A stretch of DNA of 54,867 bases, from contig NIVC01000410.1 of NCBI GenBank assembly GCA_002269645.1, positions 1 through 54,867 of the forward strand. The letters run 5' to 3'. The translations under genes and the position numbers were made by a program. The notes beneath the pieces were generated by a model. The model was given only the letters and a program-made list of their open reading frames with translations, was not told where the DNA came from and did not search any database. Source of the stretch: Macrostomum lignano (lineage: Eukaryota). Of the stretch, positions 1 to 54,867 are shown piece by piece; position 1 is the stretch's first letter; the number at the start of each line of letters is the position of its first letter.

Positions 1-161
1 CCAAGGTGCGAATCTGCGCTCAGCCACAAATTCCAGGCTTCAAATTTTGAAGCGAAATATTGGCAAGGGCTTGTGCGATTAAAATCCTACGAGGGCCAAC
101 TATCAGGGCGCAAGTGTAGAGGAAAGTCGAGGCGCACAGGAAAGTCAGGCCGCTAAACACC

Positions 162-546
<385 letters not shown>

Positions 547-1136
547 AACTTGCTGTAAATAAGGATATTTTTTTCAAATTACGTTGAAAAACACATGGTT
601 TTGACTTCCGGTGCTTAAAAATATTCGCAGATCAGACCAGCCTCGACAGTCATGAAGGGTAGAACACACTCGTATCTCTGAATTCCTAATTAGGCGCATA
701 GGGAAAAGTGGCCAGCAAAAGCCGAAAAAATCTCCGACAATAAAATATTCCAACAGTAAACTTTTTCCTCTCGCCTAACTAGAAAATCTTCGTTGCTGGC
801 AAAACGAGGGCGAAGTCAACGAAAAGCTCGCAAATCACGCCAGCCAACCGCCAGCTGCCCGGTCCGCCCAGGAAATGATGAAGCATCTGCTTTTTTATGT
901 CTGGGCGCCCAGGCAACCCGTTACTTGGCAATCAACGCTGGAACACTTATCGAGCATTGCCAGTTCCAGGTGAGTCGGAGGAGGGCCCGCCAGAATTCGC
1001 ATAAATAACAATTAAAGAAGGGATAGACAGTTATTGAGCTTTGGGAAAAGTGGTCTTATAGTATCTACTTTGATATACCACTGAAAGTTTCCGAGTGAAG
1101 TTCTTCCCAAGCTGCTGATAAATCTTTCTATCAAAC

Positions 1137-4100
1137 CTGTTTTGCGTGCCCGGAAATCTTCCATCCCGGAGGTGGCAATAATCCAGAGAGTGTTCGTGAA
1201 ACAGCAGCACGTCATTCTTTGTTGGCATGCCGGATACGACTTTGTAATTCTCGCATTTTGGCTCGGCTCGAAGCGGATTCGAACTCCGGTCCTCCTGGCT
1301 GCAAGGCTCCTCGTAGCCTAGGTAACCACTCTCGGAGTACACTGTTTTGCGAAGTTTCTGCAACAAAGTTGGAGGGCGCAAGCGCCGTTGTCCATTTATT
1401 TTTCATACTTCTTCAGGGTCATGGGAAGCACACACACACACACACACACCAATTTTAAATTTTGGTAAGGGAGCTGTCGTGCACCATCGGGTTTAGCACC
1501 AGCGGCTTTAGCATCATCGGGTTTAGCACCAGGGGCGTTAGCACCAGGGGTGACAGCACCAGGTGATAATTTGTTTAAGCTCTATTTTCAAAAAGTAGCA
1601 GGTCGCAAAAGTTAAAGCCTAGCAGCCGTAATGTTTTTTAATACAGTCGGTAATGCAAAACAACCAATTTAGCTGACATGACAGAGAAACGTCATCGTAC
1701 CTTATCGTACATCTCCAGCAGCACGTCCAACGGATCCCGATTGTACCGTCGAATGTAAGTGTGCTCAAGATGCTGATAATTCCGTCGGTGCAGCACTTTG
1801 TGACAGGTGCGAATCGCGCACGAGGCGCTGGAGCCGTGGCATTTGCAGCGAACCGCTTCGCTGAGTCGGGACGCCTCGATGCCGACGTTGTAATTGTATC
1901 TGTTCACCATTTGGACGAACTTGCGGAATTTGGAGCGACCGCGACTGCGATCGCTGCGGCTGCCATGGCCTTCAAGCTGAACTTTGCGTCGTCGATGTTC
2001 TCTGCGTTGAGATCGTCTGCCTGCGCCGCGGCGACCACCACGGCCGCCGCGACGTCTACCACGGCCGATGCGACGACCTCGACCGCCGCCAGACCTTGAT
2101 GCGCCTAGAAACTTCCTGGCCAGCCTCTGGCCCATCCGCAGGTTAGTGTGGCACCCGTCGAAATGAAATTGCTGTTGTGGTCGCTCCCGAGCCAGCCAGG
2201 TCGGCTGCCGGCCGCAGCCGCACCGCCGGATCAGACGCGAGAGCATTCGTCAGCGAATGTGGTTGATAGGACCAGACCGGATAATGCGTGGACCAAAGCT
2301 TGCTCGGCTGTCACTGCAGTTGTAATAGAGTAAATTTATGACTAACTATTTGCTCACTAGCTACAATTGCTTTATCGTTCAATGATGTACATGACGCAAC
2401 AATTTTGTATGGGTTTATGTTCAATTTTTGACTCGAAAAGTTCCGCTCTTGAACCAAGTCATTGCCATAAATCTATGATCCAATTAATCTGTTTGACTCA
2501 GAAATTATATGTTGGTAGTTCCAGCTACATCATCCGAGCCAACTTGTACTGCTCACAACCGATGTAGAAGGTGCTGCTGCTTACGCAGCAGGCGCGACCT
2601 CGACGTTTGGTTGACTGCCTGCTGGCTGAAGTGGACGGTCTGGTTTTTGTCGGCTGTTGGGCGAGACCTATTGCGCTGCTGCCTTTTAATACTCAACTGA
2701 GAACGTATTTTACTGTTGTTTTTAACAATCTGTTGATGTATGCATGACTTCATGGTACTTAAAACCTAGCGATCTATTTATGACACGGAAACATCGCAGA
2801 CAAAGCGGTCCAACTGACTCCCTAACAAAATAATAATATGAATTATTGATTACACCTGTTCCAATTGGGCCAGATGTGCAACCGACAGCTCAGCCGCAGC
2901 TATTGCCCAGCGCATCTGAAGGCTGCGTACCACTGTTCAATCCAAGGACTATGGAGTCGCCACAAAGTTAGAACCAAATGATCAAAATGTCAAAATGGTG
3001 ATATTTTTGATCCCCGTAACGCTTTAACTCACGCGACTTGAGCTCGGGCGCCAGCTCAGGCACGTGTCTGAGCACGCTGCAGTCCCATCGGAAGTGTCGA
3101 AACTGCTTTTGGCAAGTTTCCACCGTGATGTGCGCCGACTTGATCACGGCACTCACCGCCCCAGCGTCTGACCTTTCTACGGCGAATTTTTTGCAGAATT
3201 TGAACTGTTTCCGGTTCAGCACGTCCAGCTGACGCATCCGGTTGCAGAAGAACTCGGCTTGGAGTCGGCCTTCCGTGAGCTGGCTGTAGTTGTTTAGCCC
3301 GCTGAAGAAGAGAGTAAAAAGTTTTTTTAACTACTTTTAACTTTCAATGGTATTAACTAGAGTGGTACAAATTTTTGTGTTAAAATTATATTTTCATTGG
3401 CGTTATTAAAAGTACATTAATGCACTAGCCCCTGAAAGTTAACATCGATCTATTTTAATTGTTGAGACTTGAGATTTCGATGGCAAATGGGTGCTTTTAC
3501 ATTGCACCGATGGATAACGTCATTTCCTAATCGGAGCGTTGCATGCAGACTTTGATCTACCTTTTTGAATTGGCACATCGATCTGCTTTGGTACACTTTA
3601 ATTAATAACAAATCTACTAAGGATTTAAAAGTATCATTTTCTTGCCAGCCATAGTTCCGCATATTCCTATTGGAACTTGATTGAGCCTGAATTTGCAGTA
3701 ACCCAGTTGTTTCAGGAACCCAGACGTCTACAGTACTAGCGTTTATTACGAACAGTTCCACTACACGCAGCATGAAGCTTTCTTTAAAAAAAAAAACTAA
3801 AACTCTACCACCACATGAAAAGCCGCCCGAACAACAAAGAGAAAGGCTGTAAATTCCTTGCCGATGCGTCGCGTCTGTTGCCGTTGCACTAGAAACTGGA
3901 AGGGACCGACCAGACAGTCCAAGTCCAAGGAATAGCCCAAAGAATATTATAGCTTTCGCTCTCAAAACAAAACAAGTCGATGCGTTGTATCTCTAAAAGG
4001 CTGCTACAAATATAGACAGCCTATTATAGAACTTAAATTGGGATTGTAAATCAACATTTAATGCTTATTGCCCGGTGCAGCCAAGGCTGAATTCCTGAAT

Positions 4101-6401
4101 CGCATCAGTTCAGGATGTGCGCGAGCGTAAGTTGTACCAAAAACCATCCAAGTTGGAACTGGGAGGCACCCTCGTGTTTGGGATATTATTGCCCACCTCT
4201 AAACATCGAACTCGGACACTAAAGGGGTCTGAGACTTTATGACACAGGGTGGGATATTGGTGTCTGCGGGTCTGTCCTTCTTCCCTTAGCTTCCTCCCAT
4301 TACCAGGTTTGCCAGACACCGGGAACAGATGGCACAGGTAGAGGCTTCTTATAAAAACGCCACGCTGGTCCGTTCACTCTCCTCTCCTCTTTTTTCGGCG
4401 TGTCGTATTCGTATTGTGCCCGAGCCGAGGGGTCATTAAATTTTAGTATCCGTCCCCAGTCTGGCCCTGCCGCTGTCCCTCTCTCTTGACTCTTGGCAAC
4501 AAAAACTTGCGCGTTTCTCTCGCCGCAAACTAAGCAATAATACTTGGGGGGCCTTGGGGGACTGCGAGCTGAGAGCGCAGATCGGGGATTTTTCGGTAAA
4601 ATACTGGTGAGGGTCAAACTCCTATGGATTGTTGTAAATAACAGATTTCGGTCTGTCTAGGTCCCATAAAGCTGCGCTATGCAATGCAATGGACTGAGGG
4701 TCCACTCTGGTTGAAAGTCGCAAGCATTGAGTGCCGATAATAAAAATAGAAATCCATTCTGAATCCGAATTCTCCTCTCTTCTAGAAGAAATTCTTTCTG
4801 CAGATACCTTTTTCTTGTAGCTAGCTGGCTGGCGAACGAGTGCCGCCAAAAGAAGATTGCGGTTATTTCAATGTCCTCAGTTGGCATCAATTAGTTAACA
4901 AATAGTTATATTTCATGACAAGGACATAAAGTATTTTATATGAGTTAAGCAGCCTCTTTCAGGCTTTTTTAATTGTTGTGCCACTGCTTGATGACCCCAA
5001 AATGCCATTTTCGCTTTCGACGTCTGCCTAAGAATTTTTAAGAAAGTTAGTAAATACTCGATATATATTCTTTTTAGAGACCAGCTTGAGTCTCTTCAAA
5101 GCACGGCCAAGCAAGTTAGCACTTTTAAAACCACATTTGGACTTTTCACGACATCTTCAGACATCTCTAGACATATTCAGGCTTCTCTAGACATTTTCAG
5201 GCTACTATAGACATCTCTAGACTTCTCTAGACATCTTTAGACTTTATTAGACATCTTTAAACTTCTCTAGACATCTTCAAACTTTTGTAGACATCTTCAG
5301 ACTTCTCTAGACATTCTCAGACGTCTCTAGACATCCTTAGACTTCTCTAGACATATTCAGTCTTCTCTAGACATATTTAGACTTCTTTAGACATCTTTAG
5401 ACTTTTCTAGACATCTTAAAACTTCTCTAGACATATTTAGACTTCTTTAGACATCTTTAGACTTTTCTAGACATCTTAAAACTTCTCTAGACATCTTTAA
5501 ACTTTTCTAGACATCTTCAGTCTTCTTTAGACATTTTCAGTCTTCTCTAGACATCCTCAGATTTCTCTAGACATATTCAGTCTTCTCTAGACATATTTAG
5601 ACTTCTCTAGACATCTTCAGACTCCTTTAGACATCATCAGATTTCTCTATACATCTTCAGACTTCTCTAGACATTTTCAGACTTCTATAGACATCTTCAG
5701 ACTTCTATAGACATCTTCAAACTTCTATAGACATCTTCAGACTTCTATAGACATCTTTAAACTTCTCTAGAGATTTTCAGACTTCTCTAGACATTTTCAG
5801 ACTTTTATAGACATCTTCAGACTTCTATAGACATCTTCAAACTTCTCTAGAGATTTTCAGACTTCTCTAGACATTTTCAGACTTTTATAGACATCTTCAG
5901 ACTTCTCTAAGCATCATCAGACTTCTCTAGACATCTTTAAACTTCTTCTCCAGGCATCTTGAGACGATACTTATGTGAACACCTGGATACCGCTATAGGC
6001 AACACGGCACTTTAATTGACAACTTTGGAGTGACTTTACTTGGCACCTACTACTTTAAAAACATTGGTACTGCTCTAGTTACCCTTGGCATTGTTCTGCA
6101 CACTTCAATAGTGCTCTATAAACACCCGGAAACATCTCTAGACGACATGGTTTTTCCTTTAATGCTTAAGCACTTCTCAGTACGCGCACCAAGTTACTTG
6201 TAATTTCCTTTGGTATTCCCTAGGTACCAGCTCTAAATACGATGCCATCTGTTTGATGCAGATCATGTAGAAATAAATTAATGCATGATTCAGTCAGTCT
6301 ACTTACAGCCATTTAATCGCCGCACATTGTTGAGTAAGGAAAGTCACAGCAAGCAGCAACAGGGCCCACCAGATCTGCTTGTCTCTGCTGAGAGTCGACA
6401 T
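1137..6401 (-). CDS. wnt11: Wnt ligand, Wnt11-like; 3'-partial; 1-bp deletion at ~2236
   Basis: Exons 6401-6307 (MSTLSRDKQIWWALLLLAVTFLTQQCAAIKWL, signal peptide), 3301-3033 (CQKQFRHFRWDCS), 2313-1701 (TAEQALVHALS...CGCG...GCHTN...CKCHGSSASC...TC) and 1357-1137 (DVLLFHEHSLDYC...GTQNR). All have GT-AG boundaries with matching phases. IKWL and PEL-x-x-x-T-x-EQA resemble Wnt11. The Cys-rich final exon was not found in 1-1136. Family assignment is confident; subfamily is moderate. Confidence 0.9.
2847..2965 (-). mobile_element. 5'-truncated copy of SINE family B (3' tail only) in wnt intron 2
   Basis: Reverse complement of ~51170-51290 (GATTACACCTG..CAATTGGGCCAGATGTGCAACCGACAGCTCAGCCGCAGCTATTG..TGAAGGCTGCGTAC). 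Confidence 0.85.
5146..5948. repeat. ~20-bp minisatellite AGACTTCTCTAGACATCTTC, ~40 copies (wnt intron 1)
   Basis: Direct inspection; internal 10-bp sub-periodicity. Confidence 0.95.
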
Positions 6402-6731
6402 GGCGTTGTGACTATTGTGAAACTTTAACCTTATCTGGGAAAATGTTTGTTATAACTATTCAAAGCAGTATTAAGAGGCTCTTGCCGCCATGTAAGAATA
6501 GTGATATTAGCTTTTTGCTATCTAAACCAACTACTAGAACATTGGCTGGTTCCGCCAATTGGTTTTTGCTTTTGTTTCCAAAGAGATACAAGATTGAATG
6601 GCCCCTATGGTGAGCTGCAATTTGGTTGGCTGGCTAAAATGTCGAGCCTGTATAGTAAGCGATCAGAACCATTCCCTCCGAATTTGGAAATTTTATTGCA
6701 GTTAGTATGACAGCAACCTTGAAAAAAATAT

Positions 6732-7317
6732 CTACAGCAGATTCGATAGCAGATCTTACAGCTAGCTTGAGAGCTCAGTAGACCTACAGCAGATTCGATA
6801 GCAGATCTTACAGCTAGCTTGAGAGCTCAGTAGACCTACAGCAGATTTGATGGCAGATCTTACAGCTAGCTTGAGAGCTCAGTAGACCTACAGCAGATTT
6901 GATGGCAGATCTTACAGCTAGCTTGAGAGCTCCGTAGACCTACAGCAGATTTGATGGCAGATCTTACAGCTAGCTTGAGAGCTCCGTAGACCTACAGCAG
7001 ATTTGATGGCAGATCTTACAGCTAGCTTGAGAGCTCAGTAGACCTACAGCAGATTTGATGGCAGATCTTACAGCTAGCTTGAGAGCTCAGTAGACCTACA
7101 GCAGATTTGATGGCAGATCTTACAGCTAGCCCGAGAGCTCAGTAGACCTACAGCAGATTTGATGGCAGATCTTACAGCTAGCTTGAGAGCTCAGTAGATC
7201 TACAGCAGATTTGATGGCAGATCTTACAGCTAGCCCGAGAGCTCAGTAGACCTACAGCAGATTTGATGGCAGATCTTACAGCTAGCCCGAGAGCTCAGTA
7301 GATCTACAGCAGATTTG
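6732..7317. repeat. 52-bp tandem repeat, ~11 copies
   Basis: TACAGCAGATTTGATGGCAGATCTTACAGCTAGCTTGAGAGCTCAGTAGACC repeated without spacers. Confidence 0.97.
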
Positions 7318-7589
7318 ACCGTAGTTATCTAAACTGCTACGAGCCCAATAGTTCTATTAAACAGAAGTATCTCCTGATACGTTAAAAGAACACTTTCGGG
7401 AAGTTTATTTTTAACGAAGTATTATTAGATTGATTCTTTATTAGTCAATAATATATCGTGGATAAAAATGTACAAAATAAATTCATACACGTTTTTGGAA
7501 CCTTATGTTTAATTAATACGAAATTTTCTGATGTGATGCATTAGCATTTTTATTGAGCAAATCACTTTTGCAAAACTACAACTGGGTTA

Positions 7590-7685
7590 GGGAGAGGCTG
7601 GAGAGAGGCTGGAGAGAGGCTGGAGAGAGGCTGGATAGAGACTGGATACAGGCGGGAGAGAGGTTGGAGAGCGGTTGGAGAGAGA
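7590..7685. repeat. 11-bp GGAGAGAGGCT repeat
   Basis: Direct inspection. Confidence 0.85.
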
Positions 7686-7963
7686 GCAGAAATGTAGTTT
7701 AGGTACTCTTTTGGGCTTTAAACACAGATAAGGTCAGAAAAAAAGAGTAAAAAGTTGCAAATATTGAGAACAATTGAATGATAAAAAAGTAAACATAAGT
7801 TCAAGTTTACTTTGTCGTTGAAGTGGCCAGACCAAACGGAGACCAAACTGAAATGACTTAGCCAAAGTCAACCGATATTCTTCAGTCGCAGTAACGCTTA
7901 AACATCAACAGGAGATCTACTTTGCCAGCTCATTCTTCAGCCCGTTTTCAACAAAGGCGGAAA

Positions 7964-10900
7964 TCAGATCCCATCGACTTTCACCAGCCTCAGCAGTTGC
8001 TGTCTCCGCCTGTTGGTCAGAGCAACCGAGAAGCAGCCTGGAGACGGTCTCCACGGCTCCGGTATCACCAGGGCCGTCGAATAGTTGTGGCCCGAACGCT
8101 CCTGACCCTTCACGACGCCTGCGAGCAGCTCACTAAGCGATCCGACCTGATGCTCTTGCAATGCTACTTCAGAAACTAGCTGATGTTGTTGTTGTTGTTG
8201 CGAAATTCCAGACGATGACACGCTGAACCAGTCAATTAACTGCCCATCGATGTAGTCCAACCTTCGACGACACAGAATCATCAGAGCCAGAAGCAGGAAG
8301 TTATCCAGTTCGCGTCGTTCCCACGGAGTCTCCACCCCGATGCCCGGCTCTGTCGCTACAGCGGACGTCGCACCAGCCGATGACGGTCCATCTCCGAGGG
8401 CGTCTACCGATCGAGACCGCTTGTAGGCTTCCTTGATCTGACGGAATGGTGAGTGCTGAACAGTGGCGGACTGTTGAGCTACTAAAGGCGGGCGGTGCAA
8501 CGCATGCTGGTGCTGTTGCGGCTGTTGCTGCTGCTGCTGTTGCTGTTGGCGCTTTTTCGATCTCGTCACCTGAAGCGGCTCATCGAGGCAGTCGATCATG
8601 GCCGTGGCGAAGCCTGTTTCGAATCGCACCTGCAATTTTTTAGTTTAATCGGTAATGAATTAAAAAAACAATAATTGCAGGAAACTTTTCAATACCCTGG
8701 CGCAACACTTGCGAAAGTCATCTCACAACCAGCGCTGACGGCATTTCTGTCCACTCCGCTGACTCCTGAGCACACGCAAGAGCGCCAATGCTGTACATGT
8801 ACCACTGGCACGCAATCTTACACGCGCTCAAACGGGGTGTACAGCGGTCCAGACATACTAATCGTCAGGAATGTACACTATCTGTGTTTTGGGGGTTCAA
8901 GCCAAGCTTCAAATTATTCAGGCCGAGCATGGAAGCCTGACAGACAGCAGCTGTGTTGTTACACAACTGTGCTGCTTTTTCTTCTAGCCGTACCGATGAT
9001 AAATAGTTTGAAAATTTCTTTTAACTTACAATTATTTTTCCTAATAATACTACGAGGGGTGATCAAAAAGTTCTGCAACCTTTTGTTATAGCTTTTAGTT
9101 ATAGAATCAGCAAAAGCCAAAAACTTACACATATGCGGCTATATCTGTTTGCTATATTTATATGCATTTTTGGCTTCCAAATGTGCTCCAGTAAAATTTC
9201 ACAGCCATATATTTTCCATGTGTTTTCAGTAGCTGATGGAAACATCAAAAGACAGTGTTCGCTTCTATATCTTTATGTGCATGCAACTTGGTTGCAAAGT
9301 GACAGAGATTCACACCATGTTTTGTGAATGTTTTAGCTGACTCTGCTCCATCATTTGACACAGTTGCCTGCTGGCTGCGCCATTTCTTGGAAGGCTGGGA
9401 CAGCTTCAACGATGAACCAAGGTCTGGCCGACCCCGGACATCCGTGACCGAAGATGTCGTGGCCCATGCCGATGCAATAATTCATGAGGATTGGAGCTTT
9501 TTGCTAAGATTCATTGCCTATGAGCTTGGTGTCAGCTATGGAAGTGCTCATAACATCATGCATGAGCAACTAGGCCGCACAAAGACCTGCGCTCGGTGGG
9601 TACCCCATCTTCTCACTCCGGAGCAGCAAGCAGAGAGGGTGCGCATCTGTCGCTTGTGGCTGCAAATGTTTGAGCCCCACGGCCCACGACAACTGTCAGA
9701 TGTCATCACAGGAGACAAATGTTGTATCTCCTTCTTTACCATGAGGGATAAGCAGTCCAACATGGTCTGGCTGGCAGAAGATGAGCCAAGGCCTGAGGTG
9801 CTGAAGACCGGATTCCGCAGTCGGAAGCGGATGTTCACCATTTTTTTCAACTCTCAGGGTGTTGTATCGGTGAACATCCTTCCAGCGGGTGCCACAGTGA
9901 CTGCCAGGTACTACACAGACACTGTTCTGCCAGGCGTGCTGCAGGAGCGGCAGGAACGTGCGCGAACCAGGCATGGACCTCGACTCCTGCTGCACCATGA
10001 CAATGCGGCACCGCACAGAGCGGCATCAACCATGGCGTACCTGGAGCAGCAGGGGGTCCGGCTGCTGCCCCATCCACCCTACTCTCTAGACCTAGCACCT
10101 TCCGACTTTTGGCTGTTCCCGAGGATCAAATCCGTCGTTTCTGGGAGGCCGTTTTCACGCATGCAAGACCTTGCCCAAGCGGTACATTCAGCTCTACAGG
10201 GTATACCAACTTTGGAGTACCATGACTGCTTTCAGACATGGTGCACACGGATGCGACGGTGCATAGATAGTGGTGGAAAGTACTTTAAGGGAATGTGACA
10301 CTGATTAGACGCCTCGGCTGCTGCAGCACAGAGTTGTGAGGTCACTTGCAGAACTTTTTGATCACCCCTCGTACTTTCTTACACACCATAGCAGTAGAGG
10401 CATAATACTAAAAAATCTATCTTAGCTAAAGTTAACACAACCCGGAAAACACAGCAGAGTAGGTACGAATAGCTCGTGCTGAAAATAAACAGAAAGAACT
10501 TGGAAGATGATTACGGAGAGAGAATGACCAAATAGTGACTCACCCGCACAGTGTCGCAGGTCAACCAGCTGCACTGCTCGCAGCCACCTTCATCGTCGCC
10601 GTTGGTTCCGCTCTCCGCGGCCGCCGCTGCTGCGCATATCTGGCACAGTTGAAGCAGACTCTGCAACAGCCAGAAAGCCTGCTTATTCGAGTATTTGCCA
10701 TTTTGCAAGGCATCCGCCAGCGAGCAAGTGTAAGCGTTATGTAAAACGCACATTCGACAGGCTTCTCTGGTTAGTGACACCAAAATCGGAGCGACAGTCC
10801 ACTCATTAGGCAGCAGCCAGCGCCTTTGCCGCCGCTGACCGAGGTACAAGCTGCAGATGCTACCAAGATGACTGTCCGGTCGAAGCACCGTTGCCGCTTG

Positions 10901-13900
10901 AAGTCCCGGCACGCAGCTGCCCCCGAAGTCTTCTCTGACCAAAGCCCGCTGACATCCCAGACGCCCGTCGTAGAGGACTTCTCCCAAATCGACTAGGCCG
11001 AAGCGTTGAGCGTTGCGCAATGCATCAGCCGTTGCCAGGCAACGCTGGGCCGCGCGCCAGGCTGCGCAAGCGCCCGGGTGATTTTTGCGAAGCAGTCGTC
11101 GAAGGCGAGTGCCGCAGCGCTGTCTTGATGCGGCCAGGCCTTGGAGACGGCGCTCGGTTTGTAGCAGTTTTGCTTCGAGATTAGCGAAGAACTTCTTCAC
11201 TACCGCAGACAGGTTGATATGCTGGTAGAAGTCCTTCGCCACCGATTCCTGCGTGAATCAAATTTGAAGATGGCTAAAGTCTTTGTTCACTAAATCTTAT
11301 TCTGTCCTTTAATTTTTGTCCTTATTTTTTGTGAAACGTCGTTCTATCTACTCTCTGAAAATTCATTGTACTCTATAAAACCTTTTTCAGTCGTCAGATT
11401 CTCTGACTATGCTCATCTTCTGACACTTTAGTCTACTATCTGATTATTAATTATATCATCTGAGATTTCATTCACTTTCTGAAACTTGATTCTATTCTTC
11501 CTCAATTTATCTTTCTTTTGACTCTTCGTTCTATCCCCAATGGCACATAATCCTGCTACATGATACAGTTAAATCTTCTGATATGTCGATATAAGTTGAT
11601 AGATCTTTCAGCAATATGAAAGGGATTGACAGGCTTAACGAAACAATAAACCTAATTGACAAACCTTCCACTCGGAGGTGCTGAAGACTGCTCCGCCACT
11701 GGCTTGACCTTTCTTGGCCACCAGTCTCCGCATCCAGGTGAAAAACTTGAAATCGCCCTCCCACTCGATGGACAGCTGATCCATCCTGGCAGCCACGCAC
11801 TGAGCCTCCTGAGTCTGCAGCCTGACCACTTCGTTCCACTGACTGTCAACGAATCCGCCAGCCTCAGTGGACTCTTTAGTCAACTGGCTCTGCATTTTGC
11901 CAATTAGCAGAGCCAGGCTGGACCTGAGATTTGCTAAGCAATCCACTAATCTTGAGGACACCTCGCTATTGAGCAGATGGAGAGCGAAATTGTGCAACTG
12001 AGTTCGGTACTGTTGTTCAACTTCGTTATTTCTAATGCGATTGTGAAGTCGGAGAGGTCCGAACTCCAGATTGCCGCATTCGGAGATGATCGACTCTTCG
12101 CAGGCCTGCGATTAGGAGTGGATTATTGATGGGATTGCAAACCTTTCTGCTGGATTAAATGGTGCCCACCTTATGTAGAGTCTGTTAACCTTAAGAACTA
12201 TAGGGGCTTTGTCTAAGTTAAGGGTGTATATCTGACCTCTCCAAGACTCGCTTACCTTCAGAAAAGGGTGTGCTCAACTCCAAAAGGGATGTTTCTGTCT
12301 TAAAATAAATATACGGTGTGTAGGCATCCGAGACAGAATATGCTATCAACAAGTCACCCCCAAAACAACGTTGTTTCATTCAACGGACAAGTCATTTACA
12401 AAACAAACCAGGTCTTAAAATCAGGAAATATCAAAAACGAATTTATTACCTGATGCAGCTTTGTTATGTCGTTCTTCAGCTTCCTCTTCAGCTGCTCGAT
12501 GGCGTCCCTCGCCTCGGACACCGCAATTCGGACCAAATCCTTGGCCGCAGGTCCTCTGGACTCCGCTTCCTCCTTAGCTGGGTCCCTAGCAAAAGCATCG
12601 AAAGCCAACGAGGCCTTGAGGAACAACAGCCCGATTGCGCCGTCGACGCCTGCACTGCTCGTCTCCAACAGGTTGGAGAACAGAGCCTCCTGCAGCTCGC
12701 CGTACTGAACTCGGTACTGCCTGTTCAGCCTGTGCACTAGACTTTTAGAGCCAGAAGCGGTAAGGGGTACACGGAGGCGAATCAAAGAAATTGGGAAGAC
12801 GCTTCGAGCTCGACCGTCGACACCGGATCGTGGATCCACCAGCCTGTAGCGCAGAAGTTGGTCATTCACCAGACGAAGTTTCCGCTGCTGAGTCTCCTCG
12901 CCGCTGCGATGCACCGAGCAGATCTCGTCGGATTGCTCATCTTCGTCGTTCGAATCTTCATCATCCGTGTTGCAGTCCATGAACTCGGCTTCTGGATCGT
13001 AGTCGACTTTGTTTACTATGTAGATGACTCGATCCTCTGGTCGATTAGCCCGAAGGAATAACAGGAATTCTCGGTCCTGGGAAGTGTTTCGTATAGAAAA
13101 AAGTTTGGATTCCAAGTATCTGAGATCCACGCAACAAAACTGGTTTTAGCGCGGTTATTTTGCCCACAGAAAACCAAGCACTATATACTATAGCACTATA
13201 ACCAAGCTTGAATTTCTTCGGATTATGCAGTAAAGGCCTCGATGAATGTCATCACCCAGCGGAAGCCAGCGGATTGCCAATATACACCTAAAGCATCAAT
13301 TTAAAATGGACAACAATCCCAGAAAACTCACCTGATTGCAAAATCCCTTCTGACTGTCGATAACGTACACCACAGTGTGATTCTTCGATCTAGCCAGCTC
13401 TCGAAGCAGCCTCTCCCTGACCAGATGATCAACGCAATCGCTAGGCACCTCCACGAAAGCCAGCTGGCACCTCATGAGCTCCATTGGTGCACCGATCTCC
13501 AGCGCGCAGCCGTCCATCGATGCCCAAGCCGACCGTTGCGGCTCGAAGTCGTCGCTAAGCAAGAAAGCTCGAACCTGGCCGGCCAACGGTCTGCTTGGGT
13601 CCAGCTCGACAGGCGGCTGGTTCGGGAACGCTGAGCCCGAGAATCGGACAAACGGCCGCTCGCTGAAGTGCAGATGCGTCAAGCCGGCCTGGCATAGCAG
13701 CAGGCTGCCAACTCCAATTGGCATGATGTCTTCTCCTAGGAGACGATTGATCAGACCGGATTTCCCGCTGGTGGGGCCGCCGAACACCAGCAGGCGCTGC
13801 TCAGCTCGAAGCGTCGCTGTCGACTCAAATTGAGCTCCGATGTCGACGTCCCCGAGTCTCCAAGGCACCGGCATCGGCATCTCGTCGGCGGAGCTCATCG

Positions 13901-14950
13901 CCAGCTGCATCTCGTCGAAGCCGTCGGCCAGTCGACGATGCGTGGCCTCGATGACGGCGCGCAGGCTGGCGTGGCGCTGAAAATCTGACTGGAATCGGCG
14001 CCGCGGCGCGATGTCAGCAGATTCGGTGTTTTCACGCTCAACGCCGGTCGAAGAAGACGCAGACTGGGGCACTGAGCATTGAATGTCGGGCAGATTGAAG
14101 GACTCGTACAACAGCGGCTGATCAATTTCGGCGGGCGTCTCGGGAACGTCTGGAGCATCAGGAAAGAGCAACTATTGGCACCGACAGTTAGATTTATTGA
14201 TAACTACATGTAGGTCACACTACCGAGATTTATCCTCCCCAACTTGTGAAGTTGGTGACAGCGCCAAAAGAGTGTAATATGGGGCGCCAATTTCAGTTTG
14301 CAAAGTGGCGCCAAAAGCAGAGTGTAATATGGGGCGCCAATTTCAGTTTGCAAAGTGGCGCCAAAAGCAGAATGTAATATGGAGCGCCAATTTCAGTTTG
14401 TAAAGTGGCGCCAAAAGCAGAATGTAATATGGGGCGCCAATTTCAGTTTGCAAAGTGGAGCCAAAAGCAGAATGTACACATGTAATATGGGGCGCCAATT
14501 TCAGTTTGCAAAGTGGCGCCAAAAACAGAGTGTAATATGAGGCGCCAAAAACAGAGTGTAATATGGGGCGCCAATTTCAGTTTGTAAAGTGGCGCCAAAA
14601 GCAGAATGTAATATGGGGCGCCAATTTCAGTTTGTAAAGTGGCGCCAAAAGCAGAATGTAATATGGGGCGCCAATTTCAGTTTGTAAAGTGGCGCCAAAA
14701 ACAGAGTGTAATATGGGGCGCCAATTTCAGTTTGCAAAGTGGCGCCAAAAGCAGAATGTAATATGGGGCGCCGATTTCAGTTTGCAAAGTGGCGCCAAAA
14801 CAGAGTGTAACTTTTCGCGCCAATTTTTTTGGAATAAACTTGAGCTAACAACTGCACTGTTGCGCTAGATTGGTTTTAATATTTATTCTAGAAAGCCAAA
14901 GCAGCATTGATAAAAGAATAATTACCTTCTCCTTCTGCAGATTCGGCCAT
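7964..14950 (-). CDS. DSTYK/RIPK5-like protein: dynamin/mitofusin-type P-loop GTPase, helical region, degenerate kinase domain (~1093 aa)
   Basis: Exons 14950-14926, 14149-13332, 13076-12450, 12105-11665, 11248-10544 and 8629-7964, all GT-AG and in phase with no frameshift. G1 GGPTSGKS, G4 VIYIVNKVD and an RSVFPIS motif are present. The C-terminal part aligns by eye to the DSTYK kinase domain (LGEVLYDGRLG...AATVLRPD...CSLADAL). The 3' end of the last exon is less certain. Confidence 0.75.
8712..8935 (-). mobile_element. Old, diverged SINE family A fragment
   Basis: Partial matches: TCTCACAACC..GACTCCTGAGCA..GTGTACAGCGGTCC..ATCGTCAGGAATGTACAC..GGGGGTT. Confidence 0.6.
9053..10371 (+). mobile_element. 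Full-length mariner (Tc1/mariner, DD34D) DNA transposon in intron 5 of the DSTYK-like gene
   Basis: Perfect 26-bp TIRs CGAGGGGTGATCAAAAAGTTCTGCAA (9053-9078 and 10346-10371), TA target duplication (9051-52, 10372-73), 1319 bp long. Confidence 0.97.
9236..10298 (+). pseudogene. Mariner transposase with a +1 frameshift near the N-terminus
   Basis: ATG at 9236 gives METSKDSVRFYIF...EIHTMF. One extra T in the run at 9320-9323 separates it from the 9324-10298 ORF. Motifs RSGRP, WVPHLL, TGD(K), HHDNA and YSLDLAPSD are present, with 34 residues between the second and third Asp. Confidence 0.9.
14259..14812. repeat. 50-bp tandem repeat, ~11 copies (intron 1 of the DSTYK-like gene)
   Basis: GTAATATGGGGCGCCAATTTCAGTTTGCAAAGTGGCGCCAAAAGCAGAGT. 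Confidence 0.95.
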
Positions 14951-15606
14951 TTTTAATTTTGTTTTTTTAGAAAAGTAGTTTTTTTGCAGCTGTCAACCGG
15001 GTATGCGAGTACTTGTTTCCAATTTTCATCCGCCGCTTCTGAAGCAAAGCTCTAACGGGGATTCAGAGAATTATATATATGGTATGTGCGCTTGCTAATG
15101 GTTTTTAGCAAGCTGATTCACTGACAGATAATCTTGTTTAGTGTCGTTCTTTTATAATATCTTGGCAAAATTTGCTGCAGCCTTTGCGTGTTGGTTTTTA
15201 CCTGGGTTAAGCATATTTCTCTCTTACCTGCTTGCTAACTAGGAGAAATGTGCATTGTGATTATAGAGTAGCTGGTGCATCAACTATCTAGCTATCTGCC
15301 TGTCTGCGTGCGTGTTATGCGCAGGCGCATGCGTACTGTACTCTCACAGAAATAGTTTATTTATCTTTCTAGTACTAACTATAATGCCATCTTGCTTTAT
15401 GCCTATAGGAGCTTTACCCAGCCTGCAGTCTCGCTCGCCTAAGTAACTTTAAACATCTCGTATTAACTTAATTTTCTTCTGACACTACTTAGCTTAGGCG
15501 CATTCTGGGTTTTTTATTGTTGTGTTTTATCGCTGAATTTTTCGTTAAGAAAAAACTTTTTTTCAACTACTCGTGACAGAATAGAGTTTGAAGCGTGAGG
15601 GGCGGG

Positions 15607-15965
15607 TTCAGGGGAGGGTGCAGAAGAAGGTGCAAGGGAGGGTGCAGAGGAGGTTGAAGCAGAGGGTGCAAGAGGGGATGCAGGAGAGGGCGTAGGGGAG
15701 GGTGCAGAGAAGGTTGAAGCAAAGGGTGCAGGAGAGGGTGCAGGGGAGGGTGCAAAGGAGATTGAAGCAGAAGGTGCAGGAGAGGGTGCAGGAGAGGGCG
15801 TAGGGGAGGCTGCAGAGAAGGTTGAAGCAAAGGGTGCAGGAGAAGGGGCAGGGTAGGGTGCAAAGGAGGTTGAAGCAGAGGGTGCAGGAGAGGGTGCAGG
15901 AGAGGGCGTAGGGGAGGGTGCAGAGAAGGTTGAAGCAAAGGGCGCAGGGGAGGGTGCAGGGATAG
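15607..15965. repeat. ~60-bp purine-rich minisatellite built from 12-mers (AGAGGGTGCAGG)
   Basis: Direct inspection; gives the periodic HPLL ORF. Confidence 0.9.
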
Positions 15966-17694
15966 GAGAAGGTAAAGAGTGGAGAGTGAAGAAGATCAGG
16001 ATTTCGCACTGATGTGCTGGTACATATTCTTCCCTGATCTACTCTATGCATTACTGTCAGTAGCTATGTTAGCAGCTTCTACATATTTATTTATTGTCTT
16101 TGTCACCTTTTGGATACTGATTTTAAAGTCTCCTACATTTCTTTACTACTCGTAGTTTTAGAGGAAATTTACAACCTCTTTATATCTATCATACCATACG
16201 AGTACACGTAGATTTCGCATGATATATGGTATTTTTTCTTTGCTTGTCTGCCTGTCTGTGTGTGTGTCAGCGGACTGTCCAGACCCTTCCTACAAGAATA
16301 TATAAGTACATTAACTTGATAAACATGCTGCAAAGCTTTTAATCGTGTAGGATTCGAGATTTCAGCGTACCTTCAAGTTTAGTTGTCCATGCATATCGTC
16401 ACAATTATTTTAATTGGCTATTGAATTAGAATAGAATAACAAAACCGACAGTTGCAATTTTATAAATCTATATTGCAACGTGCAAGCGAAAACGAAGGCT
16501 TTAAATGTCTTGCCAGCAAATTAAACTCGGATTGCGCAACAAAAATGAAATATATCTATAGCTGTGTATTCACTGTATTCGTTTGCGAATCTACGAGTGT
16601 AAGTCTCTTTTAAGTCGGAGTTCAAGTTTAAGAATTCTACACGTCAAAATCTCTGCATTATTTTGGGAATTGGCGCTGTTAGCACTCTTTTTGGGATTCA
16701 TTTGGCGCCTGCCAGCCTGAGGGAGGACATGTCCCCCTGTCCCCCTCGTGGCGACGTCCCTGAACTGAAGTAGTTCAGTGATTAACAGTCACGATTTATT
16801 CGTCATATAGTTTACACTGGTCATATAGAGAACATTAACAAAGCTTATTGGGCTTATTAACATTTCATATAGTGTAGGTTTGTTAGTCATACAGAAGATT
16901 AACTTAATTTAGCCTAGGAATAAATCGTTAGGTCAAGGATAGGAGCCATTTGTCATGGCGTGGATGTTAAAATTGTAAAATAAATGTGGGATTGGTATGA
17001 AAGTGTTTTATTGGTCATATAATATTTTCGTTGCTCACTGCACAATGGATTCATTGGTCATAGAGATGATTACTGAGAGTAGGATTAGCTCATTGCTCAA
17101 AGAGTTAGGAATTACTGAATTCAGTTGATAATTTTGCAAATAATTCACTGGTTATATAATGATGGGCAACAGATCAAAGTGTAAATGAGCACAGGTAAGG
17201 AAAGTGTATCATCGCGATCTTAAATTATGGCTGCAATTGCACTACAATGGAACATCGAATATCGAAACTTCAAAGGAGTTTCGACCGCTGCAACTGAGTG
17301 ACCCGATAATTTCAGGCGTCGGCGGAAATCAAAAAGAAAAAAAAATAAAAAGAACGCGAATTTAAAAAAATGATCACGACGCTGTCACTTCAGGTGAATT
17401 CTTTATGGTCACTGTCGCGAGGAGGGGTTCGCGGGTTATATTGCTAATTAACTATGTCTAAATTTAGATACTACAGGGGCAGTGGTAGAGAGAAAGGAAA
17501 GTTTGACGCAGAGGTGAAGAGTTGAGAAACTCAACCCCCCCCATATTCCTTATTAGCCAATCAGCGCGCGAGCGGGGCAGAGTGCTCTGGAAGTTAAATA
17601 AGAGAGCGTGAGGTCGTATCCAGCACGCAATCACAAGTAAGTTTCGTGGAGTGTCAAAGAGCCTCAACAAAAGAAATAGAACTTTCGATCTGTC

Positions 17695-18320
17695 ATGTCT
17701 GAGCAGCTTGGTCAGCCTACTATGACGGACAGTCCAAGCAGAGAAGCGGGCAGTTCATCGCAGAGGATCACTGTGGCGTACACCAACCAGCCCTGTCGGA
17801 GAAAACTGCAATTCATCAACGGCAAGTTCGCCGTGCAGAAGCCGCAGACCAGCACCGTGCAGAAGCGCAACGAACGGGAACGGAACCGGGTGAAGCTCAT
17901 CAACCGAACTTTTGCAACGCTGCGCGACCGACTGCCGAAACGATACAACGGCAAGAAGGCTAGAAAGTTGAGCAAAGTTGAAGTGCTCAAAACTGCTTCT
18001 ACTTACATAGCCTATCTTGTTAAGCTTCTGGAATCCGATAGTGCTGCTGAGGTTGGCGAGTTCAGCTTTGATCAAGTTCAACAGCGGGCTCAACCATCAA
18101 ACATGACGGCTGCTCGACCAGTTGTCGAGTCTTCATCTGGGATGTGCGACCTCTCCGATCTGCTTTTAAGCGACGAAGACGACGGGACAGCTGCTGGTGC
18201 AACAGCAGCAGCAACAGCAGCAGCTTCATTGTCCGTCGATAATATTGACGATTCTGCTCTGCTTCAGTTTTCAACCGAAGGGATTGATATCTCAAGTGTC
18301 AGCTGTTCACCTAACGAAGT

Positions 18321-18359
<39 letters not shown>

Positions 18360-18585
18360 CGATCCGCAACATCAGATTCATTTCTCAAGTGCCTACACTA
18401 CCGACTGCTTCAATATGTCCACTCCGATAAAGCCAGTGACTCAATGCCAGCAAGAGCTGCCTACCACCGCGGCCGGTCCGTCGTATTACCTGGTTGCTCC
18501 GGAGTTCGTCACGACTGGTGGTCAGTTCACCTGCGGCGGTGCATCGCAGGTGCATCTGCTTTCAATTAGCGGTGAGCTATATTGA
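17695..18585 (+). CDS. ascl: Achaete-scute family proneural bHLH transcription factor (intronless, 296 aa)
   Basis: KRNERERNRVKLINRTFATLRDRLP...KLSKVEVLKTASTYIAYL matches the ASCL bHLH domain. A (CAG)12 polyQ tract lies at 18322-18357. Confidence 0.93.
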
Positions 18586-18635
18586 TTTAATCTTAGATTA
18601 TTGCATGCAGTGACAGCTGGAATTCTAACTGGAGT

Positions 18636-19002
18636 GATTTTTTCAATAGAGGCAGGGGCTGTGTGTATCATGATGCTCTTTAAGCGACATTGTCACACAA
18701 CCGGCGAGAGGCATTACTGCCTATCCGCCGACTCCCCTGAGCAGGCACACAAGCGCGTGAATACGTACGCAGTCATACGCACTGGCACACACTCACACAC
18801 AAGTGTACAGCGGCCCTAACTTTATTTATCGTCAGGCATGTACACTTCACTGTGCCTTGGGGGTTGGTCCTCAAGCTGGGCGTTAATTGCACGAGCAGAG
18901 CCAAGCCGAGATACCAATTTAAGCCCCAAATTATGCGACTGCACTTGGAATCGAGCCTGGGCCGCTGGCACATGAGAGTGCCGCGCCAGACCACTGGGCT
19001 AC
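18636..19002 (-). mobile_element. SINE family A, near full length, just 3' of the achaete-scute stop
   Basis: The reverse complement matches the head (GTAGCCCAGTGG...GGCTCGATTCCAAGTGCAGTC), body and tail of the 24754 copy. Confidence 0.85.
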
Positions 19003-19014
19003 AAATTTGTAACT

Positions 19015-19112
19015 AGTGAATCAATGATTCAATGAATCACTGAATCAGTGAGTCAGTGAGTCAGTGAGTCAGTGAGTCAGTGAGTCAGTGAGTCAGCGAA
19101 TCAGTGAGTGAC
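19015..19112. repeat. 8-bp (TGAGTCAG)n array
   Basis: Six perfect TGAGTCA at 19049-19095. Confidence 0.9.
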
Positions 19113-19844
19113 CTTTTTAGTGATTTAGGGAATCAATGATTCGTTGAGTATGTGTCTTAGCTAATCGGTGAATCTAAATGACATGACTTATTTTGCGAAT
19201 AAAAGATGACAAAAAACGATCACATTCTTTCTCATCAACTTTCACCTTCCAGATCCATTGGGAAACACTGCAGGATACCTTCAGTATCTCTAGCCAGTGC
19301 GATTGCTGCAAAGACCTGCTGTGATCGAGTCCTTAAGGGCTGAGAGACATAATGGTTGCCAAGTTTTAATTATGTCACACGTATTTAAGCTTTTAATTCC
19401 ATACAGCTAATTATAACAATTGTATCCGTCAATTGTTTCCTTTTTTGTTTTAATTTTCCCCGGAAAAGAATAAATTTATCTGTTATTTAACAATATCGCC
19501 ATGACTTGCTGTTCTCAGCAATTGCGTTTATAGTTTTGTACTATATTCATACTACATTTAAGTTGTTATTGGCTGCAAAGGGATTTTTAATACATTTCCT
19601 TTGTTATTTAATAATTTCATGTAGTAGTTTGTGATAGATTAACCGGTTTCGCGTTCACAATGCCTACATGATTAACACTTTTGTTTGTTTTAACATCCCG
19701 TAGTTTATTGTCCTTCTGTTATTTAACAAATGGCATTGCATTCGACTGCTAAATTAAATAAACAAATTTCAGAAATTGTGATCTGTGTGTAAATTATTAA
19801 AATTTGTAGCGACTTTTACGTACTTCTTTTCAGTCTGCTAAAAT

Positions 19845-20381
<537 letters not shown>

Positions 20382-21111
20382 TCTACGTTTCAATTCATTC
20401 TTATTTGGCGTCAAAACTTAGAGTGATATAAAATATGAATCGATATTTTCTATATAATAGCTCATGCTGCAAGCATCCTGGATCTCAGCTCCTTGTTTAG
20501 CCTAACTGATAAAATAAATAATTGAGATTTGATTATAATGCGAATTTAAAGTCAGTTCACACATCTTTATCCTTATCATAAAAATTTAGATTTGGCTTCA
20601 ATTGTTTCCAAGATTAGTAAATATTTGTCACAGTTTGCAATATTCACAGTTTTCAATTCACCTCTACGGAAGGGGAAGGTAAATACAGAAGAAGAAGCCA
20701 GAAAAGCCAGCTGAAGCTGTTACGCAATTATTTCCAAGTCGTTATCGAGGTTTGAAAAGCGCAAACGCGCCCCACTCACAGCTTCTAGACAAATTTGGCA
20801 GGTACAGTCTTAGGGCAAAAGTTTGCGTCACCGCATTGGATACAGACGTCTTCTAATAAGTTTCTGCTGGGCGAGGATTCAGCTTAATTAGCACCTAGGT
20901 ATTACGAGGTGTTCAATAAAACAAATACCCGAAACTTCACTTTGAAATTGCTAATAATTATATATAGCCTAAATATAACGTATTAGCAGATTGGTGCTGA
21001 AACAGATCGACAGATATGCCACGTGCAAGTTTTGTTTTACTTGGCAAAGGCTACAGCCAGATTCAAACGCAGGTAGGTGAATGCGCGAAAAATGACAAAA
21101 TTTCAGTGGAG

Positions 21112-21410
21112 CAGGGCGCCAGCACCAAAGGGGCGCCAGCACCAAAGGGGCACCAGCACCAAAGGGGCGCCAGCACCAAAGCGGCGCCAGCACCAAAGCG
21201 GCGCCAGCACCAAAGGGGCGCCAGCACCAAAGGAGCACCAATTAAAACACTAGCACCTATTAAAGGCGCCATCATGCCACAGCACAAAATAAAAGGCGCC
21301 ATGTCACAGCACCAAATAAAGGGCGCCATGCCACAGCACCAAATAAAGGGCGCCATGCCACAGCACCAAATAAATTAAGGGCGCCATGCAACAGTACCAA
21401 AGGACGCCAA
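21112..21410. repeat. 15-bp (GGGCGCCAGCACCAA) repeat grading into a 27-bp (GGGCGCCATGCCACAGCACCAAATAAA) repeat
   Basis: Direct inspection. Confidence 0.9.
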
Positions 21411-22296
21411 TGAGGCACCTGAAATCCGACGCGCAAAGACCAGAGTATAATATAGTTGTTATTGAGAAACAGATATAATTTATTGGAACATATGGTGCTA
21501 AGCCTCCCGTGCCAGGAAAGATCGCAACTGGTGTTGAAAAGGCTCCAAATCAGCTAGCAAGGAGAATGTCGCCACTGCTCCAATAAACGAGATGCTATAA
21601 TTTTGACAGACAATTATGCTAGGGAGCGGGATCCTGGAAACACCTGCATCTGATCTTCTATCTTGAGGTACATGCATTTAAAAAGTGCTTAAGAAAACTT
21701 TCAAGACCAAAATACATCTATATGTATCTTTTAAAGAGGCTATACAGTATGGACTACGTTATGACTGAAATCTAGCTGTTATCGCCTAACAGGCGTTTGA
21801 AAGTATTGCTTTTTGAGCGCAACTAGTAAAACTTGAATTAATAATTAGTATTAATTATTTACTAAAATATTTAATTTTTCCTCACTACAATCAATTTAAG
21901 GTAACGGTCCTGGGATATTTAGCTATCCCACGCCCTGAGATAGTGGGATAATTTGAGTTTATGGTCTTGGGATAATATGGCTATGTTAAACTGACGCAGA
22001 CGCAGTAAAAAGAATGCACTAGATAATTGGCTATGAAATAAATCAAACTCAAAAGCAACAAAAAAGTTGTCTGTACCGAATATAATGATTCTTAAAAGCC
22101 CGTAGGTAGAGCTGTTCTACTCACTATAGTTGTTTAAATGAACGCTTGCTTTTAACTTGGCATATTTTCATTCACTACGTGCAAATTCAACGTAACCAAA
22201 GTAACTGGATATTAATACGTTTTAAGCCCAATCTACAAATTTAAAAGTTTACTTATATAAAGTTATTTGATAACTGTCTATAATTTCATTTTAAAA

Positions 22297-25200
22297 ATGC
22301 AGGATGTAAAAATCAATAGCTCCAATGATTCACAACAGCGCAATTTTCAATACTTGGCAGGAAAAGCCACATGTCTGACGCAAAATAAAGAATTCAAGGA
22401 TTATCTTATGAAATGGTAAGTTTTTCTGACGGAGATCGAGATCATACTAGATTATAACTGTGTTTAATGTTCTAAGCATCAGGCGCGTGGCCACGATTCG
22501 TGTCAGGAGGGGGACAGAAACATAAATTTATCTCCAATGGAACCGATGCAAGCAAAATATAGGCCTAAAGGCAGTAAAAAAGTTTTCACCCTTCAGGGGA
22601 CATGTCTCCAGTGTGCCCCCCTTGGCTACGCCCCTGCTAAGCATATAGGCTTCTTTTTTAAATTTCAGTGAGCCTAAATTCACTTTTTAGTCTAAACTTA
22701 AGTGAATAATTAGGTAAATTTGGATTGGTTTATGTCATCAAGTCCAATTAAACAATTAAGCCAAAATATTTATATTATGTTTTTCTTATATTTTTGATAT
22801 TAAAATAACTTGGATACATAAAGTATTAACTGTATCGAAGTTTTTATGCTACTACAGTATAGTAATAGCATATTAGTTCCTTTTATCTTATTTAGGATTC
22901 ACTGACCTTTGTATATAAAATAAAAATATTAGGCCTATTTATTGATTTCTAGGCCTATAACTATACATCTATAATAAGCCCAAGAAGGCATTTAAAATTT
23001 ATTCAAATATTTCTGATTGCATTTGTAAATCCTTAGTAAAGTCTATCTAAGAATTCCATATAAACTATAATGATTACTTTTAATTCTCTTATAGTAATAA
23101 AGAAATAGAGTTCTTCTAAATTTTTAATGTTTAATTCCAATTGCACATTTTAAAAACTTCAGGTCCATGAAAGGCCGAATATTCTGCCAGTGCTTCTCCT
23201 TTGACTGCCAGTTCAAGGTCCATTCAGCCCAGGAGTTTATTGAGGACTTTTTTAAAGACAATGTTATTGTGTCTAACCTGCAGACAGTGTCAGATAATAC
23301 TGGAGAGCTTGTTGCACTGTGTGAGTCAGCCATATTTTTGTCTATCTGTTTTAATTTTCTATCAAGCCAGGTATTTAATTTTAAACTATTTCTTTACACC
23401 AAAGATTTGTAAAGTAAAAAAGTATCGACTTTTTGGATTTTTTAGCATTTTCAAAAAAAATTTCTAGAATTTTTTAAAGGATTTTAACATTTATAATTTA
23501 GTATACAGGTGTATATTTAGAAGCCTTTTATAATGTATTATATTTGAGATTCTTATTTATTATTTTTAAGACTCTAGCTGGGATCTTTGCTCTAGTCTAG
23601 GATCTTTAAGATTCTAATATAGAATCCTAAATGAGACTCTAATCTGGGATCTTTGAGATTCTAAAATAGGATTTTCAAATTGCGATTCTAATCTGGGATA
23701 TTTGAGATTCTAATTTAGGATCTTCAAATTGAGATTCTAATCTGTAATATTTGAGATTCTAATCTGGAATCTTTGAGATTCTAATCTGACGATCTTTGAG
23801 ATTCTAATCTGGGATATTTGTGATTCTAATCTGATGATCTTTGAGATTCTAATCTGGGGATCTTTGAGATTCTAATCTGGGATCTTCGAGATTCTAATCT
23901 GACGATCTTTGAGATTCTAATCTGACGATCTTTGAGATTCTAATCTGGGACCCTTGAGATTCTAGACAGTCACAGAGCTTTCAAAAAACCACAAAAAATC
24001 TTGGAAGGCGAAAAAGCGTCGAGCGTGTCCCTGGAGCCGGTGCCCTGCACGCACACCACCATGGACCTGTTTGGCCGACTCGCCGATGAAGTCATTCGCG
24101 ACGACGGCCAAATCAAGCGATGTTTCGACGAATGGATCGACGAAGTGCAGATTTCGGACAACCTGCGACAGGTGGGTTCGCTTATTACTTATATGTTTTC
24201 GATTTTCAAATTAAAAAATATTTTAATTTTCAGTGCACTTTACTACTCGCGTACTTGTCAGTAGTATTGTTAGGACATGTGTATTCAGAGCAGAGCAGAC
24301 CAAAAATGCATAAAATTTATGGAGGTCTCAATTAACGATTTATTCTCCCTGAAGCCAGCGAAAATGAACCGTCATTAAGATTTACCGGTTTAGCTGGCCC
24401 CTTAAACATGCCACTCTACCAAAAATGTACATCTGCCCGACTTTCTCATCCGATTGACCCTTGTTTTTTATTATTAAAGGCAGGAGGCTGTGCGACATTG
24501 TCACACACAACCGGCTTGCGGATACATACGCAGTCATACGCACAGGCACACACTCACACAGAAGTGTACAGCGGCCCTAACTTTATTTTATCGTTAGGCA
24601 TGTACACTTCACTGTGCCTTGGGGGTTGGCCTTCAAGGCCGTTAATTTCACGAGCAGAGCCAAGCCGAGATTGACTCTCGTTGGCTGGTTGGGTGAAGAA
24701 TTCCGCGAAGCACATTAAAGTATTTTTAGACGCATTTCTATCGATCAAGTGTAGGGGGGCCGTAGCCCAGCGGTAGCGCAGCTGCTCTGGTGTGCCAGCG
24801 ACCCAGGCTCGATTCCAAGTGCAGTCACATTAATTTGGGGCTGAATTGGAATCTCGGCTTGGCTCTGCTCGTGCAATTAACGGCCTTGAGAGCCAACCCC
24901 CCAAGGCGCAGTGAAGTGTACATGCCTAACGATAATATAAAGTTAGGGCCGCTGTACACTCCTGCGTGAGTGTGTGCCTGCGTACGTATCCGCGCGCTTG
25001 TATGCCTGCTCAGGGGAGTCGGCGGAATGGGCAGTAATGCCTCTCGCCGGTTGTGTGCCAATGTCGCTTAAAGTGCGCCAGGGTGCACACAACCCCCCTG
25101 CCTCTGATAAAAAAAAATCGATCATGTGTGCTTATGGTAAAACTTCGAAAAAAAAATATTTACGGGCATATATCTCTTTAGTAAAATTTGCACAAGGTTT

Positions 25201-26129
25201 TGTATTAAAGTGAACTTTAATTTAAAAAATGACAGCGGCTATTTAAAACAAACCTTGCAGATGCTCCTGAACGAGGACAGCGAAGCGTATCTGCTGTACG
25301 ACGAACCGGAGCGCAACGAGTTTCTCTTCCGTCTGTTGCTGCATTTTGCCATCGGTGGTCGGCTGTGCCAATTTGAAGATTCAATTCATCCTTATCTGGA
25401 TATTGTCAAGGCTCTGTACAAGGACCTGATTACGTGAGTTTTATTGACTATTTATATTTTGATAAAAATCATAAAACTGACAATGTTCTCTACGTTCTTT
25501 TAAAACGAATTCAGCGTTCAGAAAGACCCTGAAACACGGAAGCTGCAGGTTATTTCTCACGTCTACAAAGTGGTTGCTAAGGTAAGCGAATGTCGCTGCT
25601 TCTCTGAAGAGTTTGCAAGTTTTCTCAATTGCCTATCTTAATTAGAAAGAGGGTTGATTTGGTGGATTTCTCAGAGACACCTAAGACACTTAGGGGAAAT
25701 CAAGCTTTAAGCAAGCTTTTTTTACCTTAAGCCAGGGTCAGATAGCGAACCCCAGCGCTAGACTGTGGGCCAGAGAAGGGGAAAGAAGGAGAATGAAGAA
25801 GAGAGGAGAGAAACGAGACACCGACCTCTAGCAGACCGGATTGCTATTGTGAAGTTTCAACACACCCTGACGTAACGCCTTCGACGAAATGGTCTCACAA
25901 CCAACGGCGCCAATACTGTACGCAGACACACTCTTTCTACGCTCGTAGTGGTCAGGATTCACACACCCAATACACTCCTGTCCCCACCCGGCAGGACGAT
26001 AAAGGTCGGGCATTTTACCCCGACAGCGGTCAGCAGCAGCACCTCAACACTTTCGCCTACCTGATCATCGACCCGTTGAAACGCCTGGCATTTGTGCTGC
26101 ACCATCGGTTTGGCAACGGCCAATTTTAA
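22297..26129 (+). CDS. CFAP300: Cilia- and flagella-associated protein 300 (C11orf70; dynein-arm assembly factor)
   Basis: Exons 22297-22415, 23163-23320, 23966 (or 24011)-24171, 25261-25433, 25515-25581 and 25995-26129, in phase. Motifs KWSMKGRI, FFKD, VPCT, ISDNLR, EFLFRL...GGRLCQFED, YKDL, TFAYLIIDP match CFAP300 colinearly. Confidence 0.95.
22480..22636. mobile_element. 157-bp MITE, hAT-type
   Basis: 14-bp imperfect TIRs (CAGGCGCGTGGCCA / TGGCTACGCCCCTG, 12 of 14 match) and a perfect 8-bp TSD CTAAGCAT (22472-22479, 22637-22644). A related right-end fragment lies at ~16703-16763. Confidence 0.75.
23572..23965. repeat. 22-bp repeat GAGATTCTAATCTGGGATCTTT, ~17 copies (CFAP300 intron 2)
   Basis: Direct inspection. 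Confidence 0.92.
24475..24672 (-). mobile_element. SINE family A, 5'-truncated copy with an internal deletion
   Basis: Inverted match to the body of the 24754-25116 copy (GTGTACAGCGGCCCTAACTTT...GCAGAGCCAAGCCGAGAT). Confidence 0.85.
24754..25116 (+). mobile_element. Full-length tRNA-derived SINE (family A)
   Basis: A-box TAGCCCAGCGG (24763), B-box GGCTCGATTCC (24806), A-rich tail, and a near-perfect 13-bp TSD ATCGATCA(A/T)GTGT (24740-24752 and 25117-25129). Confidence 0.85.
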
Positions 26130-26451
26130 GCAGTTGACAACAGCTGACTGACTGACTGACTGACTTTTTAGTTGTTAATTTTGATGCAGGCGTCGTGATT
26201 TTCTTAGAAACCACTTAATAACAAATGACTTGCAGCACTTGCGTAGTTTAAAAAATTAAAATTTTCTGACTGTTTGATGCTAGCAAAAATTGTGCCTTAT
26301 AGTTAGCCATTTGAAAGCGAATAAAGTCTAATTTGTTTTGAATTTTTATATACTCGTAATAAAATTAACACTATTAATAATATAATAAATAACTTAATTG
26401 AAATGAATCCTTTGACTTGAAGATTTGTTGTCATTCCTTAACAAATACAAA

Positions 26452-27640
26452 GTTGTGGCGCCTCCAATCTGTAAGTTGTGGCGCCTCCAATCTGTAAGTT
26501 GTGGCGCCTCCAATCTGTAAGTTGTGGTGCCTCCAATCTGTAAGTTGTGGCGCCTCCAATCTGTAAGTTGTGGTGCATCCAATCTGTAAGTTGTGGCGCC
26601 TCCAATCTGTAAGTTGTGGCGCCTCCAATCTGTAAGTTGTGGCGCCTCCAATCTGTAAGTTGTGGCGCCTCCAATCTGTAAGTTGTGGTGCATCCAATCT
26701 GTAAGTTGTGGTGCATCCAATCTGTAAGTTGTGGTGCATTCAACCTGTAAGTTGTGGCGCCTCCAATCTGTAAGTTGTGGTGCATCCAATCTGTAAGTTG
26801 TGGTGCATCCAATCTGTAAGTTGTGGTGCATTCAACCTGTAAGTTGTGGCGCCTCCAATCTGTAAGTTGTGGCGCCTCCAATCTGTAAGTTGTGGCGCCT
26901 CCAATCTGTAAGTTGTGGTGCATCCAATCTGTAAGTTGTGGTGCCTCCAATCTGTAAGTTGTGGCGCCTCCAATGTGTAAGTTGTGGCGCCCCTAATCTG
27001 TAAGTTGTGGCGCCTCCAATGTGTAAGTTGTGGCGCCCCCAATCTGTAAGTTGTGGTGCATCCAATGTGTAAGTTGTGGCGCCCCCAATCTGTAAGTCGT
27101 GTTGCATTCAACCTGTAAGTTGTGGCGCCTCCAATCTGTAAGTTGTGGTGCATCCAATCTGTAAGTTGTGGCGCCTCCAATGTGTAAGTTGTGGTGCCTC
27201 CAATCTGTAAGTTGTGGCGCCTCCAATCTGTAAGTTGTGGTGCATCCAATCTGTAAGTTGTGGCGCCTCCAATCTGTAAGTCGTGTTGCATTCAACCTGT
27301 AAGTTGTGGTGCATCCAATCTGTAAGTTGTGGCGCCTCCAATCTGTAAGTTATGGCGCCTTCAATCTGTAAGTTGTGGTGCATCCAATGTGTAAGTTGTG
27401 GTGCATCCAATCTGTAAGTCGTGTTGCATTCAACCTGTAAGTTGTGGTGCATCCAATCTGTAAGTTGTGGTGCCTCCAATGTGTAAGTTGTGGTGCCTCC
27501 AATCTGTAAGTTGTGGCGCCCCCAATCTGTAAGTTGTGGTGCATCCAATCTGTAAGTTGTGGTGCCTTCAACCTGTAAGTTGTGGCGCCCCCAATCTGGA
27601 AGTTGTGGCGCCCCCAATCTGGAAGTTGTGGCGCCTCTAA
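26452..27640. repeat. 23-bp minisatellite GTTGTGGCGCCTCCAATCTGTAA, ~52 copies
   Basis: Direct inspection. Confidence 0.98.
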
Positions 27641-27942
27641 TCCTGAAGTTGTGTTGATCTTCAATCGATTTCCGAGTGCCGATTGATCAATAACTATTAC
27701 TCCATCTAAATGTGCCTACTAATGAGTACCTAATCGAAGCATTTCCAGTACTTTACATTCCATATTTCTGCTCAATAGTATTCTCATAGAAAAAGTCAAA
27801 TCGTTGCCTCCAAAGTACATCATGCATTCAATTTAAATTATGTCATCAGAAACGCCTTAATAGTACAAACTTAAAAACGTAGAGTTTCTTTAATCAACAA
27901 TTTCTCAAGCTAGTAAAAACAAATTGGTTTAATTATCGAGAG

Positions 27943-30335
27943 TCAAACTCGTCCAGCCATATAATTGAGCTTCACTTCGGTGCTCCCGCTGGGCGTCGTT
28001 GCGTTTGGATTGATCAGCACCAGCTCCGAGTCCATCGTCTGCGATCCGTTGTTGTTGATCTTTGCCGATGCTGACGGCCTTTTCAAGACCGGCTTCTTTT
28101 GTGCAGCTTCGGTAGCTGCCGTCTTTGCTAGCAGATGCTGGTCAACATCTTCGATTCCGCAGTTGGTGCCCAGGCGTTTCTCTGCTCGTTTCCGACGTAC
28201 GTCGTAAATGCAGACGGCCAGGGCGATGAGTAGGTGTGCCGAAGCGAACAGGTAGAGCAGCGAGTAGGTCGCGGTTTGATAGAGTTGCTTCTTGGATTCG
28301 ATACCGCGGAGAACTTCAGCAATGCATTCGGCGATTTTCTGTCGATTGTAACGCTCTGAGGGCTGGTGTTGGGGCCATTTTATCCTGTGAGGCCATCATA
28401 TTCAATGTGAGGGAATTCTATTCAATGTGAGGGCATTCTATCCAATGTGAGGCCATTCTATCCAATGGGAGGCCATTCTATCCAATGGGAGGCCATTCTA
28501 TCCAATGGGAGGCCATTCTATCCAATGGGAGGCCATTCTATCCAATGTGAGGCCACTATTTCCAATGTGAGGCCATTCTATCCAATGTGAGGCCATTCTA
28601 TCCAATGTGAGGCCACTATTTCCAATGCGAGGTCATTATGTTAACTCTCTGTAAAAGGCAGCCATAACGCACCTTGGTGCCACTACCAGAGGAGTTACAC
28701 CTGGCGAGGCTACCCCTGTCAAAGCGTTGACAACTCTCTGCAGCATTGCGGAACGGCTGGAAACAGCCCGCCGCGTCGCTCCGACTCTCCACCTCGTCGC
28801 CGCTGTAGCTACCGCCGACGACAGGTCGGCAGCCGCTTCTGGCCTCCAACGACACGGTCAAGTGCTCAGTGAGGTGATCATCGATTCTAATGTATCGATC
28901 GAACGCTACCATGTAGCTGGCTAGGATGGCCTCTCCGCACAGGCCGACCAGCAGGAACACGCTCAGAGCTTTGGGGCTCTGGCAGCAGCAGGAGCAGAAG
29001 ATGCTGAGCCAAATTAGCGACACTACGAAAAACGGCACCATGGTTTTCAGGCAGGGGTCGCGATCGAGAAATGCTGAGCAGCCGCCGAGATGCTTGAGGC
29101 AGTAGGCAAAGGTGATTCCGCTTGAGCAGGTCTGGGCGAGGGTCAGGGTGACCAAGAAGGCGATGAGACCGGCCAGTCGGTGCCAGTGCCTTCTGTAGCG
29201 CGCGATCTGCGGTCGGCCGGCAACTTCTGGCGGTAGTTTTAGGATCCGATCGACGCAGTAGCAGCAGAGGGCGGACCAGCGGCTGGAAATTAAGCGTATA
29301 TAGTGCCATTTATGGGTGTAAAGTGCCATTTTGGGTGCAAAGTGCCATTTTTGAGAGCAAAGGTCCAATTTTGGGTGCAAAGGTCCAATTTTGGGTGTAA
29401 ATTGCCATTTTGAGTGTGAATTGCCATTTAAGAATATTTAGTTTTATTTTGGAAGACGAAATTGCATTAAATTGGTCAGATGTACTTTTGTAAAGCCGGC
29501 GAGAAGACTTTAGTATTGAAATCAGCCTGTCACGCCAGCTGTTTCATTTAAACTGAAATTTTAACATTAGCTATTGCACGAAACACACGCAGTGAGGGGG
29601 GTGAGTGTAAAAAAAAGTAATGGGGCTCAGATGTGACAGTAGACAGCTTTTAAAGATTCGCTAAATTTACAAGGACTTTTAAATTTCAGCATTTCCTAAA
29701 TCGATTCAACTTAAATTTCTTCAATGAGAGGTTAACTGGTGCTCTGTGTCTGTTTCTTGATTTTGTGATGGTCAACTGGCGGCCTAGATCTCAGATTACC
29801 TAGGGTGGTGTCAACTGACCTTTCCTAGAAACCTAGGAATCTAGAAACCTCGCAGATGCTTACGAGCGTAGGATGGGGTCAACTAACCTCTACTCAAATA
29901 TGCTTGTGTTGGGATCAAGTGACCTCTCCTCGCAGATTCTTAGGATGGGGTCAAGTGACCTCTCCTCCCAGATTCTTATGATGGGGGTCAACTGACCTCT
30001 GCTCGAAGATGTCTAGGATGGGGGTCAAGTGCCCCCTCGCAGATTCTTATGGTTTGACCCCTCCTCTCAGATGCTTATGCTGGGAGTCAATTGACCCCTC
30101 CTACCAGTAGATGCTTACGGTGGGGGTCAATTGACTCCCGTTCGCAGATACCCTGTGGGTCAGCAGTCCTAGCTAGTCCTTAGCCATTGCAATCATTCCT
30201 GACTCACCGACAGATGACAGCTCGAAAGCTCAGCCGACTCGGCTGCAGCATCTGTTCTCCATCATCGCTGTGACCTTGCTGCTCTGTATTCTCTTCAGCT
30301 GAATCTTCAGTCGAGCACGTTACGCGACAATTCAT
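27943..30335 (-). CDS. Divergent tetraspanin-like four-TM protein (~385 aa)
   Basis: Exons 30335-30208, 29282-28673 and 28362-27943 are in phase with GT-AG boundaries. There are three hydrophobic segments, a Cys-containing ~110-aa loop, a fourth TM (YSLLYLFASAHLLIALAVCIY) and a basic cytosolic tail. No CCG motif. Confidence 0.7.
28386..28635. repeat. 20-bp repeat GAGGCCATTCTATCCAATGT, ~12 copies (intronic)
   Basis: Direct inspection. Confidence 0.93.
29302..30140. repeat. Two degenerate intronic arrays: ~20-bp GTGCCATTTTGGGTGCAAA (29302-29420) and ~35-bp GGATGGGGTCAAGTGACCTCTCC.. (29800-30140)
   Basis: Direct inspection. Confidence 0.75.
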
Positions 30336-30469
30336 GCTAACCTGGCTTGAGGGTTAGACATGTGACTCTTTTTACAGGTGAGTTGATAAGAAAGCATGAG
30401 CATTTGAAAACAGGCGGAATAATTTCGTTTTAAAAGCAGTATTTACATCCAATATACTAAAAATGGTCT

Positions 30470-30625
30470 GTCGGTATGTGTGTGTGTGTGTATGTGTGTG
30501 TGTGTGATCGATTTTAGCAAAAACGGCTCAACCGATTTTCTTCGAACTTGCACTGTTCGATCAGAAATTTTCCCGTGACAGTACATGCATCGTGGCTAAG
30601 AAATTGCTTGATGCTAAAGGGATTA
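30470..30625. mobile_element. Possible Helentron/HINE (DINE-1-like) non-autonomous element fragment
   Basis: (TG)n followed by AAAAACGGCTCAACCGATTTT, resembling microsatellite-bearing invertebrate HINE elements. Recognition is from memory only. Confidence 0.35.
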
Positions 30626-32189
30626 AATATTCGAAAAACATGCTTTTTTGCAAAGGTCAAGCAGCTCTTTCGACTTGAAATGCATCGTAAGAATGCTAGC
30701 AGAAAAACTGACTGGTTGAATTCTGATTCTGAAATAGATTGCATCACAATACACTTTATTTATCGTCTGTGTACTGGCTGAATTTGACACTCAATTGAAT
30801 TGCGTCACAGCTTTGAGTGTGAAAGCATAGCGCAGTACTGAATTTATATTACGTAACCATATTGTAAACTTTCATAGACACTGGTACTGACTTGCCTAAG
30901 AAATTGATTATGTCATAACTGCTTCGTGTGACTTTTTACTCTACCTGACTTGGTGTGAGTGTCCTAATACTAAAACTGACGCGATGTTTGTCTGTCTGTC
31001 TGTATGCATTAAGTGAACTCCTACAATTCTGCCAAGTCAGCGTCGAAACTTATATGGGAAAACTGCAAATTTTCCGGAGCAGGCTTTAGGCTATTTTAAT
31101 TTTTAATTTTCCAATTTTAACATCCCTAAAAAAGCAGAAAACTGCTTTTTTAACCCCCAATAACCTTCTTTGGTCACTCTGCCTGGGGCTTCAGCCAGTT
31201 TGTAAAAATAGCCACCCCAACCTCCGCCCGCGGGCCGCTGTGTATTGAGGGGTGGTGGGTGCGCGTGTTCTGCGTTCAATGCAAATAAAACCCCCGCGTG
31301 TTGGGGGGGTCGAGTTAAATTTAATGCTTCCCCAGAACGGGGGTTGGGCTTGGGCTGAGTGTACATAGCAGTTGTACAGTGTAAATAGATAGACTGTGTC
31401 GAAATTCATTTGGTTTTATTATCGGCGCCTTTTTTCTCCATAGGCAGCCAGCCCTGTGTATTAGCTTGGCAGTGAAATTCAATGAATTGCGACTGCGAGC
31501 TTCTCTAGCAAGCAGTCGGGAAATCGGTAAATTTCAAACGCTAACTGTTCCTCGAGTTTTAAACTTTGAGAGGAGAGACTTATATTGCTGGAAAGATCTT
31601 GCAACGCTGAGTTTGGGGATATAAGTTGTTTGCTTTATATATGAAAAGAAAAAGCACAGCATTTGAAAAACTATTTTCATACTTTTAACTTTCTGCAAAG
31701 ATTGTACTTAGTTTTGCGAGACGTAATAGATAAAGTTGGGGGAGGGTTCAACTTCTCACTGCTGCTGTGTATTGGAGGGTTGATTTAGATTGCGCAACTG
31801 TTTATTTAACTTTAAATAAGACTGATACTGTCTGACTGAGAAATGGTTTGCGCAATTAATTGATTCAATTAATTCAACACGCAGCTCTGTGCAGCTCGAA
31901 CCCTAACCCTAACCAATGAATTCTGAAAGTTAAGTTCTTTTTGACAGAGAAAATTTCGATTGAGTCCAGTTTCACGGAGTATTCTGATGGTTTTCGGTTT
32001 CACGGAGAGGATTTATTTTTCGTGGAGAGAATTTAGATGTATTTCTGTTTTACGGAGACGATTTTGATGGATGTCAGTTTCACTCAGAGGATTTCCATGG
32101 AGCCCAGTTTCACGGAGAGGATTTCTGTTTCGCGGAGAGGATTTCTGTTTCACGGAGGGATTTTGATGGATTTGGTATCTTCAGTCAGT

Positions 32190-32612
32190 CAGTAAAGAGA
32201 GTAAAGAGAAGAGTGAAAAGAGAAGAGAGAAGAGATTATAGAAAAGAGAGTAGAGATGAGAGAGGACAGATTAGACATGACAGATGGGAGAGAAGAGGGG
32301 AGTAAGGCGGGAACGAAGAGGGAGAGAGAAGAAAAGAGGAGAGAGGAGATGAGAGGGAATATATGAGATAGCAGAGGGAGACAGGAGAGATGAGAGGAGA
32401 GAGAAGAGAGGAGCTGAGAGTAGAGGAGAAAGAAATAGTGAGATGAGGCATGAGGGATGAGAGATGAGAGAGGAGAGGAGAGAGGAGAGAGGAGAAAACA
32501 GGGGATAAAGGAGACAGAAGAGAAAGACGAAAGACGAGGGAGAAGAGATAAATAAGGTGGTAGAGATGAGAGACGTGAGAGGAGAGAAAAGAGAAGAGAG
32601 GAGACAGAAGAA
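32190..32612. repeat. GA-rich low-complexity tract
   Basis: Almost only purines on the + strand. Confidence 0.9.
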
Positions 32613-32984
32613 TCTGAGTCTGGACAATGGCAGTCAGTTTTTGCGAACAGGGAAAACAAGATATGGTATTTGAAAGGCTTTACAGAGGATTTGGAGATGA
32701 TTTGGAAGATGGGATTCAAGTCATGGAATTTCAGCTGATGGATTTCAGGGAATGGAATTCCGGTGATGGGAGTTCTTCCCCTTTCTCCTCCAGAGGAGGA
32801 GTTGGCCTCGTTGAATTATATAAGTGGTACAACATCACTGATAATTTCGATGAGAGCTAGCCTAGAGCTGAACAGACCAGACTGCTAATGCAGCGACCTA
32901 GGTTCGAATCTAAGTAGTTTAAAAGTAGTAGTGTAAAATTTTTTATTAAAAGGTTTTATTAAAGGACTAAATAAAAACACTTAG

Positions 32985-35370
32985 ATTACTGCACTCGATA
33001 AGCCAAGGATTATTGCTATTAATAAACCAAGGATTACTGCACTTGGAAAACCAAGGATTACTGCACTCGATAAACCAAGGACTATTGCTCTTGGCAAACC
33101 AAGGATTACTGCACTCAGGAAGCCAAGGATTATTGCACTTGGAAAACCAAGGATTACTGCACTCGATAAACCAAGGACTATTGCTCTTGGCAAACCAAGG
33201 ATAACTGCACTCAAGAAGCCAAGGATTATTGCTATTAATAAACCAAGGATTATTGCACTTGGAAAACCAAGGATTACTGCACTCGATAAACCAAGGACTA
33301 TTGCTCTTGGCAAACCAAGGATTACTGCACTCAAGAAGCCAAGGATTATTGCACTTGGAAAACCAAGGATTACTGCACTCGATAAACCAAGGACTATTGC
33401 ACTTGATAAACCAAGGAATATTGCACTTGATAGGCCAAGGATTACAGCACTTGATAAACCAAGGATTATTGCACTTGATAGGCCAAAGATTACTGCGCTT
33501 GATAAACCAAGGATTATTGCACTTGATAAACCAAGGATTATTGCACTTGATAAGCCAAGGATTACTGCGCTTGATAAACCAAGGATTATTGCACTTGATA
33601 AACAAAGGATTATTGCACTTGATAAACAAAGGATTATTGCACTTGATAAACAAAGGATTATTGCACTTGATAAACCAAGGATTATTGCACTTGATAAGCC
33701 AAGGATTATTGCACTTGATAAGCCATGGATTATTGCACTTGATAGTAAAGAATGTTGCACTTGATAAGCCAAGGATTAATGCACTGGATTATTCAAGGAT
33801 TATTGTATTAATAAACCAAGGACTACTCCACTCGATAAACCAAGGAATATTGCTCTTAATAAACCAAGGATTACTGCACTTGGAAAACTAAGGATTACTG
33901 CACTCGATAAACCAAAGACTATTGCACTTGATAAACCAAGGATTATTGCACTTGATAGGCCAAGGATTACTGCACTTGATAAACCAAGGATTATTGCACT
34001 TGATAGGCCAAAAATTACTGCGCTTGATAAACCAAGGATTATTGCACTTGATAAACCAAGGATTATTGCACTTGATAAGCCAAGGATTATTGCACTTGAT
34101 AAACCAATGATTATTGCAGTTGATAAGCCAAGGATTATTGCATCTGATAAACCAAAGATTATTGCACTTGATAAACCAAGGATTATTGCACTTGATAAAC
34201 AAAGGATTATTGCACTTGATAGGCCAAAGATTACTGCGCTTGATAAACCAAGGATTATTGCACTTGATAAACCAAGGATTATTGCACTTGATAAGCCAAG
34301 GATTATTGCACTTGATAAACCAAGGATTATTGCAGTTGATAAGCCAAGGATTATTGCATCTGATAAACCAAGGATTATTGCACTTGATAAACCAAGGATT
34401 ATTGCACTTGATAAACCAAGGATTATTGCACTTGATAAACCAAGGATTATTGCTCTTGGCAAACCAAGGATTACTGCACTCGATAAGCCAAGGATTATTG
34501 CTCTTAATAAACCAAGGATTACTGCACTTGGAAAACTAAGGATTACTGCACTCGATAAACTAAGGATTATTGCTCTTGGCAAACCAAGGATTATTGCACT
34601 TGATAGGCCAAGGATTACTGCACTTGATAAACCAAGGATTATTGCACTTGATAAACCAAGGATTATTGCACTTGATAAGCCAAGGATTATTGCACTTGAT
34701 AGGCCAAGGATTACTGCGCTTGATAAACCAAGGATTATTGCACTTGATAAACCAAGGATTATTGCAGTTGATAAGCCAAGGATTATTGCACTTGATAAAC
34801 CAAGGATTATTACACTTGATAAACCAAGGATTATTGCACTTGATAAACCAAGGATTATTGCACTTGATAGGCCAAGGATTACTGCACTTGATAAACCAAG
34901 GATTATTGCACTTGATAGGCCAAAGATTACTGCGCTTGATAAACCAAGGATTATTGCAGTTGATAAGCCAAGGATTATTGCACTTGATAAACCAAGGATT
35001 ATTTCACTTGATAAACCAAGGATTATTGCACTTGATAAACAAATATTGCACTTGATAAACCAAGGATTATTGCACCTGATAAGCCAAGGATTACTGCGCT
35101 AGATAAACCAAGGATTATTGCACTTAATAAACCAAGGATTATTGCACTTAATAAACCAAGGATTATTGCACTTGATAAACCAAGGATTATTGCACTTGAT
35201 AAACAAAGGATTATTGCACTTGATAAACCAAGGATTATTGCACTTTATAAGCCAAAGATTACTGCACTTGATAAACCAAGGATTATTGCACTTGATAAAC
35301 CAAGGATTATTGCACTTGATTAATCAAGGATTATTGGTATTAATAAACCAAGGATTATTGCACTAGCTGA
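32985..35370. repeat. 24-bp minisatellite TTGCACTTGATAAACCAAGGATTA, ~100 copies
   Basis: Direct inspection; 8-residue periodicity in the ORF track. Confidence 0.98.
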
Positions 35371-35574
35371 GAAGCTGATTACTGCGCTGTCTAAAAAAGA
35401 GATTATTGCGCTCGCTGAGACGTGGATTGTTGCACAACCTGAGAAAGCGATTATTGCATTAGCGGAAGTAACATTTGCACTAGCTACTTGCTGTCTCGTG
35501 ATGCTTGCTCTCGAGGGGGGATACTTGCTATTTGGGAGAGGGGGTACTGGCTACATGCATGGGATTCTTTCTAT

Positions 35575-35825
35575 CCAGGGATGCTTGCTATTCAGGGATT
35601 CTTGCTATCTGCAGGATGCTTGCTATTTAGGGATTCTTGCTATCTGCAGGATGCTTGCTATTTAGGGATTCTTGCTATCTGCAGGATGCTTGCTATCTGG
35701 GTGGATGCTTGCTATCTGGGTGGATGCTTCTATAATATCTGGGGGGTGCTTGCTAATCTGCAGATGCTTGCTATCTGTGGTGATTCTTGCTATGAGCATT
35801 AGAGGATGCTTGCTATCTGCGATTG
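35575..35825. repeat. Degenerate 17-18-bp repeat GGATGCTTGCTATCTGC
   Basis: Direct inspection. Confidence 0.85.
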
Positions 35826-36164
35826 TTCACTTTTGGAGGGGGTTGCTTGCTGTCTTGGGAATATTTTCTATTTAGGGAAACGATATTTTGTTGACTGTTT
35901 GTTAATTTTAGAGAAAATGTGATTTTTTAATTTTGCAAACATCTTAGTCCGTGACAATTTTACACGAATAAGGTGATTTTTAAAATGTGAAGAAGGAATT
36001 AGTGTTTAAGAAAATGTGTTTTGTTATTGTTTTCCATGAACTATTTTTGCTCCTTTCTTATTGGGCGCCCCGAAGGGGGGCCGCACTAGATTGCTAGTCC
36101 TGTCTATAAGTGCGATTGAGGATAAAATTATTGGGTTTAAAATAGGCTGGAAATGTACTTTTTA

Positions 36165-37322
36165 AAGGAGAAGGCAGAAGAGAGAGAATTTAAGACAGCA
36201 TAGTAATGGAGAGAAGAGAGGAAATGAGAGAAGCGAAGAGAGAGATGAGAAAAATGGGAAGAGGAGAGGAGAGGAGAGGAGAGACAGGAAAGGGGAGAGA
36301 GGGGAGGAGAGAAAAGAGGAGAGAGAATGGGGAGAGGAGAGGAGAGAGAATGGGGAGAAAAGAGGAGAGAGAATGGGGAGAGGAGAGGAGAGAGAATGGG
36401 GAGAGGAGAGGAGAGAGAATGGGGAGAAAAGAGGAGAGAGAATGGGGAGAGAAGAGGAGAGAGAATGGGGAGAGAAGAGGAGAGAGAATGGGGAGAAAAG
36501 AGGAGAGAGAATGGGGAGAAAAGAGGAGAGAGAATGGGGAGAGGAGAGGAGAGAGAATGGGGAGAGGAGAGGAGAGAGAATGGGGAGAAAAGAGGAGAGA
36601 GAATGGGGAGAGGAGAGGAGAGAGAATGGGGAGAGTAGAGGAGAGAGAATGGGGAGAGGAGAGGAGAGAGAATGGGGAGAGTAGAGGAGAGAGAATGGGG
36701 AGAGTAGAGGAGAGAGAATGGGGAGAGGAGAGGAGAGAGAATGGGGAGAGTAGAGGAGAGAGAATGGGGAGAGGAGAGGAGAGAGAATGGGGAGAGGAGA
36801 GGAGAGAGAATGGGGAGAGGAGAGGAGAGAGAATGGGGAGAGGAGAGGAGAGAGAATGGGGAGAAAAGAGGAGAGAGAATGGGGAGAAAAGAGGAGAGAG
36901 AATGGGGAGAAAAGAGGAGAGAGAATGGGGAGAGGAGAGGAGAGAGAATGGGGAGAGGAGAGGAGAGAGAATGGGGAGAGGAGAGGAGAGAGAATGGGGA
37001 GAGGAGAGGAGAGAGAATGGGGAGAAAAGAGGAGAGAGAATGGGGAGAAAAGAGGAGAGAGAATGGGGAGAAAAGAGGAGAGAGAATGGGGAGAAAAGAG
37101 GAGAGAGAATGGGGAGAGGAGAGGAGAGAGAATGGGGAGAAAAGAGGAGAGAGAATGGGGAGAGGAGAGGAGAGAGAATGGGGAGAGGAGAGGAGAGAGA
37201 ATGGGGAGAAAAGAGGAGAGAGAATGGGGAGAAAAGAGGAGAGAGAATGGGGAGAAAAGAGGAGAGAGAATGGGGAGAAAAGAGGAGAGAGAATGGGGAG
37301 AGGAGAGGAGAGAGAGAAGAGA
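36165..37322. repeat. 23-bp purine minisatellite GGAGAGAGAATGGGGAGAGGAGA, ~43 copies
   Basis: Direct inspection. Confidence 0.97.
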
Positions 37323-37789
37323 AGAAAGATCCATTTTGAACAGACGTGGTAAAATCTACGTGTACTTTAAATATTGAAAAAAAGTTATACTCGTACTTCA
37401 GTGATTAAGCGTTAAAAAGTCTCCCATTTAAAAGAATTTAAAAGTCACCCAGACATTCTACAAAACACAAGCTGCAGATAACAGAAAGCAGAAAAAAAAT
37501 TCTGGATTCAATTCGCTTCATTTAAATTGCGCCGCAAAGAGTGGCGCTTTTCCAGTTGGCATTAAATTATTAAAATCGACAAGATCGTGCTTAGAATTAA
37601 AATATCTTCTCTCACAAAAATGGCTTAGACGTGATAAAAAGACTGATGTTTTTGTCAAGAAACAAATCTCAAGGGAATCTGCGATTGAGTCCAATTTCTT
37701 CGTCTGCTAACATGGAAAACTTAGTACTTTCGGCGCTACTTTGAGTACAAGCGGGCGCTATTTTTCTTACTAAAGGTACCACTTTCGAG

Positions 37790-40700
37790 TTACGAGAGGT
37801 GCCAATTTGAGGTTACTAGAAGCGCCACTTTAAGGTTACTAGAAGCGCCAGTTTGAGGTTACTAGAAGCGCCAGTTTGAGGTTACTAGAAGCGCCAGTTT
37901 GAGGTTACTAGAAGCGCCACTTTAAGTTTACTAGAAGCGCCAATTTGAGGTTACTAGAAGCGCCAGTTTGAGGTTACTAGAAGCGCCAGTTTGAGGTTAC
38001 TAGAAGCGCCACTTTGAGGTTACTAGAAGCGCCACTTTGAGGTTACTAGAAGCGCCACTTTGAGGTTACTAGAAGCGCCACTTTGAGGTTACTAGAAGCG
38101 CCACTTTGAGGTTACTAGAAGCGCCACTTTAAGGTTACTGGAAGCGCCACTTTGAGATTACTAGAAGCGCCAGTTTGAGGTTACTAGAAGCGCCAGTTTG
38201 AGGTTACTAGAAGCGCCACTTTAAGTTTACTAAAAGCGCCAATTTGAGGTTACTAGAAGCGCCACTTTAAGGTTACTAGAAGCGCCAGTTTAAGTTTACT
38301 AGAAGCGCCACTTTGAGGTTACTAGAAGCGCCAATTTGAGGTTACTAGAAGCGCCACTTTGAGGTTACTAGAAGCGCCAGTTTGAGGTTACTAGAAGCGC
38401 CACTTTGAGATTACTAGAAGCGCCACTTTAAGTTTACTAGAAGCGCCAGTTTGAGGTTACTGGAAGCGCCACTTTAAGGTTACTAGAAGCGCCACTTTAA
38501 GGTTACTAGAAGCGCCACTTTATGGTTACTAGAAGCGCCACTTTGAGGTTACTAGAAGCGCCAGTTTGAGGTTACTAGAAACGCCACTTTGAGGTTACTA
38601 GAAGCGCCACTTTGAGGTTACTAGAAGCGCCAGTTTGAGGTTACTAGAAGCGCCACTTTGAGGTTACTGGAAGCGCCACTTTGAGGTTACTAGAAGCACC
38701 ACTTTGAGGTTACTAGAAGCGCCACTTTGAGGTTACTAGAAGCACCACTTTGAGATTACTAGAAGCGCCACTTTGACGTTACTGGAAGCGCCACTTTGAG
38801 GTTACTAGAAGCACCACTTTGAGGTTACTAGAAGCGCCACTTTAAGTTTACTAGAAGCGCCACTTTGAGGTTACTAGAAGCACCACTTTGAGGTTACTGG
38901 AAGCGCCACTTTGAGGTTACTAGAAGCGCCACTTTGAGGTTACTAGAAGCGCCACTTTAAGTTTACTAAAAGCGCCACTTTGAGGTTACTAGAAGCGCCA
39001 GTTTGAGGTTATTGGAAGCGCCACTTTAAGGTTACTAGAAGCGCCACTTTAAGGTTACTAGAAGCGCCACTTTATGGTTACTAGAAGCGCCAGTTTGAGG
39101 TTACTAGAAGCGCCAGTTTAAGGTTACTAGAAGCGCCATTTTAAGGTTACTAGAAGCGCCACTTTGAGGTTACTAGAAGCGCCACTTTGAGGTTACTAGA
39201 AGCGCCAGTTTGAGGTTACTAGAAGCGCCACTTTGAGGTTACTAGAAGCGCCAGTTTGAGGTTACTAGAAGCGCCAGTTTGAGGTTACTAGAAGCGCCAG
39301 TTTGAGGTTACTAGAAGCGCCAATTTGAGGTTACTAGAAGCGCCAGTTTGAGGTTAATAGAAGCGCCAGTTTGAGGTTACTAGAAGCACCACTTTGAGGT
39401 TACTAGAAGCACCACTTTGAGGTTACTAGAAGCGCCACTTTAAAGTTACTGGAAGCGCCACTTTAAGTTTACTAGAAGCGCCACTTTAAGTTTACTAGAA
39501 GCGCCAGTTTGAGGTTACTAGAAGCGCCACTTTAAGTTTACTAGAAGCGCCAGTTTGAGGTTACTAGAAGCGCCACTTTAAGTTTACTAGAAGCGCCAGT
39601 TTGAGGTTACTAGAAGCGCCACTTTAAGTTTACTAGAAGCGCCAGTTTGAGGTTACTAGAAGCGCCACTTTAAGTTTACTAGAAGCGCCAGTTTGAGGTT
39701 ACTAGAAGCGCCAGTTTGAGGTTACTAGAAGCACCACTTTGAGGTTACTAGAAGCGCCACTTTGAGGTTACTAGAAGCTCCACTTTAAGGTTACTAGAAG
39801 CGCCAGTTTGAGGTTACTAGAAGCGCCAGTTTAAGGTTACTAGAAGCGCCACTTTAAGGTTACTAGAAGCGCCACTTTATGGTTACTAGAAGCGCCACTT
39901 TGAGGTTACTAGAAGCGCCAGTTTGAGGTTACTAGAAGCGCCAGTTTAAGGTTACTAGAAGCGCCATTTTAAGGTTACTAGAAGCGCCACTTTGAGGTTA
40001 CTAGAAGCGCCACTTTAAGGTTACTGGAAGCGCCACTTTAAGTTTACTAGAAGCGCCACTTTAAGTTTACTAGAAGCGCCAGTTTGAGGTTACTAGAAGC
40101 GCCACTTTAAGTTTACTAGAAGCGCCAGTTTGAGGTTACTAGAAGCGCCACTTTAAGTTTACTAGAAGCGCCACTTTGAGGTTACTAGAAGCGCCACTTT
40201 AAGGTTACTGGAAGCGCCACTTTAAGTTTACTAGAAGCGCCACTTTAAGTTTACTAGAAGCGCCAGTTTGAGGTTACTAGAAGCGCCACTTTAAGTTTAC
40301 TAGAAGCGCCAGTTTGAGGTTACTAGAAGCGCCACTTTAAGTTTACTAGAAGCGCCAGTTTGAGGTTACTAGAAGCGCCACTTTAAGTTTACTAGAAGCG
40401 CCAGTTTGAGGTTACTAGAAGCGCCACTTTAAGTTTACTAGAAGCGCCAGTTTGAGGTTACTAGAAGCGCCAGTTTGAGGTTACTAGAAGCGCCACTTTG
40501 AGGTTACTAGAAGCGCCACTTTGAGGTTACTAGAAGCTCCACTTTAAGGTTACTAGAAGCGCCAGTTTGAGGTTACTAGAAGCGCCAGTTTAAGGTTACT
40601 AGAAGCGCCACTTTAAGGTTACTAGAAGCGCCACTTTATGGTTACTAGAAGCGCCACTTTGAGGTTACTAGAAGCGCCAGTTTGAGGTTACTAGAAGCGC

Positions 40701-41525
40701 CAGTTTAAGGTTACTAGAAGCGCCATTTTAAGGTTACTAGAAGCGCCACTTTGAGGTTACTAGAAGCGCCACTTTGAGGTTACTAGAAGCGCCAGTTTGA
40801 GGTTACTAGAAGCGCCAGTTTGAGGTTACTAGAAGCGCCAGTTTGAGGTTACTAGAAGCGCCAGTTTGAGGTTACTAGAAGCGCCAGTTTGAGGTTACTA
40901 GAAGCGCCACTTTGAGGTTACTAGAAGCGCCAGTTTGAGGTTACTAGAAGCGCCAGTTTGAGGTTACTAGAAGCGCCAGTTTGAGGTTACTAGAAGCGCC
41001 AGTTTGAGGTTACTAGAAGCGCCAGTTTGAGTTTACTAGAAGCGCCACTTTGAGGTTACTAGAAGCGCCACTTTGAGGTTACTAGAAGCGCCATTTTAAG
41101 GTTACTAGAAGCGCCACTTTGAGGTTACTAGAAGCGCCACTTTGAGATTACTAGAAGCGCCACTTTAAGTTTACTAGAAGCGCCAGTTTGAAGTTACTAG
41201 AAGAGCCACTTTAAGGTTACTAGAAGCGCCACTTTAAGGTTACTAGAAGCGCCACTTTAAGGTTACTAGAAGCGCCACTTTGAGGTTACTAGAAGCGCCA
41301 CTTTAAGTTTACTAGAAGCGCCAGTTTGAAGTTACTAGAAGCGCCACTTTAAGGTTACTAGAAGCGCCACTTTGAGGTTACTAGAAGCGCCACTTTGAGG
41401 TTACTAGAAGCGCCACTTTGAGGTTACTAGAAGCGCCACTTTAAGTTTACTAGAAGCGCCAGTTTGAGGTTACTGGAAGCGCCAGTTTAAGGTTACTAGA
41501 AGCGCCAGTTTGAGGTTACTAGAAT
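37790..41525. repeat. 23-bp satellite ACTAGAAGCGCCACTTTGAGGTT, ~160 copies
   Basis: Direct inspection. Confidence 0.99.
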
Positions 41526-42394
41526 CTTGCTATCTTTCTAATAACCATAGAAAATTTTACTGCAGTCAAGGAAAGAAGCTCACCTGAATTTGACTTCTTA
41601 TCCTTCGAGTTGTATTTCGACTAGGAACTTTTCCGTGTTTCACTTTACTTACTTATACAGTGGGCCCGTGTCCACTGAAGTGGACTGCTGCAATCGGAAC
41701 TAGTATTTAAGGGGAAGGTTTGGGAGTTTGACCAGAACCTCCAATAGCCTCGCCATTGGGCCTTAGAAGCAAAGGGAGATTTCTCTGTCATTGGGGAAGA
41801 GGTTGTGTCAGCCCGCACATCCCATTTCTGTCCTGGAGAGGCAGTTCTGGAGGGATTTGGGAAAGAAAACTTGACCTCCTGGCTAGATGAAAACAGCTGG
41901 GATGCATGAATGTCAGAAAAAAATGAAAAGATTTTCCAATAGGAGAACTGTAATTTGTAGGGCCTTAAAATCTGCAATAATCTGCTTCAAGCTGCTAAAA
42001 GTCATCATTTGAGATCGACAGTCGATCATCTTTGCTTGTAGAATTCTTTAAATACGTGACTTCGTGTGAATTGCTTGACATAGTCCAGACATAACAAGAG
42101 CACAAAATGATTGAGCTGTGAAGTGCACTTGGGGACACGGAGGGACACTGAGGGAAGATAAAAAGATCAGATATAGAATTTCAAAGAAACGAAGGTCAAA
42201 GAGAAATCGCTAGAAAGTGGATGAGATGTGCAAAGGCTGCAGAGAGAGAAAGAGGGGGGCAGAGTGGGAAGGAAGTGTGAGAGAGAGGAGAAGGGTAGAG
42301 ACAGAAAAGATAGTTATGCAGATGGTAGAAGAGAGAGGGAGAGACAGAAAAGGAGAGGGGTGTGGGATAGGGACAGATGTTGAGATAGGGAGAA

Positions 42395-43425
42395 AGACGG
42401 GTGAGATAGGGTGAGAGAGAGAGAGGGGTGAGATAAGTGGGGAGACGGTGAGAGAGAGAGAGGGGTGAGATAAGTGGGGAGACGGTGAGATAGAGAGAGA
42501 GGCGGGTGAGATAATCTAGAGAGGGGGGATAGAGAGAGAGGCGGTGAGATAATCTAGAGAGGGGGGATAGGGAGAGAGGCGGTGAGATAATGTAGGAGAG
42601 GGTGAGATAGGGAGAGAGGCCGTGAGATAATCTAGAGAGGGTGAGATAGGGAGAGAGGCGGTGAGATAACGTAGAGAGGGGGGATAGGGAGAGAGGCGGT
42701 GAGATAATCTAGAGAGGGGGGATAGGGAGAGAGGCGGTGAGATAATGTAGGAGAGGGTGAGATAGGGAGAGAGGCCGTGAGATAATCTAGAGAGGGTGAG
42801 ATAGGGAGAGAGGCGGTGAGATAATGTAGAGAGGGGGGATAAGGAGAGAGGCGGTGAGATAATGTAGAGAGGGGGGATAGGGAGAGAGACCGTGAGATAA
42901 TGTAGGAGAGGGTGAGATAGGGAGAGAGGCCGTGAGATAATGTAGGAGAGGGTGAGATAGGGAGAGAGGCCGTGAGATAATGTAGGAGAGGGGGGATAGG
43001 GAGAGAGGCCGTGAGATAATGTAGGAGAGGGGGGATAGGGAGAGAGGCGATGAGATAATGTAGAGAGGGGGATAGGGAGAGAGGCGGTGAGATAATCTAG
43101 AGAGGGGGGATAGGGAGAGAGGCCGTGAGATAATGTAGGAGAGGGGGGATAGGGTGAGAGGCGGTGAGATAATGTAGGAGAAGGTGAGATGGGAGAGAGG
43201 CGGTGAGATAATGTAGGAGAAGGTGAGATGGGAGAGAGGCGGTGAGATAATGTAGGAGAAGGTGAGATGGGAGAGAGGCGGTGAGATAATGTAGGAGAAG
43301 GTGAGATGGGAGAAAGAAGGGTGAGATAGGGTGAGAGAGAGAGAGGGATGAGATAAGTGAGGAGAGGGTGAAATAGGGAGAGAGGCGGTGAGATAAGGAA
43401 ATAGAGGGTGAGATGGGGAGATGGG
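42395..43425. repeat. ~36-38-bp purine-rich minisatellite GGGAGAGAGGCGGTGAGATAATGTAGAGAGGGGGGATA
   Basis: Direct inspection. Confidence 0.93.
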
Positions 43426-43877
43426 GAGATTAACAAAAATATGAATACATCAGATTGTGCCAGACTAATGTTTCTCAAAAACATTCCTCAGCTGACCAGA
43501 GAATTGATCAACTCCCACCAAAAGCAGAGCTTAATTTGTCGGACAAGCCAGTCACCCCCACCCTTGTTGCTAGTACAATTCCTACTTAGTACGAGATTAG
43601 AATGCCTCTCGAGAGTTAATTAACATACCCGGATAACAGGACTCTTATCTGGTTGTCGTGACAAAGTCGCAAAGTCAATCCAGCTCAATCTTGTTGCAGA
43701 ATGTTATTCCCCAGCCTAATCTTGTCTGATGTACTCAAACAGCATTAAGGCGCAGCTTGCTGTGTCAGCTCTCAAATCCCCCCGCGCACACAAGCTCAAA
43801 TATCGAGTTCCTATTCATGGATCACCAAATATTGTATCTGAATTGGAAACTAAGCGCTACTTAAGCCAGATACCATG

Positions 43878-44375
43878 GCATCTCAACAACCCCCCCCCCA
43901 ATTTGAGCCATGGCATCTCAGCAACTCCCTCCCCCCACTTGAGCCATGGCATCTCAGCAACTCCCCCACTTGAGCCATGGCATCTCAGCAACTCCCCCAC
44001 TTGAGCCATGGCATCTCAGCAACTCCCGCACTTGAGCCATGGCATCTCAGCAACTCTCCCACTTGAGCCATGGCATCTCAGCAACTCCCCCACTTGAGCC
44101 ATGGCATCTCAGCAACTCCCCCACTTGAGCCATGGCATCTCAGCAACTCCCCCACTTGAGCCATGGCATCTCAGCAACTCCCCCACTTGAGCCATGGCAT
44201 CTCAGCAACTCCCCCACTTGAGCCATGGCATCTCAGCAACTCCCGCACTTGAGCCATGGCTTCTCAGCAACTCCCCCACTTGAGCCATGGCATCTCAGCA
44301 ACCCCCCTCCCCCCAGTTGAGCCATGGCATCTCAGCAACCCCCTCCCCCAGTTGAGCCATGGCATCTCAGCAACT
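43878..44375. repeat. 31-bp repeat TTGAGCCATGGCATCTCAGCAACTCCCCCAC, ~16 copies
   Basis: Direct inspection. Confidence 0.96.
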
Positions 44376-44902
44376 TCCCTGTGAGCATTTTCTTTCAATA
44401 GAAAGAGAAATCCTTTCAGAAAAATACCAATGTTGAATAGGACTAAGAACGTCTGCACTGTACAAGGAGCTTCAATAAAGTGGTGAATATGTTGTAAACT
44501 ATTTATAAAAGTCCATTTTCCTACTTATTTGCACTAAAATCAATAATTGAAGCAGACTTCAAACCAGCCAGTTCTGTTCTAGAAGTCCTCATTTGTATTC
44601 GTCTTCCAGCTTCGTCCTACATCAGTGAGTCGATATCTAATTCCCAAAAATATGCGACCCTTCCAAGCAGAATAACTCAATCAGTTGCGGGACTTCGAGC
44701 TGTCAGTCTGTCTGGATGGAGAGTTAGGGCTTCTGCACCCCTCTGTGCGAGCCCGCATTGGCACTGCAATGGCTGCTCTGCATCGTCCATTCTATTCTTC
44801 ATCAAATATTGTAGAATAGTGCTGATATGGAAAACGGGAATTTACCGTACAAGCACGTGTGTTGAATGAATACGTGAGATTTGGATTATTAATAAAGGAA
44901 TG

Positions 44903-45924
44903 GGAATGGATTGCTAATCTAGCCAATCACAGATCAATTGGAATAGAATGGATTGCTAATCTAGCCAATCACAGATCAATTGGAATAGAATGGATTGCTA
45001 ATCTAGCCAATCACAGATCAATTGGAATAGAATGGATTGCTAATCTAGCCAATCACAAATCAATTGGAATAGAATGGATTGCTAATCTAGCCAATCACAA
45101 ATCAATTGGAATAGAATGGATTGCTAATCTAGCCAATCACAAATCAATTGGAATAGAATGGATTGCTAATCTAGCCAATCACAAATCAATTGGAATAGAA
45201 TGGATTGCTAATCTAGCCAATCACAAATCAATTGGAATAGAATGGATTGCTAATCTAGCCAATCACAAATCAATTGGAATAGAATGGATTGCTAATCTAG
45301 CCAATCACAGATCAATTGGAATAAAATGGATTGCTAATCTAGCCAATCACAAATCAATTGGAACAGAATGGATTGCTAATCTAGCCAATCACAGATCAAT
45401 TGGAATAGAATGGATTGCTAATCTAGCCAATCACAAATCAATTGGAATAGAATGGATTGCTAATCTAGCCAATCACAGATCAATTGGAATAGAATGGATT
45501 GCTAATCTAGCCAATCACAAATCAATTGGAATAGAATGGATTGCTAATCTAGCCAATCACAAATCAATTGGAATAGAATGGATTGCTAATCTAGCCAATC
45601 ACAAATCAATTGGAATAGAATGGATTGCTAATCTAGCCAATCACAGATCAATTGGAATAGAATGGATTGCTAATCTAGCCAATCACAGATCAATTGGAAT
45701 AGAATGGATTGCTAATCTAGCCAATCACAAATCAATTGGAATAGAATGGATTGCTAATCTAGCCAATCACAGATCAATTGGAATAGAATGGATTGCTAAT
45801 CTAGCGAATCACAGATCAATTGGAATAGAATGGATTGCTAATCTAGCCAATCACAAATCAATTGGAATAGAATGGATTGCTAATCTAGCCAATCACAAAT
45901 CAATTGGAATAGAATGGATTGCTA
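44903..45924. repeat. 42-bp repeat GAATGGATTGCTAATCTAGCCAATCACA(A/G)ATCAATTGGAATA, ~24 copies
   Basis: Direct inspection; nearly invariant units. Confidence 0.98.
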
Positions 45925-46379
45925 CTCCAGCATATTGAATAAAAATGGAAATCTTTATCGTTCATTCATCGCATCGTAAATTTTTCAATAAGTGCATCAA
46001 ATTTGTGTGCCTTTTTTGTGCAGCGCATGATTGGCAGGCCGTCAGGATCTCCGTTCTCCAATAGAAAGTAAAAAGTGATTTCTAGAAAGCAACGCAAAGA
46101 TGGATGCAGAGAAGGAAGCGAAGGAAAGCGAAGGAAAGTAACGAGTATAGCAGAGGAAACTGCAGCTTGAGGTCACCGGGATGTGAAAAGGCTGGTAACA
46201 GCATTGCTAACTATATGAGTGCAAATGGGGGCGTGACCGAGGGGAAGTGCTGGAGACGGTGGCTCTCAACTTTCCTTAGATACATTGCTGGGTTCTAAAG
46301 AATATTATAGTATTTTATTTATGGAGAATTTATATCTTAAAATTGAGCTGGCTGGCTGAATTACCTTGCCTTGAAAGAC

Positions 46380-47720
46380 GCTTTAGCACCAGGGGCTTTA
46401 GCACCAGGGGCTTTAGCACCAGGGGCTTTAGCACCAGGGGCTTTAGCACCAGGGGCTTTAGCACCAGGGGCTTTAGCACCAGGGGCTTTAGCACCAGGGC
46501 TTTAGCACCAGGGGCTTTAGCACCAGGGGCTTTAGCACCAGGGGCTTTAGCACCAGGGGCTTTAGCACCAGGGCTTTAGCACCAGGGGCTTTAGCACCAG
46601 GGGCTTTAGCACCAGGGGCTTTAGCACCAGGGGCTTTAGCACCAGGGCTTTAGCACCAGGGGCGCCAGCACCAGGGTCGCCAGCACCAGGGGCGCCAGCA
46701 CCAGGGGCGCCAGCACCAGGGGCGCCAGCACCAGGGGCGCCAGCACCAGGGGCGCCAGCACCAGGGGCGCCAGCACCAGGGGCGCCAGCACCAGGGGCGC
46801 CAGCACCAGGGGCGCCAGCACCAGGGGCGCCAGCACCAGGGGCGCCAGCACCAGGGGCGCCAGCACCAGGGGCGCCAGCACCAGGGGCGCCAGCACCAGG
46901 GGCGCCAGCACCAGGGGCGCCAGCACCAGGGGCGCCAGCACCAGGGGCGCCAGCACCAGGGGCGCCAGCACCAGGGGCGCCAGCACCAGGGGCGCCAGCA
47001 CCAGGGGCGCCAGCACCAGGGGCGCCAGCACCAGGGGCGCCAGCACCAGGGTCGCCAGCACCAGGGGCGCCAGCACCAGGGGCGCCAGCACCAGGGGCGC
47101 CAGCACCAGGGGCGCCAGCACCAGGGGCGCCAGCACCAGGGGCGCCAGCACCAGGGGCGCCAGCACCAGGGGCGCCAGCACCAGGGGCGCCAGCACCAGG
47201 GGCGCCAGCACCAGGGGCGCCAGCACCAGGGGCGCCAGCACCAGGGGCGCCAGCACCAGGGGCGCCAGCACCAGGGGCGCCAGCACCAGGGGCGCCAGCA
47301 CCAGGGGCGCCAGCACCAGGGGCGCCAGCACCAGGGGCGCCAGCACCAGGGGCGCCAGCACCAGGGGCGCCAGCACCAGGGGCGCCAGCACCAGGGGCGC
47401 CAGCACCAGGGGCGCCAGCACCAGGGGCGCCAGCACCAGGGGCGCCAGCACCAGGGGCGCCAGCACCAGGGGCGCCAGCACCAGGGGCGCCAGCACCAGG
47501 GGCGCCAGCACCAGGGGCGCCAGCACCAGGGGCGCCAGCACCAGGGGCGCCAGCACCAGGGGCGCCAGCACCAGGGGCGCCAGCACCAGGGGCGCCAGCA
47601 CCAGGGGCGCCAGCACCAGGGGCGCCAGCACCAGGGGCGCCAGCACCAGGGGCGCCAGCACCAGGGGCGCCAGCACCAGGGGCGCCAGCACCAGGGGAAC
47701 CAGCACCAGGGGCGCCAGCA
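46380..47720. repeat. 15-bp GC-rich satellite with two domains (GCACCAGGGGCTTTA, then GCACCAGGGGCGCCA), ~90 copies
   Basis: Direct inspection; the unit type switches at ~46655. Confidence 0.99.
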
Positions 47721-49484
47721 ACAAGGACTCCAGCTTTCATCAATCGTCGAGTATTATTGCAAACGTCTATACAGCATCCTGCCGCAGTTTTTGCCGATCA
47801 AAACTGGCGCTTTTCACCCAAATCGACGCAAGATAAGTGCATATTTACGAGCCAAATTCCTTACTGATTCTTTTCAACGCGCCCACCATGCCATCCTATT
47901 AATTAGAAAGTACATTCCAGTCAGGTTAAAGCAATTATAGCAGCAGCAGACGCAAATCCCTTACCCAAAGCGGCACTGGAGATGGCCATTGTGCAAACAA
48001 GACAGTCTGTCAGGAAATGCAGCAGCAGAAGCAGGCAGATAGAAACAGAAGCGGGGGTAGGAGCCAGCCTGGCACAGCTGTCAAAGTTGGGCCGACCCTG
48101 CGAAACAGGCTGAAAGATTCTCAGCTATTGACAAGGCCCTTTCTTCACGCGTGACTGCAGTGCATATCCAGCATAGAAATCTTAATATCGTCTCACTCCC
48201 ACCATGCAGTTTAGTAGGCAAGGATGAGCGAGTCGAGTTGCCTTCCTCGATTTTCGAGCGGCTGTTGACCATGCAACAAACTACCTAAGCTACCTAATAA
48301 AAGGGCAAATTTCCAGAGACAAATATGGATTTCTTCTTTCTCACGCTTCTTCCACGACTGGCTGACGGAGTAGAAAAATGATTGCCTTAATCCTGCACAA
48401 CCGAGTACGAGCTGTTGCAGGAATTTGCTGTAGGCATTCGCATGCAGATAATTCTGTCTGAAGGGCCAGCCTAATTCCCCTCAGTCCTAATCCAGAATCG
48501 AATCAGAGAAACGTCCAGAATTCTACCACGCCTCAGGCAAGACCCACACCAAGAGACCCTGACCATTACAACTATTCGATAGTGTGTCAACAGACCTAAC
48601 AGCATGATTTATCCGAAAATCTAAAAGCCTAACCGAAAAGAATTCTCATGCAATCAACAAAGGATCTGCCCGAAGAATTTAAGAATCTACCCGAGAATCT
48701 ACCATGAACATACCGGCAAACTACTGAAGGATCTCTCCAAAAACCTACTGAGAAAACACTATGAAAACTACTGGAAGATGTGCCTAAAAACCTACTGATA
48801 AATAGCCTGGAAACTACCAGTGGATCTTCCCAAAACTATGTCCAAGAACCTACCGAGATTATATCCTGGAAGCTAGCCTCTGTAGCGTTGTAGATTTAAT
48901 TACCGTAGTTTACTAGATGATATATTTTGTTTATTTATTTAATGTTATGATTAGCTGTATTTAATTTCAACAAAAGTATGTGTATTTAAAATGATTCTTT
49001 AATTTTTGCTATACCATATGCTTCCAAGAATTTGTATGGTATTTAAACCGCGTGTAGAATTCAATTGTTATACCTCGTCTCGCGCCGCCCTCCTGATCGG
49101 TTCAAGCTGTATTTCTATTAGTCATATTTTTACTCCTTTAGTTAGTGTTTGTTAAACTGTTAAATTATTAAAAATAAATATAATCGTAATAAAATTAGCC
49201 CTCTGTACTCGAACTAAAATCCGCTACACCTCAAAGCTACCTGACGATATATATGCAACCTTCACTTCCTGCAGGGCTCTTTTTAGCATGATTTTTATAG
49301 TATAAATTCAATCTAGTACATTATTTGATTAATTCTAGAAGTAGTTTATATATATTTTGTTTAAATAAACGGTAGTATTGCACAAAACAAATTTAAAATC
49401 ACTAGTGTTTTGTTATTTCAGTTGAAACGATTAACTATTCAGTGTGAAATTTTAGGATAAATATCGTTTACTACAATTCATGCT

Positions 49485-51905
49485 TCACTCCCCGTGCAGC
49501 CTACTGCCAGTAGGACTAGTTGAATACGACCGCCTCTTGCCGAAGCGTAGAATGCGCGAATAGGTGAACGAGCCGAGCAGAGCGTAGAAAGCCAGCGCGG
49601 CAACCCACAGGGGCCGGTTGCGATGGGCCCGGCCGCACACCACGTACCAGTCGCTATAGTCTGCGGGCAGCTCGCCTTTGGCGGCCGGACAGGAGAAATC
49701 CCAGTCTTCGTCCATGTCCCTCTCGCAGACGTAGCGGTGCCGAACCTACGGTAAGGCCATCGAAAAATACAATTACTTGAAAGCAAGTTCAATTCCAGCA
49801 AGCTCAAATGATACAAAGATGACGTATAATGTGTTACCTACCTGTAATTATCAGTAATTTAATTGATAATTTATAATATGCCTTTTACTCTACGATCAAG
49901 GATGTACACCCTTGGAGTTTTCGTCCGGAATTTTAAGCTTATTTCGATAGGCGACCTACCCACTGCTTCGCACAACCGATTCGTCTAATACTCGTGTCTC
50001 TGCTACCTACACGACTGCTTCTTATGACCTGTCCGTGACTGATACTCCATGAATTGTCATCCGCTATCTATAAACACTGTTGAACTCACCTGTCCAGAGA
50101 AGTCCTTTTGCTCAACTCTGCACGGCCCGTAGGTCTGGTGGATGCCGTCGCTCACGTGATCCTCCGGCCGGCCAAAGAACATGATGCAAAACAGAGCGGC
50201 ATAGTAACAGCAGAGAGCCAGGTTGATAGAGAAATCTGGAGCAGCACGAATGAATGGACCGCACGGATGCTTCAACAGCGAGCGTCTTGGCGACTGTCGA
50301 GCAATGGCTACCAGGTAGAGACCCACACCGACCATCAGGCTGGACAGTGTCGGCACACCTTGGCGATCCCAACTGATCAGCTGTAGCAGCGCCATTTGCA
50401 CCATCATTAGCGGCGTCGACAAGAGACAAACAGCAACCATGGCAACGGCTTCAGATCGACGCCAGTTCAAATAGACCGTTCTAATCAGGAAGCTGAAGGT
50501 CCCGGTGAAGGTGATCACCCATAGGGTGCTGCCTACCGGAACGCGAGCATTCGATAGCTGATTGGCGGGTCCGTGTCATGCCAGGTCCACCTGATGAATC
50601 AGTTGGTGAATTTCGCGTGTTGCTGACTATGTCTGCTATCAGATGCTTTCGGAATAGTAGAAAGATTGATTGACCGATCACTCAACAGGTTCAATACATT
50701 CTCACTGGTGAAGCACGTTTTAAGCAAATACTTATCAATGCATCGTTACTGGATCTAATCATTTAACATTTAGTTTTGAGTACTGAATACTGAATAAACG
50801 GCTGATTTATTGGGATTGCATCCAATGATATTATCATGCTTGATAGTATGAATGGTTAATTTTTATCATGTTCATTGGTGTTCGTCGTTATTTCCCGTAA
50901 TATTTCCTGTACGGGAGCAGCAGTTTTGGGTTAGGGGTCGTGAGTCGTGTATCAAGGGGCCCATAATCATAAATTGTTGTGTAATAACAATAGGGGTTAT
51001 AGCCCAGAGGTTAGAGTGTCAGATTCATGACTTGAAGGTCCGTGGTTCGACTCCCGATCCCACTGGAACAATTTGTGTCCTTCAGCAAGTCACTTAACTC
51101 TGCATTGCTTCGGTTCACCCAGCTGTAAAATGGAGTGCCAGCATTAGCTGGGGTAATTGAGAGTGTGTGGCGACCCCCCAGTCCTTGGACTGAACAGCCG
51201 TACGCAGCCTTCAGATACGCCGCGCAATAGCTGCGGCTGAGCTGTCGGTTGCACATCTGGCCCAATTGAGCGCAGGTGTAATCAGTTATGATGTAAATGT
51301 AATTAGGCTTAAAAAGTCCCTGCACCCAGATGGGGGGTCACTGTTTCATTAGTCAAACACAAACTCACCAAAGAAACTTGATACCGATGATGTCGTACGG
51401 CATGTAGATCATGATGCCCATGAGACCGCTGAGACAAGCTTCCGCCAGAGTCGGTAGGCCCAGTCGCCAAGCGCTTACCGTAGCAAAGTACATGAACGTG
51501 CAATAAACGCAACAGATGTACAGCGGCAGCCTAGGCGTGAGCATTATTGTTGCTTGAGCCTGCCAGAAGTTGTCAACCAGAGGCAGGTACATAAAAAATA
51601 TGTCGTTTGATGAGCCGGCAAGAAAGCTGGCGAACCAGACGAAGACGTGCCGACGGTCTTGTCGAATAGCGTGGATTAGCGCTAAAGCGGCAAGGAAGAT
51701 AAACAGATACTCGCCGATCAGAAACGTTGGCAGAACCTGAAAAAAGATTTGTTTAAATCTCGGATCTGTGCACAATACGAGCTAAAACTAACAAATAAAA
51801 CGAATTAAAGTTTGTTAAAATTACCTGCCACTGTTCTTTCGGCGACGAAATGTGCTTCCAAGGGATATGATCCCATTTCGAGTACCAAGTTTTTATTAAA
51901 TCCAT
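49485..51905 (-). CDS. Uncharacterised multi-pass membrane protein, DUF7802/PTHR35982-like, copy A (~403 aa; 1-bp deletion at ~50544)
   Basis: Exons 51905-51825, 51736-51369, 50590-50090 and 49745-49485. Motifs DNFWQAQ, RLPLY, PYDIIGIKFLWWTWHDTDP, GPC and WYVVCG are present. The family name is recalled from memory and needs HMM confirmation. Confidence 0.8.
50993..51290 (+). mobile_element. tRNA-derived CORE-SINE (family B) in intron 2 of DUF7802 copy A
   Basis: A-box TAGCCCAGAGG (51000) and B-box GGTTCGACTCC (51044). These are followed by TGTGTCCTTCAGCAAGTCACTTAACTCT...CAGCTGTAAAATGG (51074-51133), which resembles the MIR CORE. Confidence 0.8.
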
Positions 51906-52653
51906 AGTTTCGTTGAGTCTTGGTGGACCTATAACAGATTTCTATAGATCGGTAGTCTGAATATTAACCAAGTGTAGCTGGAAGCTTACTTTAAGAGATC
52001 CAAAATATAATATTTATCGACTCTCTACGTGTAAATTTGTTAGTGTGCTGATTTTTTAAAAAAAATGTGGCGCGAGAGCGATAGCACTAGTACAGCTGAG
52101 CTCTGCTCAAATGCGAGAAGAGAGAAAGAGAGAGAGAAGAAAATCTGGCGCAGTCTTGCACGGACTGTCACTGTATAGCGACCCTCACTGAGTGTCTGTA
52201 GCTTACTAGCTAGCTCCACTATGCTCACACACAACCTTTAACCTTGCTCTATCACTCAATTGTTCCGCTGTGTGGCCTGGGCAGCTCCAAGATAAGCGGG
52301 TAGCAGCAATTCAGGCTCCAGTTGGCAGTCAAGTCAAGGTCACGTACGACAGATACTTGAAATTCGCCTTTCTAGCGAGTAAATTCCGTCTGAGTCCCTG
52401 TCGAATAAATTCCATTTGCCCACTTGTCGAGTAAATTCCATCTGGCTGCATAGTGGAAGAAGCTTACCTGACTTACATGCATACTTAAACAAAAAATCTG
52501 TGCTTTTATTTGCTCAGGTTTTTTGTTCCTACTCAGTCATTCCGGTCGCTTAATTTTCATAGCCTTCTGAAAGTCTGGAAACAAGGTTTTGTTCAAGATA
52601 GTTCAAAACTACTGGTGCACTCGATCGTAATCACAAATGCTAAAATAACAGCA

Positions 52654-53931
52654 ATGGCAAAGTCCAGCATCAACATCGCCCCCGATTACAATCAGTATCC
52701 ATGGCGACACGTCAACAGCATCCACCAGGTTTTTCACGTAGGTTCTATTCTTATTAAAGTACAATAGAATTAAAATTTTACCAATTGAAATGCATGTTTT
52801 TTATCTATAACTTCTTTCAAGGACTCTCCAGTGCTACTAAGCCTCGAGCTGACCACTCTCAGTCTCTACTCGTTGCTAATCCTACACGCCATTCGGCGAC
52901 GCAAACTATCGGTCCTACTTGCTGCCACCATCTCTGGCGCTGTCAACGAAGTTGTATTCACCAGCCTGCGATTGTGAATAACTTCTGGCACGCCCAGGCA
53001 TGGCTGATGCTCGGTCCTCGCTTGCCAGCCTGGCAGCCAGCTCTGTACGGCCTATTCATCTACGTAGCCTGTCAGTCCGCCGACATTTTACACAGTTTTG
53101 GCTGGAACAGCCGCATCGGTCGTGCGGCTGTCGCAGGCATTTTAGCCTTCCTGCTCCTATTCCCCATGGACGCCGTCTGCGTCCGTTTGTGGCTTACACC
53201 TGGCACGACTCCGATCCGCTGCTGGCAGACCGAGTCATGGGCGTGGCAGCCGGTAATGGCATGTTTGCTGTAGCTTTTTCCTTTCTGCTTTGCCGCGCTG
53301 ACTGCTTCTAGTAGACGTTTTGGTCCAGCTTATCGCCTGCTTGCTGGAGCACTCCGAGTATGGTGCTGCTCACCCTGCCGCTGGATCAGTTCGTAGGCGA
53401 CGGTGTACCTACGCAAACCAGCCTGATCGCCCTGTTAGTCGGCATGACGTCAATTGTTGTTGTAGCAGCATCTTCACGTCCGGCTCGCCAGAAAGTTCAA
53501 AGACGACTGCAGACTTGACTATACCGCTGGTGGGGTTCATCTATTATTTAGTGCTGCTTTCAGTTTCAATTCTGGCTGATCCAGGCCAGAAAAGCGTCGG
53601 ATTTCATCAGCCTCTTTCGCCGATCGGCCCGTGCCTGGCGACATTACCGACCTGTCTGCAAGCGGTCGTCAGCGTCAAATATACCTTTGTCCAAACGAAT
53701 TATCAGCAGCCACAAGGGATGTCCTGGATCCGACTGCGACCCGACGAGAAGCATCGATCAGCACTGGTACGTTGTGTGCGGACGGCCATTCGACTCTGCA
53801 GGCAACAGTGGTGGCAGCAGGCGAACATTCGTTATCAGCTGGCTTGCATTGCAGCACTTGGGATGCTGGGCTTGACAGCTGTCAGCGGGGCTTGTCGTGA
53901 CATTCTACGTTACACGCTGCATCTATGGTAA
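52654..53931 (+). pseudogene. Paralogous DUF7802-like copy B, about 7 or more frame disruptions
   Basis: Exon 52654-52728 (..YPWRHV..) is followed by 52822-53931. Colinear blocks LHAIRR, NNFWHAQ, PRLP, YTWHDSDP, STP..GVPT, GFHQ..GPC and HWYVVCGR switch between all three frames. Could be a pseudogene or consensus error. Confidence 0.75.
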
Positions 53932-54867
53932 AAATATCGGCAGAGCAACCTTTCGTCAATGATCGAATTCACGAAGAAATAGCTTGATGATACAAGCAAC
54001 AAATGCTGGTTGGACGAAACAAAAGTCAATGCTAGTCCAGTTTATTGTGTCACTATTACACAGTAAAACGCAGTTTTTCGTGCTTTAAAGTAAAATATTT
54101 TAGTTGACTGCGAAGATTAGGCTGTCATTTTTTCTATCCTATGATTTTAGGCACAAAACTAAAAGCTTTGCAAGTAAGCGTGCAGTACATATTATTAATT
54201 TAAATGATTCGTGAGCAAAGAAAGGCGTGATTGCTTTCAAACAATTAATAAACTGAAAAAAAAGTTGACTAAAGAAATTTTATTTGATTCGATAAGACTT
54301 TAGAATAAGCAAGTTTATACTTTATTAATCTTATCTCAGCTTCTCTCATTTTTAGTGCTGGAAAATAAAATGTTGTTGTGAACTATAATTTGCTTTAGCC
54401 TCTGTGCCATTCCAGAAGGGTGCAGAGTGCTAGTAAAAAACTGTTTATGACTCAGATCCTCGGTAGATAAATGTTGGTTGTTGATGGCGAAATAGATATT
54501 CATACACGATGCGAAAAGCGTCTCTAAAAATGCGAGTTCGCAAACGTTCCTTATTTAACGCCACTTTCTGTGCTATACTAACCCCCTAAAGATGCAAGCT
54601 CGTCTCAATGAGTGAGACCAATCTGGGTTGCAGAGCCTCCATTCTTTCTTCATTTTCTCTATTTGATTGCCGTACTGAACTTAATGGGTACAGCAGTGCT
54701 CCGTCTTTAATGCAAGTTCACGCGCTGTAATTTTCATATATATTTTTACTCTTTCTCAAGGACAGGGCTGCTTGTCTGAACGTCATAACCGAATTTATAT
54801 TTTTGCTGGAATTGTCTCTACTAGGTAGTACCTGATACTTCAAATGACTATAAGTATGGTAAACTCA

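What the first reader, a model, noticed from the sequence alone, without database searches (positions are those of the whole stretch)
7964..14950. DSTYK-like fusion with apparently inverted catalysis: GTPase motifs kept, kinase dead
Seen: the N-terminal domain keeps a canonical G1 (G-GPTS-GKS) and G4 (NKVD), while G3 is altered (EVPS for DxPG). The kinase-like C-terminus lacks the VAIK lysine (QAATV), HRD/catalytic loop (CSWLTCDTV) and DFG (IDCL). Six exons are intact and in phase, so the gene looks maintained. Established, from memory: vertebrate DSTYK has an active kinase and a degenerate P-loop. Inference: this is a dynamin-like GTPase plus pseudokinase module, possibly a membrane-remodelling or immune-type sensor in which the kinase fold is only a scaffold.
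Basis: partly seen in the sequence, partly recalled or inferred. Interest (0 to 1): 0.8.

Follow-up and report, generated by a model that had tools for sequence, protein, structure and literature searches.

The report
Flatworm DSTYK-like dynamin–pseudokinase fusion gene
This is a real, spliced gene of the flatworm Macrostomum lignano that joins a mitofusin/bacterial-dynamin-type GTP-binding module to a worn-out kinase-like tail; it is a divergent relative of the human disease gene DSTYK, and comparing the two shows that the two halves of this protein family have lost their catalytic residues in opposite lineages.

Summary
Six GT-AG exons on the minus strand (7964-14950) encode 1093 aa, identical to the annotated M. 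lignano protein PAA83706.1.

The N-terminal 700 aa are a BDLP/mitofusin-type dynamin-like module (Foldseek to BDLP, E 1e-15). The closest relatives outside Macrostomum are invertebrate "DSTYK-like" Dynamin_N+kinase proteins. Nematostella DSTYK aligns end to end with human DSTYK (E 4e-33), so "DSTYK-like" is right.

The interpretation needs two corrections.
- The G domain is only half kept. G1 and G4 are intact. The switch-I Thr (Q here) and the G3 DxxG (EVPS here), both near-invariant in the family, are lost.
- "GTPase kept, kinase degenerate" is the rule in invertebrate DSTYK-likes: only 1 of 32 has a DFG Asp. It is not special to this gene. One Saccoglossus protein keeps both sets; vertebrates kept only the kinase.

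The C-terminus has no β3 Lys, αC Glu, HRD Asp or catalytic Asn. Its kinase fold rests on family collinearity and an AlphaFold model whose top 50 PDB matches are all kinases (E ≥1e-4). Sequence-only tests are weak.

Three near-identical gene copies show pN/pS of 0.13-0.25. This is most likely a nucleotide-binding scaffold with both catalytic centres degenerate.

The parts
7964..14950 (-). Whole gene Mlig014929g3 (start codon at 14950-14948, stop codon at 7966-7964): 6 exons, 1093 aa
   Evidence: Splice model. Identical to PAA83706.1. Annotated range on NIVC01000410.1.
14926..14950 (-). Exon 1 (aa 1-8, ends in phase 1)
13332..14149 (-). Exon 2 (aa 9-281): N-terminal helix and the first part of the G domain, with G1, the G2 equivalent and G3
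12450..13076 (-). Exon 3 (aa 282-490): end of the G domain with G4 NKVD, an acidic insert, and the first long helices
11665..12105 (-). Exon 4 (aa 491-637): helical bundle, including the aromatic/basic stretch FKFFTWMRRLVAKK (aa 609-622)
10544..11248 (-). Exon 5 (aa 638-872): family signature EWKESVAKDF, last bundle helices, and the kinase-like N-lobe through the catalytic-loop remnant
7964..8629 (-). Exon 6 (aa 873-1093 plus stop): β7/β8-like strands, IDCL, a poly-Q/low-complexity insert, a poorly modelled C-lobe and the tail
13758..13781 (-). G1/P-loop GGPTSGKS (aa 132-139), canonical GxxxxGK[ST]
13683..13697 (-). G2/switch-I equivalent LCQAG (aa 160-164). The family 'PCT' Thr is replaced by Gln and there is a 3-residue insertion.
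   Evidence: The MFN1 T109 register comes from the alignment.
13440..13451 (-). G3/switch-II equivalent EVPS (aa 242-245) in place of the family motif D[AST]PG
13002..13013 (-). G4 NKVD (aa 303-306), the guanine-specificity motif, intact
11003..12764 (-). Helical bundle region (aa 386-719; spans introns 3 and 4), BDLP/mitofusin-like neck and trunk
   Evidence: AF2 helices 394-720. Foldseek to BDLP 2j69, E 1e-15 over 753 columns.
8231..11002 (-). Kinase-like (pseudokinase) region, aa 720-1005; spans intron 5
   Evidence: Secondary-structure order β1-β3/αC/β4-β5/αD/αE/β7-β8. The Foldseek top 50 are all kinases. hhalign P 0.002.
10547..10573 (-). Catalytic-loop remnant CSWLTCDTV (aa 863-871). The paralogue has WSLTPKNLK against the family DLKPKNVL.
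8585..8596 (-). IDCL (aa 884-887), at the DFG position after the β8-like strand. D885 is conserved in the paralogue (YDYL).
8507..8548 (-). Poly-Q tract (aa 900-913) inside a roughly 85-aa low-confidence insert at the activation-segment position
8048..8062 (-). Site of the 1-nt difference: GTGGAGACC here against GTGGGAGACC in both other copies. It shifts the frame of the last 28 residues.

Best explanation
The gene encodes a lineage-specific, strongly diverged member of the metazoan DSTYK-like family. This family is a fusion of a BDLP/mitofusin-type dynamin-like module (G domain plus two helical bundles) with a C-terminal protein-kinase domain.

Shown:
- the gene structure;
- the dynamin-like fold and its homology to DSTYK-likes through the G domain, the bundles and the 'EWK..VAK' linker;
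- the states of all catalytic motifs;
- three conserved genomic copies and two further paralogue groups in M. lignano.

Inferred:
- With an intact P-loop and NKxD, the G domain probably still binds guanine nucleotide.
- Without the switch-I Thr and the DxxG Asp and Gly, it probably hydrolyses slowly or not at all and does not switch in the canonical way.
- The C-terminal domain keeps a kinase-like core (N-lobe, αD/αE, β7-β8) but none of the β3 Lys, αC Glu, HRD Asp or catalytic Asn. It cannot transfer phosphate and serves as a binding or regulatory surface.

The protein would therefore act as a nucleotide-loaded, possibly membrane-associated scaffold rather than as an enzyme. By analogy with vertebrate DSTYK on late endosomes and lysosomes, the likeliest place of action is endolysosomal membrane dynamics.
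For: Gene model and identity to the annotated, transcriptome-derived protein.

Dynamin-like module: Dynamin_N E 6e-6; BDLP E 1e-5 over aa 59-379; AF2 pLDDT 75-92 over most of aa 52-720; Foldseek to BDLP E 1e-15 over 753 columns, then IniA and MFN1/2.

Family placement:
- Only 35 hits in 1.84e9 representative proteins. The best hits outside Macrostomum are Nematostella, hemichordate and nemertean DSTYK(-like) proteins, covering aa 125-656.
- 33/35 hits have Dynamin_N and 13/35 have Pkinase.
- Nematostella DSTYK aligns with human DSTYK collinearly from 56-891 to 99-890, E 4e-33.
- In an NJ tree the three Macrostomum groups are monophyletic (100%) within or at the base of the metazoan clade (81%).

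Motif states.

Constraint: the C-terminus is 30% identical to paralogue Mlig003289 over 282 aa, E 3e-25. Three copies have pN/pS of 0.13-0.25; there were 9 nonsynonymous against 18 synonymous changes, binomial p 3e-6.

Kinase-like fold: the secondary-structure order fits; all 50 best PDB matches of the C-terminal model are kinases, best E 1e-4; hhalign gives a collinear match with P 0.002.

DSTYK biology: late-endosome/lysosome localisation, and overexpression enlarges or fuses these organelles (PMC6981171).
Against: Sequence-only evidence for a kinase domain is weak. Pfam finds no hit at E<=10. The family-kinase HMM scores 1.3 bits, a value reached by 30 of 2000 shuffles, and the paralogue is not significant. 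A PDB profile search finds no kinase.

The AlphaFold alignments contained recognisable kinase domains, so the kinase-like model is not independent of them. Only about 170-220 residues match, at TM 0.25-0.4, and the C-lobe is below pLDDT 50.

Dynamin_N scores 26.8 bits, just under the gathering score of 27.

With G2 and G3 altered, even nucleotide binding is unproven.

This particular copy carries a 3' frameshift relative to its sister copies and a new transposon in intron 5, so it may be the least functional of the three.

I examined no expression or localisation data for this gene; nothing was found. The endolysosomal role is borrowed from a vertebrate protein that shares no direct significant similarity with this one (E 0.17).
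Confidence: 0.6

Rival explanations
1. The G domain is a working GTPase despite its unusual G2 and G3, and the protein is an active membrane-remodelling dynamin-like enzyme whose pseudokinase is a passive appendage. This is essentially the first reader's reading. A nearby Thr (T165 in 'GLTHL') or Ser, together with Glu242, would take over the roles of the canonical residues.
For: G1 and G4 are canonical. The whole BDLP-like architecture is preserved and confidently modelled. Purifying selection acts on the G domain (pN/pS 0.11-0.32). Both diverged paralogues keep E at the G3 Asp position, which suggests a conserved and possibly functional substitution.
Against: The family conserves T (29/32), D (31/32) and G (28/32) at exactly the positions changed here. 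T165 is not conserved in the paralogue (IVH). In MFN1 the equivalent T109 lies at the same register from 'LP', and from established knowledge T109A abolishes GTPase activity.
Confidence: 0.2
2. The C-terminal 370 residues are not kinase-derived. The ancestral kinase domain was lost or replaced in the Macrostomum lineage by an unrelated, partly disordered region, and the kinase-like model is an artefact of aligning it to kinases.
For: There is no Pfam kinase hit at E<=10. hmmsearch is not significant for the paralogue and marginal for this protein. The PDB profile search finds nothing. More than half of aa 887-1093 has pLDDT below 50. The MAFFT alignments of the C-lobe disagree with each other.
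Against: The region sits exactly where relatives have their kinase domain, right after the conserved EWK..VAK linker. Its secondary-structure order is that of a kinase N-lobe plus αD/αE/β7-β8, with pLDDT up to about 90 in those elements. All 50 top structural matches are kinases. The paralogue keeps 'LTPKNLK' against the family 'LKPKNVL', and 'CVLHSAY..SL' at the hinge. hhalign gives a collinear match with P 0.002.
Confidence: 0.15
3. The family is a lineage-expanded innate-immunity-type sensor or effector, analogous to IRG/GBP/GIMAP GTPases, in which the pseudokinase acts as a decoy or recognition surface.
For: There are multiple lineage-specific paralogues in hemichordates, corals and Macrostomum. 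The kinase-like domain diverges rapidly and has variable catalytic residues.
Against: No immune-related domain, expression pattern or genomic clustering was seen. The window holds only one copy. The copies in M. lignano are explained by its known genome duplication (PMC5730564). The one functional study of a family member points to lysosome biogenesis.
Confidence: 0.05

Closest known systems
Invertebrate 'DSTYK-like' proteins (for example Nematostella vectensis XP_032222785, Glandiceps/Saccoglossus/Ptychodera DSTYK-like, Tubulanus and Lineus proteins)
   Same: Same collinear architecture: N-terminal helix, dynamin-like G domain, acidic insert after G4, long helical bundles, EWK..VAK linker and a C-terminal kinase-type domain. 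Significant similarity over aa 125-656 (E 3e-18 to 1e-10). Most of them also lack the DFG Asp.
   Different: They still score as Pkinase or PK_Tyr_Ser-Thr in Pfam and keep G2 Thr and G3 DxPG. The Macrostomum proteins have lost both and also lack the β3 Lys, HRD Asp and catalytic Asn. This protein carries poly-Q and low-complexity inserts and is longer (1093 aa against about 850-960 aa).
Vertebrate DSTYK (human, 929 aa; SPG23 and CAKUT gene)
   Same: Homologous through intermediates. Nematostella and human DSTYK align end to end at E 4e-33. The P-loop stretch and the EWK..VA linker of this protein line up with the human sequence.
   Different: The pattern is opposite. Human DSTYK has an active-looking kinase (K681, HRD D777, N782, DLG D795; Pkinase 126 bits). 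Its G domain has lost the P-loop GK[ST] signature (only the Lys remains), G2, G3 and G4, and Pfam finds no Dynamin_N. Direct similarity to this protein is not significant (E 0.17). Human DSTYK groups with Saccoglossus P0062, not with the Macrostomum clade.
BDLP (Nostoc punctiforme, PDB 2J68/2J69), IniA and mitofusins MFN1/2 (fusion-type dynamin-like proteins)
   Same: These are the best sequence and structure matches of the N-terminal 700 aa: the G domain followed by helical bundles.
   Different: They have no kinase-type domain, their G2 and G3 are canonical, and mitofusins have transmembrane anchors. No transmembrane segment is evident here.
ROCO proteins (LRRK1/2): a GTPase and a kinase on one polypeptide
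   Same: Functional analogy only: a G domain and a kinase-fold domain in one chain, with membrane and endolysosomal biology.
   Different: The G domain is unrelated (Roc/Ras-like, not dynamin-like), the order and accessory domains differ, and both centres are active in LRRK2.

Membership tests
Dynamin superfamily, BDLP/mitofusin-type DLP | Large G domain recognised by the Dynamin_N profile | tested here: inconclusive
   26.8 bits against a gathering score of 27, E 6e-6, with only aa 129-156 aligned. Paralogue P0003 scores 35.4 bits over the full profile, and relatives score 46-80 bits.
Dynamin superfamily, BDLP/mitofusin-type DLP | G1 P-loop GxxxxGK[ST] and G4 [NT]KxD | tested here: met
   GGPTSGKS at aa 132-139 and NKVD at aa 303-306.
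Dynamin superfamily, BDLP/mitofusin-type DLP | G2 switch-I Thr and G3 DxxG | tested here: not met
   Gln replaces the family Thr (29/32). EVPS replaces D[AST]PG (D 31/32, G 28/32).
Dynamin superfamily, BDLP/mitofusin-type DLP | G domain followed by helical bundles, with a fold match to solved DLPs | tested here: met
   AF2 pTM 0.66. Foldseek to BDLP E 1e-15 over 753 columns, then IniA, MFN1/2, SynDLP, OPA1 and dynamin.
Dynamin superfamily, BDLP/mitofusin-type DLP | GTP binding, stimulated hydrolysis and membrane binding or remodelling | not testable with these tools
   Needs biochemistry.
DSTYK / DSTYK-like family | Significant full-length-type similarity to named DSTYK(-like) proteins beyond the G domain | tested here: met
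   Nematostella DSTYK E 3e-18 over aa 125-656 and Glandiceps DSTYK-like E 4e-15 over aa 123-648. The link to human DSTYK is only transitive.
DSTYK / DSTYK-like family | C-terminal protein kinase domain detectable by profile | tested here: not met
   No Pkinase or PK_Tyr_Ser-Thr hit at E<=10 for the whole protein or for the C-terminal fragments. The family HMM gives p about 0.015.
DSTYK / DSTYK-like family | Orthology to vertebrate DSTYK | tested here: not met
   In an NJ tree on 537 columns, the Macrostomum groups form their own clade (100%) and human DSTYK pairs with Saccoglossus P0062. This is a simple distance tree, so it is indicative only.
Pseudokinase (protein-kinase-like fold without catalytic residues) | Bilobal protein-kinase fold | tested here: inconclusive
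   For the C-terminal AF2 model, all top-50 PDB matches are kinases, but with E 1e-4 to 3e-3, TM 0.25-0.4, 165-225 columns and an unmodelled C-lobe. The alignment used for the model contained kinases.
Pseudokinase (protein-kinase-like fold without catalytic residues) | Loss of at least one of β3 Lys, HRD Asp or DFG Asp | tested here: met
   There is no Lys in aa 700-821. The catalytic-loop remnant is WLTCDTV, with no Asp or Asn at the aligned positions. Only a possible DFG-position Asp (D885) remains.

The most novel reading that the evidence does not exclude
The DSTYK family began as a fusion of a bacterial-type or mitofusin-type membrane-fusion dynamin with an active kinase. That state is still visible in one Saccoglossus protein that has both motif sets intact. 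The family then became a natural experiment in reciprocal pseudo-enzyme evolution. Vertebrates silenced the GTPase. Most cnidarian, hemichordate and nemertean copies disabled the kinase. The Macrostomum clade, including this gene, disabled both, leaving a nucleotide-binding double pseudoenzyme that works purely as a scaffold on endolysosomal membranes. If so, the unexplained lysosome-fusion phenotype of vertebrate DSTYK would stem from its unrecognised dead-dynamin half.
Probability: 0.3. Interest if true: 0.7.

Novelty: new variant of a known kind. Interest (0 to 1): 0.55.

Why it matters
DSTYK is a human disease gene (spastic paraplegia SPG23, urinary-tract malformations, scoliosis-like defects in zebrafish), and its mechanism is poorly understood. 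The papers I could search treat it as a kinase with an uncharacterised N-terminus. None of the DSTYK papers found with 'dynamin' or 'GTPase' describes a dynamin-like domain.

This flatworm gene and its relatives show that the N-terminal two thirds of the family are a BDLP/mitofusin-type module. That fits the reported late-endosome/lysosome localisation and fusion phenotype (PMC6981171).

They also show that the two catalytic centres have been kept or lost in different combinations in different lineages. This gives concrete, testable predictions:
- which relatives should bind or hydrolyse GTP;
- which should phosphorylate;
- that scaffold functions must be shared by all of them.

M. lignano has transgenesis and RNAi, so the doubly degenerate form is experimentally accessible.

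For this gene alone the result is more modest: it is an uncharacterised, lineage-specific, doubly degenerate member of the family.

Tried and rejected
The exhaustive phmmer search solved this.
- The last word-indexed search, with amphioxus DSTYK-like P0064, returned only P0064, so no vertebrate DSTYK came from searches. The exact-sequence look-up confirmed it as KAI2521105.1, and only then did I use it.
- Global hhalign of the Macrostomum C-termini against the family kinase domains was uninformative. Local mode gave a weak collinear match.
- hmmsearch with the family kinase HMM against this protein, the paralogues and 4000 shuffles gave marginal or non-significant scores.
- A PDB profile search with the two Macrostomum C-termini found no kinase.
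- Peng et al. 2006, the original 'Dusty' paper, is not held.
- There is no mention of Mlig014929 in the searchable literature or in the genome paper's held supplements, so I obtained no expression data.
- I considered and rejected a decaying pseudogene as the main reading. The ORF is intact, three copies are under purifying selection, and the paralogue conserves the C-terminus.
- I considered a missed exon carrying Lys, HRD or DFG. The annotated transcript-derived protein equals my model, the two other copies have the same exon structure, and the only large extra intron content is a mariner element.

Full report
**What is there.** The window is the complete 54,867-bp contig NIVC01000410.1 of the Macrostomum lignano assembly GCA_002269645.1. 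On the minus strand, six exons with GT-AG borders join into a 3282-nt ORF of 1093 aa. The exons are 14950-14926, 14149-13332, 13076-12450, 12105-11665, 11248-10544 and 8629-7964. The product is identical over its full length to NCBI PAA83706.1, 'hypothetical protein BOX15_Mlig014929g3'. That annotation derives from a genome-guided transcriptome assembly (PMC5730564), so the splice model has indirect transcript support. I did not inspect reads.

**N-terminal two thirds.** Pfam gives only a near-threshold Dynamin_N hit (26.8 bits, gathering score 27). The best solved-structure sequence match is the cyanobacterial dynamin-like protein BDLP over aa 59-379 (E 1e-5), followed by weak mitofusin P-loop matches. 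An AlphaFold2 model built on a 38-sequence family alignment has pTM 0.66. It is confident over aa 52-720: a Rossmann-like G domain followed by very long helices. Foldseek against the PDB puts BDLP first (E 1e-15, 753 aligned columns), then IniA, MFN1/MFN2, SynDLP, DynA-type pairs, OPA1/Mgm1, Drp1 and dynamin. This part is therefore a fusion-type dynamin-like module.

**Relatives.** An exhaustive phmmer search of 1.84 billion cluster representatives found only 35 proteins at E<=1e-3. The best are two further M. lignano paralogue groups: Mlig003289 (1076 aa, 38% identity, E 2e-129) and Mlig031520. Next come proteins of 850-1190 aa from Nematostella, hemichordates and nemerteans. [quoted passage not shown] Their matches run from the P-loop far into the helical region (aa 125-656).

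- Of the 35 hits, 33 carry Dynamin_N and 13 carry Pkinase. The typical layout is Dynamin_N at ~70-240 and a kinase domain at ~640-900.
- A profile search added anthozoan, nemertean and amphioxus members.
- Human DSTYK did not appear in any search. I entered its sequence from memory, and the exact look-up confirmed it.
- Nematostella DSTYK aligns with human DSTYK collinearly from the P-loop to the end of the kinase domain (E 4e-33).
- This flatworm protein matches human DSTYK only at the P-loop stretch (E 0.17) and at the EWK..VA linker.
- A neighbour-joining tree on 537 columns groups the three Macrostomum lineages together (100% bootstrap). It places them within or at the base of the metazoan DSTYK-like clade (81%). 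Human DSTYK is sister to a Saccoglossus protein.

'DSTYK-like' is therefore justified as family membership in the broad sense, not as orthology.

**Motif states across the family.** The table covers 32 invertebrate members outside Macrostomum.

| Site | Conserved in |
|---|---|
| G1 Lys | 32/32 |
| G2 Thr (in 'PCT') | 29/32 |
| G3 Asp | 31/32 |
| G3 Gly | 28/32 |
| β3 Lys | 20/32 (Arg in 10) |
| HRD Asp | 24/32 |
| Catalytic Asn | 24/32 |
| DFG Asp | 1/32 |

- The 'PCT' Thr lies seven residues after the 'LP' proline, the same register as MFN1 T109 in the alignment.
- G4 is [NS]KxD almost throughout.
- Most members read 'KINxxK' where human DSTYK reads 'KITDLGFCK'.
- The one protein with a DFG Asp, Saccoglossus P0062, has both motif sets intact: GQTNSGKSS and DSPG, plus K, HRD, N, DLG and APE.
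- Human DSTYK is the mirror image. It reads GQDCNVKCQ, has Lys at G2, VAPC at G3 and no G4, yet has a 126-bit Pkinase match.

The 'inverted' pattern, however, is the general condition of invertebrate DSTYK-likes, not a feature of this gene.

**This protein's G domain.** G1 (GGPTSGKS) and G4 (NKVD) are canonical. G2 is Gln, with a 3-residue insertion (LCQAG). G3 is EVPS. The paralogue Mlig003289 has PCN and EIPG. Within its family this is the most degenerate G domain apart from the vertebrate one. From established knowledge of Ras-like and dynamin-like GTPases, the switch-I Thr and the DxxG Gly sense the γ-phosphate, and the Asp and Thr hold Mg2+. I therefore infer nucleotide binding with impaired or atypical hydrolysis and switching. 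This is inference, not measurement.

**This protein's C-terminus.** Pfam finds no kinase at E<=10, either in the whole protein or in fragments. An HMM of the family's kinase domains scores 1.3 bits on this C-terminus, a value reached by 30 of 2000 shuffles, and is not significant on the paralogue. A profile of the two Macrostomum C-termini finds no kinase in the PDB. Local hhalign against the family kinase alignment gives a collinear match over about 240 columns with P 0.002 but probability 15%.

Several observations favour a kinase origin.

- The region follows the conserved EWK..VAK linker exactly where relatives have their kinase.
- The paralogue retains 'WSLTPKNLK' against the family 'DLKPKNVL'. 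Both retain 'CVLH.AY..SL.D' at the hinge/αD position and an αE-like helix.
- Both AlphaFold models give the order β1-β2-β3, αC, β4-β5, αD, αE, β7-β8. pLDDT reaches about 90 in the N-lobe strands and αD/αE in the C-terminal model, but is below 50 for most of aa 887-1093.
- All 50 best PDB matches of the C-terminal model are protein kinases (PINK1, CDK8, BRAF, CDK12, JAK, MET, CSK). E is 1e-4 to 3e-3 over 165-225 columns, with TM 0.25-0.4.

The alignments given to AlphaFold contained recognisable kinases, so this is supportive rather than independent evidence.

Whatever the exact register, there is no Lys in aa 700-821 and no Glu in the αC-like helix. The catalytic-loop remnant WLTCDTV has neither the Asp nor the Asn at the aligned positions. 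D885 in 'IDCL' follows the β8-like strand and is conserved as YDYL in the paralogue, so it may be a relic of the DFG Asp. An insert of about 85 residues containing a poly-Q tract sits at the activation-segment position.

**Is the gene maintained?**

- The C-terminal region is 30% identical to the paralogue's over 282 aa (E 3e-25).
- The assembly holds three copies (g1, g2, g3) with 99% identical coding sequence and 97-98% identity across the whole gene, introns included.
- Nei-Gojobori pN/pS is 0.13-0.25 overall. In the window-versus-g1 comparison there are 9 nonsynonymous and 18 synonymous changes where 3.2:1 is expected (binomial p 3e-6).
- pN/pS is 0.3-0.4, on very few changes, in the C-terminal third.
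- This copy differs from both others by one G in a G-run (window ~8053). That replaces the shared 44-residue tail (...PEPWETVSRLLLG...NELAK) with 28 other residues. The ancestral tail is still open in another frame (ORF 7917-8054). Copy g2 has a similar 1-nt loss in a C-run near its 5' end. Homopolymer assembly errors are therefore as likely as real mutations.

**Mechanism proposed.** The protein is a nucleotide-binding but catalytically impaired dynamin-like scaffold with a pseudokinase interaction domain. In vertebrates, DSTYK localises to late endosomes and lysosomes, and its overexpression enlarges or fuses them (PMC6981171). That behaviour suits a BDLP/mitofusin-derived protein, so I place the most likely action of the flatworm protein on endolysosomal membranes. 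This last step is analogy only. The rivals are set out in their own sections: an active GTPase with compensating residues, a non-kinase C-terminus, and an immune-type expanded family.

**Novelty.** The gene is annotated only as hypothetical, and I found no paper mentioning it. Among the DSTYK papers retrieved with 'dynamin', 'GTPase', 'pseudokinase' or 'N-terminal', none describes a dynamin-like N-terminus or the reciprocal motif losses. Automated database annotations do show Dynamin_N on the invertebrate proteins. I rate the gene a new variant of a known kind. The more interesting result is the family-level pattern.

Noticed in passing
window 9051-10373 (+), inside intron 5: This is a mariner/Tc1-type DNA transposon. 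It has perfect 28-nt terminal inverted repeats, a TA target-site duplication and a 324-aa ORF (9324-10298) that hits Transposase_1 and HTH_32. The two other genomic copies of the gene have the empty site (...AATAC TA CTTTC...), so the insertion is recent and specific to this copy.
   Followed up: yes
window ~8053 (CDS position ~3193); also L002 near the CDS start: There are 1-nt length differences in short homopolymers between the three gene copies. Here the run is GG against GGG, which changes the last 28 residues. In copy g2 it is CC against CCC or CTC, which makes its annotated protein start at Met89. These are either real frameshifts or long-read assembly errors.
   Followed up: partly
window 14269-14810 (intron 1); also 7000-7318, 7592-7684 and 15614-15961: There are tandem repeat arrays. 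A 50-bp unit repeated about 11 times fills most of intron 1, and its copy number differs between the three gene copies. A 52-bp unit repeated 6 times and an 11-bp unit repeated 8.5 times lie just downstream of the gene. A 108/48-bp G-rich array lies upstream.
   Followed up: partly
window ~17695-19293 and ~22297-24950 (from L003 coordinates): The neighbouring annotated genes are an HLH-domain protein (301 aa) and a CFAP300-domain protein. In the sister locus L002 a wnt gene lies downstream of copy g2.
   Followed up: no
window 36001-38000, 42001-44000 and 46001-48000: There are strong compositional anomalies: GC skew +0.67 and +0.49 with AT skew +0.42 and +0.30, and a 2-kb block of 65% GC. Long overlapping ORFs on both strands at 36.1-37.4 kb and 46.5-47.7 kb suggest low-complexity or repeat sequence.
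   Followed up: no
P0062 (Saccoglossus kowalevskii DSTYK-like, 881 aa), not in the window: This is the only family member examined that has both a complete set of G motifs and a complete set of kinase catalytic residues (K, HRD, N, DLG, APE). It groups with human DSTYK and is a candidate for the ancestral state of the family.
   Followed up: partly
aa 609-622 (window 11710-11751): The aromatic/basic stretch FKFFTWMRRLVAKK lies in a low-confidence tip of the helical bundle. Its position resembles that of the membrane-binding paddle of BDLP. I did not analyse this further.
   Followed up: no

Follow-up and report, generated by a model that had tools for sequence, protein, structure and literature searches.

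Do two genes that lie head to head near the end of a contig of the flatworm Macrostomum lignano form a genuine pair of paralogues, and what might their family do? The analyzed stretch (hereafter the window) is a whole contig of 54,867 bp from the Mlig_3_7 assembly, and it carries two divergently oriented DUF7802 (PF25085) genes, here called A and B, whose start codons are separated by 748 bp (51906–52653). The start codons proposed in an earlier sequence-only reading were correct (A, 51905 on the minus strand; B, 52654 on the plus strand), and all six of the motifs that it had listed, PW(K/R)H, NFW(Q/H)AQ, RLP, TWHD(T/S)DP, GPC, and WYVVCG, were found in both genes. The end that it had assigned to B was wrong, as position 53931 closes an out-of-frame ORF and the true stop codon is the TGA at 53898–53900. 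It had also overlooked disruptions of the reading frame, and neither A nor B is an intact ORF as written in the window.

Gene A (Mlig023060, with the copy on this contig annotated as g4) is a canonical DUF7802 gene on the minus strand at 49485–51905. It consists of four exons (51905–51825, 51736–51369, 50590–50090, and 49745–49485 including the stop codon) separated by GT-AG introns, and the exon model is identical to the 403-aa product of Mlig023060g3, aside from a frameshift. Intron 2 (50591–51368, minus strand, 778 nt) holds a dispersed repeat, roughly 119 bp long, a second copy of which is located at 2847–2964 of the window; scanning of the window with ARAGORN turned up no tRNA, and so this repeat is not a recognizable tRNA-derived element. 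Gene B (Mlig016769) lies on the plus strand and encodes 389 aa in two exons. Exon 1 (52654–52737) comprises 28 codons (MAKSS...HQVFH) and is followed by the donor site GTAGGT at 52738, the sole intron (52738–52821), likewise of the GT-AG type, has 84 nt and is in phase 0, and exon 2 spans 52822–53900. The exon model of B regenerates the 422-aa and 425-aa products annotated on two other contigs, and the annotated 5'-partial ORFs start about 100 nt upstream of the ATG of B.

There is little doubt that the divergent gene pair and its paralogy are genuine. The same two genes occur in the same arrangement on three contigs of the assembly, and the claim that they are colinear paralogues was borne out by BLASTP of A against the intact B (31% identity, E = 5e-46), a likeness far above chance. 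The inverted duplication that had been proposed is supported by the opposite strands, the colinearity, and a phase-0 intron at the matching alignment position, after EQWQ in A (intron 1) and after QVFH in B. Moreover, DNA similarity is retained in mirror order at three motifs, which appear as three inverted repeats (I1–I3). The pair originated by local inverted duplication, and the old, deep divergence suggested earlier agrees with the identity of B to A and, at 28–32%, to every other family member tested. The intron counts differ, with three in A and one in B. A processed (retro-copied) pseudogene was considered for B and rejected, because it retains an intron of 84 nt where A has intron 1, although introns 2 and 3 of A are missing. 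A search of an index of 5.8 billion proteins with the intact B (contig copy L001) returned no matches; this result is probably an artefact of the word prefilter, given that family members aligned to B by BLASTP reach E-values of 1e-35 to 1e-47, and it is silent on orthologues of B. A search with a 71-aa fragment of B encoded in the window gave weak family matches at no more than 48% identity (the exception being 95% over 21 residues of a 99-aa fragment), which are uninformative on orthologues.

Comparison with the DUF7802 profile, to which the sequence-only reading had pointed, places both conceptual proteins in the family above the Pfam gathering score of 27.4 bits (A, 198.7 bits, E = 2e-58, positions 44–417 of 425; B, 75.9 bits, E = 3.8e-21, positions 43–401). 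The family motifs were also found, namely ND, VDNFWQAQ, RxPLY, YDxxGxKFxWWTWHDxD, HQxxGxC, four cysteines, and WYxxCG. As had been stated, the family is one without a known function, classed by Pfam as DUF7802 and without an NCBIfam model, and the terms DUF7802, PF25085, PTHR35982, Mlig023060, and Mlig016769 were not found in the literature and supplements searched, including searchable expression tables. Gene A encodes a conserved member with 44–54% identity to copepod and bacterial homologues, and it carries 71 of the 71 positions that are invariant among 16 members (an alignment that includes A itself). Gene B retains 49 of the 71 positions invariant among the 16 other members, and the 22 changes include D72E, Q86H, Y100W, Y141M, K147R, W150A, H295Q, and D331V. 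Judged by its sequence, B is a fast-diverged paralogue and an unusually divergent member of the family.

In the window, a single nucleotide is missing from exon 3 of A at about 50543 (50540–50546, minus strand), where GGC GTT reads GCGTT and the stretch MLGVPVG is broken; the deletion is unique to the window, and because of it the GenBank product BOX15_Mlig023060g4 is only a 203-aa fragment. Exon 2 of B is interrupted by ten frameshifting 1-nt indels (52968, 53184, 53275, 53330, 53346, 53471, 53636, 53733, 53836, and 53875) and additionally by one 3-nt deletion at 53583. Two further contigs of this assembly (contig copies L001 and L002) hold intact versions of both genes. From 51900 to the contig end there are 0–1 window-unique substitutions, and all of the unique indels in this part, about 18 events in 20–21 alignment columns, lie in a terminal zone at 52968–54730 that extends beyond gene B. 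Within B there are no window-unique substitutions, all indels are window-unique, and the window matches L002 at every substituted site. Over the last 1.9 kb or so, the window differs from one of the two intact contigs by short-homopolymer indels only, and every coding-region indel that was inspected alters a run of 1–5 identical bases. From this comparison between contigs, rather than from reads, we infer consensus errors, because the indels are unique to the window, are not accompanied by unique substitutions, and follow a pattern that reaches the contig end. The assembly was built by Canu from PacBio reads and polished with Pilon, and duplicated blocks of ≥95% identity account for 180 Mb of its length (PMC5730564). 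Most probably, the breaks are errors of the consensus within the last 2 kb or so of a redundant PacBio contig, where polishing was poor.

The two intact copies of B also bear on its function. Comparison of L001 with L002 gives 13 synonymous against 3–4 non-synonymous changes, the fourth being an H/Y difference in three extra exon 1 codons, and the A proteins of the same two contigs are one residue apart. By this count purifying selection acts on B, which is therefore functional, presumably in a role that is altered or accessory. The sequence-only reading would have fallen if B were untranscribed or absent elsewhere; B is instead intact and annotated (g1 and g2) on the two other contigs and is under purifying selection. 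In GenBank, A is 99–100% identical to the hypothetical proteins PAA69834.1 and PAA57444.1 (BOX15_Mlig023060g1/g3/g4), and an exact-sequence look-up gave PAA69835.1 and PAA57443.1 (BOX15_Mlig016769g1/g2) as the counterparts of B. These entries are the same genes, from which the window copies differ by the frame breaks.

Two other accounts of the flatworm genes, one of their decay and one of their origin, can be weighed against these data. The window copy of B, and perhaps that of A, could be a true pseudogene. It would then be a redundant homeologue in decay, in the genome of M. lignano, which is recently polyploid and where redundant copies could vanish at no cost (PMC5730564); ten frameshifts in B within 1.08 kb, together with the one in A, would fit, the GenBank annotation of this contig has only a truncated A, and the deletion in A sits 4.3 kb from the contig end, beyond the error-rich zone, which counts against the error reading. 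However, natural decay yields far more substitutions than indels, and the indels of B are all unique to the window with not one unique substitution beside them. The indel-only pattern moreover persists over 1 kb of non-coding DNA up to the contig end, and the inspected coding-region indels all fall in short homopolymer runs. Tested indirectly, the window copy of B lacks the combination of real disruptions and neutral substitution expected of a pseudogene, as breaks are present and unique substitutions are absent. A very recent, indel-only decay of the copy may be real, yet a pseudogene is very improbable, and the frame breaks are very probably assembly errors rather than gene decay; the truncated gene models of this contig call for caution from users. 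As for origin, acquisition of the flatworm genes from Myxococcota by horizontal transfer would fit the 46–52% identity of A to myxobacterial proteins, which equals its closeness to copepod proteins, and the few named animal matches, i.e., two copepods and M. lignano. Against this stand the spliceosomal introns, the flatworm genomic context, and a rough neighbor-joining tree that groups A with the copepods in an animal group adjoining a clade of all named bacterial sequences, and horizontal transfer is highly unlikely. Bacterial contamination was rejected based on the introns, the flatworm repeats that surround A and B, and the presence of the pair on three contigs.

The AlphaFold2 model of A (pLDDT 79.6, pTM 0.84) comprises nine long helices together with a beta domain (296–355), and its architecture is that of a polytopic membrane protein. 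We infer from this model a DUF7802 protein with nine transmembrane helices. When the modelled helices are oriented by the positive-inside rule, the best conserved pair of loops (VDNFWQAQ and WWTWHDxD) and likewise the four-cysteine beta domain seem to lie on the luminal or extracytoplasmic side. A PDB sequence search found no relative, and a Foldseek search with the model found no fold relative (best E = 0.26, TM = 0.18). The bacterial DUF7802 proteins, from Nannocystaceae, Polyangia, and sponge-associated Acidimicrobiia, share the length, motifs, and four conserved cysteines of A at 44–52% identity. Their genes are single-copy, with one in each of the 80 bacterial loci examined, and are usually downstream of a FA_hydroxylase gene in an operon-like arrangement, whereas those of the flatworm contain introns, form a head-to-head duplicate, and lack a FA_hydroxylase neighbor. 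A tblastn search of the window found no homologue of FA_hydroxylase, Rieske, SDR, or SMT proteins and no sterol-related gene near the pair.

The functional reading is drawn wholly from the bacterial gene neighborhood. Of the 80 bacterial loci, mostly from Myxococcota, 45 have a FA_hydroxylase gene directly upstream of the DUF7802 gene and in the same orientation, at a distance of -49 to +89 bp. About 40% of the loci are without an adjacent FA_hydroxylase, including all three of Enhygromyxa salina. A Rieske+KshA_C+SCP2 gene occurs in 20 of the 80 and a sterol methyltransferase (Sterol_MT_C) gene in 9, and one metagenome cluster contains four P450 genes, two FAD_binding_4 genes, and a FA_hydroxylase-FAD fusion. 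No conserved gene was found downstream of the bacterial DUF7802 genes. Cultured carriers include Nannocystis and Enhygromyxa salina, which produce demethylated C27 sterols or cholesterol (PMC4919349; PMC10202945). DUF7802 is associated in these genomes with sterol pathway genes in sterol-producing organisms, and a sterol-related function may tentatively be proposed, in which the protein would act on sterols or a similar membrane lipid and would work with a FA-hydroxylase-type di-iron oxygenase. Searches of the literature on sterol dealkylation enzymes gave nothing relevant. EBP/EXPERA proteins, the ERG4/ERG24 reductases, SRD5A, and FA_hydroxylase are likewise polytopic membrane proteins; DUF7802, on the other hand, has no sequence or fold similarity to solved structures, unlike the membrane sterol enzymes of known fold, and the likeness is a functional conjecture from genomic context. 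Taken as a whole, a genuine inverted pair, errors at the contig end, and a sterol-linked family form the best explanation, which we regard as somewhat probable. The gene pair in itself is ordinary, being a tandem-inverted duplicate, already annotated, from a Pfam DUF family. Of wider interest is the family, with its strong conservation (44–54% identity between animals and bacteria) and its operon-like bacterial linkage to oxygenases of sterol-type clusters, and if the sterol link is true, it could fill a still unassigned step in the way bacteria modify sterols or invertebrates handle them. RNAi and transgenesis are possible in M. lignano, which would therefore be a tractable test animal.

The function of the family and the regulation of the pair both allow other readings. 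The substrate of DUF7802 proteins could be a lipid other than a sterol (ether lipids, ornithine lipids or sphingolipids, carotenoids), or the proteins could be transporters or receptors instead of enzymes. The FA_hydroxylase superfamily has many non-sterol substrates, the FA_hydroxylase neighbor matches a single NCBIfam model, weakly, namely the ornithine-lipid hydroxylase OlsE, about 40% of the loci lack any sterol-type neighbor, and the conserved face of the protein is apparently extracytoplasmic. However, three sterol-associated types recur nearby, namely Rieske/KshA_C with an SCP2 sterol-carrier domain, Sterol_MT_C, and DHCR24-like FAD_binding_4 with P450s, and the named cultured carriers include known sterol producers, so that a non-sterol role seems somewhat unlikely. 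The sequence-only reading had further suggested that one bidirectional promoter in the spacer drives A and B as a co-regulated or heteromeric pair. The genes are head to head with ATGs less than 1 kb apart, an arrangement retained on all three contigs, and a B protein that keeps the fold-defining motifs with 22 of the 71 invariant residues changed would suit an accessory subunit. In its head-to-head layout and its distance of under 1 kb between coding starts, the pair resembles the bidirectional gene pairs of animal genomes, from which it differs in that the partners are mutual paralogues and the sharing of a promoter is putative. Against this model, the spacer diverges between contigs by about 2%, similar to the introns, and trans-splicing is common in M. 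lignano, where about 39% of genes are trans-spliced (PMC5730564) and mature 5' ends therefore need not mark promoters. The bacterial loci are, furthermore, single-copy, and a paralogous partner is therefore not a requirement of the family. A shared promoter and a co-regulated or heteromeric pair are possible, though rather unlikely. A still bolder proposal, distinctly speculative, is that DUF7802 represents an unrecognised class of sterol-processing membrane enzymes, or a partner indispensable to sterol oxygenases of the FA-hydroxylase type, with a fold without a solved relative that is common to sterol-producing bacteria and some invertebrates. By duplication in the flatworm, A would then have become the catalytic copy and B a diverged one that is accessory or neofunctionalised, both expressed from the shared spacer. 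The spacer itself (51906–52653) contains three copies of a 17-nt motif 26 nt apart (52376–52444) and a short hairpin (52488–52527).

The window spans one entire contig of the assembly GCA_002269645.1 (Mlig_3_7). It is eukaryotic in character, with GT-AG introns and numerous tandem repeats, and the two divergent genes near its end are paralogues that arose by inverted duplication. Gene A (Mlig023060) occupies four minus-strand exons (51905-51825, 51736-51369, 50590-50090, and 49745-49485). In a protein search, its conceptual product is 99% identical to the 403-aa BOX15_Mlig023060g1 of Macrostomum lignano; the product annotated in the window is the 203-aa BOX15_Mlig023060g4 (PAA83710.1), a member of the 90% cluster of BOX15_Mlig023060g1. 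Gene B (Mlig016769), on the plus strand, starts at the ATG at 52654, contains a sole intron of 84 nt with a GTAGGT donor (52738-52821), and stops at TGA 53898-53900; its end at 53931, as read from sequence only, was not borne out. This model regenerates the 422-aa and 425-aa products (BOX15_Mlig016769g1 and g2, both marked ‘partial’) annotated on two other contigs carrying the pair, NIVC01001285.1 (L001) and NIVC01002488.1 (L002).

The sequence-only reading of colinear, divergent paralogues agrees with the Pfam search it had proposed, in which both products match DUF7802 (PF25085; E 2e-58 for A and 3.8e-21 for B), and with a full-length alignment of A to intact B (31% identity, E 5e-46); all six motifs that it quoted were found. 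The inverted duplication is likewise upheld by leftover DNA similarity in mirror order at three motifs and by a phase-0 intron at the equivalent alignment position in both genes, while introns 2 and 3 of A have no equivalent in B. The pair was previously annotated as hypothetical proteins, and the head-to-head arrangement itself is unremarkable. Intron 2 of A also carries a dispersed repeat of ~119 bp (~51165-51283; 90% identity to 2847-2964), in which ARAGORN called no tRNA.

Paralogy and inverted duplication stand, but the reading frames of both window copies are broken, which had gone unreported: one nucleotide is missing from A near 50543, and the frame of B shifts ten times. Both genes are intact on L001 and L002, encoding 403 aa (A) and, from the ATG, 389 aa (B). 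In a three-way alignment of the window with these contigs, the window has 0-1 unique substitutions from ~51900 to the contig end and agrees with L002 wherever B carries a substitution, whereas ~18 unique indel events fall within 52968-54730, extending across the non-coding kilobase past B. Each coding-region indel inspected there alters a run of 1-5 identical bases. The preceding 3.8 kb has just 3 unique indel events against 17 unique substitutions. Decay of the window copy of B could also produce frame changes, but divergence by indels alone at a contig terminus is unlike decay. Confinement to indels at the terminus makes an imperfect consensus, and hence an assembly artefact, the most likely source of the breaks in B. 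Mlig_3_7, a Canu assembly of PacBio reads polished with Pilon, includes 180 Mb of duplicated blocks (≥95% identity), in which polishing with short reads performs poorly (PMC5730564). Artefact status is less certain for the deletion in A, since it lies outside the error-rich zone. GCA_002269645.1 has three or more copies of the locus at ~97-98% identity. The window is closer to L001 over gene A but to L002 over gene B, a pattern suggestive of either a chimeric consensus or a recombinant haplotype.

Comparison of B on L001 and L002 gives 13 synonymous against 3 non-synonymous changes, indicating strong purifying selection; the three codons that the corrected donor adds to exon 1 contain one more, an H/Y replacement. 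The A proteins of the two contigs differ at one residue. The Mlig_3_7 gene set derives from RNA-seq-guided transcript assembly (PMC5730564), and the inclusion of B implies that it is probably transcribed. B retains 49 of 71 residues invariant among 16 other family members and is roughly equally distant from each (28-32% identity). In a rough neighbour-joining tree, A clusters with copepod sequences, this group adjoins a clade of all named bacterial sequences, and B forms a long branch without resolved placement.

The spacer, the putative bidirectional promoter of the sequence-only reading, measures 748 bp from ATG to ATG and diverges between copies by ~2%, equal to the intron rate. A 17-nt motif (CGAGTAAATTCCGTCTG) occurs three times in it at 26-nt spacing (52376-52444), and there is also a short hairpin. 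Trans-splicing affects ~39% of M. lignano genes (PMC5730564).

The AlphaFold2 model of A (pLDDT 79.6, pTM 0.84) has nine long helices; the four conserved cysteines sit in a beta domain (residues 296-355). From helix order and the positive-inside rule, the conserved loops VDNFWQAQ and WWTWHDxD and the cysteine-rich domain are predicted to be luminal or extracytoplasmic. Foldseek found nothing similar to the model in the PDB (best E 0.26, TM 0.18), and searches for DUF7802 found no PDB relative by sequence, no NCBIfam model, and no mention in the literature searched under the family identifiers.

Scanning GTDB species genomes for DUF7802 yielded 80 loci, mostly from Nannocystaceae and Polyangia, with further carriers among sponge-associated Acidimicrobiia (‘Ca. 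Poriferisodalis’), Binatia, and others. Each locus has a single DUF7802 gene, so a paralogous partner, as in the putative A-B heteromer, is no general requirement of the family. Adjoining ORFs were clustered and cluster representatives annotated. An FA_hydroxylase gene (PF04116) lies immediately upstream on the same strand in 45 of the 80 loci (gaps of -49 to +89 bp), or in 42 of the 74 with sufficient upstream flank. A gene combining Rieske, KshA_C, and SCP2 sterol-carrier domains occurs in 20 loci (16 of them upstream on the same strand, mostly past FA_hydroxylase), a sterol methyltransferase (Sterol_MT_C) in nine, mostly downstream on the opposite strand, and a short-chain dehydrogenase in 12, at variable positions. 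In one annotated locus the order is TetR, Rieske/KshA_C/SCP2, FA_hydroxylase, and DUF7802, each separated from the next by a few bases. In a metagenome locus (L086; JGI metagenome 3300020640, contig Ga0206882_1007), DUF7802 lies amid four P450 genes, two FAD_binding_4 genes, a 797-aa FA_hydroxylase-FAD_binding_4 fusion, a Rieske/KshA_C gene, and a methionine synthase gene, and the whole looks like a steroid-tailoring cluster. In four loci of the sponge symbionts ‘Ca. Poriferisodalis’ (L039, L051, L076, and L085), a sterol C-24 methyltransferase-like gene adjoins DUF7802; this linkage could be relevant to the disputed question of whether bacteria are a source of side-chain-methylated sterol biomarkers.

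Cultured carriers named among the GTDB matches include Nannocystis species, Enhygromyxa salina, and Paraliomyxa miuraensis; Nannocystis produces lathosterol and related demethylated sterols, and E. salina produces cholesterol (PMC4919349; PMC10202945). Bacterial gene order, together with these sterol-producing carriers, leads us to favour, tentatively, a putative role for DUF7802 in late sterol modification, partnered with a di-iron membrane oxygenase. Our confidence is low because ~40% of the bacterial loci, including all three from E. salina, lack an FA_hydroxylase neighbour, because the FA_hydroxylase superfamily acts on many non-sterol substrates, and because no FA_hydroxylase or other sterol-type neighbour of the pair was found in the flatworm window. 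Repeated linkage of DUF7802 to genes for sterol-type oxygenases in bacteria is the chief addition to the first reading and gives this uncharacterised family a testable functional lead.

The window also contains very large tandem-repeat arrays at 37779-41524 (23-nt unit, 163 copies), 32984-35364 (24-nt, 99), 26450-27653 (23-nt, 52), 36226-37315 (23-nt, 47), 44904-45931 (42-nt, 24), and 46385-47720 (GC-rich 15-nt, 89). In older UniProt models (protein sequence P0126), gene A is joined to a low-complexity tail resembling translated tandem-repeat sequence akin to these arrays. Past the window end, L002 (1-6297) carries, ~1.7 kb downstream of B and in the same orientation, a large gene for a 2109-aa ankyrin-repeat/protein-kinase product. 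The older models A0A1I8H716 and A0A1I8JJ02 share a 90% cluster with B, which suggests that they fuse B to this gene; such fusions could reflect read-through or polycistronic transcription, or a prediction artefact.
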